51,678 nucleotides of DNA from a virus: the IMG/VR virus record IMGVR_UViG_3300010162_000002. The stretch is one strand, 5' to 3'. The translations under genes were made by a program, and so were the position numbers. Positions 1 to 51,678 of this stretch are shown in pieces (the first letter of the stretch is position 1; the number at the start of each line of letters is the position of its first letter). The notes under the pieces were generated by a model. That model was not told the origin of the DNA and did no database searches. It saw only the letters and a program-made list of their open reading frames with translations.

Positions 1-113
1 ATATTATCATTAAATTAAATAATTAAAAAAACAAGAAAGGAGAATCACATGGAAAAAGCAAGGAAATATTATCATTAAATTAAATAATTAAAAAAACAAG
101 AAAGGAGAATCAC
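1..113. repeat. 65-bp unit in tandem (1-65, then partial copy 66-113). The whole 113 bp is identical to 51566-51678, marking the terminal overlap of a circular or permuted genome.
   Basis: Direct reading: 1-48 = 66-113 and 1-113 = 51566-51678. The unit carries the last codons and stop of the final gene, an aaggag RBS, and the first 10 nt (atggaaaaag) of the next gene. Confidence 0.9.
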
Positions 114-476
114 ATGGAAAAAGTATCTGTATTAGCAATGGCACGTGGAGCCATTGCAGAACGAGCTGATTACGAAATGTATAAAATTATAGAAAATATT
201 CTTGACCCTAACACTGCGGCAAATAAAAAAAGAACATTAACGATAACGCTGGAAATTACGCCAGACTTCGCTCGCGAAAACTTGTCAATGCGATGCATCG
301 CAAAATCAAAGTTGGAGCCAACCAGTCCTGTCTCAACATCACTGTACATCACAAGCGGCGAATCCGGCGACATGGCAGTGGTAGAACTAACCCCGCAAAT
401 TGCCGGACAAATGGATTTGTCCGGCAACACACAGCCAGACCCAGTACAACTAAGACTTGTTTCAGGAGGAATTTAA
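114..476 (+). CDS. hypothetical early protein (120 aa)
   Basis: ATG preceded by aaggagaa RBS. Stop lies 1 nt before the next gene's ATG. No motif recognised. Confidence 0.6.
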   Translation: MEKVSVLAMARGAIAERADYEMYKIIENILDPNTAANKKRTLTITLEITPDFARENLSMRCIAKSKLEPTSPVSTSLYITSGESGDMAVVELTPQIAGQMDLSGNTQPDPVQLRLVSGGI

Positions 477-477
477 C

Positions 478-1218
478 ATGTTAGATGAAAAAACATTAAG
501 TAAATTGCAAGAATTGTGTAGTCAACCGCGGCCTTATACTGATAAGGCCGGAAACGAGTATCTGATCCACAACGGCAAAATTACGCAAATTCGCCCTGAC
601 TTGGATTGTGCAGGCACGCTTTCACTGCATAGCCTTGATGCACTTATTCAAATGGTAAAAACAGAGGCAATATCTAAATATGAATCATTAATTTACCTAG
701 AGGCAAGTAGCCATGTAGGCATTAAATGCTTCCTTCAACCGGATAGCGAGCTAAGGTTTAATCGTCAAACAATTTACGAAGTAGCAGCAACAGACACCCC
801 GGGCTGGAATGGCAGTGATGGATTAGGCTTTGAAGAAGCTCTGATCGCCATTCGCACACGCTTCCAGCAAACCCCAGATACAGCATATATGCTTAAATTG
901 CTCTCTGAAATCTCAAACGGAGCCAAAGTTACATTTGCCGATAACGGCATAGCAACAACTGTTGTCACCAAAAAAGGCGTTGACTTGCAAAGCAATGAAG
1001 CGATCAGGCCTATTATAACCTTGGCACCATACCGCACATTCCAAGAGATCGAGCAACCGTCAAGCGAATTTCATATCCGCATAAGTGAGCGCGGAATCCG
1101 ATTTATCGAGGCCGATGGCGGTATGTGGAAGCTGGCGGCAAGAAAAGCCATTGCCGAATATTTACGTGAACGTTTAGACGATGAAATTGAGTCTGGGCGA
1201 GTGCATGTAATGCTGTAG
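478..1218 (+). CDS. hypothetical early protein (246 aa)
   Basis: ATG at 478 with aggagga RBS at 464-470, immediately after the upstream stop. The track ORF from 457 is probably an N-terminal over-extension. Confidence 0.6.
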   Translation: MLDEKTLSKLQELCSQPRPYTDKAGNEYLIHNGKITQIRPDLDCAGTLSLHSLDALIQMVKTEAISKYESLIYLEASSHVGIKCFLQPDSELRFNRQTIYEVAATDTPGWNGSDGLGFEEALIAIRTRFQQTPDTAYMLKLLSEISNGAKVTFADNGIATTVVTKKGVDLQSNEAIRPIITLAPYRTFQEIEQPSSEFHIRISERGIRFIEADGGMWKLAARKAIAEYLRERLDDEIESGRVHVML

Positions 1219-1219
1219 G

Positions 1220-1432
1220 ATGTCAGATATGGGTTATTTTGATGAGCTCGAAAAGGAGATGTTTGAAAAGTGTACTAATCATCCTGAAAGATTTTCAATC
1301 AGAGTTGATAACGACAGCATACATGTCGATGATGCAGATGATGAACAATTTCGTTTCTCTTTTAATAGTTTCGGTTATTGCTTTGCACATGCGCTGTTAG
1401 AGCATCTTGGATGTAATGTTGAATTTGTGTAA
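1220..1432 (+). CDS. small acidic hypothetical protein (70 aa)
   Basis: ORF abuts the previous stop. No motif recognised. Confidence 0.45.
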   Translation: MSDMGYFDELEKEMFEKCTNHPERFSIRVDNDSIHVDDADDEQFRFSFNSFGYCFAHALLEHLGCNVEFV

Positions 1433-1445
1433 TTTTGCAAGGTTA

Positions 1446-1483
1446 GGGTGATGGTGTAGCGGGTGTTCGACTCCCCGCCACCC
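1446..1483 (+). ncRNA. tRNA/tmRNA 3'-end-like minihelix (acceptor-like pairing plus a GTTCGACTCC T-loop-like element)
   Basis: GGGTG...CACCC 5-bp pairing flanks GGGTGTTCGACTCCCCG. There is no D or anticodon arm. GGTGTAGC recurs at 1453 and 1501. Confidence 0.3.
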
Positions 1484-1693
1484 TATGGGGGACGCCCCAC
1501 GGTGTAGCCAGTGACGACAGCAGGGCTTAACGGTATCGGCTCATACATCAGTGATAATAGAAAAGATCCGTATTGGAGTTCGCTATGAACTTGCGGAGAT
1601 AGCGGCTTGCCGTGAAAGTACTGTGAAGTATTTCTCTAATTCGCATGGTGTTGGGTAAATTTCCTCTATTGGAAGTTGGAATATCATGCAAAA

Positions 1694-1798
1694 GCGCAGT
1701 GGCGGAATGGCAGACGCTTATAACGTAAGAAAGTCTACCCTGGAGCTTCCCTCCCGGTCGAAATGCTTTCGTGCGGGGTTCGACTCCTCGCCTGCGCA
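1694..1798 (+). tRNA. non-canonical tRNA-like gene or pseudo-tRNA (class II type D-arm; isotype not assignable by eye)
   Basis: GCGCAG/CTGCGC acceptor pairing, D-arm TGGCGGAATGGCAGACGC (Leu/Ser/Tyr-like), and T-arm (G)CGGGG-TTCGACT-CCTCG(C). It is 105 nt long, with a 54-nt hairpin-rich segment between the D and T arms and no clean 7-nt anticodon loop. Confidence 0.4.
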
Positions 1799-1898
1799 AT
1801 AGGGGTGTATGCACTAAACGGTGACTGGCGAGCCCCGCAATTCGGCACGACACCGTGACATCTCGGAGAGACGGAATTTTATAACAGGGCGGTGAATT

Positions 1899-2846
1899 AT
1901 GCAGGGGTGGGTAAAATTACACAGGCGGATGCTTGAGTGGGAATGGTTTTCCGATTCAAGCACATTGAGCGTATTCATGTTTTTACTCCTCTCTGCTAAT
2001 CTCAGAGAGAGACAGTGGCAAGGTGTAACTATCATGCCAGGGCAATTAGTAACATCACAGGAGTCAATTTCTGCAAAAACCAAGCTCTCACGACAGCAGG
2101 TGCGCACTTCGCTTAATCGCCTAAAATCAACCAGCGAAATAACCATAAGTACAACCAACAAATATACCCTTATAACCATTGTTAAATGGGGGTCATATCA
2201 AGGTAGTGAAACCAATGATAACCAGCAAATCAACCAACCATGCAACCAACGAACAACCAACGAACAACCAACGAATAACCAACGAATAACCACAAACAAG
2301 AAGGATAAGAATATAGAGAATGAAAAGAAGGGTGAGAAGTACTTAAAACCATTGTCGGGTAAACCCGACCGCGAAGACGAAAAGCCGCTCGACGACACCG
2401 ATTTATCGGGTGAGTGCGGCACGACCCCTGCAGTTGCCACGAGTGGTAAAACCTCAGCGACGGTGACAGTCAGGGAAGTTGTAGCTTACTTAAATCAGCG
2501 ATGCGGTACGGCATTCAGGGCAACAACCAAAGACACGCAAAAACACATTAACGCTCGGCTAAAAGAGGGTTTCACTATCGACGACTTCTTCATCGTCATT
2601 GACAAAAAGGCTTTTGAATGGGGCAATAGCCCAAATATGGCGCAATACCTTAGACCGCAGACACTTTTTGCTACAAAATTTGAAAGTTACCTAAACCAGC
2701 CATGGACAACTGGAGATAGGTTGAACGAAACGCAGCTTACAGCAGTGCGAATTTTAGCAGAAGAAAACGCCAAAAACAGAGTTAATGACGCTTGTAACGA
2801 TGTAATAAATATACCAACAGGAGGATGTAATCATGACATTGGCTGA
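1899..2846 (+). CDS. replication initiator / replisome organizer (DnaD-like, with phage conserved C-terminal domain)
   Basis: N-terminal winged-helix-like WVKLHRRMLEWEWF. C-terminal VVAYLNQRCGTAFRATTKDTQKHINARLKEGFTIDDF...YLRPQTLFATKFESYLNQ resembles the DnaD/Phg_2220_C domain. Confidence 0.75.
   Translation: MQGWVKLHRRMLEWEWFSDSSTLSVFMFLLLSANLRERQWQGVTIMPGQLVTSQESISAKTKLSRQQVRTSLNRLKSTSEITISTTNKYTLITIVKWGSYQGSETNDNQQINQPCNQRTTNEQPTNNQRITTNKKDKNIENEKKGEKYLKPLSGKPDREDEKPLDDTDLSGECGTTPAVATSGKTSATVTVREVVAYLNQRCGTAFRATTKDTQKHINARLKEGFTIDDFFIVIDKKAFEWGNSPNMAQYLRPQTLFATKFESYLNQPWTTGDRLNETQLTAVRILAEENAKNRVNDACNDVINIPTGGCNHDIG
2243..2297 (+). repeat. 11-bp tandem iterons (c/t)aaccaacgaa, 4 copies plus a degenerate fifth, inside the initiator gene
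   Basis: Direct reading: caaccaacgaa x3, taaccaacgaa, taaccacaaac. They encode a low-complexity N/Q/T linker. Confidence 0.7.
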
Positions 2847-3432
2847 GTTTATGCCGATAGTGCTTAAAATTAACGCCATTTGGGGTAAGGGCTTTGATGA
2901 AATACGCACCCGGGTTTGGTATGAAATTTTCAGCGGATTAAAGCTGCAGCGATTAGATATGGCTGTATCGGAACTTGGCAGGGAATCAAAGTTCGAGCCC
3001 AGGCCCGCGGAAATCGTCGAAAAATACGAGGAAATCCGACAAAGAGCGAGGAAATCCCAGGCACGCCGAACACGGATTTCTGACCAAAAGATGCCTAAAT
3101 GCTATATTTGCTTGAATGATGGCACTGTGTTTTACGAAAAGACCGTGCCCGACATAGCTAATTACATCGCGCAGTATATGGCAAGATGTACTTGTGAGCG
3201 CGGTAAGGATTTAAGGCGATGGAGTAAACACCAAATAACCAAAGGTATGACCGTTACAAATCCCACGACCAAGGAAGAAGAGAGCATATATTTCCCGGAT
3301 ATTAGCGATGTTTTGACTCTGGAAGAAATCGGAGTGATACAGGCTAAAAATATGGGCAGAAGCACAGAGGCACAGTTAACGGCAGATGTGGCAGCTATGG
3401 TTAAAAAATTACAGGCTGGAGGTGTGGCGTGA
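2833..3432 (+). CDS. replication accessory protein (possible G39P-like helicase loader/inhibitor domain)
   Basis: Sits directly after the initiator with overlapping stop/start. The pattern W..IFSGL...MAVSEL....FEPRPAEI resembles the G39P family. Weak call. Confidence 0.4.
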   Translation: MTLAEFMPIVLKINAIWGKGFDEIRTRVWYEIFSGLKLQRLDMAVSELGRESKFEPRPAEIVEKYEEIRQRARKSQARRTRISDQKMPKCYICLNDGTVFYEKTVPDIANYIAQYMARCTCERGKDLRRWSKHQITKGMTVTNPTTKEEESIYFPDISDVLTLEEIGVIQAKNMGRSTEAQLTADVAAMVKKLQAGGVA

Positions 3433-5918
3433 GCGATTACATGGAATTCTTAAAATCAAAAATAGAGATTGCTCCAGTAAGTGGGTTCGAGGTAAACCCA
3501 GCACAAATCCACTCGACACTAATGCCTCACCAGCGAGATTCAGTCATTTGGGCATTACGAGGCGGGAGACGCGCTATATTTGCGTCGTTTGGACTCGGTA
3601 AGAGCTTGATGCAATTGGAATTTTGCAGGCAAATCATAAGATGTGAAGGCGGTAAATCTCTGATAGTGCTACCACTGGGAGTTCGACAAGAATTTACGCA
3701 TGATGCCGTCAACTTGCTCGGCATGGAAGCTCCGCCTTATGTGCGAAGCATGGCCGAGGTGGTGGAATCTGACGCTGATATATTTATCACTAATTATGAA
3801 CGCGTGCGTGACGGAGATATAGATCCAGCATTTTTTACAGCAACAAGCCTCGATGAAGCGGCAGTACTGCGCTCATTTGGCAGTAAAACCTACCAAACAT
3901 TTTTGTCAAAGTTTAAAGGCATAAAATACAAGCTTGTGGCCACAGCAACACCGGCGCCAAACCGATACAAAGAACTCATCCACTATGCCGGGTATCTTGA
4001 AATCATGGACACTGGGCAGGCTTTAACTCGATTTTTCCAACGCGACAGTACGAAAGCCAATAATCTCACACTGTACCCACACAAGGAAGATGAATTCTGG
4101 CTATGGGTATCAAGCTGGGCACTATTCATCGGCTCGCCGTCAGACCTTGGATATGATGATATTGGATACACATTACCGAACATGGAGGTACGCACACATG
4201 TGTTAAACACAGGGTATTGCCAATCAGTTGACCGTGACGGCCAAATTAAATTGCTAAATGATACCGCGAAATCGCTTTCAGACGCGGCGGCGGAAAAGCG
4301 CAATAGTATTAAATTGCGCGTTGCTAAGGCAAAAGAAATTATTGATTCTGATCCAGGCGCACACTTTATACTCTGGCATGATCTTGAGGCAGAGCGGCAC
4401 GAAATCAAGCGACAAATGCACACTGCCGTTGAAATTTACGGATCAATGGATTATGGAGAGCGTGAGCGGCGTGTTATGGATTTTTCATACGGCAAAACTC
4501 GGTTATTTGCAACTAAAAAGAGTCTATCCGGATGCGGCTGCAATTTCCAGCGACACTGCCACAGGGCAATATTTATTGGCATTGATTATGAGTTTCACGA
4601 TTTTATACAGGCATGTCACCGTATTTACCGCTTTTTACAGACGGAGCGCGTTATTATTGACATTATTTACACAGAGGCGGAGGAGCCTATATATCGTTCA
4701 TTGATGGAAAAATGGGAGCTACACAAAACCCAACAAGATAAGTTGCGCAATTTAATATTGAAATATGGTTTGTCTGGGAAAGCACAGGCGGAACGAATGG
4801 CCAGAAGCATAGGTGTGAAGCGAGTGAAGATAAAAGGGCAGGGCTTTACGGCCGTCAACAATGATTGCGTGGACGAAGCGGCGCGCATGGGTGAAAACAG
4901 TGTGGATTTAATTCATACATCAATTCCATTTTCGAACCATTACGAGTATACGCCAAGTTATAACGATTTTGGACATAACGAAAATACTGTGCGATTTTTT
5001 GAGCAGATGGACTATCTTACACCGCAATTGCTACGGATACTAAGACCCGGACGTGTAGCGGCAATTCATGTAAAAGATCGTGTTCTATTCGGAAATACCA
5101 CAGGGACGGGAATGCCAACAATAGAACCTTTTCATGTGAATTGTATTAATCATTATATGCGACATGGATTTCAGTATTTTGGCATGATAACCGTAGTAAC
5201 AGATGTTGTTCGAGAAAACAACCAGACATACCGGCTTGGATGGAGTGAACAGTGCAAGGACGGCTCAAAAATGGGCGTGGGTTGCCCAGAGTACATTCTA
5301 CTTTTCCGCAAGTTACCTACTGACACATCAAAGGCTTATGCGGATATGCCGGTGTCAAAAACTAAAGACGAATACACGCGAGCGCAGTGGCAAATTGATG
5401 CACATGGTTATTGGCGTTCTTCCGGCGATAGGCTACTTACTAAAGATGAATTAACGAAAATACCTGTTTCTAACCTGCAGGCGGCATATCGCAAGTATAG
5501 CCGAGATTCAGTTTACAACTACTCCGAGCATGTGGAAATTGCAAAGGAGTTAGACAAAAAAGGAAGCCTACCCGCCACATTTATGGTTGTTGCACCGGGC
5601 TCTTGGTCTACAGATGTATGGGATGACATTAATCGCATGAAAACGCTAAATACGAATCAGAGTCGCCGCAGGCAACAGCTTCACGTGTGCCCTTTGCAAA
5701 TAGATATAGTGGACAGAATTATACATCGCTACTCAAATCCAGGTGATTTAGTGCTAGATCCATTCGGCGGAATAGGTACCGTTGCATTACAGGCTCTAAA
5801 GGCTGGGCGCAAAGGGTATACGATAGAACTTAATGGTGATTATTTCCGCGATGCCGTGGGATATTTGCAGGGGTATGAGGACGAGATATCACAACCTACG
5901 CTATTTGATTTTATTTAG
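3429..5918 (+). CDS. SNF2/DEAD-like helicase fused to an N6/N4 DNA methyltransferase (829 aa)
   Basis: Helicase motif I FGLGKS and motif II DEAAVLRS. C-terminal MTase motif IV HTSIPFS and motif I LDPFGGIGTV (N6_N4_Mtase-like beta-class order). Confidence 0.85.
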   Translation: MSDYMEFLKSKIEIAPVSGFEVNPAQIHSTLMPHQRDSVIWALRGGRRAIFASFGLGKSLMQLEFCRQIIRCEGGKSLIVLPLGVRQEFTHDAVNLLGMEAPPYVRSMAEVVESDADIFITNYERVRDGDIDPAFFTATSLDEAAVLRSFGSKTYQTFLSKFKGIKYKLVATATPAPNRYKELIHYAGYLEIMDTGQALTRFFQRDSTKANNLTLYPHKEDEFWLWVSSWALFIGSPSDLGYDDIGYTLPNMEVRTHVLNTGYCQSVDRDGQIKLLNDTAKSLSDAAAEKRNSIKLRVAKAKEIIDSDPGAHFILWHDLEAERHEIKRQMHTAVEIYGSMDYGERERRVMDFSYGKTRLFATKKSLSGCGCNFQRHCHRAIFIGIDYEFHDFIQACHRIYRFLQTERVIIDIIYTEAEEPIYRSLMEKWELHKTQQDKLRNLILKYGLSGKAQAERMARSIGVKRVKIKGQGFTAVNNDCVDEAARMGENSVDLIHTSIPFSNHYEYTPSYNDFGHNENTVRFFEQMDYLTPQLLRILRPGRVAAIHVKDRVLFGNTTGTGMPTIEPFHVNCINHYMRHGFQYFGMITVVTDVVRENNQTYRLGWSEQCKDGSKMGVGCPEYILLFRKLPTDTSKAYADMPVSKTKDEYTRAQWQIDAHGYWRSSGDRLLTKDELTKIPVSNLQAAYRKYSRDSVYNYSEHVEIAKELDKKGSLPATFMVVAPGSWSTDVWDDINRMKTLNTNQSRRRQQLHVCPLQIDIVDRIIHRYSNPGDLVLDPFGGIGTVALQALKAGRKGYTIELNGDYFRDAVGYLQGYEDEISQPTLFDFI

Positions 5919-5928
5919 GAGGTGTCAC

Positions 5929-6087
5929 ATGCCATGCAGATACAGTGATCTTGGAATGGATGTATGCACTCGATGTGGAAATTGTGAGGATTTAACGCCG
6001 GACGAATCACGAACATGTCAACATACTAATTCAAATAATTTAGCATACGGCCATGACCAATGCGAAAACTGTGGTGCGTGCGAATGA
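5929..6087 (+). CDS. small Cys-rich (zinc-ribbon-like) protein, 52 aa
   Basis: ATG at 5929 with aggagg RBS at 5917-5922. Contains CTRCGNC...CENCGAC. The track ORF start at 5833 overlaps the methylase and was not used. Confidence 0.45.
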   Translation: MPCRYSDLGMDVCTRCGNCEDLTPDESRTCQHTNSNNLAYGHDQCENCGACE

Positions 6088-6141
6088 ATGACGTGATTCG
6101 CGCATTTCCACAGCGCAAAGAAGCCATGGGAGGTGTAGTAG

Positions 6142-7014
6142 TTGGCATCAAAAGACAAGATTAATAAAGCTATATTACGCATCCAGCAAGGATATGAGAT
6201 GTCACGACATGCCGGGAACACGCTTATTTGTGCGTATAGCGGCGGTAAGGATTCGGATGCATTGTTAGACCTTTGCTTAAAATCCGGCGTACCATTTCGT
6301 GCTGAACATAACCACACTGGCATTGACGCGCCGGAAACCGCCTATCATATCCGGGATGTATTTTCAGGGCTAAACATGCCAACAGCTATAAATATGCCCG
6401 AAATGTCAATGTGGCAATTGATCGTGAAAAAGCTTATGCCGCCAACCCGGCGCGTTAGATATTGTTGTGAATATTTAAAGGAGCGGAAATTCGATAACCA
6501 GCACTTACTTATGGGGGTTAGATGGGCAGAGAGTAACAGCCGTAAGTCGCGTGGCACACATGAAAAACTATCTGCTAAAAGGGAAGATCGGATAATTTAT
6601 CAAGACGAAAATGACAATAATCGCAAATTAACAGAAATATGCATGAGAAACAACAGGGTTGCAACTAATCCGATTATTGATTGGACAGACAAAGATGTTT
6701 GGGAGTATGTCCGAAATAATAATCTAAAAATGAATCCTCTGTATGAATGCGGCTTTAGGCGTGTAGGGTGCATAGGTTGCCCAAATGCAGGTAAGCATGT
6801 GCTTGCCCAATTTGCACGATATCCCAAATATAAGGTCGCATACATCCGAGCATTTGACAAAATGATTATCGCGAAAGTCAAAAGCAGGGAAAGGCGCAGA
6901 AAGCCACAGGATGTGAGCGAAATATGGCAATCTGGGGAGATGCTTTTCAATCGGTGGACTAATCCCAAATTTGACCCACAACAGTTAACTTTAGAGGATA
7001 TGGAGGTGCTTTAA
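6142..7014 (+). CDS. PAPS reductase / PP-loop ATP-pyrophosphatase family protein
   Basis: PP-loop SGGKDS near the N-terminus and C-terminal Cys pairs (CGFRRVGCIGC). Typical phage PAPS-reductase-like architecture. Confidence 0.8.
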   Translation: MASKDKINKAILRIQQGYEMSRHAGNTLICAYSGGKDSDALLDLCLKSGVPFRAEHNHTGIDAPETAYHIRDVFSGLNMPTAINMPEMSMWQLIVKKLMPPTRRVRYCCEYLKERKFDNQHLLMGVRWAESNSRKSRGTHEKLSAKREDRIIYQDENDNNRKLTEICMRNNRVATNPIIDWTDKDVWEYVRNNNLKMNPLYECGFRRVGCIGCPNAGKHVLAQFARYPKYKVAYIRAFDKMIIAKVKSRERRRKPQDVSEIWQSGEMLFNRWTNPKFDPQQLTLEDMEVL

Positions 7015-7015
7015 A

Positions 7016-7594
7016 TTGCCCAAAAGAATATCGAAACCAAAAGATTATGCCGCCGAATTACAAACATCTTTCGACCTGTGGGATAGGCTGAAAATTCATG
7101 GCGCAAGTGATCCCTGCTGGGCTGACGGATGCAATATGAATCTTGTGAGAAATCACATTTCTAATCACAAGAGATACATTGAAGAAAATTATAAGCAAGA
7201 GGATTATCCTGAAATCTATTACAGGGAAACACCGCCAATGGTGGATAACAATTACATGGCGCGTACCGATGAGATATTGGCAAATGCCATTAGCTCATTG
7301 AAGAGGTATGATACCTGCCCAAACTTGGCGCATCTAACTGGCATTATCGGCAAGTTAAGTGAAAAACAGCGCAAAGATACAAGCATTGATAATGTCATTG
7401 GCTATCGAACCGCTCTTGAAATTGCAATAAAGGCCATGGATTATATAACGATGCGACGGCATGAGCACACAAAAAACTATTTAGATAGTTTTGCAAGCTG
7501 TGCCGATATGATAAGGACGTTAGATTTGACTATAATCGTAGAGTCGGACTATGAACAGACAACAATTTTTGATTATCTGGAGGTGACAACATAG
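7016..7594 (+). CDS. hypothetical protein (192 aa)
   Basis: TTG start 1 nt after the upstream stop. No motif recognised. Confidence 0.5.
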   Translation: MPKRISKPKDYAAELQTSFDLWDRLKIHGASDPCWADGCNMNLVRNHISNHKRYIEENYKQEDYPEIYYRETPPMVDNNYMARTDEILANAISSLKRYDTCPNLAHLTGIIGKLSEKQRKDTSIDNVIGYRTALEIAIKAMDYITMRRHEHTKNYLDSFASCADMIRTLDLTIIVESDYEQTTIFDYLEVTT

Positions 7595-7614
7595 CTAGAA
7601 AAATATCTATCGCT

Positions 7615-8064
7615 GTGTTTATTTTAATCATATATAGCACGGCTAATCTCCCAATCATGGCACAGAGTAATGACGGCTTTTTCAGCTTCATGAGCTACAG
7701 AGCCATTACTTACCGCAATTCACCGCAATGGCAAATGCAACAGTATGCCACGACTGATGATGCAGGCTTACGGCGATACAATGGATTAAAAATGCTAGCT
7801 ATCGGCACCGGCTGGGGCTATACGGTTGGCGATGTGATAAATGTTACGTTATCAAGTGGAATAGTTATAACAGGTATAATCGGTGATATCAAAGCAGACC
7901 GGCACACATGCGAGCGCAACAAGCGCACTGCTCATAATGGATGTTATTTGGAGTTTATTGTTTGCATCCCTAATATTTGCCCAATGGCTAGACGTATGGG
8001 AGATATGTCATGGATGGGTTTTGTGGGACATGTGATGTCTGTAGATAGGATTACAGATGAGTAG
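7615..8064 (+). CDS. hypothetical, possibly secreted protein
   Basis: The frame is open from 7573, and the upstream in-frame residues ARKISIAVFILIIYSTANLPIMA/Q look like a signal peptide. The only canonical start is GTG 7615. GGAGGTG lies at 7579-7585. Confidence 0.45.
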   Translation: MFILIIYSTANLPIMAQSNDGFFSFMSYRAITYRNSPQWQMQQYATTDDAGLRRYNGLKMLAIGTGWGYTVGDVINVTLSSGIVITGIIGDIKADRHTCERNKRTAHNGCYLEFIVCIPNICPMARRMGDMSWMGFVGHVMSVDRITDE

Positions 8065-8187
8065 ACTCAACTGATGGCCGATATTAGGTTCGAAAATAAA
8101 AAAAGCCACCTTCTAACCGCAAGAGAAAGTAGCTTATAATAATGCCTCAACATCGTTATTATATCAAGTTGTGGGAGGTTTTACAAT

Positions 8188-8598
8188 ATGACAGATATAG
8201 AATATCTATCAAGGGCGTTTGGTGCGAAAAATCAGGCTGTTGAATTGCAAGGGCAAATAAAAAGATTGGATGAAGCTATGGTAAAGATAGGCACATCTAT
8301 TACAGAGGGAAGTAAAGTACAATCTAGCCCACCGAAAGACCCGATGGGGGATAGGGTGTCGGATCTTGTTGATGAAAAAGATGATAGAAGAAATCAGCTT
8401 ATACAGCTAAGTCATATTTACAACACAGCTGAAAGAATCATAAACAGGGTAGACTGTGTTACATGTAGAGGCGTCTTGCAAAAGCGATACCTCGAAGGCA
8501 AGCGTCTCAGGATAATAGCTGTGGAAATGGGATACAGCTATAGATATGTGCAAGATCTTCACGCTGCCGGAATGAAGGAAATAAAAATCCCGGCATAA
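8188..8598 (+). CDS. late-gene transcriptional regulator (sigma-70 region-4-like; RinA/ArpU/DUF1492-type)
   Basis: C-terminal RYLEGKRLRIIAVEMGYSYRYVQDLHAAGMKEI resembles a sigma region-4 HTH. Positioned immediately upstream of the terminase leader. gggagg RBS. Confidence 0.5.
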   Translation: MTDIEYLSRAFGAKNQAVELQGQIKRLDEAMVKIGTSITEGSKVQSSPPKDPMGDRVSDLVDEKDDRRNQLIQLSHIYNTAERIINRVDCVTCRGVLQKRYLEGKRLRIIAVEMGYSYRYVQDLHAAGMKEIKIPA

Positions 8599-8637
8599 AT
8601 ACGTACTGTTTACGAGCATTATCCGTATCAAATCCGG

Positions 8638-8667
8638 TTGACATTTGCAAAAATTCATGTTTATATT
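8638..8667 (+). promoter_or_regulatory. sigma-70-like promoter TTGACA-18-TATATT
   Basis: TTGACA at 8638-8643 and TATATT at 8662-8667, read directly. Confidence 0.4.
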
Positions 8668-8726
8668 TATACTAGCGGAAGCGTCCGCAAGCGAGCGCAT
8701 TCCGCATGTATAAATACTCAGCATAT

Positions 8727-8752
8727 AGCCGTCCATTTTGGGCGGTTTTTTT
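8727..8752 (+). terminator. intrinsic terminator-like hairpin plus T7 run
   Basis: CCGTCC-atttt-GGGCGG followed by ttttttt. Confidence 0.55.
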
Positions 8753-8787
8753 AACAGGGCCTCGTACACCTACGGCAAATGCCATGT

Positions 8788-8810
8788 GTCCCACGCGGGG
8801 ACGTTTTATT
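8788..8810 (+). terminator. weak terminator-like hairpin plus U-tract
   Basis: GTCCC-acgcg-GGGAC followed by gttttatt. Confidence 0.35.
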
Positions 8811-8822
8811 ATGTCACATGGC

Positions 8823-8846
8823 CCGCGACTGGTTCGTGGATTTTTT
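8823..8846 (+). terminator. terminator-like hairpin plus T6 run
   Basis: CCGCGA-ctggt-TCGTGG followed by a-tttttt, 27 nt before the terminase ATG. Confidence 0.45.
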
Positions 8847-8872
8847 ATTTGATGGGCGGTGGTGATAGTGAT

Positions 8873-10867
8873 ATGGAGATCAGAGAGCAGGCCCGGAAAG
8901 ATTACGAGGCGGGGGTGTCGCCGTCTGAAATTGCCGCGAAGTATGACCTAAAGCCGGACACTGTACGCAAGTGGGCTAACCGGCATTGGAAGAAGGACAC
9001 AGGACAGGACAAAGCGCGGGACAAAAAAACAGGACAGCGGGACAGGAAAAAGAAACCGCCTAAGTTACGCGTAAAAACAGGCATTGGCGGTAATGGCAAC
9101 CTAGTACCACTGAACCAACGAACAAAGGACGAACAAAGGGCAATCCAGTCTATAGGTGGCATTGCTTCCGGTGAATCTAGGCGCGAAAAAAGGCGCGCCA
9201 AGGAAATGATGGAATCCATCCTTTCAAGCCGTGCGGACAGAGAAACCACACAAAGGCTAATTGTTGCTGGACATCCTGAGGGTGATGTTACGCTCGCGCT
9301 GTCAATGAGGCAAAATTTATTCGACCTCGCGATGGGGCGCGGCATGACCGCCCTGCAGGCAATTAAATACATTGATGAAATCATGGGCGATAACCCGAAG
9401 TTAATGCTAAAAGAGCGAGAAATCGCCGCAAAGGAAGCCGCGGTGAGCGTCCAAGCAGTCAACATCACCCCATCGATGGAGCAATATGCAGCATTCAGAA
9501 TGGCCGAGAATTACTTATGGGAGTTCTGCAAGCTAAGAGTGCCTAGGGTATACACTGCGGAGGCGCATTATCTTAGGGAGTGCTGTCAGGCACTGCAAGA
9601 TTTCGAGACTGACGATACCGAACTGCTAGTATTCGAGCTGCCGCCGCGCCATGGCAAGAGCCTAACTGTAAGACACGCTGCGCAGTGGTACCTTGGACGC
9701 AATCCTAATTTACGATTAGTCGGAGCAAGCTATAATCAAAAATTAGCACGTAAGCTCTCCAAGGGCATTCGGAACGACATTGGAGAACTAAAGGCTAGTG
9801 AAAAGCGACCAGTATTTTCGGACGTATTCCCAAATGTCAAGTTAAAACATGGTAGCTCACAGGTTGACTTGTGGCAGCTTGATGGATCAGAGCAGGAAAA
9901 TTACCTAGCAACGTCTCCCAAGTCAACCGCAACCGGTTTTGGTGGCGAAATTGTAATTATAGATGACATTATCAAAAACGCCTACGAAGCTAATCATAGA
10001 GGCATACTGGAAGATCACTTTGAGTGGTTCACGGATACTCTGTATTCGAGACTCGAAGGTCGGAGCAAGGTTATCCTTGTCATGACGAGATGGGCAACAA
10101 GAGACCTTATTGGGCGCGTTGTGGCTATGTATCGAGAGCAAGGACGCAAGATCCGCATTATCACGAAAAAAGCCTTTGACGGCAAGAAAATGCTTAACCC
10201 AAGCCTTTTAGATAAAATCAAGTATGACAATTTGATTCGCACTATTGGTGAAGAAATTGTTCGCGCAAACTATGACCAGGAGCCAATCGACCTTAAGGGA
10301 CGGCTGTATAGCGAATTTAAAACCTATAGTGAGACCGAAAAGCCACAATTCAAGGCAGTATATGCAATATGCGACATTGCAGATGACGGAGATGATTATC
10401 TCTGCAATGGGATATATGGAGTGCCATACGGTAGCGATCCAAGTGCATATATGCTTGATGTGCTATACACCCGAGAAAGCATGGATAGTACTGAAGATAA
10501 AATTATCCAGCAACTACTTGACTATAACGTCACTGAGATGAGATTCGAAAAAAACTTTGGTGGCCGTGCTTGGAAGAAGGTCTTAGAGGACAAATACAGA
10601 AAGGCTGGTGGAACGAAATGTCAGTTCATCGTATATTCACAGGCCCGAAACAAAGAGGCAAAAATATTAGCTACATCCTCGACCGTTACGCGCAAAGTTA
10701 TAATGCCAGAGGCATGGGACAGATGGTGGCCTAAATTTTTCATTGATGTAACAGAGTTTTTGCGCACCGGGAAAAACTCTCACGATGATGCGCAAGATAT
10801 GTTATCAGAATTGGTATTACGGGGATTAAAAATAACAACTGATGTTGCAGGGCTGGTGAGACGATAA
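8873..10867 (+). CDS. terL: terminase large subunit with an N-terminal small-subunit-like HTH extension (664 aa)
   Basis: N-terminal HTH: DYEAGVSPSEIAAKYDLKPDTVRKWANR plus a basic tract. ATPase Walker A-like PPRHGKS and Walker B VIIDDI. Nuclease region ICDIADDGDDY. The track start at 8738 runs through the terminators and was rejected. Confidence 0.85.
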   Translation: MEIREQARKDYEAGVSPSEIAAKYDLKPDTVRKWANRHWKKDTGQDKARDKKTGQRDRKKKPPKLRVKTGIGGNGNLVPLNQRTKDEQRAIQSIGGIASGESRREKRRAKEMMESILSSRADRETTQRLIVAGHPEGDVTLALSMRQNLFDLAMGRGMTALQAIKYIDEIMGDNPKLMLKEREIAAKEAAVSVQAVNITPSMEQYAAFRMAENYLWEFCKLRVPRVYTAEAHYLRECCQALQDFETDDTELLVFELPPRHGKSLTVRHAAQWYLGRNPNLRLVGASYNQKLARKLSKGIRNDIGELKASEKRPVFSDVFPNVKLKHGSSQVDLWQLDGSEQENYLATSPKSTATGFGGEIVIIDDIIKNAYEANHRGILEDHFEWFTDTLYSRLEGRSKVILVMTRWATRDLIGRVVAMYREQGRKIRIITKKAFDGKKMLNPSLLDKIKYDNLIRTIGEEIVRANYDQEPIDLKGRLYSEFKTYSETEKPQFKAVYAICDIADDGDDYLCNGIYGVPYGSDPSAYMLDVLYTRESMDSTEDKIIQQLLDYNVTEMRFEKNFGGRAWKKVLEDKYRKAGGTKCQFIVYSQARNKEAKILATSSTVTRKVIMPEAWDRWWPKFFIDVTEFLRTGKNSHDDAQDMLSELVLRGLKITTDVAGLVRR

Positions 10868-12376
10868 ATGCCAATAGCTACAATACAAAAAATGCAAGCC
10901 GCACGAGATACTGGAAAGTTGAAATCGTGGTTGGTTGATACTGTGGATGCTTACCTCGCATCTGAGCAATATGCCGACTATGTCAAATTCGAGAAATATC
11001 ATGCAGGCAAAAATCCCGTGCTAACGGCGTATAGAAATATTGTAAATGTCGAAGGCGGTGAATCACTTGACCTGACCCCCTCCAATAAAATGTCAAGCGG
11101 TTTTTTTGGAATACATGTAAGTCACATTACCGGCAGGCTGAGAGATAATCCCGTGCAGATCTTGCCGTACCTGGGCGAAGCCGCAAAAACGAAAGAGGCG
11201 CAGCAGGAGCGCAGCAAAGCCACAAAATTACTAAAATTAAAGCTAGGAAAAAATTATGACACTACAATCCATGTCACATCAAAATATGCTGCGATACACG
11301 GTATCACATATACATTCAAAAACCATGATGTGCTACAGCATTTTAGGGCAACGGAATACTTTATGTTACCAGATGCATATACCGGGGCATTTAACGCTGG
11401 GGTTCGATTTTGGCAGATTGACAAGAGCGATCCAGAGATGCCATGGGTAATCCAGCTATATGAGGAAAATGGCCTCTCCACCTGGACACGAGACAGCAGG
11501 ACAAACATCCTCACGCCTGTATATTGGGAGGGCGGAGCATGGAGGGAGCATATCGGCAATGGGCACCAGCAGCCATACCGCACCAACTTGCCGATAGGTG
11601 GCGCAGGGTATGTTGCAACCACCCCCCCGGAGCCAGGCGAACCTTATCCCGGATTTCCAGTTGTACCATTGTACGCCAATCCGGAGCATGTGAGCGAACT
11701 GACTCCGCCTCTTGAGGCGATACTAATCGCTCGTGACATGTTGCGCACTAATTATATGGACGAGGCTAACAAAATGCGCTTCATCCAGTGGCTTATACAG
11801 GGCTACGGCGGTGATGTTGGGAAAATTGATGCAATGGTTGATACTATGGTGAAGCTGGGCGTGCTCGTACTTCCAGGCCAATCGGATGAGACTAAGGTTC
11901 AGATGACTATAAATGAGCCACCATATCTTGCACATCGTGAACAAATGAGAATGCTGGGAGACGAGTACTGGCGATTTGCGCAGATCCTGAATATTGACGC
12001 AGTTGTACGAGGTGACATTAGGGTGGACGCAATATCGGGAATGTTGCGCCGCGAAGATACGAAAATGGTCGGAGTTGAGGCGGAAGCTCGTTTGCATGCT
12101 GAGCGGCTTTTAGCCCTTGAGAATGTACATGATGCGACGATTGTTTTCGAGCATAAATTACTGATAAATGCCGGAGAGGTCGCGCAAGTTATATCACAGA
12201 TGACTCCCGACATGCCATTCAAGTGGCGATTATTCCACAATCCTAAGATTGACAACGCTCTTATCGACGATATTATTGAGGATTATGATGCTGAATCCAT
12301 CGGCCAGACTGATAAAGATATAGCCACCTACGAGTACTTGAAGGAAAAAGCTCGCCTCGAAGCGGGAGGGGAATAA
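10868..12376 (+). CDS. portal protein (SPP1 gp6-like size and position)
   Basis: 502 aa, starting 1 nt after the terminase stop. Canonical terminase-portal-minor head order. Confidence 0.75.
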   Translation: MPIATIQKMQAARDTGKLKSWLVDTVDAYLASEQYADYVKFEKYHAGKNPVLTAYRNIVNVEGGESLDLTPSNKMSSGFFGIHVSHITGRLRDNPVQILPYLGEAAKTKEAQQERSKATKLLKLKLGKNYDTTIHVTSKYAAIHGITYTFKNHDVLQHFRATEYFMLPDAYTGAFNAGVRFWQIDKSDPEMPWVIQLYEENGLSTWTRDSRTNILTPVYWEGGAWREHIGNGHQQPYRTNLPIGGAGYVATTPPEPGEPYPGFPVVPLYANPEHVSELTPPLEAILIARDMLRTNYMDEANKMRFIQWLIQGYGGDVGKIDAMVDTMVKLGVLVLPGQSDETKVQMTINEPPYLAHREQMRMLGDEYWRFAQILNIDAVVRGDIRVDAISGMLRREDTKMVGVEAEARLHAERLLALENVHDATIVFEHKLLINAGEVAQVISQMTPDMPFKWRLFHNPKIDNALIDDIIEDYDAESIGQTDKDIATYEYLKEKARLEAGGE

Positions 12377-12379
12377 CCC

Positions 12380-13381
12380 ATGGATGAGGCAGTGCAGCAT
12401 CGCTTTCGCATGTTAGATCGGAGATTACAGCGGCGATACAATCAAGTATCAAGCCGCTTAGCAAGGCAGCACGACCAGGCACTTCAACGCCTTTTGCGCG
12501 AATTTACGCCAAATCCCGATTCGACTATCTCGGACAACGAAGCGTTAGCACGCGAGGCTATCCAACGAATTAACCGTGAGACAATAATCAGAGATTCGCT
12601 CGGCAGGATCAAGCAGCAAGGCTTTTGTGATAGCATTATCGATGTAATTGCACAAGAAAGCGTGAATGCAGGGAGTAGGGTCGAAAGCGAAAGCTTAAGC
12701 CTTTTTGTAGACAGCTATAGTCGTGAATTACAAAAAATAAATCGACAAGCAAAAAAATCACAAGGATTTTTGCGGCGCATTGCAAGCTGGATCGGGATTG
12801 GTGCAGTGGCGATCACAAGGACGCTAGGCCATCAGGATTTGCAAAATATACACCGTGGATACTTGTCATTCCAATCCACAAGACAGGCACAAGGGATTGC
12901 AGGTACGGCAATATCACAACTTGCAGCAGATCGACATCGGTCAGACTTCTTCTTTCATCGATCCTTACAGCGCATGGGCGCAACATACCCGATACGAGCG
13001 CAAATAATGAACGAATTTGCGGTACGGATGGCGCGAGGCGAGAGCATACACTCTTTAGCGCGCGGAATTCGAAATGTCACAAATTCAGCATATTATCGAG
13101 CAAAACGAACAGCCAAAACGGAGTGTTTGCGAAGCTCATCAATGGGCGCACATCTTGCCGCTTGTCAGGCCGCGAACGAGCATGGTTTGCGGATGAGGAA
13201 GAAATGGCACCACACACATGGACAGGATAACCCGCGCCTTGATCACAAGGAAATGCAGAGCGAAATCCGAGAGCTTAACGAACCGTTTTCCAATGGGGGG
13301 CAGTATCCGCGCGATGCCAACTTATCAGCAGAGGAGAGCATAAACTGTGGGTGCTGGGTAACATATGAGGTTGTGATTTAA
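12380..13381 (+). CDS. head morphogenesis / minor capsid protein (Mu F / SPP1 gp7-like)
   Basis: The C-terminal half (RAKRTAKTECLRSSSMGAH...WHHTHGQDNPRLDHKEMQSE...F) matches the Phage_Mu_F pattern. Positioned after the portal. Confidence 0.7.
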   Translation: MDEAVQHRFRMLDRRLQRRYNQVSSRLARQHDQALQRLLREFTPNPDSTISDNEALAREAIQRINRETIIRDSLGRIKQQGFCDSIIDVIAQESVNAGSRVESESLSLFVDSYSRELQKINRQAKKSQGFLRRIASWIGIGAVAITRTLGHQDLQNIHRGYLSFQSTRQAQGIAGTAISQLAADRHRSDFFFHRSLQRMGATYPIRAQIMNEFAVRMARGESIHSLARGIRNVTNSAYYRAKRTAKTECLRSSSMGAHLAACQAANEHGLRMRKKWHHTHGQDNPRLDHKEMQSEIRELNEPFSNGGQYPRDANLSAEESINCGCWVTYEVVI

Positions 13382-13752
13382 TGTCTGTGCAATTTAAATC
13401 AAACGAAGCGGCGGTGCTTAAGCAATTTAACTCTAACAAGGCGGCACTGCTAACCGCATGGGGCATAAACTACACCACACGTGCTGTCGATGAGATGGAT
13501 AAAGGCATATATCATGCCCCAAAATCCGAAAGCGGATACGATCGCACCGGGCGACTCAGAGCGGGGCAGGAATATCAAGTTAATTTAGAGAAATGGGAAG
13601 TCCTTGTTGGAAACACAGTGCTATATGCAATTTTTGTAGAGCTTGGAACAAGGTATATGATGGGATATCCATTTATGCGAAATGCGATCAATGCATTTGC
13701 CGCAGAAGCTGAAAAGCTAGCAAGAGAAATAATGGGCAAGGGGTTTGATTAA
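13381..13752 (+). CDS. HK97 gp10-like phage protein
   Basis: TGRLRAGQ...VGNTVLYAIFVELGTRYMMGYPFMRNA resembles the HK97 gp10 family signature. Confidence 0.5.
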   Translation: MSVQFKSNEAAVLKQFNSNKAALLTAWGINYTTRAVDEMDKGIYHAPKSESGYDRTGRLRAGQEYQVNLEKWEVLVGNTVLYAIFVELGTRYMMGYPFMRNAINAFAAEAEKLAREIMGKGFD

Positions 13753-13777
13753 CCCCCGCCAAGAGATGAGGTAAATT

Positions 13778-14158
13778 ATGGGATTAAACTTTGAGCGGCA
13801 CACGGTGGTAGTAATACCGCTTGAAAAACTTGATGAATTACGGATATCATACGAAAAACAAAAAGAACTCTTACGAAGCGACCCGATGAAAAAGGCAGCT
13901 GTCAAGACTTTGCAAGGAAAAGGGTACACATATCACGGCGGCATGGAGTGGGCGCCACCACTGGGACGGACACCAGATTTAAGCTTGCTAGACAAAATGC
14001 AAGCTGAAATTGATCAGCTAAAACGCGACAAGAGGGACCTTGAATGCGTAGCGCGTGGCGAAATTGCCATATGTGGGCTATGTGAGAATAAGCATGGCAC
14101 AGATAATCATTGTAAGCCATGCACAGGCTATCCAAACTTCAAGCACAAAAGACGCTAA
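13778..14158 (+). CDS. hypothetical protein with a Cys-rich C-terminus
   Basis: ORF with a gagg RBS. Contains CGLCENKHGTDNHCKPC. Confidence 0.45.
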   Translation: MGLNFERHTVVVIPLEKLDELRISYEKQKELLRSDPMKKAAVKTLQGKGYTYHGGMEWAPPLGRTPDLSLLDKMQAEIDQLKRDKRDLECVARGEIAICGLCENKHGTDNHCKPCTGYPNFKHKRR

Positions 14159-14173
14159 AAAGCGTCTTTTTAT
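14149..14173 (+). terminator. intrinsic terminator
   Basis: 8-bp stem AAGACGCT-aaaa-AGCGTCTT followed by ttt. The stop codon sits in the loop. Confidence 0.7.
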
Positions 14174-14290
14174 ATTAGCTGGTGAGCGCATAAACACAAA
14201 AAATAGCTTGCTGTGTAGCGCAAAAACATGGCTAGGCCCAAGGTGAAATGACACCGTATAAAAAATACAGGCGAGATACAGGAGGATTCT

Positions 14291-15043
14291 ATGGCAATGA
14301 CACAAAAGTTTATTAAGGGGCTTCTGACCCCCGCGAAAGGCGCAGACGGCTTTGATCTTGATGGGGTTGTAGATGATATCTTCACTGCTTCCAAGCAACA
14401 ATTAGACGATTTGAGGACAAAAAAAGATGGCGAAATAGCCACCCTTAAGACCCGAATTTCAGATATCGAACACGAACGCGATGCCCTTCTGAATGACGAT
14501 AGCGGGGACGGCTTTGAGCAAAAACTCAAAGATGAAGTCGCGGCTCATGCCGCAACAAAGATCGCGCTGGAAAGAGATCGAGATGATGAAAAAGCTGCGC
14601 ACGAAGCAACCAGAGCAAGGTATCAAGATGAAAAGGACGGCATTCTAATTGATAGTCTTTTCTCAGATGCACTCAAGGCACATAAGGACGATAAAGGGCG
14701 CAGCATTTCACCTGCTGTCATACCTGACATTTTAGACAGCCGGAGTTATGATCGCGCGGTATTCAAGCTAGAGCGCGACAATGACAATAGAATCGTGGCG
14801 ATTAAAAATATTGAGGATGTCTTGCCAAAATTTGCGGAGCGCTACGAAAGATACTACGGCACGACTCAAACCAAAGGTGCCAACACTGGTGACCCATCTG
14901 GCAGTGGCGGAAGTGGCGGAGCTACTAAAAACCCATGGCTAAAAGAGAATCGAAGCCTAGCTGAGCAAACGCGAATTGCAAGAGAAGATCCACAACTTGC
15001 TATGCAGATGGCTGCTGCGGCTGGGATTCCCCTAAAACTATAA
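14291..15043 (+). CDS. capsid scaffolding protein (GP20-like, coiled coil)
   Basis: Charged coiled-coil sequence, 250 aa, immediately upstream of the capsid gene. Confidence 0.6.
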   Translation: MAMTQKFIKGLLTPAKGADGFDLDGVVDDIFTASKQQLDDLRTKKDGEIATLKTRISDIEHERDALLNDDSGDGFEQKLKDEVAAHAATKIALERDRDDEKAAHEATRARYQDEKDGILIDSLFSDALKAHKDDKGRSISPAVIPDILDSRSYDRAVFKLERDNDNRIVAIKNIEDVLPKFAERYERYYGTTQTKGANTGDPSGSGGSGGATKNPWLKENRSLAEQTRIAREDPQLAMQMAAAAGIPLKL

Positions 15044-15062
15044 ACATAAGGAGTTGTGAAAT

Positions 15063-16223
15063 ATGGCTGGATTAGGCACAAGAATACAAGATGTAATTAT
15101 TCCCAAGGTATATACGCCGTATATGCGGCAAGAAATTATTGAGAGAAGCGCGATTATACAATCTGGCGTTACTTCTCAAAACGAACTTTTATCAGAAAAA
15201 GCGAGTTCCGGTGGCCAGACTGTAGAAATGCCAATGTGGGAACGCCTTGAAGGTGATTCCACAGAGCAGAACGACGGCACCCGAAACCCTGATTTCGGCA
15301 AAATCGAAACATTGCAAGACACTGCCATAGTGCACCGACGTGAAAAGCATTGGTCTAGCGCAAACTTGGCAAGCGCACTAGCAGGTAGCTCCGCGCAAGA
15401 TGCAATAGCTGCGATGGAGGCAGAGTGGCGCATCCGAGAGGAGCAGAAGTTCCTACTCGCGACACTCGCAGGCGTTTTTGCATCCGCGAATATGGGTCCG
15501 CTCATTGCAGATGCAGAAGGGAAAGAGGTAGACGCGACAATGCTGCTTTACGCGCAGCAGCTTTTAGGTGACAATTCTGATATTCTATCGGTTTATTTGG
15601 TCAATTCATTGACATTGACTCGTCTTAAAATCCTTAATCTGATTGATTATATTCCTAACTCCCGCGGCGAAATAGCATTCACGGCCTACCAAGGAAAGCG
15701 GATTGTGCAAGACGACACAGTCGCAGCAGGCGAGACGTACGCACTTGCAAGCGGCGTTGTAGGACGTGGCGACGGCAGTCCTGTTGATGAAGTGCCGCAC
15801 GCTGTATGGCGTGATGAGGGCAAGAACATTGATGTCCTAACGAGTCGATGGACAAATATCCTCCATATCTTCGGTATTCGCTGGAAAGGCACAATGGCAG
15901 GAAAATCCCCGACACTTACAGAGTTACGCACAGGCGCAAACTGGGAGCGCGTCTATCCCACAAAACATATCGGCGCGGTAAAAATTAAGCACGGTACAGT
16001 TGCGAATCCGTTTGCTTCCGGAATTACAGGGGCTTCGATTTTCGGCGAAGACGGTAGCGTATCTCCATTGATGCGACAGATGACCTACGATCCAATAGCG
16101 ATCATGGACATGAATGTAACGCAATTACGCGATTTTGCCAAAGAAAAAGGCATAGAAATCCCCGCCGGCATGACGGGCCAAGAAAACATCCGCACACACA
16201 TTGAAGGTATGCTACATCAATGA
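15063..16223 (+). CDS. major capsid protein
   Basis: 386 aa, directly after the scaffold gene, with a strong aaggag RBS. Called on position and size. Confidence 0.7.
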   Translation: MAGLGTRIQDVIIPKVYTPYMRQEIIERSAIIQSGVTSQNELLSEKASSGGQTVEMPMWERLEGDSTEQNDGTRNPDFGKIETLQDTAIVHRREKHWSSANLASALAGSSAQDAIAAMEAEWRIREEQKFLLATLAGVFASANMGPLIADAEGKEVDATMLLYAQQLLGDNSDILSVYLVNSLTLTRLKILNLIDYIPNSRGEIAFTAYQGKRIVQDDTVAAGETYALASGVVGRGDGSPVDEVPHAVWRDEGKNIDVLTSRWTNILHIFGIRWKGTMAGKSPTLTELRTGANWERVYPTKHIGAVKIKHGTVANPFASGITGASIFGEDGSVSPLMRQMTYDPIAIMDMNVTQLRDFAKEKGIEIPAGMTGQENIRTHIEGMLHQ

Positions 16224-16765
16224 AGCTAAATGAGGCAATAAGGCAAACCATTAAGCATCTGCATAACGGAGGCATTTCCGGAGACTGGCTTAGCCCGCCT
16301 GAAAAAGGTACATTCATAATTGACGGCGGCGACATCTCCCTGAATGGCAATTTCGATCAGGGGGATTGGGTTGTTATTCTTGATAGTGGACAGCGCTACA
16401 GTGGGATCTTTCTATTAGGGGGGGCTAATTATCTGCCCATCATGCCGCCAGAAATGCCTCTATATTCACTGCAAAACGGCACGGACGATAGCAAGCCTTT
16501 TGATGGCAAAAAAGTATTCGCAGGCGCTGTTTATCGGCTCATTTTGCCCATGGGTTTCGTTGATCTGTGCCGTGAATATGAGGAGCATGAAAGCGATCCC
16601 CAAAATGCACAGCGTAATGTTGTGGGTGAGAGCGAGAGTGTTATCGGCGGCGAGTCGTGGAGTGTAAAGCTATCGACAAAAGCGGATGGCTCCGCTCATA
16701 CATGGTTTGATTTAAATGGGGACAAATTGCCGCCGCTTGTCATGTGGCCAGCGGTAACCATCTAG
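16220..16765 (+). CDS. hypothetical head-associated protein
   Basis: ATGA overlap with the capsid gene stop. Confidence 0.5.
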   Translation: MKLNEAIRQTIKHLHNGGISGDWLSPPEKGTFIIDGGDISLNGNFDQGDWVVILDSGQRYSGIFLLGGANYLPIMPPEMPLYSLQNGTDDSKPFDGKKVFAGAVYRLILPMGFVDLCREYEEHESDPQNAQRNVVGESESVIGGESWSVKLSTKADGSAHTWFDLNGDKLPPLVMWPAVTI

Positions 16766-16773
16766 AGGTGAGG

Positions 16774-17193
16774 ATGAAAAGCGAACCAATAATAACATTC
16801 GCAAACGATGAACAACTGCAGGAAAGTCTGGGAGAGTGGCAGGCAAGGTTATTTTTAAATAATTGGACTATCCGCGCAAAAATTGCCCCATTTAAAGATA
16901 TCGATGCTTGTGGTGATTGCAGTGCAAATACGGTAAGGATGTTTGCCGAAATTCGCATATCCGAACACAAGAAATCATGGTTTGAGGATGTGCAGAAAAC
17001 GGTTGACGAACTGACACTTGTCCATGAATTATTGCATTTAAAGATAGGAAAAGTTCTTTCTTTTAACGCAGAAAGCCTGTCCTATCCGGCGGAATGCTTT
17101 GCCCTAGAAGAGCATGTACTGCTCGAACAAATGGCAAAGTCACTAATCATGGCGAAGTATAATTTACCATTCGAATGGTTTAAGAACATTTAG
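16774..17193 (+). CDS. SprT-like HExxH metallopeptidase-motif protein in the head-tail connector module
   Basis: ATG at 16774 with gaggtgagg RBS. Contains W.IRAK...CGDCS...IRIS... followed by LTLVHELLHL (HExxH). Confidence 0.5.
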   Translation: MKSEPIITFANDEQLQESLGEWQARLFLNNWTIRAKIAPFKDIDACGDCSANTVRMFAEIRISEHKKSWFEDVQKTVDELTLVHELLHLKIGKVLSFNAESLSYPAECFALEEHVLLEQMAKSLIMAKYNLPFEWFKNI

Positions 17194-17197
17194 CAAG

Positions 17198-17512
17198 GTG
17201 GTGGGGCAAGTGGCGACATACTGGGGTAGGCGGGGCGTAGAGTCAAAGGCAAGGCAAGATCCGGATATACCCGATAGCGTGTTTTTGCTAATAACCTACG
17301 AAAACGGCAAAAAGGTGCGGAAATTTCCGTGGAAGCGTAAGCGCGGCGGGAAGTGGATGCCGCATAGGGCTACGCTATTAAATGCAAGGCAATTTGCTGC
17401 GCGATATGGATATATCGCAGTGTTCAATGAAACAACCGAATATCTAAATGAATACTTTCCGAAAAAAGGTGGCTGGCCTACTTGGGCAAAGCACCAGAAA
17501 GAAAAGAGGTAG
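17198..17512 (+). CDS. head-tail joining module protein (hypothetical)
   Basis: GTG start; called on position only. Confidence 0.45.
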   Translation: MVGQVATYWGRRGVESKARQDPDIPDSVFLLITYENGKKVRKFPWKRKRGGKWMPHRATLLNARQFAARYGYIAVFNETTEYLNEYFPKKGGWPTWAKHQKEKR

Positions 17513-17517
17513 CGCGC

Positions 17518-17958
17518 ATGCCGATGGGTGCAAGAAGCGACGCAAGAAAGCAAGCGCGCTACAAAACATGGCATCTGCAGGGGTTTGCGCAAATCGAAAA
17601 CCCATTTCCGCCACCGCGATTCACGCAGGAGCTAGGGGATAAGGCAGAGATCAGAGGGCGCTTCATTCCTGCGCAAGACGATTTGTCGAGCCAAATGTTT
17701 CAAGGTGGGCGCGGGCGTTTTGTGGCCCCGAAAGTTCAAGTCGATGCGAGCGGACGAGAATTCAAGCTATTGCTTAACGATATTTTGCGAAATGAACAAG
17801 GGAAATATATCAAGCTTATCTCGGATGAGATTGAATCATCTGAGAATGCAACAGAGCAATTGCAGGTTTGGGCCGCAGAGGTAGTATCCAGGACTATTGA
17901 AGAACAGGCCGCCTCGCGACTTGCAGGTGACCCAGATAATCCGAATCTTGGGGTGTGA
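17518..17958 (+). CDS. head-tail joining module protein (hypothetical)
   Basis: ATG at 17518 with aagagg RBS, after the upstream stop at 17512. Confidence 0.5.
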   Translation: MPMGARSDARKQARYKTWHLQGFAQIENPFPPPRFTQELGDKAEIRGRFIPAQDDLSSQMFQGGRGRFVAPKVQVDASGREFKLLLNDILRNEQGKYIKLISDEIESSENATEQLQVWAAEVVSRTIEEQAASRLAGDPDNPNLGV

Positions 17959-17962
17959 ATAG

Positions 17963-18436
17963 ATGATTGAGGTTGTCAAGTCATATTACGAATTTTGGAC
18001 AGGACTGGATCCGATGACAGGCGAGCCTGTCGGCGGAGGGTTCTGGGATCCTGATGGGGGGCGGCTTTTGAGGGCGTTTCCTGAGGGCGGAGCATTCGAA
18101 AGAAGTGGTGGGCAGCTAGTGCGCGCATCATTAACATCGCCGTACATTGAGTATCCAGTGATGTTACCAGACTTTTCGCAGTCTGTCATCGCAATTACGT
18201 CCGTGTATACGCGCAATCTGAATAGTCCCGGAAATGTGGGATATGTCAGTCGCATCTTAAAGCAAATAGCAGACGCAATACCCGAAGGGGGTATCGTTTT
18301 GCAGCTTGATGATGACGCAGGTGCGATATGGCTACAGCGAGGGCGGGGGCAGCTTATGTCTACGATGGGTGACCCCGGAGATTCGGCAATCACAAAGGGT
18401 ATTGTAAACCTAACTTTGCGAGGCCACGTATTATGA
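17963..18436 (+). CDS. head-tail joining / tail completion protein (hypothetical)
   Basis: Called on position only. Confidence 0.5.
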   Translation: MIEVVKSYYEFWTGLDPMTGEPVGGGFWDPDGGRLLRAFPEGGAFERSGGQLVRASLTSPYIEYPVMLPDFSQSVIAITSVYTRNLNSPGNVGYVSRILKQIADAIPEGGIVLQLDDDAGAIWLQRGRGQLMSTMGDPGDSAITKGIVNLTLRGHVL

Positions 18437-18474
18437 TAAGCGTTTTTTAATTCAAAACAAAAGGAGGAGTAACT

Positions 18475-18639
18475 ATGGCTTCATTTTCAAGCGGGTGGGC
18501 AGGTGCTGCACCGGTCAAGGCCCATGAGCTTCCAAAAAAGCAACCCACCAAAGACAAGAGGGGCGCTTCTGGACAATCAAATAAAACCACAAAATACGGC
18601 AGTACAACAGATTCAGGGGCAGAAGGGAGCTACGGTTAA
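18475..18639 (+). CDS. small basic protein (54 aa), not in the ORF track
   Basis: ATG at 18475 with aaggagg RBS. TAATG overlap with the next gene. Confidence 0.4.
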   Translation: MASFSSGWAGAAPVKAHELPKKQPTKDKRGASGQSNKTTKYGSTTDSGAEGSYG

Positions 18640-19289
18640 TGGCAGAAGCAATAAGAACGATAGCGGGGGTAACCGCAAGCACATTCCAGCATCTGCAATT
18701 GGGGGCAGGGGCCCTAATCCGTGATTTTAACTATCAAGATATTGCCACCCCCGCAGAATTTACAAGTGCATTTAGAGATGCAATGCTTAACGGTCAATCA
18801 TTAGGCGGTACAAACGGCGGTATAAATATCAACGTAACGCCAACAATGCGGCGCATCGAAATTGACGGCGCAAATGTACCATTTAAGGGCGATAGCGTGA
18901 TCGATACTTGGGAATGTTTCATGGAAACGACCTTAAAGGAATTTACGCCGGAGATTTTAGGTGCAGCATTCCCCACTGGCGAGTTTATGCAGCCGGGGGA
19001 CGGCATCACGGCAATGCGAATTCGTACCGGCATCGGGCCGGATGATTACTGGAAGAATGCAACGTGGATTGCCACAACCCAATATGGCTATGTAATGGTT
19101 TCCATGCATAATGCCCTAGGCCGCACCACAGGCGCAATTTCAAGTGAAGACCAAGGCGAGGGGGACATTCCCTTCCGTGTGGATGGTCATATTGATGATT
19201 TTGAGGATATCGATTTTGCGCCGTGTGAAATTTGGTTTGTCGATGTCCATGGAGTTATCGACCGGGCGAATGTCGGTACAGGGGGGTAA
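18639..19289 (+). CDS. major tail (tube) protein
   Basis: 216 aa, immediately upstream of the frameshifted chaperone pair. Confidence 0.55.
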   Translation: MAEAIRTIAGVTASTFQHLQLGAGALIRDFNYQDIATPAEFTSAFRDAMLNGQSLGGTNGGININVTPTMRRIEIDGANVPFKGDSVIDTWECFMETTLKEFTPEILGAAFPTGEFMQPGDGITAMRIRTGIGPDDYWKNATWIATTQYGYVMVSMHNALGRTTGAISSEDQGEGDIPFRVDGHIDDFEDIDFAPCEIWFVDVHGVIDRANVGTGG

Positions 19290-19291
19290 TA

Positions 19292-19693
19292 GTGAAAAAG
19301 CTATCCGAATACGAAGCATTAGAGGGGCTAAAAGTTCTAGGGCAATTAACTAGAGCAATTGCCCCTTTTGCTAAAAATAAAGAGTTTATGGACAAATTAA
19401 GGGCTTGTTTTTCACAGCCGGAAGGCGATGACATGATGGCTCGCGGTGCGGCATTGATCGTAGATTTCATTGATCTGATAACCACGGACGCCCCAGAGTT
19501 ACTGATCGAACTTGTGGCTATAATGAGCGGAAAAGACAAAACCTCCATAACAAAAGCTAATCTCTTAGAGATCGTTGACGGTGCTATGGAGGTTTTTAAT
19601 GATGATAAACTAGTAAGTTTTTTATCCAAACGCTTTTCGTTGGGAGCGAGCGCACCGCAGTCTACCTTAATGACTGTCGCGGCCAATGCATAG
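19292..19693 (+). CDS. tail assembly chaperone (G-like)
   Basis: GTG at 19292, just after the upstream TAA. Acidic 133-aa protein with a slippery heptamer near its 3' end. Confidence 0.6.
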   Translation: MKKLSEYEALEGLKVLGQLTRAIAPFAKNKEFMDKLRACFSQPEGDDMMARGAALIVDFIDLITTDAPELLIELVAIMSGKDKTSITKANLLEIVDGAMEVFNDDKLVSFLSKRFSLGASAPQSTLMTVAANA

Positions 19694-19917
19694 ATGATAT
19701 GATCTTCTACTGTGCGTCAAGGCACAGTATGGATGTAGGTCGAGAGCAGCGAAAAGATTACGACAGCAATATGCTTTGGATGATAGCACAGCCAACCCGG
19801 AAGCAGCCAGAGAAATTACCTCGATTTGAATCGCAAAAAGTAACAAGCAAGATGCCAAAAAAGACGGCGAAGTCCATCATGGATGAACTTGTTGCTAGCT
19901 GGGAGAGGGTTTTGTGA
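19292..19917 (+). CDS. tail assembly chaperone G-T fusion product (via -1 frameshift at 19618-19624)
   Basis: The -1 frame continues ...FFIQTLFVGSERTAVYLND... into track ORF 19699..19917. This matches the conserved G/GT arrangement of long-tailed phages. Confidence 0.5.
19618..19624 (+). promoter_or_regulatory. -1 programmed ribosomal frameshift site T_TTT_TTA
   Basis: Zero-frame codons are AGT TTT TTA. The -1 frame is open from here to 19917 with no stop. Confidence 0.55.
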
Positions 19918-19947
19918 TCCGATTATTGTGTATTAAATATTGCAAAG

Positions 19948-19972
19948 AAAGCCGCTATCACTTAGCGGCTTT
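19948..19972. terminator. bidirectional hairpin terminator
   Basis: 9-bp stem AAAGCCGCT-atcactt-AGCGGCTTT, A-rich upstream and T-rich downstream. Confidence 0.6.
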
Positions 19973-20152
19973 TATCAATCGTGCGATAAATTCAGTTTTT
20001 GAAAGTTTGCCGCGCTTTTCGTCTAGCGCGGCTAGTTCGGAATCCGTTAGCTTTATCAAAACTTGATTATTTCTAGGCTTGTTGCCCTCCCAACGGGCGG
20101 CGGCGGCTTTCTTGGCTCTTTCGGTTGTGCTTAGCATGGCACAACCACACAA
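19958..20152 (-). CDS. ribbon-helix-helix (CopG/MobC-like) small DNA-binding protein
   Basis: VLIKLTDSELAALDEKRGKLSKTEFIARLI is a typical RHH strand-helix-helix pattern. Opposite strand to the tail operon. Confidence 0.55.
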   Translation of the reverse strand: MCGCAMLSTTERAKKAAAARWEGNKPRNNQVLIKLTDSELAALDEKRGKLSKTEFIARLIKAAK

Positions 20153-20553
20153 TCGTCAAGCAAATATTCACCATCTGCGCCGCGGTGTCCAAAATACCAT
20201 CCGCCGATTTTGATTTCGGTTTCTTCGTTCATATCGTACCACATTTCGTATACTGCCCTACGCCCTTCTACACCTTTGAGGGTAGATACGCCTTTTTCAA
20301 AATCTCCGCTGGCATGATTTCTGCTTACACCGATTTCGGGGATTGCACCAAAGCGGGTTGTTTCAATGTATTCTGGCATGTCATTTGCAACGCCAGCCAT
20401 AAACCAACGATAAGACGAGCGATTATCTGTAAGTGCAAGCGTTTCACAGTCCGAACACATGCAATGTTGTATTTCAAAAATATCATTGCTATATTTTTCA
20501 GCGTGTGCGCGTCCTGCGTCAAACCATTTTTGCTGTCTTTTTGTTAGCGTCAT
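20131..20553 (-). CDS. hypothetical protein (140 aa), upstream partner of the RHH gene
   Basis: ggggagg RBS. Overlaps the downstream RHH ORF. No motif recognised. Confidence 0.55.
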   Translation of the reverse strand: MTLTKRQQKWFDAGRAHAEKYSNDIFEIQHCMCSDCETLALTDNRSSYRWFMAGVANDMPEYIETTRFGAIPEIGVSRNHASGDFEKGVSTLKGVEGRRAVYEMWYDMNEETEIKIGGWYFGHRGADGEYLLDDCVVVPC

Positions 20554-20603
20554 TTTAATGACCTCCCCATTTTGTGGTTGCCGCCTGTCAACCTTATAGG
20601 CAT

Positions 20604-20632
20604 AGTATATACTATGCTTAATTACTTGTCAA
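20604..20632 (-). promoter_or_regulatory. sigma-70 promoter TTGACA-17-TATACT (minus strand) overlapping a perfect 16-bp palindrome
   Basis: Reverse complement of 20627-20632 is TTGACA and of 20604-20609 is TATACT. Palindrome CATAGTATATACTATG at 20601-20616. Confidence 0.55.
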
Positions 20633-20680
20633 TACTTTTTTGAAATTAATTTCAGATTTTCTATACATACCCGAAAGGCG

Positions 20681-23600
20681 GTGGCAGCAATTAACCTATT
20701 TAGCATTTTCGTAAGAATAGCGTTGGATTCGCAAGAATTTGAACGCGGCATAAACCAAGCCACTGAGAAAGGGCGCGGCTTTGCGAAAGTCATTAGCGGG
20801 ACTGCAAAATTTGTTATAGGAGCCGCTACCACCATGGGCATAGCAATTACCACAGTCGGCTTTGCATCCGCAAGAGCTGGTCGCGATGTTGACGCTTCCA
20901 TGGGAGGCATTAGAGCACAAACAAAAATGACTGCCGAAGATGCGGAGCTGCTACGCAAAGAGTGGCACAGGTGGTCAAAAGACGGTGGCCCGGATATTAG
21001 GGAAATCGCCGCAGCGTATGCAGATGTTGCCATCGCAAACCATTCAGTGGAGGATGCACTCGCATTAACATCTGCCGCAATACTGCACTCCGAGGCGAAG
21101 GGAACAAGCCTAGCCGCATCACTTGATTTTCTGAGCTCATATTTTTTGAAAACGGGAAAGAGCGCAAGTTACGGTGAAAAATATGTCGATTTATTCGCCG
21201 TGGCATCGCAGAATACCCAGATAGGGCTTTCAAGCCTGCAAAATTATCTCTTCCGCATGACCCCAGCTTTCCAGCAATTTGGAGCAGCAAGCGAATCAAA
21301 CATCGCAATTTTATCGCATATGTACAGTGTCGGCATACAAGGCGCGAACCTGTATTCCGGCATGGGCACGATTATGATGGACTTCGCAACGGCGGGCGAT
21401 ATTTCTGCTGCGGCTATCAATAGATTTAATGTAATAACAGAAGATGCTAACGGCAATTTACTTAGCAATGAAGAGATATTGTTTAACACCGCAAAGGCTA
21501 TGCATGCCTATAGTGATCAGATAGAGGTCGCACGATTTGTCACTGGCAATATGAATCAAACTCAGCAAGCGGCATGGTTTGAATTTATGCGGCAGGCCGA
21601 AGTAATACAAAATGAAGTCATTCCAAGCTTTGACCAATATGGTGTAGCCGCCGAAATGGCAGCAAAGCGCATTGATCCTGTGCAGCGCGGAATCAATTCA
21701 ATACAGGGGGCATTCACATACCTAAAGGATACTGTCTGGGATTTTATTCGCGTTCCTGTTGGCGAAGCTTTCGAGGGCATTGCAAATAAAATGTCCGGAC
21801 TTGCGACCACTTTTGCGCCACTTCTTGGTGATGCGGTTGGTGGATTGGTGGGGATTCTTACCGGCGCAGAGGGCGCAAGTGACAGCTTTGCAGAAGCTGT
21901 CGGAAATATCGCAGAAAAAATTAACGAAGTATTGCCGCGATTCGTTGGAGTTGGGGCAGAAATATTACTCAATTTAATCAATGGCATTGTTATGGCCCTG
22001 CCAACACTGATTGATGGGGTAATGAAAATCATACCTACAATTTTAGAAGCTATTATGAGCATGTTGCCAGAATTATTTCAAGCCGGAATTGATGCATTAT
22101 TGGCCTTTGTAAATGGCATATCGGCTGCATTGCCTGAATTGATACCAATAGCTATTGAGGCAACATTACAACTGGTGCAGGGGTTAATTGACAGTCTTCC
22201 TATGGTTCTTGATGCTGCACTATTGCTAATTGAGGGATTGGCACAAGGGCTATTGGGCGCAATGCCAGTATTAATCGCTGCATTGCCATATATCATAGTA
22301 GGCATTGTTGATTTTCTATCCTCTTCTATACCAATGATTGTTGACACAGGAATAACTTTGTTTATGGCACTCATTGAGGCAATGCCGGAAATAATTGGCG
22401 GCATTATTGATGCAATTCCTCAAATAATAACTGGGATAATAGATACCTTGATGAATAGTGTCCCTGCGCTTGCAAAGGCTGGACTTAGGTTACTAGTTGC
22501 TATAGTGCATGATATTCCTATCGCAATAGGCGAAGCGATTATTGCAATTGCTGGTTTAGTCATGTCTATGATACGGTCGCTTATTGATGAATTGCCCCGG
22601 TTCATTCAAGCCGGGCGCGATTTAATTCAAGGAATAATCTCCGGCATGGCTGGCAAAGCAAGTGCCGCCGTTGATGCAGCTAGAAATGTCGCACAACGAA
22701 TATGGAATGGTATTCGCGACTTCTTCAGATTTGGATCTTCTCCATCAAAAATGGAGGAAGTTGGCAATAGGATTGGAGCTGACTTAGCGGGCGGCATATC
22801 GGATGGTGTTACAGATGCGAAGTCTGATACAATAATAACAATTGCTGATTTGGCTAATGCGGCCATGAATGCGGCGGGCTCTACTTTAGAGCAATACTTA
22901 GGAATCGGATATAATAAGATTGTTAATATGGCAAATGGCATACAAAGAGGTAGTGGGCATGCCATAAATGCTGCAAAAAATGTAGCAAATGCAATTGATG
23001 GTGTATTGGGATATGGCACAGCGTCAGCGCGATTTGAAAGAGAAGTAGGCGCGGCAATTCCAACGGGCACAGCTAGAGGAATTAGAGGTGCATCCGGGCA
23101 AGCAGTGCAAGCAGCAGAGGAAATGTCAAAAGATACACTATCCGGTGCGCGACACTGGATTGAAGTATACCGGCTTGAAGCTGGATTCTTGATAACCGAA
23201 GAATTAAAAATGTGGGAGCACTTGACCACCAAGTACGAATGGGGTACTCGTGAACGTATTGAGGTTGACAGGAATGTAGCCAGAATACGGCAACAATTAC
23301 TAGATGATCAAGATACGGCACAACGCGAATTCATGGCAAAACATGAACAATTAACAGACAAAAAAATAGCCGCAGAGCAAAGATATACAAATCAGTTGGA
23401 GCGAACAACACAAGCATTTTTTAACCAATTTAGATTATTCCAAGGAATAGGAAGCCCAGAAGAACAACGCGCAAATGCAGCAGAGGCAGCCGGACAACGC
23501 ATTACTCGAATAGAAGAGCAATTACAGCAAACTCGCGAACGTAGACAACAGATAAATGAGCGTTTAGCAGAAGAAGAGCGGCGAATACTAGACCAAGAAG

Positions 23601-24634
23601 TAGTTAATACAGAGCAATTACAGCGTGTTCGCCAAAATGCAACTCGCGATCTTGAGCGATTAGCACAAGATGAGATGCGAATAAGAGAAGAATTGACACA
23701 AGCGAACGAAGCCCATGGAGAAGCCGAGATATATGCCTCAAAATCACAGGGCGAATTGATGATTGCCAATGCACGTGAGCAACTCGAAAAGGCGCGAGAT
23801 TTTGCATATAATCTAGCGGCATTAGCTGCACAGGGCATTGACGATATGATGCTAGGACAAAAGACGCGTGAGCAAATAGCAGTCATGGCAAGCATGACAG
23901 AAGAAGAGCTGCAAGAACTGGCTCAAATTTGGGATGAAGGAATGACTTTAGCCAGTGAATTGGCTATTAATGAGTTACAGGAATTGCGCGAAGAAACGAC
24001 CTTAGAAGTTCAAGGATTAATGCATGACCTTGAGGCACTAAGCGCGGGTTATGGCGCAGATGCAGGTAAGGATTGGGTTAGCGGTGTTGCGTCTGCTATC
24101 AGATCAAATGCCAGCCAAATACAGTCCGCAGTTGGTGACTCTATTGGCGATACGGCATTGCCGTTACTAGGTTTTGCACCGATAGGCGGCCTAGGACAAC
24201 AGGTTGAAATGTTCACAGAAACTTTTGAAGAAATCCACGAGAACGTCACAACTGCTCTGGACAATATGTCCAGGGTAGCATATGGCATAATTCGCAGAAT
24301 GACTAGCGCGATGCACTCGCGCTTGGTCCTTGACGGCCGTCAAATAGGCCGCAATTTCTTCGAGGCATTAGGGCAAGGGCTGATTGATATTGAGGCCAGC
24401 CTACTGTCTCGCGCATGGGCTACGGCTGACGCAATCCGGGACGCTTTCAACAATAACCGGTCAAGCTTCAATGCATGGGGCGCAAGCGCATCTGTCGGGA
24501 TGTCGGAAACTATTAAAAGTGGCGATACCTATATTACGCACAACTATAACATCAGTGGTGACTCACAAGCAGGCAGGACAGCGCACGCTATATATAAAAG
24601 ACAACAGCGAGCGGACTGGGGGTATTCCGGATGA
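20681..24634 (+). CDS. tail tape measure protein (1317 aa)
   Basis: Size, TP901-type N-terminal region, long hydrophobic Ala/Ile/Gly repeats and coiled coils. Located after the chaperone pair. Confidence 0.9.
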   Translation: MAAINLFSIFVRIALDSQEFERGINQATEKGRGFAKVISGTAKFVIGAATTMGIAITTVGFASARAGRDVDASMGGIRAQTKMTAEDAELLRKEWHRWSKDGGPDIREIAAAYADVAIANHSVEDALALTSAAILHSEAKGTSLAASLDFLSSYFLKTGKSASYGEKYVDLFAVASQNTQIGLSSLQNYLFRMTPAFQQFGAASESNIAILSHMYSVGIQGANLYSGMGTIMMDFATAGDISAAAINRFNVITEDANGNLLSNEEILFNTAKAMHAYSDQIEVARFVTGNMNQTQQAAWFEFMRQAEVIQNEVIPSFDQYGVAAEMAAKRIDPVQRGINSIQGAFTYLKDTVWDFIRVPVGEAFEGIANKMSGLATTFAPLLGDAVGGLVGILTGAEGASDSFAEAVGNIAEKINEVLPRFVGVGAEILLNLINGIVMALPTLIDGVMKIIPTILEAIMSMLPELFQAGIDALLAFVNGISAALPELIPIAIEATLQLVQGLIDSLPMVLDAALLLIEGLAQGLLGAMPVLIAALPYIIVGIVDFLSSSIPMIVDTGITLFMALIEAMPEIIGGIIDAIPQIITGIIDTLMNSVPALAKAGLRLLVAIVHDIPIAIGEAIIAIAGLVMSMIRSLIDELPRFIQAGRDLIQGIISGMAGKASAAVDAARNVAQRIWNGIRDFFRFGSSPSKMEEVGNRIGADLAGGISDGVTDAKSDTIITIADLANAAMNAAGSTLEQYLGIGYNKIVNMANGIQRGSGHAINAAKNVANAIDGVLGYGTASARFEREVGAAIPTGTARGIRGASGQAVQAAEEMSKDTLSGARHWIEVYRLEAGFLITEELKMWEHLTTKYEWGTRERIEVDRNVARIRQQLLDDQDTAQREFMAKHEQLTDKKIAAEQRYTNQLERTTQAFFNQFRLFQGIGSPEEQRANAAEAAGQRITRIEEQLQQTRERRQQINERLAEEERRILDQEVVNTEQLQRVRQNATRDLERLAQDEMRIREELTQANEAHGEAEIYASKSQGELMIANAREQLEKARDFAYNLAALAAQGIDDMMLGQKTREQIAVMASMTEEELQELAQIWDEGMTLASELAINELQELREETTLEVQGLMHDLEALSAGYGADAGKDWVSGVASAIRSNASQIQSAVGDSIGDTALPLLGFAPIGGLGQQVEMFTETFEEIHENVTTALDNMSRVAYGIIRRMTSAMHSRLVLDGRQIGRNFFEALGQGLIDIEASLLSRAWATADAIRDAFNNNRSSFNAWGASASVGMSETIKSGDTYITHNYNISGDSQAGRTAHAIYKRQQRADWGYSG

Positions 24635-25512
24635 TAATGACCCCACACGTTACACTAACCTATACGAATAGTGCAGGGCAAAGTATGGGTTTTAATTACT
24701 TTTCGTCATATATCTGCAATCGCAGTGAAGGAATTGTCCCAAACCAAGTGCACCTGTCAAAGCAACCTGGCGTACACGGACATCGCACAACAGGCATGTC
24801 GCTGGACTCAAGGCAAAAGACATTAGGTGGAGAAGTTCGGCAGGGAATATCTCTTGCGGTCGCAGAAAGAACACTTCACACGATTTTCAACCCTACGCTA
24901 GGTGGAGTCCTTAGGTATCAGCATAGCCAAGAGGGTGCGGACACATGGATTTCTTGCAAATTAAATGAATTTCCGCAAGTCTATTGGCGACAAGGGCGGT
25001 TGAGATTTGATATCGACCTGGTTTGTCCTGACCCATTCTGGAAAGGACAGTCAGTCAGGGAAATTATTGCCGTTACGCGAAAAATGTTCACATTTCCAAT
25101 GAAAATACCCAAAAAAGGTGTAGTTTTTGGATTGCGCAGGGCAACACTCGAATCAACGTTCGAAAACAAGGGCAATGTCGAAGGCGATTTCATTGCTACA
25201 ATCCGTGCGAGAAATGGCACAGTAACTAATCCAGAGATAATCACAGCACTTACTGGTGAAAGAGTGCGAATACTATACACAATGCGCCCGGACGATGTAA
25301 TTACAATAATCTCGTCACTACAAGAGCGAACAGTATTATTAAACGGCGCAAATGCGCTACACTTGCTGGATGTTGATGTGTCACAATTCTTCAGAATTGC
25401 CGTTGGCACTAATGTGATCCGATATTCGGCAGATGAAAATGTGTCAAACATATTCATGCACGTGGATTACATCCCCAATTACACTTTTGCACTTGGAGGG
25501 GGTATAGCGTGA
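24631..25512 (+). CDS. distal tail protein (Dit-like)
   Basis: ATGA overlap with the tape measure gene stop; 293 aa. Called on position. Confidence 0.6.
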   Translation: MIMTPHVTLTYTNSAGQSMGFNYFSSYICNRSEGIVPNQVHLSKQPGVHGHRTTGMSLDSRQKTLGGEVRQGISLAVAERTLHTIFNPTLGGVLRYQHSQEGADTWISCKLNEFPQVYWRQGRLRFDIDLVCPDPFWKGQSVREIIAVTRKMFTFPMKIPKKGVVFGLRRATLESTFENKGNVEGDFIATIRARNGTVTNPEIITALTGERVRILYTMRPDDVITIISSLQERTVLLNGANALHLLDVDVSQFFRIAVGTNVIRYSADENVSNIFMHVDYIPNYTFALGGGIA

Positions 25513-26489
25513 TAGATGTTGATAGGATAGAGATATATAAGGATTTTGAATTGATAGATTTAAGCTCGACATACGATCGCCTCCAATGGACTCGCAGTTT
25601 CACAAGGGCCGGTAGTTTTAGAATGGAGATGCCGTTCACGGTGGAGGCATTGGGGATATTCGCTGAAGGTAATATAATTTACAAAAGAGATGTAGACGAG
25701 GCCGCATTCATCGAACGCCGATTCGTAGTGCATACGATGGAGCAAAAATTAATTCTAATCGCGGAAGGGCGACACTTGTCATGCTTGCTAGATTGGCGAA
25801 TCTTCAGCCTGACCGAGGAAAATATACAGTTGAGAGCGGTTTTTGACCACATTATTAATACCGGATTTACTGTCGCAGCCGGAAGTCGGCGTTCGCTCGC
25901 GCCACAATTTCGATTTATGCCGTATGAAATTCCTGATATTCTTGTTTCCGTAAATCATAGAGCCGCCAATTCGGCTACTGTGATATTTAATCTGTGCGAA
26001 GAACGCAATATCGGCGTTAAAATCCGATATAACAGGAAGGAAAAAACATTTGACTTGCATTTTTCCACGCCAACAGAAACGAACGTAGTGTTTTCAAAAG
26101 AATTTTTGAATGTCTTGGAGCAGGACTATATTGACGATGTTGAGCGATACAGGAATGTTGTATATGTTGGCGAATCATTCATCCATGGTGACAATGTGTT
26201 TACTGGGTGGGATCGCCGCGAAATATCAATAGGCGAACTGCGCGAAGGACAGACTGCTACACAGGCCGCGCAAAATATTTTACGGCAAAATTCAAAAGTT
26301 AAAAGGTTGTCCAGCACGGTAGATCCTTTGCATCAGCAATTTCCATATTTAAAAGCTTGGACACTAGGCAGTATCGTGACTTCGCATAGTCGGGAATTGG
26401 GGATAAATCAGCGTGAAGTCGTTACGGAAATACAAGAAATATATGACAGAGAAGGCAAGAGCGTAATTGTTAATATGAATAATATCTGA
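25509..26489 (+). CDS. tail-associated / baseplate protein (Sipho_Gp37-like)
   Basis: Overlapping start, 326 aa. The N-terminal pattern resembles Gp37-like siphovirus tail proteins. Confidence 0.45.
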   Translation: MIDVDRIEIYKDFELIDLSSTYDRLQWTRSFTRAGSFRMEMPFTVEALGIFAEGNIIYKRDVDEAAFIERRFVVHTMEQKLILIAEGRHLSCLLDWRIFSLTEENIQLRAVFDHIINTGFTVAAGSRRSLAPQFRFMPYEIPDILVSVNHRAANSATVIFNLCEERNIGVKIRYNRKEKTFDLHFSTPTETNVVFSKEFLNVLEQDYIDDVERYRNVVYVGESFIHGDNVFTGWDRREISIGELREGQTATQAAQNILRQNSKVKRLSSTVDPLHQQFPYLKAWTLGSIVTSHSRELGINQREVVTEIQEIYDREGKSVIVNMNNI

Positions 26490-26506
26490 CAGGGTGGTGA
26501 GGCGCA

Positions 26507-27517
26507 TTGGAACAAGTAATAGGTGACCCAAATAACATGCTATCATTCCCATTCAATGCGGAAGAAGACGAATTCGGGGAGCCAGACCGGACATATGATG
26601 CAAGTTATTTTATGGATAATCAGTCACTATTTTTAGTTAACGGTGTCTATCCAAAACCCCCGGAGCACATGCGCATAAAAACGCTACAATCTCGTGCAAT
26701 CGGGGGAATGGTGGTTACACTGGAATCAGGTGCAGGCTTTGTGAATGGTGCAACTTTTGTACTGTTTCAGGATGAAGATTTTGCCATAGATGAATCGCAT
26801 TTAACCCTGGCGCGACGCGACTCCATTGTTTTGAGATTGGATAAAATCGCAAGAACTCTTGCGCCGCATTATGTGCCGGGAACACCTTCATTAAATCCGA
26901 CGCGCTCCACATTGGCGCGGACGGACGACAGATGGGAATTATTGTTATGTGAAATAACAATACCAGCCAATGCCCAGCAAGTAACACAGGCGAATATATT
27001 AGACACCAGGCCAAGCACTGAATTATGCGGATTTGTAACTGGTAGGCCCATAAGTGTTGACACGGAAGATATATTTCTTCAATACGAAACATTTTTAAAC
27101 GAGCAAATAGCCATGTGGAAAGCGCGTCATGGCCAGCAGGCGGTCGATTGGCAAGAACAGATGACGCAGCAGCAAGCGGATTTTAACGCAAGGTACATCA
27201 AGGTTCGCGATTTAATAGGGATGCTTGAGACTCAAACCTTCGATATAGTAAACCACGATTTTGACGCAGACTGGAACAAGCGCGGTTGCATATATCAGCG
27301 CGACGCAGACAACTTCTTCCGCGAAACATGGACTGTAACAGCCACGGACATGCTGCTAGCGGAACGCACAACAACATTCGATAATGGATTAATGCAAATA
27401 CACACAAAATTCTACCCATGGGAAATGGTTGAGGGAAATACCACAGTTAAAACCCTTGCATGGGAGCAAACAAGAAACTTACTTGATTGGGCAACCATGA
27501 AGTGGGAGGTGGTTTAG
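26507..27517 (+). CDS. tail/baseplate structural protein (hypothetical)
   Basis: Called on position only; TTG start. Confidence 0.4.
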   Translation: MEQVIGDPNNMLSFPFNAEEDEFGEPDRTYDASYFMDNQSLFLVNGVYPKPPEHMRIKTLQSRAIGGMVVTLESGAGFVNGATFVLFQDEDFAIDESHLTLARRDSIVLRLDKIARTLAPHYVPGTPSLNPTRSTLARTDDRWELLLCEITIPANAQQVTQANILDTRPSTELCGFVTGRPISVDTEDIFLQYETFLNEQIAMWKARHGQQAVDWQEQMTQQQADFNARYIKVRDLIGMLETQTFDIVNHDFDADWNKRGCIYQRDADNFFRETWTVTATDMLLAERTTTFDNGLMQIHTKFYPWEMVEGNTTVKTLAWEQTRNLLDWATMKWEVV

Positions 27518-27518
27518 G

Positions 27519-28520
27519 ATGTCTGAAGCGTATATAGCAAAATTTGTAAATGATGAAATACTAACTTTAGGGGGAGATGCCCCTGCATTGAATAGACGAA
27601 CATATAGAACCGAAGTATATGAATTGATTATTGGGGGAACAGGTGTCGACAATGTGATAGAATCGACCCTTTCTGTTACTGGAAGAGGTGTTTTTAACGG
27701 GTTATCCGCAATAGGATCAAGGACGCGTCAAGAGATGCGAGGATTTACCGTTGATGTTTTTGTGGATGGCGTCCCGACTGCTACTGCGACCTCCCTAAAT
27801 ACGGGGACCACTCAAGAGCGGCTGCACGGTGTGAATCAGATGCGTAGATTATCTCCGGGCGGCCTCCATTGGTTATGGACGGTTGTTGAGACTGAGGGGT
27901 TAACTCCAGGGATACCATTTGTAAACAATTTGAATATTGTAATACGGCGATCAACAATAGAACCAACGCCAATTCTAACTTTTGCGGCACATCTTTTTTT
28001 AGATACGATGGCTACTGGGAGTGTAGTCAATCAAAACAGTAGACATAGAAGACTTCTGTTCACCACAGGAACAGGAGCTACTGTCACAATTAATGATAAT
28101 ATTTTAGGTAACACAGCGACAATACATGCTATCGGGATGGGTGGGGAAGGAGCACGAAGTAATTATCCAACAGCAAATATGGGTTCTAGCGGTGGGGCGG
28201 GCCATAATGGGGAAATGCGCATTGATCGTATCCCACTCAAAAGAGGAGATATTGTGTCGGTTGTGCTTGGCACCGATCTAACTCACACAACAATAGATGT
28301 TACGAGCGCACCAAGAATAACCTTGCGGAGAGGGGCGCCTGGTTTCGGAACCTTCTCCCAAAATACTATGATGTTGCCAACGACACCTGAGCCATCCCAT
28401 ATATTTGAGGGTCGAGGTCGCGGGGGCGCTGGTGGATTTTCTCCAGCAGGAACACACGCGCGGGCTAATGGTGGCACGGGGACGATGGGTCGCGTGGTAC
28501 TCGATTACGAGATAGAATAA
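27519..28520 (+). CDS. tail fibre-like protein with a Gly-rich C-terminus
   Basis: Contains GMGGEGARS...GSSGGAGHNG...GRGRGGAGGFSPAG...GGTGTMG. Confidence 0.5.
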   Translation: MSEAYIAKFVNDEILTLGGDAPALNRRTYRTEVYELIIGGTGVDNVIESTLSVTGRGVFNGLSAIGSRTRQEMRGFTVDVFVDGVPTATATSLNTGTTQERLHGVNQMRRLSPGGLHWLWTVVETEGLTPGIPFVNNLNIVIRRSTIEPTPILTFAAHLFLDTMATGSVVNQNSRHRRLLFTTGTGATVTINDNILGNTATIHAIGMGGEGARSNYPTANMGSSGGAGHNGEMRIDRIPLKRGDIVSVVLGTDLTHTTIDVTSAPRITLRRGAPGFGTFSQNTMMLPTTPEPSHIFEGRGRGGAGGFSPAGTHARANGGTGTMGRVVLDYEIE

Positions 28521-28529
28521 GGAGTAAAA

Positions 28530-29087
28530 ATGTTTAAAGAATTCGAAAAATATGAGGAAAACGGTAAAGCATTTGAAAATATAATTGAAGGAAATACAAT
28601 CCCTCCAAGCATATGGCCTCAAGGTTGGAGAGAAATACTCCCAGAGATACCAGAAGAATTCCATCCATTATCTATGGAACAAATACAAGCATACTCGATG
28701 CTAAAGAATTTTGGCGTGTCTCTTCCAGAAAAAACCGAATTGCAAATTCATGAATCCTTGATAGAGCTTACTCCATATTTAGGTAGCAGCGAGGAAAAGT
28801 GGGAACCGGGGCAGATAATCAGACGCTATTGTGAGCGTGAATTTGATGGAAAAACCTACATCGCAATAAAGCCGCATATTACTAAATTAGGCTGGGAGCC
28901 GCCCATAGCTGTGTCGCTTTGGGTTGAAAAACTAGGCGATTGGGATGAGTGGCAACAACCCAAAGGAGGACATGACGCCTATAAAAAGGGCGCAAGGGTG
29001 ACACACAATGGCCAGCGTTGGATAAGTATCGCAAACAACAACGTATGGCCGCCGGGTGTATTTGGATGGGAGCTCTACGATGGATAA
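28530..29087 (+). CDS. tail accessory protein with a CBM5/12-like carbohydrate-binding C-terminus
   Basis: AYKKGARVTHNGQRWISIANNNVWPPGVFGW matches the chitin-binding type-3 aromatic pattern. Confidence 0.45.
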   Translation: MFKEFEKYEENGKAFENIIEGNTIPPSIWPQGWREILPEIPEEFHPLSMEQIQAYSMLKNFGVSLPEKTELQIHESLIELTPYLGSSEEKWEPGQIIRRYCEREFDGKTYIAIKPHITKLGWEPPIAVSLWVEKLGDWDEWQQPKGGHDAYKKGARVTHNGQRWISIANNNVWPPGVFGWELYDG

Positions 29088-29292
29088 ATGGGTAGTAAAT
29101 TTAGTAGTAATAGCTATGATGCTAACTGCTGTATCGGTGATTTTCATGTACCACTTGGGAATTTCCAATGGAGAATCACCGGAAATAATAAAGCTTTTAC
29201 TAGGCATTCTGGGCAGCGTGGTCGCCGGTGGATATTCGGCCCATAAGTGCGTAGATACGTACTGTAGGTATAAATTCAAGGATGGTGGATAA
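29080..29292 (+). CDS. holin (two transmembrane segments, 70 aa)
   Basis: Hydrophobic VVNLVVIAMMLTAVSVIFMY and LLLGILGSVVAGGY with a charged C-terminus. Immediately upstream of the endolysin. Confidence 0.55.
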   Translation: MDKWVVNLVVIAMMLTAVSVIFMYHLGISNGESPEIIKLLLGILGSVVAGGYSAHKCVDTYCRYKFKDGG

Positions 29293-30089
29293 TGCCAAAA
29301 ATATTCATCGACCCCGGACATGGTGGACGCGATCCCGGTGCGGTTGCCAATGGGATGAGGGAGTCTGACGTTGTGCTAGAAATATCGCTGATTTTACGCG
29401 ATTTGCTGCGTCAAAATTTTGACGTGAGATTATCACGCGAAACAGATATATCACCCTCGCAGCGTTGGCAAATTGCTAATAATTGGGGGGCTGATTTGCT
29501 CGTGTCTATCCACTGCAATGCAGGTGGCGGCACCGGAGTGGAAACAATAATCCCTACGGCAAGCCCAAATAATCGAAATCGCGATCTGCAGACCAATAGG
29601 CGGCTTGCAGAAAACATCAGCAATGCATTAGGGGGCGCATTTAATTTGCGCATTCGGCGCGCCAATGGTGTGATGTTGGAGACTGAGACGCGCCATGATT
29701 TTGTGGGGGTCCTGCGAAACTCTAGCATGCCCGCGATTATGCCAGAAATAGCATTCATAGACTCGCTCTTGAGCAATCCAGATGTTGATATTTTGCGAAA
29801 TAGACGGCGAGAAGTTGCGCAGGTTTTAGCCAGTGAAATTTATAAATGTTTCGGAATGGAGATCGACATGTCAAGATTTAATACAGTAGCAGAATTGCCT
29901 GGATGGGCGAGAATGGATATACAGGAGCTGGTCAATGCCGGACACATGCGAGGAGATGGTACCGTCACGCCGAATGGGGATGTGTCGGGGCTAGATTTAA
30001 CACTTGACATGATCCGCACAATCATATTAAATAAGCGACAAGTTGACGAATTGAGGGGCGCAATTGCAAGCCTGGGCGTTAAAATGTAG
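29292..30089 (+). CDS. N-acetylmuramoyl-L-alanine amidase endolysin (Amidase_3)
   Basis: IFIDPGHGGRDPGAV...E...LVSIHCNAGGGTGVE is the canonical Amidase_3 signature. Confidence 0.9.
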   Translation: MPKIFIDPGHGGRDPGAVANGMRESDVVLEISLILRDLLRQNFDVRLSRETDISPSQRWQIANNWGADLLVSIHCNAGGGTGVETIIPTASPNNRNRDLQTNRRLAENISNALGGAFNLRIRRANGVMLETETRHDFVGVLRNSSMPAIMPEIAFIDSLLSNPDVDILRNRRREVAQVLASEIYKCFGMEIDMSRFNTVAELPGWARMDIQELVNAGHMRGDGTVTPNGDVSGLDLTLDMIRTIILNKRQVDELRGAIASLGVKM

Positions 30090-30118
30090 GACAAAACAAT
30101 AGTGGGCGAGGTGAGGGT

Positions 30119-30430
30119 GTGGCAGATATAGAGAAAACATTAGCGCAACATGAGTTCCGCATTGGTAAACTTGAAGAACATGCGCAAGAGATGCGAACCG
30201 CCGCAACTGCCATGTTGAAGGCATCTATTGGAATCGAAAATCTGACAGGCGCGCTAAGAGAGTACGCCACTAGGTCGGACGAACGAGCCGCGAGACACAG
30301 CGATCGGATATATCGACTCGAAAGCAAGGGCGCAAAGCGGTGGGACTTGGTTATTACTACAGGCATAACCGCGCTAATAATGGGGCTTGTGTTTTTTGCT
30401 CTGCTACAACTTGGGGTAACGCCGCAATGA
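30119..30430 (+). CDS. XhlA-like lysis-associated membrane protein
   Basis: N-terminal coiled coil plus one C-terminal transmembrane segment (ITALIMGLVFFALLQL). Adjacent to the lysis genes. Confidence 0.45.
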   Translation: MADIEKTLAQHEFRIGKLEEHAQEMRTAATAMLKASIGIENLTGALREYATRSDERAARHSDRIYRLESKGAKRWDLVITTGITALIMGLVFFALLQLGVTPQ

Positions 30431-31074
30431 CGGCCGCAACTGTACCGGTCATCATCTTGTTGATTATCTTGGAGGCTCTCTATATTTTCATCAGCCTGAA
30501 GGCGATATCTCGCGAGAAATTAAGTGCCTTAAGAAATGTCTTTTTGTTTCTGGGGATAGTTGCGGCGAATTTGGGAAGCGCGGCTTTTACAAGCTCTCCA
30601 TTCCGTTTTTTGCTGGCTTCTATACTAATTTTTGGAATAGCGTGTTTGGTCTGCAATGGTGTGAAATATTATCGCAACCTCATAAGAATCGCGATAAAGC
30701 ATGGCTTTAGGGCAATGCTAAAGGCGCGTAATGGAAAGGTGTGCTATTACACTCTTTTTTTGGTTATGGCGATATTGACGGCAAAGGTTGCACTAGAAAT
30801 CGGAGGCATGATGCTTTTGATTCGCGGACACATAGAATTAGCAACGCAGAGCCTTACGATATTTGCGGCAGGAATATTGACATTTCCTGTGGCAACATTT
30901 AGAGCCACGGCCACCTTAGCTGCGTTCGTTGATAATCAATGGCACAAAGAGCGTACGTTCTGGGTAAGGTACGCACTTGCAGGTGTTATGATGCTGATGT
31001 TGTTCTTGATTATTTATGCAATGACACTATATGCAAACAGCAAAATGCTGCAAAATGTGGTAAATATATTGTAG
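30427..31074 (+). CDS. multi-pass membrane protein (215 aa)
   Basis: ATGA overlap start at 30427; about 6 hydrophobic segments. Confidence 0.5.
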   Translation: MTAATVPVIILLIILEALYIFISLKAISREKLSALRNVFLFLGIVAANLGSAAFTSSPFRFLLASILIFGIACLVCNGVKYYRNLIRIAIKHGFRAMLKARNGKVCYYTLFLVMAILTAKVALEIGGMMLLIRGHIELATQSLTIFAAGILTFPVATFRATATLAAFVDNQWHKERTFWVRYALAGVMMLMLFLIIYAMTLYANSKMLQNVVNIL

Positions 31075-31211
31075 GAGGGTTTAGCTATGGGATTTCCTTG
31101 GAAATTGCTATTTTTCGGCAAAATTGATCGTATAGTCAAGTAGTCAGAGGGTGCGATGATGCAGATACGCCACATTGCACCTATACATATTTCTAGAGTG
31201 GGCGGTGAAAC

Positions 31212-31811
31212 ATGGGAGCAAGACGAAGAATAATCATGGCGGGGCTGGCAATTGCCTTTAATGGCGCGCCGCTTTTTTATGGAGTTTTGCGCGGACAACT
31301 CGTGCCCATGATTACCTTGTTCGCTACGTTCGGTATGATAAACCTCTCCCTTAACAAGTATGACATCGGAAATCATGCTGAAATATCTTCAAGTGGCGAA
31401 GAGTACAAAGACCTCGCTGCGTGCTGGCTGGCATCCAACGCCCTGTTAATTGCCTGCCTCGAATTGGTAATATTTACAGGCGAAGCTCTCCCAACATGGC
31501 AAGCCGTCATGCTAGGAATTGCTGCCTGTGCCTTATCCACCGTAAGCATATCAAGGATGTTTTACGGCAGAGCCTTGACCGAAGAGTATAAAGATTTACG
31601 CCGAAAAATAAAGTCAATGACAAAGAAAGAAGCAATGTCCGTATTGTCAGAAAACCTACCTGAAAGCGAGTATACTGCTATATTCTTCGTGGATTTCGAG
31701 TGCAAGGATATAAATTATGTTGCTGATGTAATTCTATTTTGCTCACCAAGAACGGTAAGTAGCTACCGCCGGGCTGGATACGAAAAACTAAAACGGCTTT
31801 ACCGTCAATAA
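31212..31811 (+). CDS. membrane protein with a C-terminal HTH (sigma region-4/LuxR-like)
   Basis: 3-4 N-terminal transmembrane segments. C-terminus reads INYVADVILFCSPRTVSSYRRAGYEKLKRL. Confidence 0.45.
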   Translation: MGARRRIIMAGLAIAFNGAPLFYGVLRGQLVPMITLFATFGMINLSLNKYDIGNHAEISSSGEEYKDLAACWLASNALLIACLELVIFTGEALPTWQAVMLGIAACALSTVSISRMFYGRALTEEYKDLRRKIKSMTKKEAMSVLSENLPESEYTAIFFVDFECKDINYVADVILFCSPRTVSSYRRAGYEKLKRLYRQ

Positions 31812-31827
31812 AAACGCCCCTTTGTTT

Positions 31828-31869
31828 GCGCATAGGTTGCGAGAATACTTCGCCCTATACGCTTTTTTT
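31828..31869 (+). terminator. intrinsic terminator
   Basis: GCGCATAGG...CCTATACGC stem (one mismatch) followed by a T7 run. Confidence 0.5.
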
Positions 31870-32277
31870 ATTGCGAAAATATAGGCGCTAAGAACACGGT
31901 GGCGACCCCCTTAACTCGCCCTTATGGGCAGTAGTCACCTTGGCTTGGCCGTTGAAGGGCGGAGATGTATTTTGACAGACAGATTGCTTTGTGCGAGTCA
32001 AAGTTTTTTGAGTATGTATATTTGTTCGATCTTGGTGACGCGAGGTATTGCGCCAAAAGATGTTGATATTGATTTTTTAATAGATAGAATACGTGCGACT
32101 GGTAGGGCGGATCTAGTCCTAGAAAATATTCAAACATAACATCGTTTGGGCAGGTGAAAAAGTGGATTCGCTACAATATCTTGGAGCCCTGATTGAGGTA
32201 GAGAAATTAAAATATGAACTCGGATATTTTTATGATGAAGAGTCTAAAGCATGGATCTTATGGGGGTGGGCGAAAAT

Positions 32278-32706
32278 ATGAACTACCAAAACACATTTGC
32301 TGCCGAAATTGCAAAAGACGGTACCATATATAACACACGAACCGGTGTGCCTGTGGGTGTTGACAACCAAAGAGTACGAGACATGGAAGCCGAACATGCG
32401 AATGAAATTGCGGAAGCGGCTGAGGTTGCCGATAGGCTGTATCAAGAGCTGGTTGATGCCGGACTGCGAGTTGTCAAAAAGACACCGGAAGAAATCGCAC
32501 GAGATGCGGCTGAACAGCAACTGACATTGGCGCGTGAGCAGGCACGGCAACAGGCCGAAATAAACGAATCTCTACTTGGCGCAATAAAAGGTTTGCAGGC
32601 CGAAATAAGCGGGCTAAAAGCGACAAAAGACGAGCTGGACAAGCATCCGGTTGGCAAGCGCAAAAAGCCGCCTACAAAACCGGAAGCGGGGGCCGCCAAT
32701 GATTAA
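32278..32706 (+). CDS. coiled-coil hypothetical protein
   Basis: ATG at 32278 in frame with track ORF 32251. Charged helical sequence. Confidence 0.45.
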   Translation: MNYQNTFAAEIAKDGTIYNTRTGVPVGVDNQRVRDMEAEHANEIAEAAEVADRLYQELVDAGLRVVKKTPEEIARDAAEQQLTLAREQARQQAEINESLLGAIKGLQAEISGLKATKDELDKHPVGKRKKPPTKPEAGAAND

Positions 32707-33040
32707 GGAAGCATTGCTTGGCTATGTGCGCAGCAAAATGGGTGCTATTACTGCAAAAACTGGCAAGAGTGAAGATGAGATATTGTTAGCAATAAGTAAA
32801 GGTAAAGATGGTGGGATCTCAATGGCGCGACAGCTTGGCATCACGAAGGATGTTGCGCAACAGTTAGTTGATAAATATGGACATTTTGCTGACAAGATAC
32901 CAGTGCTTGGACGGGCACTGCTGGACAGCGAATTGGCAAAAATATTGCCGCAATTGGACGATGGGCCAGGGCTCAACAGGGAAACTCGGCGAGCAGAAGC
33001 GAAGAAAACAAAGAAATTTGATAAATCTAAATACTTTTAA
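32699..33040 (+). CDS. hypothetical protein (113 aa)
   Basis: ATG at 32699 overlaps the upstream stop. Confidence 0.45.
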   Translation: MIKEALLGYVRSKMGAITAKTGKSEDEILLAISKGKDGGISMARQLGITKDVAQQLVDKYGHFADKIPVLGRALLDSELAKILPQLDDGPGLNRETRRAEAKKTKKFDKSKYF

Positions 33041-33052
33041 GTAAAACAAAAC

Positions 33053-33105
33053 GGGCGAAATGGCAACCGCATGCAATTGATGGTTGCCGTTTGCCCATTT
33101 TTTTA
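33053..33105 (+). terminator. strong intrinsic terminator
   Basis: Long stem GGGC(G)AAATGGCAACC...GGTTGCC(G)TTTGCCC followed by a T-run. Confidence 0.7.
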
Positions 33106-33191
33106 TTTACAACCAATCTCAATATCAAATGGCAAAAATCGGCCGATATTGCCTTGATATATATTAAATTTAATATGTAGGAGGTACTCCA

Positions 33192-33722
33192 ATGAGTAAT
33201 TACACTTCAACCGCAGATATTAGCGGTGGCGGCTATGCTGGACATGGCATAGGCGGTATGGGCGGCGGCTGGCTAATTGGCGCGCTTATCATTTTCTTTT
33301 TACTGTTCCGCGATGGGTTCGGTCATCGTGGCGGGCATGAAGGTGGACACGGCGGTGACAGAGGCCGCGAGCGCAATTGGTTCCCAGATGAAAGTAATTT
33401 CCAGCTTGGCAGGGAATTGGATAACCATATGTGCAAAATAGACAAAGATGTCCAAGAGCAAGGTGACAAAACACGTGCCTTAATCAACAACAACACAATC
33501 CAAGATTTGCGCGACGCAAACACGGAAAAAGCGGCTAAAATTTTGCAGCTAGAAGCGGAAGCGTTTAACGGCGCACGCTTTGGCAGAGTGGAAGCGGCAA
33601 TCGAGGCCCTTGCTTGCAGAATGCCACACCTGGAGCCGCAATACATTGCGACTCGTGGCATGTGTCTGTCGGAGCGCCCAAGCTGCGGCGAGCCGCGGCG
33701 CGGTGGTTGCTTTAATGACTAA
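33192..33722 (+). CDS. Gly/His-rich membrane-anchored protein (176 aa)
   Basis: ggagg RBS. GGGYAGHGIGGMGGGW, then a transmembrane segment, then GHRGGHEGGHGGDRGRER, then a coiled coil and a Cys-containing tail. Confidence 0.5.
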   Translation: MSNYTSTADISGGGYAGHGIGGMGGGWLIGALIIFFLLFRDGFGHRGGHEGGHGGDRGRERNWFPDESNFQLGRELDNHMCKIDKDVQEQGDKTRALINNNTIQDLRDANTEKAAKILQLEAEAFNGARFGRVEAAIEALACRMPHLEPQYIATRGMCLSERPSCGEPRRGGCFND

Positions 33723-33826
33723 GCATTAAACAATTAAATTTTCGTTTGACCGATATTCGTTAAATCGGCACACTTTTGGGCTTATGGCTGTGTGCTGTAA
33801 GCCTTTTTGATTTGGAGTGATATTTT

Positions 33827-33994
33827 ATGAACGGTGCAATACTCGGCGTAATTGTTGGATTATATGCAGGGAATCCCTCATTTCGTGCCAGCGTAGACAA
33901 GGCATTCAAAAAAGCCGTTGGGTATGGAATTGACACACTTAACGGCAAAGGCGCGGTTATCGAGCCGCCACAGGAAGCAGCAGAGGAAGAATAA
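33827..33994 (+). CDS. small membrane protein (55 aa), not in the ORF track
   Basis: ATG with ggag RBS; hydrophobic N-terminus GAILGVIVGLYAG. TAATG coupling to the next ORF. Confidence 0.4.
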   Translation: MNGAILGVIVGLYAGNPSFRASVDKAFKKAVGYGIDTLNGKGAVIEPPQEAAEEE

Positions 33995-34188
33995 TGCGCG
34001 GCAACGTGTCGTTTGGCTGTGGTAGGCGCGATGATATTTTGAACGTGGCGAACTTCCTGGCCAACATTGCGATACTCTATGTGTCTGTGCAAATTCTTAA
34101 TATTTCTAGGAATAATGCGGGTTACAATGCCCGGATTATGCAGAGCGCAGAAAGCATTGACCGAAAATTAAAGCAAAAAAAAGAATGA
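33994..34188 (+). CDS. small hypothetical protein (64 aa)
   Basis: Translationally coupled to the upstream small ORF. Confidence 0.35.
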   Translation: MRGNVSFGCGRRDDILNVANFLANIAILYVSVQILNISRNNAGYNARIMQSAESIDRKLKQKKE

Positions 34189-34190
34189 CG

Positions 34191-34538
34191 CTAAACGTCA
34201 TTCAGCTGTGCAAATTCGCCATGATATTTTAGCGCGGCTTCGTTGTAAGCAAGTGCGGCGGCTTCGGGCGTACTGTAACTCCCGATAAAAATATATTCCC
34301 CGTTGGCAGTGATGTTTGCACTATATGATATGCACCGTCTGCCTAGTGTTACGCCTTTATATCTACCCGAAACATTGTCCGACCTCATGCGGGAATTGTA
34401 CTTGTTTTGGCGCGGTCTACACAATCGCAAATTGCTTTTCCTGTTATCAGAACAATTATGGTTTCTGTGGTCAACAAACACGCCCTTAGGTGCATTCATT
34501 ACAAGCCTGTGGAATTTGCCGTTCAAGCCGCAACACAA
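34191..34538 (-). CDS. HNH homing endonuclease with an AP2 DNA-binding domain
   Basis: VDHRNHNCSDNRKSNLRLC (HNH_3) followed by SGRYKGVT...ANITANGEYIFIGSYSTPEAAALAYNEAALKYHGEFAQLN (AP2). Confidence 0.8.
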   Translation of the reverse strand: MCCGLNGKFHRLVMNAPKGVFVDHRNHNCSDNRKSNLRLCRPRQNKYNSRMRSDNVSGRYKGVTLGRRCISYSANITANGEYIFIGSYSTPEAAALAYNEAALKYHGEFAQLNDV

Positions 34539-34574
34539 TTATAACACAAAATCTAATTTGAAAGAAGGAAAATA

Positions 34575-34946
34575 ATGAGTAATTGTTGCAGAAAATTAAC
34601 TTTAACCGCGACCCCAACTGTAACAGAGGGCTCGACCGTTGCCCTTGCAATCACCAACCCCACCACGCCCCCAGAATTTGCGAAATGTATAGCGTTTCGC
34701 ATTTCTCCCGCGCCACTTAACCCCACAACCGGGCAAGAAGTGATTACACTCACAATTGGCGGTATTACAGGTCAAGTCGTTGGCAATTGTGGCGAAACAA
34801 TCCCCGCCCAAATGATTGTTGATGCACTGTGCCACAATCCATGCAACGTGTTTGTCGTGCAATTTGGCATACAGGGTACAACAAATGTGTTCTACGCAAG
34901 GCGCGGCTTTGCAAGACGCAAGACGTATTCTGTAGCACCGGCATAA
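34575..34946 (+). CDS. hypothetical Thr/Pro/Cys-containing protein
   Basis: ORF with gaaggaaa RBS. No motif recognised. Confidence 0.45.
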   Translation: MSNCCRKLTLTATPTVTEGSTVALAITNPTTPPEFAKCIAFRISPAPLNPTTGQEVITLTIGGITGQVVGNCGETIPAQMIVDALCHNPCNVFVVQFGIQGTTNVFYARRGFARRKTYSVAPA

Positions 34947-34960
34947 GGGGGTAATCAATA

Positions 34961-35605
34961 ATGCCTAACTATGGAAACCCGCCACAACAGCGGCAAAATA
35001 TGCCCATGCATGGTGAACACCACGAAAAACACCATATGAGCGAGGAGGAAATGGCAAACGAATTAAAAGCCTTGCTTGATGATATATGTACCTATCTCTA
35101 TGAGGGGGTACATTGGCATCAAAAAGCGGCAACATGCGCAAGGGCATATGTAAAATTGCGTGGGCCCGGCAGACAGCACAGCGAGTTAGCTTTAATTGAT
35201 TTTTGTAAATTGCAATCCATCGAAGCCTTGTCAGCGGATTATCTTGAACATGCGCCGCGCATTGACATGGAGAAGGTGGGCGAAGCCGAAGCATGGATGA
35301 TGAAAGACATGGAAGCGTTTTTGAAGCATTTTCCTGTTTGGATTAATCGCGAAAAGCACTACACTCATTGCATAAAAGATGCTTTGCACTACAGTGGCAA
35401 AATATGCCCCGAACTGTACGCAGAACTGTTTTGTCTTTCCGACTTGGTGCGCAAGGAAATTAAGCGTGTACGTATGCTTCAAGACCGCATAGATGGCGGC
35501 GGGCGTTCGGCGCATGATATTTACTACATTTCAGAAACCATGCACGAACATTATGAGCATGGCGTGGTGGATAAAAAAGACCCGATGGACGTGAATTACG
35601 GATAA
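34961..35605 (+). CDS. hypothetical His-rich helical protein
   Basis: ORF with gggggt RBS. N-terminal HGEHHEKHH. Confidence 0.5.
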   Translation: MPNYGNPPQQRQNMPMHGEHHEKHHMSEEEMANELKALLDDICTYLYEGVHWHQKAATCARAYVKLRGPGRQHSELALIDFCKLQSIEALSADYLEHAPRIDMEKVGEAEAWMMKDMEAFLKHFPVWINREKHYTHCIKDALHYSGKICPELYAELFCLSDLVRKEIKRVRMLQDRIDGGGRSAHDIYYISETMHEHYEHGVVDKKDPMDVNYG

Positions 35606-35931
35606 TGGCTGTTAATATCCGAAATTGTGCAGATACAGCACGGCATAAAATCACAGCGGCGGCGGCTTGCTTCCCAACAGATTCAAGCCCTGCCGACCGC
35701 GCTGAACTTTTGGCTGCGCTTGAAATCATGCGCGGTAAAATCGGCACGAAAAAGCCGTATAATTTCCCAGAAATCTCAGAAGACAGCCGCAAAATCGCAT
35801 CGGGATTCTGGAACCCGACTGTTGCGGCGTATTGCTTTTGCCGGGAAGACCAGCGCAACATTGTGGCGATAACAATTACGCAAACACTTGACCGATTGAC
35901 GGTACTTTTGGAGCGTGAGCCAAATGGATAA
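35605..35931 (+). CDS. hypothetical protein
   Basis: TAATG coupling to the upstream gene. Confidence 0.45.
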   Translation: MAVNIRNCADTARHKITAAAACFPTDSSPADRAELLAALEIMRGKIGTKKPYNFPEISEDSRKIASGFWNPTVAAYCFCREDQRNIVAITITQTLDRLTVLLEREPNG

Positions 35932-36379
35932 AAAACAAATTAAAGCCGCATTCAAGCAGGATGCGGCTTTGCTTAAAATGCAAGCGAAAGGAAGGGTCAA
36001 GATGGACTGTGAAAAGATAATAGCTGGGCGGCTAGAAGAGGCTAAAAGCGCATTAAAAGCTGGATATAATGAGCAGGCAGAGTTCGATGCGGCACTGATT
36101 TCTGTAGTGCTTGATCTTTGTGGAAAACAGCCGAAAAAAGCAGTTATTTCTACGACAGGAGTAGCTGGCAATGTGCCTTATGCTGATCTGGCTTATGCAA
36201 AGCTAAAAAGTGCCGACCTATACTGGGCATACTACGAGCAAGAAGGTGATGATATGCTGAGGCAAATAGCCAAGCAATCACTGGCACATGCCGCCGCATT
36301 ATTGACCAAAGTCGATGACAAGGATGCGGCTAATGACTTGAAATCAAAATTGTATAATGCGGAGAAGACGATTCAATAG
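35915..36379 (+). CDS. hypothetical helical protein
   Basis: Overlaps the upstream gene. Alternative ATG at 35924. Confidence 0.5.
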   Translation: MSQMDKKQIKAAFKQDAALLKMQAKGRVKMDCEKIIAGRLEEAKSALKAGYNEQAEFDAALISVVLDLCGKQPKKAVISTTGVAGNVPYADLAYAKLKSADLYWAYYEQEGDDMLRQIAKQSLAHAAALLTKVDDKDAANDLKSKLYNAEKTIQ

Positions 36380-36405
36380 TTACTCTGAAAACACCTGAAC
36401 CGATT

Positions 36406-36430
36406 AAAGCCCATAAATCAGGGCTTTTTT
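36406..36430 (+). terminator. intrinsic terminator
   Basis: AAAGCCC-ataaatca-GGGCTTT followed by ttt. Confidence 0.75.
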
Positions 36431-36442
36431 ACTGTAATTCGC

Positions 36443-36471
36443 TTGACAATCTATTTAAAATATGATAATAT
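36443..36471 (+). promoter_or_regulatory. sigma-70 promoter TTGACA-17-TAATAT
   Basis: Read directly. Lies 32 nt upstream of the 36503 start. Confidence 0.6.
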
Positions 36472-36502
36472 TATAGCATGATAAATTGAGGGCGGTGATG
36501 CA

Positions 36503-37204
36503 TTGGGAATACTTACAGCGCCGATGTTGTTTGCGCAAGATAAGCATAATCGTGGGAATCGCAACTGTTTCTATTGCGCAGCGTCTTGCGATGAAACACA
36601 CACAACAAAAGATAATGTCGGCGAGAATTTCACAAATTTAGATATCGTGAAATGTCCGGACAGTCTTTATGTATGCGTAGGGTGCAATATGGTTTTTGGC
36701 AATGGCACGTGCGATATACACATGCTTGATGGCGGTTTCAAGGCATTTGAAAAACCTTCGCCCACCGTTGCTCCACGGATGTATTCGTGGTTTCTTACAG
36801 TCGAAAAGAGGCTGGCTTTTACAAAAGCACACATCGGCCTAATTAGGGAGATAATAATCGCCCCACCGGATCCCCCGTTCAGTATAATAATCTCCGATAG
36901 TGGACAGAAAAACCTTATTTTCCGCGCCCCGATTGCTAATAATAGGGATTATTTTCCAGTGATGCTTGAAGAGGCTATTATTGAAGTGGCACCCCAACTA
37001 TTAAAAGAAAGGCTCACCCTCTGCGGTAGTATATCCGCAAAAATAGGCAAGCCTGTCTTATCTGAAAAGGGCAAATATCAAATGGGCCATTGTATTTCTG
37101 CCAAGAAAGTCGGGGTTTTTAATGAATTGATGGAGTGGGAGAAGATAAAAGAGGAGCCATTATCAAAGTTGGCAGCCTGGCTGGCACCTCCAAAAGAAAA
37201 ATAG
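36503..37204 (+). CDS. C4 zinc-finger protein (233 aa); possible Csf1-like large-subunit analogue
   Basis: CFYC...C and CVGC pairs in the N-terminal 60 aa. Monocistronic, between its own promoter and a terminator. The Csf1 link is inferred only from size, the zinc finger and the neighbourhood. Confidence 0.5.
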   Translation: MGILTAPMLFAQDKHNRGNRNCFYCAASCDETHTTKDNVGENFTNLDIVKCPDSLYVCVGCNMVFGNGTCDIHMLDGGFKAFEKPSPTVAPRMYSWFLTVEKRLAFTKAHIGLIREIIIAPPDPPFSIIISDSGQKNLIFRAPIANNRDYFPVMLEEAIIEVAPQLLKERLTLCGSISAKIGKPVLSEKGKYQMGHCISAKKVGVFNELMEWEKIKEEPLSKLAAWLAPPKEK

Positions 37205-37219
37205 CCCTAATAGGGCTAT
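37201..37219. terminator. bidirectional hairpin terminator
   Basis: Palindrome ATAGCCCTAATAGGGCTAT flanked by an A-run and a T-run. Confidence 0.6.
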
Positions 37220-37224
37220 TTCAA

Positions 37225-37653
37225 TTAATCTGTTTTACTAAGAGCATCCACCCCTGCTGAAAAGATTTCTGACAGCGTTGCGTCTAGTGCATCGGATTTC
37301 GCTTTTACGGCAGCGGGTATCCATGTAGCGATTTGGACTTTGTCATCTTGCGGAAGATTAAAAATTGCCTCATATTCATCCGTGTCCAGCCTTTCTTCTG
37401 CCCATTCCTGGGCTTGGGTAATGGTAATAGGTCGGATTCTGGCCCCTGGACGCGAGCTATGTTGTTCCACTTTCTCCCCATAGGGACTTGCCGCATTCCC
37501 CTCCCCATATATGAAATACTCTCCAGTGATTTTTATGAATAGTATTTCTTGGTACCATTGGTGATCACTGACAGCCGCTGTGGCACAGCTATATGTGGCC
37601 AATTTTTTCGCTGTTGATATGTCATACACCTTGCCTTTGATTATTTTTTTCAT
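37225..37653 (-). CDS. hypothetical protein (142 aa)
   Basis: ggagcc/aagaaggag RBS region. Last gene of a 3-gene leftward operon. Confidence 0.55.
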   Translation of the reverse strand: MKKIIKGKVYDISTAKKLATYSCATAAVSDHQWYQEILFIKITGEYFIYGEGNAASPYGEKVEQHSSRPGARIRPITITQAQEWAEERLDTDEYEAIFNLPQDDKVQIATWIPAAVKAKSDALDATLSEIFSAGVDALSKTD

Positions 37654-37705
37654 GCCAGGCTCCTTCTTTCTAAGTCAATTCCAAGTTGAATCAAGGTAAA
37701 TTTCA

Positions 37706-38077
37706 CTAAATGTCTATACCCTCAAATATTATGCTTTTTACACTATCTACGTATTTAGTTGAATTGATGTCAGTCCCATTTTCCAAGGAAGTCTTGTAAA
37801 ATTCGCAGACATTATCCCACCTATAGTGAAGATGCACATCTTCATCATACCCGCACAGTCTTAACACTTGCTCGATTGCTTTGCAATACCCCTCCATTCT
37901 CGTGTGAATTTTATTTGCCTCATCCATCGCCTCTTCGAAGCTGTCACCAAATGTATAGTCGCTAAAGCCTAATCCTTGTGCATGTCTTTCTGCCGCACTC
38001 TTTAAGTTGTGATACTCCTCTGCACTAACTTGGAATGCGATTGCTACCCCTCTTGTAAATTCGTTGATTTTTAACAT
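37706..38077 (-). CDS. hypothetical acidic protein (123 aa)
   Basis: aaagggga RBS. No motif recognised. Confidence 0.55.
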   Translation of the reverse strand: MLKINEFTRGVAIAFQVSAEEYHNLKSAAERHAQGLGFSDYTFGDSFEEAMDEANKIHTRMEGYCKAIEQVLRLCGYDEDVHLHYRWDNVCEFYKTSLENGTDINSTKYVDSVKSIIFEGIDI

Positions 38078-38107
38078 TTCTAAATCCCCTTTCTGTTGAT
38101 GGTGGAA

Positions 38108-38581
38108 TTATGCAACCTGCCATAATGTGCCGTATTCACATGCAATTTCGTCAATAATCTTTTTTAATTGATCTATTCCGTCTTTACGATATACGCGCAC
38201 TACATCTCCGATTTTTGCCCCTTTAGCCGACACTCCCCAGCCTCCATCGTATCTAACCCAGGTCGCGCTCACAATACCATTGGCTTGATCTGCAACACTT
38301 TTGATTGCGGAGTCAATTTTTACAGAAGCAATTTTCTGGTCGTTTGCTTTATTAAAACTCATCACAAGGCTCAGTGCTGCCATTGCTACGTCAAATGTTT
38401 GCTCTGTAGCTTGCATGTAAGAGATCATTTTTTCAAGGCTTAAGATATCTTTGCGAATGTAGTTTGAAAAATTGTAAGAAATTTTATATGCCGCTTTAAG
38501 TGCTGTGCCGAACTCTGCTCTTGTGGTACAACCTGAATTTTTGTACATTGTCCATGCTAGTGTCATAATTTGCTTTTTCAT
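38108..38581 (-). CDS. hypothetical protein (157 aa); N-terminus resembles that of 47144..47515
   Basis: aagggagag RBS. Shares the pattern IM..AW.MY(K/N)...F..ALK.(A/S)(Y/W) with the first early-operon gene. Confidence 0.55.
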   Translation of the reverse strand: MKKQIMTLAWTMYKNSGCTTRAEFGTALKAAYKISYNFSNYIRKDILSLEKMISYMQATEQTFDVAMAALSLVMSFNKANDQKIASVKIDSAIKSVADQANGIVSATWVRYDGGWGVSAKGAKIGDVVRVYRKDGIDQLKKIIDEIACEYGTLWQVA

Positions 38582-38626
38582 ATTTATCTCTCCCTTGGAT
38601 TGTTTGATTTTCTTGACCGCAAAGAT

Positions 38627-38655
38627 AGTATAGCATGATACTAGTATATTGTCAA
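38627..38655 (-). promoter_or_regulatory. sigma-70 promoter TTGACA-17-TATACT (minus strand) for the leftward trio
   Basis: Reverse complement of 38650-38655 is TTGACA and of 38627-38632 is TATACT. Confidence 0.55.
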
Positions 38656-38700
38656 CACTTTTTTTGAAAAAAAATTAAAATATTTTGAAGGGATGAAATT

Positions 38701-39237
38701 ATGCAAATCAGTATGGAAGAATTCCGGCAAAGACTCGCTAGACTAGAGGCCCCAGAAGCAAAATTTGGGGATGCGGAAATTGAAAGAATGCACAAGATCG
38801 GAATCCGACTTGTGAAAGCCCTACGCGCCGTGTATGGGAAGGGGCTTGACCGTCTCACGCTATGGGATCGCATTTCGAATGGCATAATGAATGCTGGAAC
38901 CCGATCGCAAGGCAAGGGCGGTGATTTTTTAGCAAATCTATTAGAATTCGTAAAAGCAGATATCAACATTGCTGTCGGAAACCCCCTGTTGCTAGAGGTG
39001 CATGAGGATATTAAAGCCATGACACCAGAAGAGAAGCGTTTTTTTATCAGGACGTGTATGTCTAGTCGCAGATTGCTATGCCTTGAAGCGAGAGATGACA
39101 TAGAATCGGAGAAAGACGACCTAGCAATGATTCGCAAGCAGATAGGCAAAGAATTTGTCGCAAGAGGGCCAGACAACACCATTGTAGGATTTGATACCTA
39201 TGCAGAACTTAAAAATTGGAGGCAAAACAATGAATGA
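38701..39237 (+). CDS. helical 178-aa protein; first gene of the RAMP/radical-SAM operon (possible Cas11-like small subunit)
   Basis: gaaggga RBS. Predicted all-helical and charged. ATGAATGA coupling to the next gene. The Cas11 analogy rests only on size and position. Confidence 0.45.
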   Translation: MQISMEEFRQRLARLEAPEAKFGDAEIERMHKIGIRLVKALRAVYGKGLDRLTLWDRISNGIMNAGTRSQGKGGDFLANLLEFVKADINIAVGNPLLLEVHEDIKAMTPEEKRFFIRTCMSSRRLLCLEARDDIESEKDDLAMIRKQIGKEFVARGPDNTIVGFDTYAELKNWRQNNE

Positions 39238-40231
39238 GATTAAATTCGCTCGGATTCATGGGATTTTAACATGCCTTTCGCCCCTCACGCATATGGCGGG
39301 TATTTCAGGAAATGAGGCTTTGATAAATCGCCATACGGTAATAAATGGAGGGCAACTGTACGATGTGCCAGTGCTTTCTGGCAATGCTCTTCGACACGTT
39401 CTTGTCCGGGAGCCTGGGGCAGATTTCATATACAATGCCTGTGAATTACATGATAGCCTAAATGTTAACCAAGCATGGTTTATGTATAATGGTGGTAGCC
39501 TTACAGATTCTACTATCAGTGATAATTTAAAGAAAATAGCGGCGATGCAAGAATTGCTGCCTTTATATAGGCTTCTTGGTGGAAGCCTTACGAATCAAGT
39601 ACTTGCAGGCAGTATTCACGTAGGCGTGGGACGGCTTTTTTGTGAAGAAGAGCGAGAAAATCTTGAAAAATTATTACCCCCGAGCTTGGCGGCACTGCCT
39701 ATTAAGATGAGATCTTGCGAGGATTATATCGGCAAATACCAATATACACGCACCGATATCCAAAGGATGCGAGGCATTGCAAAGACTAGCGAAGAATCAG
39801 AAGGTGCCGAAAAGGCTAACCTTATGATTTATAGCGGACAAAATGTCATTGCCGGTGCAAAATTTTACGTGCCATTGACACTTAAAAATATTTCAAAAAT
39901 GGAATTGGGCGCATTTGTTGCGGCGGTAAGTGACTGGCAAGAGTCTAGCGGTACGGTCGGGGGAATGGCGCGTATTGGTCATGGCCAAATGCATTTTGAA
40001 TTCACCATTGAAGGAAAGGATTTCGCCGGAAAACAGCTAGAAAGCGAAGACCTGGCGATGCTCGCAGACAAATACCGAACCTACACTGTGGAGAACAAAG
40101 ATGCTATAAGAGTATGGTTAGATGAGACTTTTCCTGCGAAAAAACCAAAGGCAGTAAAGCCAAAAAGAGATAAAGCAAAGGGAGACACAGAGCAACTTGC
40201 ACTTGATTTTTTTGGGGCAGTTGATGAGTAA
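39230..40231 (+). CDS. Cas7-like RAMP protein (Csf2/Csm3/Cmr4-like), 333 aa
   Basis: Four RAMP-like motifs: IKFARIHGILTCLSPLTH; DVPVLSGNALRHVLVRE (compare the RAMP P.IPGSSLKG.LR motif); LLGGSL..AGSIHVGVG; and the C-terminal Gly-rich loop GTVGGMARIGHGQMHF. ggagg RBS. Confidence 0.55.
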   Translation: MNEIKFARIHGILTCLSPLTHMAGISGNEALINRHTVINGGQLYDVPVLSGNALRHVLVREPGADFIYNACELHDSLNVNQAWFMYNGGSLTDSTISDNLKKIAAMQELLPLYRLLGGSLTNQVLAGSIHVGVGRLFCEEERENLEKLLPPSLAALPIKMRSCEDYIGKYQYTRTDIQRMRGIAKTSEESEGAEKANLMIYSGQNVIAGAKFYVPLTLKNISKMELGAFVAAVSDWQESSGTVGGMARIGHGQMHFEFTIEGKDFAGKQLESEDLAMLADKYRTYTVENKDAIRVWLDETFPAKKPKAVKPKRDKAKGDTEQLALDFFGAVDE

Positions 40232-40572
40232 TGGGGATTGTTGCGAATGAATGCAGGAGTGCAGCAGCACTAGCACGCGAATTAGGCTATGATCGCACCA
40301 CCATCGTTGAATGGATAAAATCCAATAAAATCACAGCAAAAAAAAGACGCACGGATAAATGTCCTTGGCTCATCCATAAAAAATGGTTTCGTCCAGAATT
40401 TATAAATAAACATAAAAAATTCAAGAGAAGGTTATCGTCCTGGACGCGACATGAAATCCGAACATTGCAGTATTACATTAATACCCCTATATCGAAATTG
40501 CTCATACTTCTGCCGAATCGCACAAAGAATGCAATTAAAGTAAAGCGATCAAGAGAAAGGCGTAAACTATGA
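40231..40572 (+). CDS. basic double HTH protein (excisionase/MerR-like N-terminus, Myb/SANT-like C-terminus)
   Basis: AAALARELGYDRTTIVEWIKSNKI and SWTRHEIRTLQYY...RTKNAIKVKR. TAATG and ATGA overlaps with both flanking genes. Confidence 0.55.
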   Translation: MGIVANECRSAAALARELGYDRTTIVEWIKSNKITAKKRRTDKCPWLIHKKWFRPEFINKHKKFKRRLSSWTRHEIRTLQYYINTPISKLLILLPNRTKNAIKVKRSRERRKL

Positions 40573-41258
40573 AGAATCAAGTGAAAAACTATAAAATAAC
40601 GGCATGGATGGCATCTCCCCTTGCCGGAGATCCTCCAATGCTTGACGCTATCCTTGGCGATGAATTAGCGTGTCGTCTTGGCAAGAGACATCACAAAAAA
40701 ACAGGCAGATGGACACCGGCAAATGAAATTGAAGAATTGCCAATACCGCTTTGCTACACCAAAATGCAAAGCAGAAAGATAGTAAACTGCTCTAATCCCA
40801 TAATGCCGAAACCGCAAGCAGAATGGACGGCGAATATTGCAAAAAGATTTAATTCATCAAGGATGGCACTACTAATTGCCCCAGAATATCGCAAGAGCAT
40901 AATGACTGCATCCGGCCCATACAAGTCAAAATTTGACAAAGTGCGCGTACGATTAATCGACCGCGTGTGCTGGTTTGTGCGTGGGGATCGAGAACAAGTC
41001 AATAAATTGCTAAAAGCAATTCACTCTATAGGTGCGCACAGGGGAATAGGATATGGTCAAGTATGGCAGTGGACATTTGACGAAATGGAAGATAATTATA
41101 GTATTTTTGCACCGTGTAATGGTAAAATAGTTTTGATGCGCACATTGCCTAAGGAATGCAATCTCGATAATGTGTGTGGATACCGCAAATCATACGGTGG
41201 CTGGATGCCACCATATTGGCATCCAGCCTTTCAGGCGGAGGTGGCAATTCCGTGTTAA
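40569..41258 (+). CDS. Cas5-like RAMP protein (Csf3-like), 229 aa
   Basis: N-terminal YKITAWMASPLAGDPPMLDAILGDELA and a Gly-rich loop HSIGAHRGIGYGQVW near the end of the core. No catalytic Cas6-like histidine context recognised. Confidence 0.45.
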   Translation: MKNQVKNYKITAWMASPLAGDPPMLDAILGDELACRLGKRHHKKTGRWTPANEIEELPIPLCYTKMQSRKIVNCSNPIMPKPQAEWTANIAKRFNSSRMALLIAPEYRKSIMTASGPYKSKFDKVRVRLIDRVCWFVRGDREQVNKLLKAIHSIGAHRGIGYGQVWQWTFDEMEDNYSIFAPCNGKIVLMRTLPKECNLDNVCGYRKSYGGWMPPYWHPAFQAEVAIPC

Positions 41259-42625
41259 AAATAATGGCATATCAAAATACTGCGTACGCAGGTAGACTTG
41301 GAGAAAAACAGGCAGCAAATAAGTTGGGGACTTATTTTGCAGGATTAAAGGTAATCGTGGATAGCCTTCAAAGAAATGGATATGACGTGGACTGGGGCGG
41401 TTGTGAGGACGTATCAAAGTATAATATAATCCTTGTGAGCATTACATCATCAAAAGACTGGCTTCCATTTCTCGCCGAGCGCGTAAAATGGGGCAAAGGT
41501 ATATATAAAGTGATTGTGGGAGGGGCAGGGGCAATGAATCCTCGCCCCTTTTTGCCGTTCGTGGATTGCTTTGTACTAGGACGCGGCGAGAATCTAATTA
41601 TTGACATTGTTAAAGGGCTAGAGAAAGATGTCCGACACGTAAACGAATCAGTCATATGGTCCAATTTATACAGTAATGATGATGAATACTATTTCCGCCA
41701 AGAGTCTTTATACCCACACAGAGTATTTCTTGATGACGGTGAAACCCATTTAAATAAATTCCAACGAAAAGCGCGCGTATTTGAAGAGAAATCTATGGGG
41801 TGTCCTTATAAGTGCTTATTTTGTGCGTACTCGCATCATCGCAAGCATATTGACAGTACTAAGGGAGATGGGATGTTTCGAGGCGCGATCATTCACGAAT
41901 TGCGCGAAATGTGCATGCTTGATATCATAAGAAATAAAGATAAGATAGATCTTGGAATGCTCCGCATCTGCGCCCTTGATGGAATATCAGAGCGGCTTCG
42001 ATTTAACGCTGGTAAAATGATTAGTCGCGAAAATTTCCGCGAATTCCTTAAAATTATACTTCTTCGCAATAAGAATATGCGATTTAAATTGTATAATATA
42101 GTCGGAATGCCTACAGAGTGCGAAGATGATTACTTTGAATTCATTGAAGATGTAGACTATGTGGACAAAAACACAAGGTCAGGCGCTCATGTACAAATAG
42201 AATTGCATAATACTCCATTTCAGGCAATGCCAGCTACGCCTGCCGCTTGCTGGCCCATGTCATACAGGAATTACAGGGGAATTATTGCCAATACTTTGAT
42301 GAAAGCGAGTGCATCCCAGCGATTAGAGGGCAAGGGAAGGTGTTATGATGGAGATCATTTTACTGTATGTGAAAGTATATATACCGAAACTTTGCCGTCT
42401 ACAGCATTGCAAGCTATTTGCCACAGAGGTACGGAAAAAGATAGTGATAACATCCGGAAGCTTGCATTAAAATGGCACAATTACGACAAGCTTAGCGGCG
42501 AAGCAAAGCTTACTGTGCTAAGTCAGGGGTTTGATTTGAAAACTATCTTCGGAGAGTTTTCAGCAGAGACATTACCGACTCGAAATATCAAGACATATAA
42601 AGATGTATTGACGGCTCGGGCCTGA
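41252..42625 (+). CDS. radical SAM enzyme with an N-terminal B12-binding-like domain
   Basis: CPYKCLFC (CX3CX2C) preceded by a Rossmann-like N-terminal domain (NIILVSITSS...VIVGGAGA). GTG at 41252 lies 10 nt after GGAGGTGG and overlaps the upstream stop. Alternative ATG at 41264. Confidence 0.8.
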   Translation: MLKIMAYQNTAYAGRLGEKQAANKLGTYFAGLKVIVDSLQRNGYDVDWGGCEDVSKYNIILVSITSSKDWLPFLAERVKWGKGIYKVIVGGAGAMNPRPFLPFVDCFVLGRGENLIIDIVKGLEKDVRHVNESVIWSNLYSNDDEYYFRQESLYPHRVFLDDGETHLNKFQRKARVFEEKSMGCPYKCLFCAYSHHRKHIDSTKGDGMFRGAIIHELREMCMLDIIRNKDKIDLGMLRICALDGISERLRFNAGKMISRENFREFLKIILLRNKNMRFKLYNIVGMPTECEDDYFEFIEDVDYVDKNTRSGAHVQIELHNTPFQAMPATPAACWPMSYRNYRGIIANTLMKASASQRLEGKGRCYDGDHFTVCESIYTETLPSTALQAICHRGTEKDSDNIRKLALKWHNYDKLSGEAKLTVLSQGFDLKTIFGEFSAETLPTRNIKTYKDVLTARA

Positions 42626-42663
42626 CTACTCATTTGACTACACTACTACATTTTTGACTACAC
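42623..42663 (+). repeat. three direct TGACTAC(AC) repeats (42623, 42635, 42655); possible integrase arm-type sites
   Basis: Read directly. TTTGACTACAC occurs twice with a 20-bp period. Confidence 0.5.
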
Positions 42664-42698
42664 AAATCGGGTCCATTCTAAGCACTTTGAAGTAAATT

Positions 42699-42735
42699 AA
42701 AACCCCTTGCAAGCGTTGAATTTGCAAAGGGTTTT
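42699..42735. terminator. bidirectional hairpin terminator
   Basis: AAAACCCCTTGCAA-loop-TTGCAAAGGGTTTT (14 bp with one mismatch). Confidence 0.55.
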
Positions 42736-42740
42736 GCTAT

Positions 42741-42787
42741 CGCACGAGAAAGGATTCGAACCCTCGACCCTCTGATCCGAAGTCGTG
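42741..42787 (-). other. attP core: 3' portion of a tRNA-Arg(UCG)-like gene (anticodon loop to acceptor end)
   Basis: The minus strand reads GACTTCGGATCAGAGGGTCGAGGGTTCGAATCCTTTCTCGTGCG. There is no matching 5' anticodon-stem strand or D-arm upstream. Adjacent to the integrase. Confidence 0.6.
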
Positions 42788-42822
42788 CGCTCCTATATGG
42801 AAAGCCAAGTATTCTCAGGCGT

Positions 42823-43959
42823 TCAGGCCTCATTGACTATATCTTGACTACTGGAGATATATGAATCTATCTTATCTGCTGCTCCACCAACTTTGCCTTT
42901 GTCCAAATGCGTGTATATATCCATAGTCATCGCCAAGGTCGAATGCCCTAGTAGATACTGAGCCGTTTTCACGTCTACCCCGGCATAGAATAACATTGTT
43001 GCATACGAATGCCTAAAGATGTGTGGTGTGATATCTGATGGTAAAATCCAGTTATCAGGTGCTCCACCGAGGGCAGTGTTAAGCCCATCTGCTATTTTAC
43101 CCCAAAATCGCCTATACACTGTCACGGTCATTAATTCTCCGGCGGCCGAAGGGAATACAATTTCATCCCTTGCCGTCATCCTATGCGCCTTTAGTGCCAA
43201 GAATAACGCTTCTGGCATGGGGATGTCTCTATTTCCTGCGTCTGATTTTGGCATAGGCTTTATCCATGTTTTATTTCCGTGATTTGTCCATGCTTTACTT
43301 ACTCGCACTGTGTTTGCATCAAAATCAATGTCCGCCCAGTTCAAAGAAAGTGCCTCGCTTCGTCTAAGCCCCGCATACAGTAATACGCAATAGAACGCTC
43401 TTGATTTGGCATCCAGTATGGCGGATTCGAATGCGATTCTTTCACTGTCCTTAATGGCCCTCTTTTTTGGCTTTACCTTTTTTGGTAATTCTATCAGCTC
43501 TGCCGGACTTTTCGCCATTATATTATTTTCAACAGCTCGTCTAAATATTTGCTTAAGCGATAAAGCGGCTTGCTCCGTTGCTCTTGTCAATCCCTTGTTG
43601 CGCATTTCATTTATAAGCCGTTGTACATGAAATGGGCGAATATCCCTTAATTTGATATGGCCCAATGTTGGCACTATATGAACTCTTACCATAGTCTCAT
43701 ACATAGAATATGTTTTGCTGCCCGATCCCATCTTATATGTTCTTAGCCACTCCTGCGCCCATTCTGAGACGGTCATTCCACCATCCTTGACGATTGTGCC
43801 GGTCCCGACCTGTCGCCGCAATTCGGCGGCCTTTTCTTCCAATTCGCGGATAGTTTTGGCGTAAATAGTTTTCCGCTGTGGCTTTCCGTCCGGCTTGACA
43901 CCTATCACTACATGGGTACAATATCGCCCATCTGCACGTTTTTTATATTTTGCTGGCAT
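42823..43959 (-). CDS. int: tyrosine site-specific integrase
   Basis: C-terminal catalytic region with GLRRSE, HIFRHSYATMLFYAG, LLGHSTLAMTMDIYTH. N-terminal SAM-like domain. Confidence 0.95.
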   Translation of the reverse strand: MPAKYKKRADGRYCTHVVIGVKPDGKPQRKTIYAKTIRELEEKAAELRRQVGTGTIVKDGGMTVSEWAQEWLRTYKMGSGSKTYSMYETMVRVHIVPTLGHIKLRDIRPFHVQRLINEMRNKGLTRATEQAALSLKQIFRRAVENNIMAKSPAELIELPKKVKPKKRAIKDSERIAFESAILDAKSRAFYCVLLYAGLRRSEALSLNWADIDFDANTVRVSKAWTNHGNKTWIKPMPKSDAGNRDIPMPEALFLALKAHRMTARDEIVFPSAAGELMTVTVYRRFWGKIADGLNTALGGAPDNWILPSDITPHIFRHSYATMLFYAGVDVKTAQYLLGHSTLAMTMDIYTHLDKGKVGGAADKIDSYISSSQDIVNEA

Positions 43960-43970
43960 AATTCCAAGCT

Positions 43971-44192
43971 CTACATAATCAGCATTAAAATGCTGAAAAT
44001 TGTTAGTAAAAACATTAGAATTGGCAGTAGACAGCCACCGCCTGTTATCATCCGGCCGACTTTGCGTTGCCTGCCAGCCCTAGTGGTTGGTATGCCTGTT
44101 GTCCTTGCAATTTTGCGCTTAGCGGCGGTTACACCTAGTGCTCTCTTTGGGGAGAATGATAGTCCCGGTATTCCTTTTTTACGTCTAGCCAT
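43971..44192 (-). CDS. small basic membrane-anchored protein
   Basis: Arg/Lys-rich N-terminus and C-terminal transmembrane segment LLPILMFLLTIFSILMLIM. Confidence 0.45.
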   Translation of the reverse strand: MARRKKGIPGLSFSPKRALGVTAAKRKIARTTGIPTTRAGRQRKVGRMITGGGCLLPILMFLLTIFSILMLIM

Positions 44193-44982
44193 TTCTCACC
44201 TCTCCGAAATCTAATCCTACTAACTTTTGCTGTATTTTTTCCAATTCTTTTTCCAGTCGATTTCTTTTTGATTTTAATTTTTCTGTCGCTAATAGGGCAT
44301 CTATTTCATTAATTCGTGCATATAGCTGCTCTTGACTTTCAGATTCTAGCGGTTTTTTACTATTTTTAGACTTGGGCTTAGCGGCATTAGCCTTACGCTC
44401 TAACTTTTCGATTCGTCCTTGGAATCCCCCTTTTGTCGAGTCTGTAAGGTTGTGTACTAAAGCCGATCTGCAAACCTTTATAGCGTTCGGGAAATCTCCC
44501 AGCTTTTCATGGATCATGGCAAGCCTTTGAAATGAAGGAATTCTTATATCTATGGTGCCGTCCGCATCCATCTGTGCAATCTTTTCAATATTCCCTATCT
44601 CAGCATCTAGGCGCGATTCCTCATTATAATAAGGGTAGCGCATATCCTGCCCTTTGCGCCGATTCAGATACGCCTCTCTAAATTTAGGGTACAGCTCTAT
44701 GTCTTTTATGCAAAATTCCATGCATTTAAGTAGCATTTTCTCATCTTCGCGATGGTAGTAGGTATGCTCGATTTGCTCACTATAATAGTAATGTAGTTTT
44801 ATTATCTCATCATCCGATATTGTATTTCCGATTTCTATGCTAGGCGCGCTTTGCATATTTACCAAATTCGGTTGTTTTGGCTTAAAGCTCCCCATCCACC
44901 TAGATAAACCGCCATGCTTTTTTATGTTAATAAAACAAAATGCGGCGAGCCCAATCACGATAACACCAATAAATACATCCAT
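44185..44982 (-). CDS. membrane-anchored protein with helical-repeat and coiled-coil regions
   Basis: N-terminal transmembrane segment VFIGVIVIGLAAFCFI and a Lys-rich coiled-coil C-terminus. Confidence 0.5.
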   Translation of the reverse strand: MDVFIGVIVIGLAAFCFINIKKHGGLSRWMGSFKPKQPNLVNMQSAPSIEIGNTISDDEIIKLHYYYSEQIEHTYYHREDEKMLLKCMEFCIKDIELYPKFREAYLNRRKGQDMRYPYYNEESRLDAEIGNIEKIAQMDADGTIDIRIPSFQRLAMIHEKLGDFPNAIKVCRSALVHNLTDSTKGGFQGRIEKLERKANAAKPKSKNSKKPLESESQEQLYARINEIDALLATEKLKSKRNRLEKELEKIQQKLVGLDFGEVRNG

Positions 44983-45038
44983 CTACCTACCAACTCCCTA
45001 TGCCCGCGCGCAACCGCTCCATAATATACAAACAGCAA

Positions 45039-45290
45039 TTACACCCTCCAGCGATTGCCGCAAGATTGACATACCGCCTCTGTGTGCGTTTTGGATTTTG
45101 TTTTACTGTTTGTGAGCAGTGGAATAATCAGGATTAATCCAAGCGTAAGAAAAGCCAGGGTAATCCAGATTAGCCAGCCGAAACATCCGCGACGTTTTGT
45201 TTTGACGCTAGTAACAGCCTGTACATTAACATTGTTTGAGCCACATTTTCTACAAGTCATAAGAATCTCCTTTTTTTGCGTCATGCGCAA
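45039..45290 (-). CDS. zinc-ribbon membrane protein
   Basis: CRKCGS...CQSCGN flanking a transmembrane segment (WLIWITLAFLTLGLILIIPLL). Confidence 0.5.
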   Translation of the reverse strand: MRMTQKKEILMTCRKCGSNNVNVQAVTSVKTKRRGCFGWLIWITLAFLTLGLILIIPLLTNSKTKSKTHTEAVCQSCGNRWRV

Positions 45291-45745
45291 TCTATATTAT
45301 CAAAACTGAAGACGACACCACAAGATCGATGATATTCGATAGCCCTGTGTAAAAACTCTGTTGTTACCTGACAGCATTCGGCTACAGCATATTCACCGTA
45401 AGTGCCGTTTTGCCGGAATGCCGCTTCAATTTCTTCGGGTGTGCAATACTCCCTGTACGCCCAATTTCTTGCCCTAGCCTCTTGTTTCATGCGATTGTTG
45501 CGCATAATAGGCGAATTAAATGTAGGGGTGACCGTATAAAACTCCATTGTTTCAAAGTGTCCCAATTCTTCCGCCAGCACTGACGCTTCATCCGATTTAC
45601 CACATAATGCGCCTTTATTTAATGCTATAGATTTTTTGCCATGGACAATATGACTCATGGCCTTAATTGTGTCACATATAGCAAAGTTGTTTATTTTTAT
45701 GGAATTACCGTGTAAGCGACTTTCGATGCATTCTAGCTTCGTCAT
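45281..45745 (-). CDS. ImmA/IrrE-like (DUF955) anti-repressor protease homologue with a degenerate motif
   Basis: Located immediately downstream of the XRE repressor. LAEELGHFE sits where HExxH is expected (first His replaced by Glu). Confidence 0.55.
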   Translation of the reverse strand: MTKLECIESRLHGNSIKINNFAICDTIKAMSHIVHGKKSIALNKGALCGKSDEASVLAEELGHFETMEFYTVTPTFNSPIMRNNRMKQEARARNWAYREYCTPEEIEAAFRQNGTYGEYAVAECCQVTTEFLHRAIEYHRSCGVVFSFDNIDCA

Positions 45746-45767
45746 ATAATCACCTCTATGTCGTGTC

Positions 45768-46100
45768 CTAATCCGGTTGTGATAGTATAAATTTGGTGTA
45801 TTCGGCTATTTTGTCGACCTGGGCTTGCGATAGCTCGTCCACGCCTTCGAATGCTACCATTACTTGTTTTAATGCCTTTGGGACTTCTAGTATTTGCGGG
45901 GTTGGGTCTTCGGACAGGCCCAGTAGGTAGTCCGTGGTGACGTTGAAATGTTGCGCAAGCTTGGAGACAATGGCGGAATTTGGCACTGTTCCGTTTTTCC
46001 AAGATGTTACGCTCCCAGATGATACTCCGAGTTTCTTTGCGACAGTGTTAACATTGCTATTATTCTGCTTTGCCAATAGATCGAATCGTTCAAAAAACAT
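45768..46100 (-). CDS. XRE-family HTH repressor (CI/ImmR-like)
   Basis: NTVAKKLGVSSGSVTSWKNGTVPNSAIVSKLAQHFNVTTDYLLG. aggaggtg RBS. Confidence 0.85.
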   Translation of the reverse strand: MFFERFDLLAKQNNSNVNTVAKKLGVSSGSVTSWKNGTVPNSAIVSKLAQHFNVTTDYLLGLSEDPTPQILEVPKALKQVMVAFEGVDELSQAQVDKIAEYTKFILSQPD

Positions 46101-46114
46101 TAATACTCACCTCC

Positions 46115-46143
46115 TTGAAAATCTCACTATATTGAGATACAAT
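46115..46143 (+). promoter_or_regulatory. promoter TTGAAA-17-TACAAT with an 18-bp palindromic operator in the spacer
   Basis: ATCTCActatatTGAGAT at 46121-46138, read directly. Confidence 0.55.
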
Positions 46144-46206
46144 AACCCCAACCAAATGGCATTGGATTTATCGTGCAAGCATCTGCGCTAGAAATGGGGA
46201 ATATAC

Positions 46207-46659
46207 GTGAATAAACGCGAAAAAATGAAAAACAATGCATATTTATTCGGGATATCGTTCATCCCCTATGTTGCCAACTTCACACAAGACGAATTGATTC
46301 GCGTGTATCATTGGCTGAACTCGGGGTGCGATGCCGTGCACTTCAATGAAAAAGGTTGGGATGATAGATTTCCGCCAAAGCCAAAAGAAATGCAAGGTGA
46401 TAATGCTCCTTATTATACTGTCGCTGTAATGGAAGCTATTGCTAGTGTTGTAGGATACAAGGCTATATACAAGTGGCATGCTGTTAACGTACGTCGTTAT
46501 AATGAGGATGAAAGTGAAAAGGCTCGTTCCCTTGACGAGCGGGGACAACTTTTCGAAGACTGGTACGAACTCCAAGTCCAAAAAGCTGTACTGCACCCGC
46601 ATACCACTACTCCAATCGGATCCTTTTCTAATTACACGAGAGCAAAACCGAAACGATAA
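46207..46659 (+). CDS. hypothetical protein (150 aa)
   Basis: GTG start downstream of the operator/promoter. No motif recognised. Confidence 0.5.
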   Translation: MNKREKMKNNAYLFGISFIPYVANFTQDELIRVYHWLNSGCDAVHFNEKGWDDRFPPKPKEMQGDNAPYYTVAVMEAIASVVGYKAIYKWHAVNVRRYNEDESEKARSLDERGQLFEDWYELQVQKAVLHPHTTTPIGSFSNYTRAKPKR

Positions 46660-46972
46660 ACGTTACCACGGAAACCGCAAGAGCGAACAATGGTATGAGT
46701 ACAGAAAACCAATATTTGAACCAGTTTTCCCTTTCTGATAATTCGTAATTTCTAAGAACCCTCTTTGCTGTGTCGTTTAACTGAAACATCCCGATTCCTC
46801 TTGGTTCTTCTTTGTAGGGCGGGTATTCGGTTTTTGCCATAACTGTTCTTTCGAACAAATATTTTTCAACAACAGAAAAATGCTCCGTGCCAAATTTTTT
46901 AATTAGATTGTCGTAGCTCACGCACTTTTTGCGCTTCACGTACTTTAAAAACTTAGCATCCAGTTTCTCCAT
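46628..46972 (-). CDS. C-terminally membrane-anchored hypothetical protein
   Basis: Internal ATG (MEKLDAKF) with aagaggg RBS is preferred. The track start at 47074 would overlap the early promoter -35 element. Confidence 0.4.
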   Translation of the reverse strand: MEKLDAKFLKYVKRKKCVSYDNLIKKFGTEHFSVVEKYLFERTVMAKTEYPPYKEEPRGIGMFQLNDTAKRVLRNYELSERENWFKYWFSVLIPLFALAVSVVTFIVSVLLSCN

Positions 46973-47042
46973 GCGACCCTCTTCGATAAATTTATTTATG
47001 CACTCTGCACAAAAGCAGGGTGTTTTTTGTTGCTGAAAAATA

Positions 47043-47062
47043 TTTCTCAATATTTTAAGAAA
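47043..47062. promoter_or_regulatory. imperfect palindrome TTTCTCAAtattTTAAGAAA (third operator-like site)
   Basis: Shares the TCTCAA half-site with the two 18-bp operators. Confidence 0.35.
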
Positions 47063-47067
47063 ATGTA

Positions 47068-47096
47068 TTGACATCTCAAATAATTGAGATTATAAT
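47068..47096 (+). promoter_or_regulatory. consensus early promoter TTGACA-17-TATAAT with a palindromic operator in the spacer
   Basis: ATCTCAAataaTTGAGAT at 47073-47090, read directly. Confidence 0.7.
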
Positions 47097-47143
47097 AGAA
47101 CCATGTTCAGCAACACCCCAGCAAACCCAAGGAGGAAACCCAA

Positions 47144-47515
47144 ATGACATACAACAAATCAGAAATCATGAAAAGCGCATGGAACATGTACAACAAAAGC
47201 CTAGCATCAAAAGCAGTAGCAAAAAGAACAGGCATAACCACATTTGCTTCTGCGTTAAAACTTTCTTGGGAAAATGCAAAATTAAAATCACAAACAAAAG
47301 TAACATCAACAATCGGCTGGGCAAGCATTAGAAGCTTAGCATCTGGTGACACAATCAAAGTAGCACCACCGGGATGCGCGTCGCTTTTCAAAATCAAAAC
47401 AGTAGCAACAATCGAAACATCTGGCAACGGATTTGCAGGCATTGATGTAACTTTCACAGACGGTACAGTAAGAGTATTTAGAAGCTTTGATGTGGTTGAA
47501 CGCCTAGCCGCGTAA
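47144..47515 (+). CDS. first early-operon protein (123 aa), hypothetical
   Basis: aaggagga RBS. N-terminal motif shared with 38108..38581. Confidence 0.55.
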   Translation: MTYNKSEIMKSAWNMYNKSLASKAVAKRTGITTFASALKLSWENAKLKSQTKVTSTIGWASIRSLASGDTIKVAPPGCASLFKIKTVATIETSGNGFAGIDVTFTDGTVRVFRSFDVVERLAA

Positions 47516-47601
47516 AATACAAATCGAACTTAGTTCGACAATTGTAAATGCATATATGGCGCGTGTCAATAACTGGATTAGACTTAGAGGGGAGGTAAAT
47601 C

Positions 47602-47805
47602 ATGGTAGATGGTAAAGAAATAGAACGCCTTAGGACATTAAAGGGGTGGACGCAGGATGAGTTGGGCGAAAAAGTAGGCGTATCTGGAAGATTTATAGGC
47701 TATCTGGAGAAGGGGACCAGGAAAACCGACACAGATAAGATCAAGCTCATTGCGGATGAGCTGGGCGTTCTGGTGGATGATTTATATAAAAAAGATTCTG
47801 CTTAA
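47602..47805 (+). CDS. XRE-family HTH protein (Cro-like)
   Basis: LRTLKGWTQDELGEKVGVSGRFIGYLEKG. ggggagg RBS. Confidence 0.75.
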   Translation: MVDGKEIERLRTLKGWTQDELGEKVGVSGRFIGYLEKGTRKTDTDKIKLIADELGVLVDDLYKKDSA

Positions 47806-47856
47806 CTGTGGGCAAAAACAAAAAAACCTCAAAGAGGCGGATGGGAGGCGGATTTA

Positions 47857-48159
47857 ATGCAAGACAGTGAGAAACTCCTTGGGGAGATGCAAAAACTAAA
47901 GGAAGCCCTGTCCGCCTTCATGTCAGAGGGAAAGCAGCCCAAGCAACATGAATATTTGACAATAAGCGAGCTGGCCGCACGATTAAGCATTTCCGCTAAT
48001 GGTGCGCGTTGCTTAGCAAGGTCGCAGTATTTGCGCAATATTAAAGGGGCTGTCCTCAATGTGAACCAAAAAGGCCCAAAGGGAAAGTATGAGAAGCTGC
48101 GAGTGCGGCTTGACGCAGCAATAAAGATTTTTCAAGCATATCCGGGAACTTATTCATAG
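47857..48159 (+). CDS. hypothetical protein with a putative HTH (excisionase-like?)
   Basis: Contains YLTISELAARLSISANGARCLAR. Confidence 0.45.
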   Translation: MQDSEKLLGEMQKLKEALSAFMSEGKQPKQHEYLTISELAARLSISANGARCLARSQYLRNIKGAVLNVNQKGPKGKYEKLRVRLDAAIKIFQAYPGTYS

Positions 48160-48172
48160 AAAGGAGATTCTT

Positions 48173-48400
48173 ATGTACAAATTTGATTTTGCTCTAATTG
48201 GAGCATATTTCGCTCACTGCGAAGAATATGGCTTAGAGCCAACTTGGAATGGAGCAGCTACATTTAGAGGGATTGTCAAGCTAAATTATCTAGCTGCCAT
48301 CCATGATTACGGCTGGCTAGATACGCCTACTACATGGCGTGGGTATTTGGTATCACTGGCCGCAATTAGCCGACAGAGGGGAGGGGATCAAGTTGCCTGA
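48173..48400 (+). CDS. hypothetical protein (75 aa)
   Basis: aaaggag RBS. Confidence 0.45.
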   Translation: MYKFDFALIGAYFAHCEEYGLEPTWNGAATFRGIVKLNYLAAIHDYGWLDTPTTWRGYLVSLAAISRQRGGDQVA

Positions 48401-48563
48401 TGGAAAGATGTGTGGCACGTGCCGCTTCTACAGACACACGGAGGATCTGGGTCATTACTGTAGCAACGAAAAAAGCGAAGGTTTCGCGGAAAACGTTAAA
48501 TACGGTGATTCATGTAGCGAATGGGGAGACTCAGATGAAAGTCAGCCAAATCAACAAAAATAA
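48393..48563 (+). CDS. small Cys-containing protein (56 aa)
   Basis: TTG at 48393 after ggggagggg. Contains CGTCRFY...C...C. Alternative ATG at 48408. Confidence 0.4.
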   Translation: MPDGKMCGTCRFYRHTEDLGHYCSNEKSEGFAENVKYGDSCSEWGDSDESQPNQQK

Positions 48564-48669
48564 GCCACCAATGCTTGGGGCAAAAGGCGGCTAATCAAAA
48601 AAATCTATGGAGTAGACTTTCTGCGCTTATTTTAACAGATAAGGCGCGGAAACACAAGGAGGAAGTTGC

Positions 48670-49680
48670 ATGAAACAACTTATTACCATCAAGCGATTGC
48701 CTGAAATTGAAGCGCATTTACAAGCATTATCAGGACAGATAGATGATCGCGTTAGTAGCGCGCTGTCTCTTGCGGTTACAGAAGAAACCGTAAAGGAAGT
48801 TAAGAAGGTGCGCGCGGAATTAAATAAAGAATCTGCGCCACTTAAAGAGGAATTTCGCGCTGCTGAAAGCAAAATTCTACAACCATGGTATGAGTTTAAA
48901 GAAACCGCGAAGTCGCTTGTGTTTGATAAATATGTGGATGCAGACTTGCAACTAAAAAACCGCATTAGCGAAGTAGAGGATGGTTTAAAAGCCAAGAAAC
49001 ATGCAGAGCTTGCGGAATATTTTGACGAGCTGCTTACAACCACAGGCATTGACTTTGTGACGATGGGAACATGGAATCCCAATGTAACATTATCGGTAAC
49101 ATTGCCAGCGTTAAAAAAACAGGCAAGCGAATTTGTTAGCAAAATTGCAGATGATGTAGCTGCTATAGAAAACATGGAGAACAGCGCGGAAATTCTCGTT
49201 GAATACAAAAAATGCTCGTCTTTGGCGCAAGCAGTAAGCACTGTAATCGCGCGGCACAAGGCAGTGAAAAGCGAAAAACGCCGCCAAGAAGATGCGAAAC
49301 AAGCGCAAACTGTGGCAGATATGGCACAGCCATTACCGCCACAAGCGCAAGCTGTGCAAGAAATTGTAAAGGTTAAGTTCGAGAGCAAATCCAATCCCGG
49401 CACATATTCCGAACGCGAATATAGCTATTTCACAGCCATACCGCTGGTCGTTGGCGATATCGTGCTTGTGCCGGTAAAAAATGGCGAGGGTAAGGCAATT
49501 GTTACGGAAACTGATGTGTTACCGTTTGATGTTGGTTGCGATATTTCTTTGCTGAAATCAATAACGGCCAAGCACGAAAAAGACCCGGTACACACTATAG
49601 CCATTACTGTAACCGCATCGCTATCGAAATTAAAAGAATTGAAGGCATTTTTAGTAGATGGTGGGTACAGATATGAGTGA
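48670..49680 (+). CDS. DUF1351-like protein of the recombination module
   Basis: MKQLITIKRLPEIEAHLQ... coiled-coil architecture typical of DUF1351. Immediately upstream of erf. Confidence 0.55.
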   Translation: MKQLITIKRLPEIEAHLQALSGQIDDRVSSALSLAVTEETVKEVKKVRAELNKESAPLKEEFRAAESKILQPWYEFKETAKSLVFDKYVDADLQLKNRISEVEDGLKAKKHAELAEYFDELLTTTGIDFVTMGTWNPNVTLSVTLPALKKQASEFVSKIADDVAAIENMENSAEILVEYKKCSSLAQAVSTVIARHKAVKSEKRRQEDAKQAQTVADMAQPLPPQAQAVQEIVKVKFESKSNPGTYSEREYSYFTAIPLVVGDIVLVPVKNGEGKAIVTETDVLPFDVGCDISLLKSITAKHEKDPVHTIAITVTASLSKLKELKAFLVDGGYRYE

Positions 49681-50335
49681 CAATAAAATTTATGCGGCAA
49701 TTACTGCGATAATGGGCGATGTTGGCGCGGTTGGCAAAAACCAAAAGAATCAGTCGCAAGGGTTTCTATATCGTGGAATTGATACCGTGATGAACGCGTT
49801 ACAACCGGCATTGGTGAAACATGGGGTGTTTGTTGTGCCGGAAATTTTGGAACAAACACGCGAAGAGCGACAGACTGCGAAAGGTACAAATTTAATTTAT
49901 TCCATTTGCAAGATAAAGTACACGTTCTACGCAAGTGATGGCAGCAACATATCGGCAATTACAATTGGCGAAGGAATGGACAGCGGTGACAAAGCAACAA
50001 ATAAAGCTATGGCTATAGCATTTAAATACGCATGTTTCCAAGTTTTTTGTATGCCAACCGAAGAAATGAAAGACCCCGACGGCGAAAGCCCGGAAGTTCT
50101 GTCAAAAAAAGAGCAATCAACTGTAATTTCTAAACAGCAGCGAGAATGGCTATTTAGGCTTGCGCGTGCGCGGGAAGACGTTTGCAAGGCAGCTCTTGGA
50201 AAATATGGCTATGTATCAACGAAAGACGTTAAAGGATCTGATTATGAAAGTATATGTGAAGAAATTACGCGAATCAATGGCGAAATTGATGGTGATGTAC
50301 GCGGTCAACAGCCAACAAAATTAGACCATTTATAA
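49673..50335 (+). CDS. erf: Erf-family single-strand annealing recombinase
   Basis: IYAAITAIMGDVGAVGKNQKNQSQGFLYRGIDTVMNALQPALVKHGV...GEGMDSGDKATNKAMAIAFKYA is the ERF signature. Confidence 0.85.
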   Translation: MSDNKIYAAITAIMGDVGAVGKNQKNQSQGFLYRGIDTVMNALQPALVKHGVFVVPEILEQTREERQTAKGTNLIYSICKIKYTFYASDGSNISAITIGEGMDSGDKATNKAMAIAFKYACFQVFCMPTEEMKDPDGESPEVLSKKEQSTVISKQQREWLFRLARAREDVCKAALGKYGYVSTKDVKGSDYESICEEITRINGEIDGDVRGQQPTKLDHL

Positions 50336-50351
50336 AAAGGGGGTGTGGGGC

Positions 50352-51038
50352 ATGTATGCGGAAATAAAAGCTAAAGTCAACAAAGAAACATCAAGCGGCA
50401 CATTGCTACATGTCCTCATTCCCAATGTATCGGCAACAGATTATTTAAAAAAATACACAGGCAGCGACACGTTAATTGGCGAGTTACGTATAGACGATGG
50501 GCGTACTATCCGCGCTGACCAGCGCAAAAAAGCGTGGGCAATTCTTCATGATATAGAAGACTGGAATGGTGACGATGCCGAAACTAACCATTGGTGGTTG
50601 AAGCGAGAATATAGGCGAAAAAGTGGCGAATCTAAGTTTTCTTTATCTAATTGCTCTGTAACCACTGCGCGACACTATATATCATTTTTACTGGATTTTT
50701 GCCTTTCCTGGGATGTGCCGCTATCCGAATCATTGCTTAATCGCACAGACGATATCAATGCCGCGCTATACGCTACATTGATGAATAAAAAGTGCATCGT
50801 ATGTGGGCATGATGGGGAATTGCACCATGTAGATGTTGTGGGCATGGGGCGCAGTAGGCTGGAAATATGCCACATAGGCATGAGTGTGATGTGTTTATGT
50901 AGAAAACATCATAGCGAGGCTCATTTATCTGGAAAAGATACATTTAATAGTCGATATCACATCTATGGAATCAATGCAAACCAGGAAATATGTGATACCT
51001 GGAGACTTAACACCGATAGAAAAACAGATGGGAGTTAA
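50352..51038 (+). CDS. HNH-motif nuclease domain protein (DUF968-like)
   Basis: Contains CIVCGHDGELHHV...CLCRKHHSEAH. ATG at 50352 follows a ggggg RBS. Confidence 0.55.
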   Translation: MYAEIKAKVNKETSSGTLLHVLIPNVSATDYLKKYTGSDTLIGELRIDDGRTIRADQRKKAWAILHDIEDWNGDDAETNHWWLKREYRRKSGESKFSLSNCSVTTARHYISFLLDFCLSWDVPLSESLLNRTDDINAALYATLMNKKCIVCGHDGELHHVDVVGMGRSRLEICHIGMSVMCLCRKHHSEAHLSGKDTFNSRYHIYGINANQEICDTWRLNTDRKTDGS

Positions 51039-51041
51039 AAT

Positions 51042-51578
51042 ATGTTAAAACCTAAGGACTTTACAGGCAGAGAGGTACCGCTTGAGATTATAGAGCAGGG
51101 GCTTAAGGATAGCGATTGGCGTGTACGCAATGCGGCAATGATAGCCTGCCAAGGCAGAGAGGTACCGCTTGAGATTATATAGCAGGGGCTTAAGGATAGC
51201 GATTGGCGTGTACGCAATGCGGCAATGAAGTTGTGGGTCGAAAAAGGAAATGCATATCCACTAATCCGCACAATAGAACCACCGACTACAGTATACAAAA
51301 AATGCCTAGGCGGTATTATCGTGTGCGCAACTATACCTTCGTATGCGCAAATTAGAGGTAGCTACGGCGGCAAATGCAGAGCAAGTGCGGCAATTATAAC
51401 AAGCGTAATCGGCACATATTATGGCGAGTCTATTGGGGTATCGCTTCACGACAAAAAAACGACTTATCGCACTGGCGACGAAGTTGAGATTTCAGATTTT
51501 AATATGAGCGATGCTGAATGTGCGGCCGGATATCATTTCTTTTGCACTGAATATGAAGCAAGGAAATATTATCATTAA
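51042..51578 (+). pseudogene. HEAT-repeat protein gene interrupted by an in-frame TAG at 51180-51182
   Basis: ATG at 51042. Two GREVPLEII(E/*)QGLKDSDWRVRNAAM repeats. The frame continues without shift into track ORF 51225..51578. Confidence 0.55.
51066..51228 (+). repeat. tandem duplication: two 76-nt copies with an 87-bp period, differing at one base
   Basis: 51066-51141 versus 51153-51228 are identical except G51093/T51180, which changes GAG to TAG. Confidence 0.9.
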
Positions 51579-51678
51579 ATTAAATAATTAAAAAAACAAG
51601 AAAGGAGAATCACATGGAAAAAGCAAGGAAATATTATCATTAAATTAAATAATTAAAAAAACAAGAAAGGAGAATCAC
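51566..51678. repeat. terminal copy of the 113-bp segment (= 1-113)
   Basis: Direct comparison with the window start. Confidence 0.9.

Follow-up and report, generated by a model that had tools for sequence, protein, structure and literature searches.

The phage genome analyzed here (IMG/VR record IMGVR_UViG_3300010162_000002, 51,678 nucleotides; "the window" means this whole stretch) harbors a CRISPR-Cas effector cassette assigned by its gene architecture to subtype IV-B, and a radical SAM (rSAM) enzyme occupies the slot in which related cassettes carry the CysH-like enzyme CasCysH. We consider it rather probable that this is a phage-borne, array-less IV-B cassette in which CasCysH has been replaced by a csf3-coupled rSAM enzyme, with the Csf proteins forming a ribonucleoprotein platform for rSAM modification of nucleic acids. 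The IV-B effector cassette itself is already known, whereas the rSAM partner is new; in the literature searched, including the 2025 CRISPR classification, the exchange of CysH for an rSAM enzyme is not mentioned. This exchange recurs in many uncultured phages and offers a new clue to the role of the enigmatic IV-B systems.

Organization of the module and its surroundings

An earlier note on this DNA had described an operon of five translationally coupled genes, and the ORF list contains all five on the plus strand with exactly the junctions claimed, namely ATGAATGA (39230–39237), TAATG (40229–40233), ATGA (40569–40572), and GTGTTAA (41252–41258), the last being the overlap of the rSAM GTG start with the csf3 stop codon. 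Shine-Dalgarno-like GGAGG motifs precede the ATG of gene 2 and the GTG of gene 5. The five genes encode the type IV small subunit Cas11 (gene 1, 38701–39237), the Cas7 backbone subunit Csf2 (gene 2, 39230–40231), a basic HTH protein (gene 3, 40231–40572), the Cas5 protein Csf3 (gene 4, 40569–41258), and the rSAM enzyme of 457 aa (gene 5, 41252–42625). What had been overlooked is a full-length csf1 gene at 36503–37204 (plus strand), encoding the type IV Cas8-like large subunit with a Cys-rich N-terminus and preceded by its own promoter-like site (36443–36471), so that the module comprises six genes and is split.

The split is due to three orphan ORFs (142, 123, and 157 aa) on the minus strand between csf1 and cas11 (37225–38581), for which no Pfam, PADLOC, or PHROG match was found. 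A minus-strand promoter-like site lies beside them (38655–38627), and a terminator-like hairpin (37198–37222, scored on the minus strand), whose 11-bp stem leads into a stretch of T, overlaps the 3′ end of csf1; as it lies between convergent units, it could terminate both. In the related cassette L001, csf1 and cas11 abut and the three-ORF insertion is absent. The orphan ORFs are probably an inserted moron block outside the conserved module.

Gene 3, previously described as a basic double-HTH protein, is indeed strongly basic (31 K/R versus 8 D/E) and HTH-like, with an N-terminal Pfam HTH_17 match under the cut-off (5e-4) and a C-terminus that looks Myb/SANT-like by eye, but it is not a conserved member of the cassette. 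A homologue (32% identity, E 3e-16) is encoded directly 3′ of the rSAM gene in the distant cassette L216, and none was found in the remaining cassette loci surveyed; the protein is an occasional accessory or regulator. In regard to synteny, the five-gene arrangement as first described is unique to this phage, while the conserved part is csf1-cas11-csf2-csf3 plus an rSAM gene. The two interruptions of the cassette, by the three reverse genes and by the HTH gene, could signal decay.

Downstream of the rSAM gene lies a probable attP (42626–42822) with TTGACTAC repeats, in which the minus strand at 42740–42800 resembles a tRNA in its 3′ portion, a feature expected at attP, though ARAGORN called no tRNA there. 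It is followed by a tyrosine integrase gene (42823–43959, minus strand; Phage_integrase Pfam match), in agreement with the proposed position of the module beside attP.

Identification of the Csf proteins

Profile searches and structure prediction had been proposed as checks on the motif-based identifications of genes 2 and 4, whose quoted peptides are all present; profile searches bore out both, and a structure model agreed for gene 2. Csf2 matched PADLOC typeIV_Cas7 (3.3e-76) and phrog_22746 (4e-67), its profile found Csf2 of PDB entry 7jhy (3.8e-9), and its AF2 model (pLDDT 84) was matched by Foldseek to type IV-A and IV-B Csf2 chains (8rc3, 7xg1, and 7jhy; E 8e-12 to 4e-8, TM 0.6); 45 of the 45 invariant family positions are retained. 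Csf3 matched PADLOC typeIV_Cas5 (6.2e-38) and phrog_34599 (2e-36), and its profile found Csf3 of 7xfz at 0.0047. NCBIfam matches for Csf2 and Csf3 were both under the cut-off (cas5_csf3, 2.5e-11). Gene 1, suspected to be Cas11-like from its size, matched two PADLOC typeIV_Cas11 models (3.6e-13 and 9.1e-11), and Csf1 matched typeIV_Cas8 over the full model (3.7e-66) and is homologous to Csf1 of L001. None of the four Csf proteins is truncated, and each of the six proteins of the module has been identified.

Subtype assignment

Neither TRF nor a repeat finder detected a CRISPR-like array in the phage genome, and an Rfam search gave no match. PADLOC analysis of all 68 window proteins yielded 52 families at E <= 1e-5, the best 25 of which were only type IV Cas8, Cas11, Cas7, and Cas5, BrxP, MTase_II, and capH-like; DinG, RecD, a Cas10-like HD protein, Cas6, and Cas1/2 were not among these best 25 of 52. 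DinG marks subtype IV-A, RecD IV-D, and a Cas10-like HD protein IV-C. The SNF2 helicase-methylase fusion encoded at 3429–5918 is unrelated. These searches concur with the earlier statement that no array, Cas1/2, Cas6, DinG, or Cas10 occurs elsewhere in the genome. With csf1, cas11, csf2, and csf3 present and no array, Cas6, Cas1/2, DinG, RecD, or Cas10 found in these searches, the cassette falls by architecture into subtype IV-B, which had already been named as the closest layout.

Published accounts call the CysH-like gene of IV-B cassettes nearly invariant or even strictly conserved (PMC7038947, PMC8175902). The adjacent cysH-like gene that serves as a IV-B criterion is missing here, and CasCysH is absent from the complete phage genome. 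The only PAPS_reduct protein (Pfam), a PAPS reductase encoded at 6142–7014, was rejected as the CysH of the cassette: it lies about 30 kb away and matches phrog_424, a generic phage family, making it an ordinary phage type. Against a CasCysH profile derived from cassette-linked sequences it reaches 41 bits; those sequences themselves obtain E 1e-88 to 1e-110 with the closely related PAPS profile.

The radical SAM enzyme

Gene 5 had been called a B12-type CX3CX2C radical SAM enzyme. The second part of this description holds, as Pfam detected Radical_SAM_N2 (2.7e-7) and Radical_SAM (1.7e-4) and the motif occurs once, as CPYKCLFC, with C180, C184, and C187 invariant in 70 homologues. The AF2 model (pLDDT 89) shows a Rossmann-like/B12-binding-like N-domain, an rSAM core, and a helical C-domain, and Foldseek ranked MgmA (9ccb, 3e-9) first, followed by MtaB, MiaB, RimO, OxsB, and AprD4. 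Cobalamin use is no more than possible, since Pfam B12-binding scored E 0.28, Radical_SAM_N2 being the significant match in the N-domain; the best fold match, the B12 enzyme MgmA, had a TM of just 0.45. AprD4, also among the fold matches, shares this fold and is not known to use cobalamin. A methylthiotransferase of the MiaB/RimO kind was rejected, with no conserved three-Cys triad in the N-domain and a helical C-terminal domain without TRAM.

Full-length homology at 36–46% identity links gene 5 to phage rSAM proteins encoded next to ParB_N genes. In the window, no ParB_N was found even at E 10, and gene 5 is not in a ParB_N/terminase setting, being flanked by csf3 upstream and by attP and the integrase gene downstream.

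Occupancy of the accessory slot in related cassettes

Among 102 distinct related cassettes, CasCysH follows csf3 in 59 and an rSAM enzyme in eight, with both in none; 34 others are truncated and one has only a divergent PAPS protein. Across the 67 informative cassettes, the two enzymes are mutually exclusive. In three loci (L032, L217, and L218) the rSAM gene lies between csf2 and csf3, and CasCysH is likewise placed in L044. The same slot is recurrently and exclusively taken by either CasCysH or a radical SAM enzyme, which agrees with the earlier placing of gene 5 in the accessory slot. Some cassettes are also adjoined by PAPS-ParB_N pairs.

Neighbor-joining trees, calculated without support values, placed rSAM cassettes in at least three Csf2 clades interleaved with CasCysH cassettes and indicated that two separate rSAM lineages were recruited. 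The larger one, dedicated and Csf-linked (clade B), counts 216 homologues at >=46% identity; all six copies of the first survey sit inside cassettes, and 4/4 further members, picked for long contigs, are Csf3-adjacent. The rSAM enzyme of the window is sister to the ParB_N-linked clade in the same kind of tree and stems from a phage family usually organized as ParB_N-rSAM-terminase. This arrangement, lacking csf genes in the vicinity, was seen for 52 of 81 distinct copies, which suggests that the enzyme can act without Csf proteins. Judging from sample and MAG names, many of the sampled phages with the rSAM form apparently derive from termite-gut metagenomes.

These observations bear on the possibility that gene 5 is a chance neighbor, i.e., an ordinary ParB_N-linked pre-terminase rSAM gene that landed beside a CysH-less, partly decayed IV-B remnant in an attP cargo hot spot. 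Such an origin would fit the fact that most of its clade lies between ParB_N and terminase genes with no csf gene within 6–8 kb, the displaced csf1, the inserted HTH gene, and the integrase-adjacent site typical for morons. We nevertheless regard it as quite unlikely. The nearest cassette relative, L008 from a different phage, has a Csf2 of 49% identity and an orthologous rSAM gene (52–54% identity) after csf3, besides a second rSAM paralogue in the usual ParB_N context. Furthermore, members of the second rSAM lineage nearly always neighbor csf3, rSAM and CasCysH occur together in 0/67 informative cassettes, the rSAM start overlaps the csf3 stop, and the four Csf proteins are full length with all invariant Csf2 residues kept.

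Arrays, Cas6, and repeat-like elements were found neither in the window nor in seven other rSAM loci, which argues against interference guided by crRNAs borrowed in trans from host arrays, with the rSAM enzyme as a target-damaging effector. Type IV-A3 is reported to acquire spacers in trans, and one viral IV-B locus bears a mini-array (PMC10541130), but IV-B shows a negative correlation with other CRISPR systems, and the RNA bound by a purified IV-B complex was non-CRISPR (PMC7038947, PMC8175902), so that we consider this explanation highly improbable.

Proposed function

The physical coupling of the Csf proteins to the rSAM enzyme, the enzyme's substrate and chemistry, and the biological role are inferred. 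Csf1, Cas11, Csf2, and Csf3 would assemble a Cas7/Cas11 filament on RNA, as demonstrated for a distant IV-B homologue alone, with heterogeneous non-CRISPR RNA bound (PMC7937560, PMC8175902, PMC7038947). The resulting ribonucleoprotein would serve as a nucleic-acid-binding platform recruiting the rSAM enzyme, which may then use a SAM-derived radical to modify the bound RNA or another nucleic acid engaged by the Csf complex. The most plausible reaction would be a methylation-type C-H functionalization at a base or sugar. The phage might gain from this via counter-defence or via control of gene expression of the host or of competing elements.

Alternatively, the Csf proteins could act alone, as an RNA sponge, an anti-CRISPR decoy, or an IV-A-like nuclease-free silencer, and the rSAM enzyme could separately modify phage DNA against restriction, in the manner conceivable for a PAPS-reductase or ParB module, both being co-located counter-defence cargo. 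Sequestration of crRNAs was once raised for IV-B, though deemed unlikely by its own authors (PMC7038947); IV-A and IV-B lack nucleases and, at least for IV-A, apparently inhibit transcription (PMC12669027, the 2025 classification). The position of the rSAM family elsewhere, with ParB_N just upstream of packaging genes, and the PAPS-ParB_N pairs next to some cassettes point the same way. Separate functions would, however, leave unexplained why the slot after csf3 almost always holds one of two enzyme classes, never both, and why one entire rSAM clade occurs only in the vicinity of csf genes, and we consider this explanation unlikely.

Extending the favored platform model, we put forward only tentatively that IV-B Csf complexes in general may be RNA-scaffolded or RNA-guided nucleic-acid modifiers with an exchangeable chemistry module, either CasCysH (PP-loop adenylating) or an rSAM enzyme, recruited at least twice independently. 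If true, the rSAM form would represent a variant at subtype level that has so far gone undescribed, with hundreds of phage members. ParB_N proteins of phages likewise have PAPS-reductase-like or rSAM partners, a hint that mobile elements may generally combine a targeting module with a modifier. In the IV-B literature, heterogeneous RNA is bound by the complex, and CasCysH is regarded as the key unknown (PMC7937560, PMC8175902, PMC7038947).

Comparison with known systems

The IV-B system of Mycobacterium sp. JS623 (PDB 7JHY) shares with the window its four effector genes, cas11 included, and their order, the lack of an array, Cas6, adaptation module, helicase, and nuclease, the location on a mobile element, and a Csf2 matched by the profile and model of the window protein. 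It differs from the window in its cassette-linked CysH-like enzyme instead of the rSAM enzyme, and the window also has csf1 set apart by a gene block and an HTH gene between csf2 and csf3. Phage and prophage CasCysH cassettes of the same Csf2 clade (such as L010, L011, and L019) resemble the window in Csf2 (46–53% identical), in gene order, which is identical, and in the accessory slot downstream of csf3; in that slot, however, they encode a PP-loop protein with the ATPase fold and about 240 aa as compared to the 457-aa rSAM enzyme.

With regard to gene 5, the ParB_N-linked family (ParB_N-rSAM-TerS-TerL) agrees with it in domain layout and in the residues conserved, but has ParB_N as partner and no csf genes, whereas gene 5 is accompanied by csf genes and no ParB_N was found in the window. 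MiaB, MtaB, and RimO, some of which act on RNA, are second-best fold matches with the same order of N-domain and rSAM core, yet the three-Cys auxiliary [4Fe-4S] cluster and TRAM are theirs alone. The best sequence-profile and fold match is MgmA (methyl-coenzyme M reductase glutamine C-methyltransferase, 9CCB), grouped with other radical SAM enzymes that have a B12-binding domain (OxsB, AprD4, CysS, and TokK), in which an N-terminal Rossmann-like domain precedes the rSAM barrel, though at only about 15% identity and a TM of about 0.45, with a non-significant Pfam B12-binding match in gene 5. A protein glutamine substrate, as for MgmA, is unlikely for gene 5 because of its Csf gene context.

Genome and effector genes

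A 123-nt identical direct repeat was found at the two ends of the window (1-123 and 51556-51678), with a 65-nt unit present about 1.9 times per end, indicating a complete genome, circular or terminally redundant, of about 51.55 kb. Based on its Pfam content (integrase, ERF, HNHc_6, amidase, tail and capsid proteins), the virus is a temperate siphovirus, and a DNA search against GenBank phages resulted in no match. Apparent coding sequence at 51065-51228 contains an 87-nt unit duplicated almost perfectly in tandem (1.9 copies at 98-99% identity).

An earlier note, made from the sequence alone, had described five coupled genes as a Cas7/Cas5-like RAMP operon with a B12-type radical SAM enzyme. 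Five plus-strand ORFs were indeed located at 38701-39237, 39230-40231, 40231-40572, 40569-41258, and 41252-42625 (genes 1 to 5), and re-reading of the sequence returned the four overlap junctions exactly as quoted as well as all peptide motifs, CX3CX2C occurring once. Genes 2 and 5 each have a GGAGG-type ribosome-binding site ahead of the start codon. PADLOC/CasFinder models assigned gene 1 to type IV Cas11 (E 3.6e-13), gene 2 to type IV Cas7/Csf2 (3.3e-76), and gene 4 to type IV Cas5/Csf3 (6.2e-38). A profile of 46 Csf2 sequences matched the solved IV-B Csf2 (7jhy) at 3.8e-9, and the AlphaFold2 model of gene 2 (pLDDT 84) was most similar to Csf2 chains from complexes of types IV-A and IV-B, with Csm3 next (E 8e-12 to 4e-8, TM 0.5-0.7). 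The RAMP fold is thus supported by model and profile of gene 2, and the Cas7/Cas5 assignment by PADLOC for genes 2 and 4. With Pfam and NCBIfam alone, Cas11 and Csf1 were not recognised and the matches of Csf2 and Csf3 stayed below threshold; both collections are nearly blind to the proteins of this cassette, so that PADLOC and CasFinder-type models are needed.

While the Cas11, Cas7, and Cas5 calls of the earlier note stood, it had overlooked the large subunit: full-length Csf1 is encoded by a 233-aa ORF at 36503-37204 (PADLOC typeIV_Cas8, 3.7e-66). Three orphan ORFs on the minus strand (37225-38581), none of which matched any family, separate csf1 from cas11; the block is bordered by a terminator-like hairpin (37198-37222) and also flanked by promoter-like sites. 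No insert occurs between csf1 and the rest of the cassette in the related locus L001. The N-terminus of one orphan product (38108-38581, minus strand) resembles that of the 47144-47515 product (MxxxKSxIMxxAWxMY), a sequence likeness suggesting a small paralogous phage family.

Gene 3, located between csf2 and csf3, encodes a basic HTH protein (K/R = 31, D/E = 8). Its single detected homologue (32% identity, E 3e-16) directly follows the radical SAM gene of the distant cassette L216; since one other cassette alone has a homologue, gene 3 was rejected as a conserved module member and is treated as occasional. It may be a regulator or a DNA-binding adaptor.

As the earlier note had stated, a CRISPR-like array is absent throughout the window, and an Rfam scan matched no families. 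When the 68 predicted proteins were all run against PADLOC, 52 families were matched at E <= 1e-5. The 25 best of these comprised the four Csf/Cas11 proteins, a methylase, an HTH protein, and a PAPS reductase of the BrxP-like kind, and nothing else; they included neither RecD nor DinG, Cas10, Cas6, Cas1, or Cas2, the last five of which the earlier note had also reported missing. Altogether, the architecture is that of subtype IV-B, i.e., Csf1, Cas11, Csf2, and Csf3 without array, helicase, or nuclease, and the cassette is almost certainly IV-B-derived.

The cassette adjoins the integrase and the probable attP (42625-42860), while several relatives carry theirs ahead of the terminase genes. In the attP region, repeats of the octamer TTGACTAC occur at 42625-42663 and once more near 42844, and on the minus strand the stretch 42740-42800 looks like the 3' portion of a tRNA gene (GGTTCGAATCC), although ARAGORN called no tRNA.

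Search for the usual partner enzyme

According to the 2025 CRISPR classification, IV-B typically includes CysH (PMC12669027). Some 30 kb separate the single PAPS_reduct gene of the window (6142-7014) from the cassette; it neighbours an SNF2-methylase fusion in the region preceding the terminase. Its product matched phrog_424, a generic phage family (8e-43), and scored 41 bits against a profile from 32 cassette-linked sequences of CasCysH, the CysH-like PP-loop partner; those 32 sequences themselves reached E 1e-88 to 1e-110 on a closely related PAPS profile. Based on its distance, its phrog_424 match, and its low score, it was rejected as a displaced CasCysH. CasCysH, the defining IV-B accessory gene, is absent, and gene 5 holds the slot directly after csf3.

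The region 3429-7014, just upstream of the packaging genes, encodes an 829-aa protein in which an SNF2 helicase is fused to an N6_N4 DNA methylase, and then this PAPS reductase, which is BrxP/DndC-like with the PP-loop SGGKDS, and the two may represent a separate DNA-modification module.

Survey of related cassettes

Csf2 relatives were gathered from viral contigs, genomes, and metagenomes, and their ORFs were labelled with custom HMMs, leading to 102 cassettes after removal of duplicates. Downstream of csf3, CasCysH was found in 59 cassettes and a radical SAM enzyme in eight (the window, L001, L008, L017, L018, L032, L148, and L189), while none carried both; 34 were cut by the contig end, and one showed a divergent PAPS protein only. 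No CRISPR array was detected in seven other radical SAM loci. Radical SAM cassettes did not group together in a neighbour-joining tree of Csf2 but were scattered among the CasCysH cassettes, in three clades or more. The Csf2 of L001 is 70% identical to that of the window and accompanied by two radical SAM genes of other lineages, that of L008 is 49% identical and accompanied by a window-type radical SAM gene, and those of L010 and L011 are 52-53% identical, both with CasCysH. The order csf2-radical SAM-csf3 was seen in L032, L217, and L218, and CasCysH has the same position in L044. Thus, a radical SAM enzyme in the slot is a recurrent arrangement, mutually exclusive with CasCysH.

Some cassettes revealed further genes. 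L010, a close relative of the CasCysH type, encodes an HD-domain protein (9669-10100, 143 aa, Pfam HD 7e-5) between csf3 and CasCysH, and L217 harbors two more Radical_SAM genes and an N6_N4 methylase (9651-13263) within 6 kb of its cassette.

Many close relatives (L013-L016, L048-L050, L136-L143) originate from a small set of JGI samples (Ga0123353, Ga0123355, Ga0123356, and Ga0082212) or from MAGs Nt197P3, Cf509, and Gsp477, names that we take to denote termite gut. If so, this anaerobic habitat would suit oxygen-sensitive radical SAM enzymes.

The radical SAM enzyme

Pfam analysis of gene 5 revealed Radical_SAM_N2 (2.7e-7) and a weak match to the Radical_SAM core. C180, C184, and C187 are invariant across 70 homologues, whose alignment contains no other conserved cysteine cluster. 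The AF2 model (pLDDT 89.4, pTM 0.89) matched best, among PDB entries, MgmA (9ccb, E 3e-9), a B12-dependent glutamine C-methyltransferase whose fold is the closest at a TM of only 0.45, followed by the MtaB/MiaB/RimO methylthiotransferases, OxsB, and AprD4; the sequence profile likewise matched 9ccb (3e-10) as well as RimO, CysS, and TokK. The label B12-type fits the fold class, while dependence on the cofactor itself is only a possibility (E 0.28 for the Pfam B12-binding domain). In spite of its structural matches, gene 5 was rejected as a MiaB-like methylthiotransferase, as it is devoid of the N-domain cysteine triad/auxiliary cluster cysteines and of TRAM; whereas MiaB-type enzymes carry TRAM at the C-terminus, its C-terminal domain is helical.

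In protein searches against GenBank phages, the window enzyme had no match and the clade-B enzyme (see below) had matches at only 21-24%, while Csf2 matched Skermania phage SPI1 alone (23% identity). An exact-sequence look-up of the gene 5 protein returned no record.

Two lineages and a link to ParB_N

The family tree displayed two cassette-linked lineages, clades A and B, whose enzymes are homologous (gene 5 versus clade B, 22% identity over 343 aa, E 1e-20). Clade B is monophyletic and comprises L001b, L017b, L018, L032, L148, and L189. A database search with L001b yielded 216 proteins at >=46% identity, several on contigs with Csf2 matches, and further members, picked for long contigs, were adjacent to Csf3 in 4/4 cases. 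Clade A consists of the window and L008 and branches beside a large phage clade with the order ParB_N-radical SAM-TerS-TerL, without csf genes. In L008 (8836-10658), two window-type paralogues are present: the first follows csf3, and the second lies close to the contig end behind a ParB_N-like gene, an arrangement that may have caught recruitment in progress. Of the two independent recruitments, the one seen in the window is the rarer. IV-B accessory enzymes are hereby tied to a large, uncharacterised phage family of ParB_N-associated radical SAM enzymes.

Upstream of the clade-B gene, L001 (9687-11075) and L017 (8618-10021) harbor a second, different radical SAM gene (Pfam B12-binding 5e-8 and 1.7e-8, respectively), so some IV-B variants carry two such enzymes.

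ParB_N was in view at just 8/59 CasCysH loci and was therefore demoted as a general cassette neighbour. It follows CasCysH in L033, L036, and L149, and phage IV-B cassettes of L024, L033, L036, and L037 (e.g., L036 9875-12882) adjoin pairs in which ParB_N is joined by a PAPS reductase of greater length (370-440 aa), recalling IbrA/IbrB.

Possible function and comparison with known systems

Of all CRISPR-Cas subtypes, IV-B is the most poorly understood. Here, the set of Csf effector genes is complete, and the slot of CasCysH is taken by a radical SAM enzyme. A IV-B complex has been described whose Csf2/Cas11 filament assembles on a heterogeneous pool of non-CRISPR RNA; the authors propose recruitment of CasCysH to modify nucleic acid (PMC7937560, PMC8175902), the role of the CysH partner still being termed enigmatic (PMC8175902, PMC12669027). 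The radical SAM enzyme could stand in functionally for CasCysH, being recruited by the same Csf ribonucleoprotein, and would put a radical-mediated modification, most plausibly of the methylation type, on bound or targeted nucleic acid; the phage might gain counter-defence, or control of host or competing elements. Functional coupling to the Csf module is likely, while nucleic-acid modification as the activity is a tentative assignment at slightly below even chances, and methylation specifically is rather improbable. Mutual exclusion and repeated swapping of the two enzymes argue against a mere RNA sponge and for a complex that exists to deliver an enzymatic modification. Since in phages ParB_N proteins, too, have members of this radical SAM family or PAPS-reductase-like enzymes as partners, a general scheme of a nucleic-acid-binding module plus modifier is attractive, yet speculative with ParB_N in view at so few CasCysH loci. 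The radical SAM enzyme also opens a second, chemically different experimental route to IV-B function, through 5'-deoxyadenosine or methyl-transfer products, mutants of the Fe-S cluster, and reconstitution under anaerobic conditions.

Full-text literature searches brought up no relevant paper that pairs radical SAM with type IV-B, Csf genes, or CasCysH, though an older review supplement may contain a mention, and the 2025 classification does not mention radical SAM in the IV-B context in main text or supplement (PMC12669027). While IV-B itself was already known, the new element is a form of this subtype whose accessory enzyme is of the radical SAM type: its partner slot can hold a mechanistically unrelated enzyme class, radical SAM versus PP-loop ATPase.
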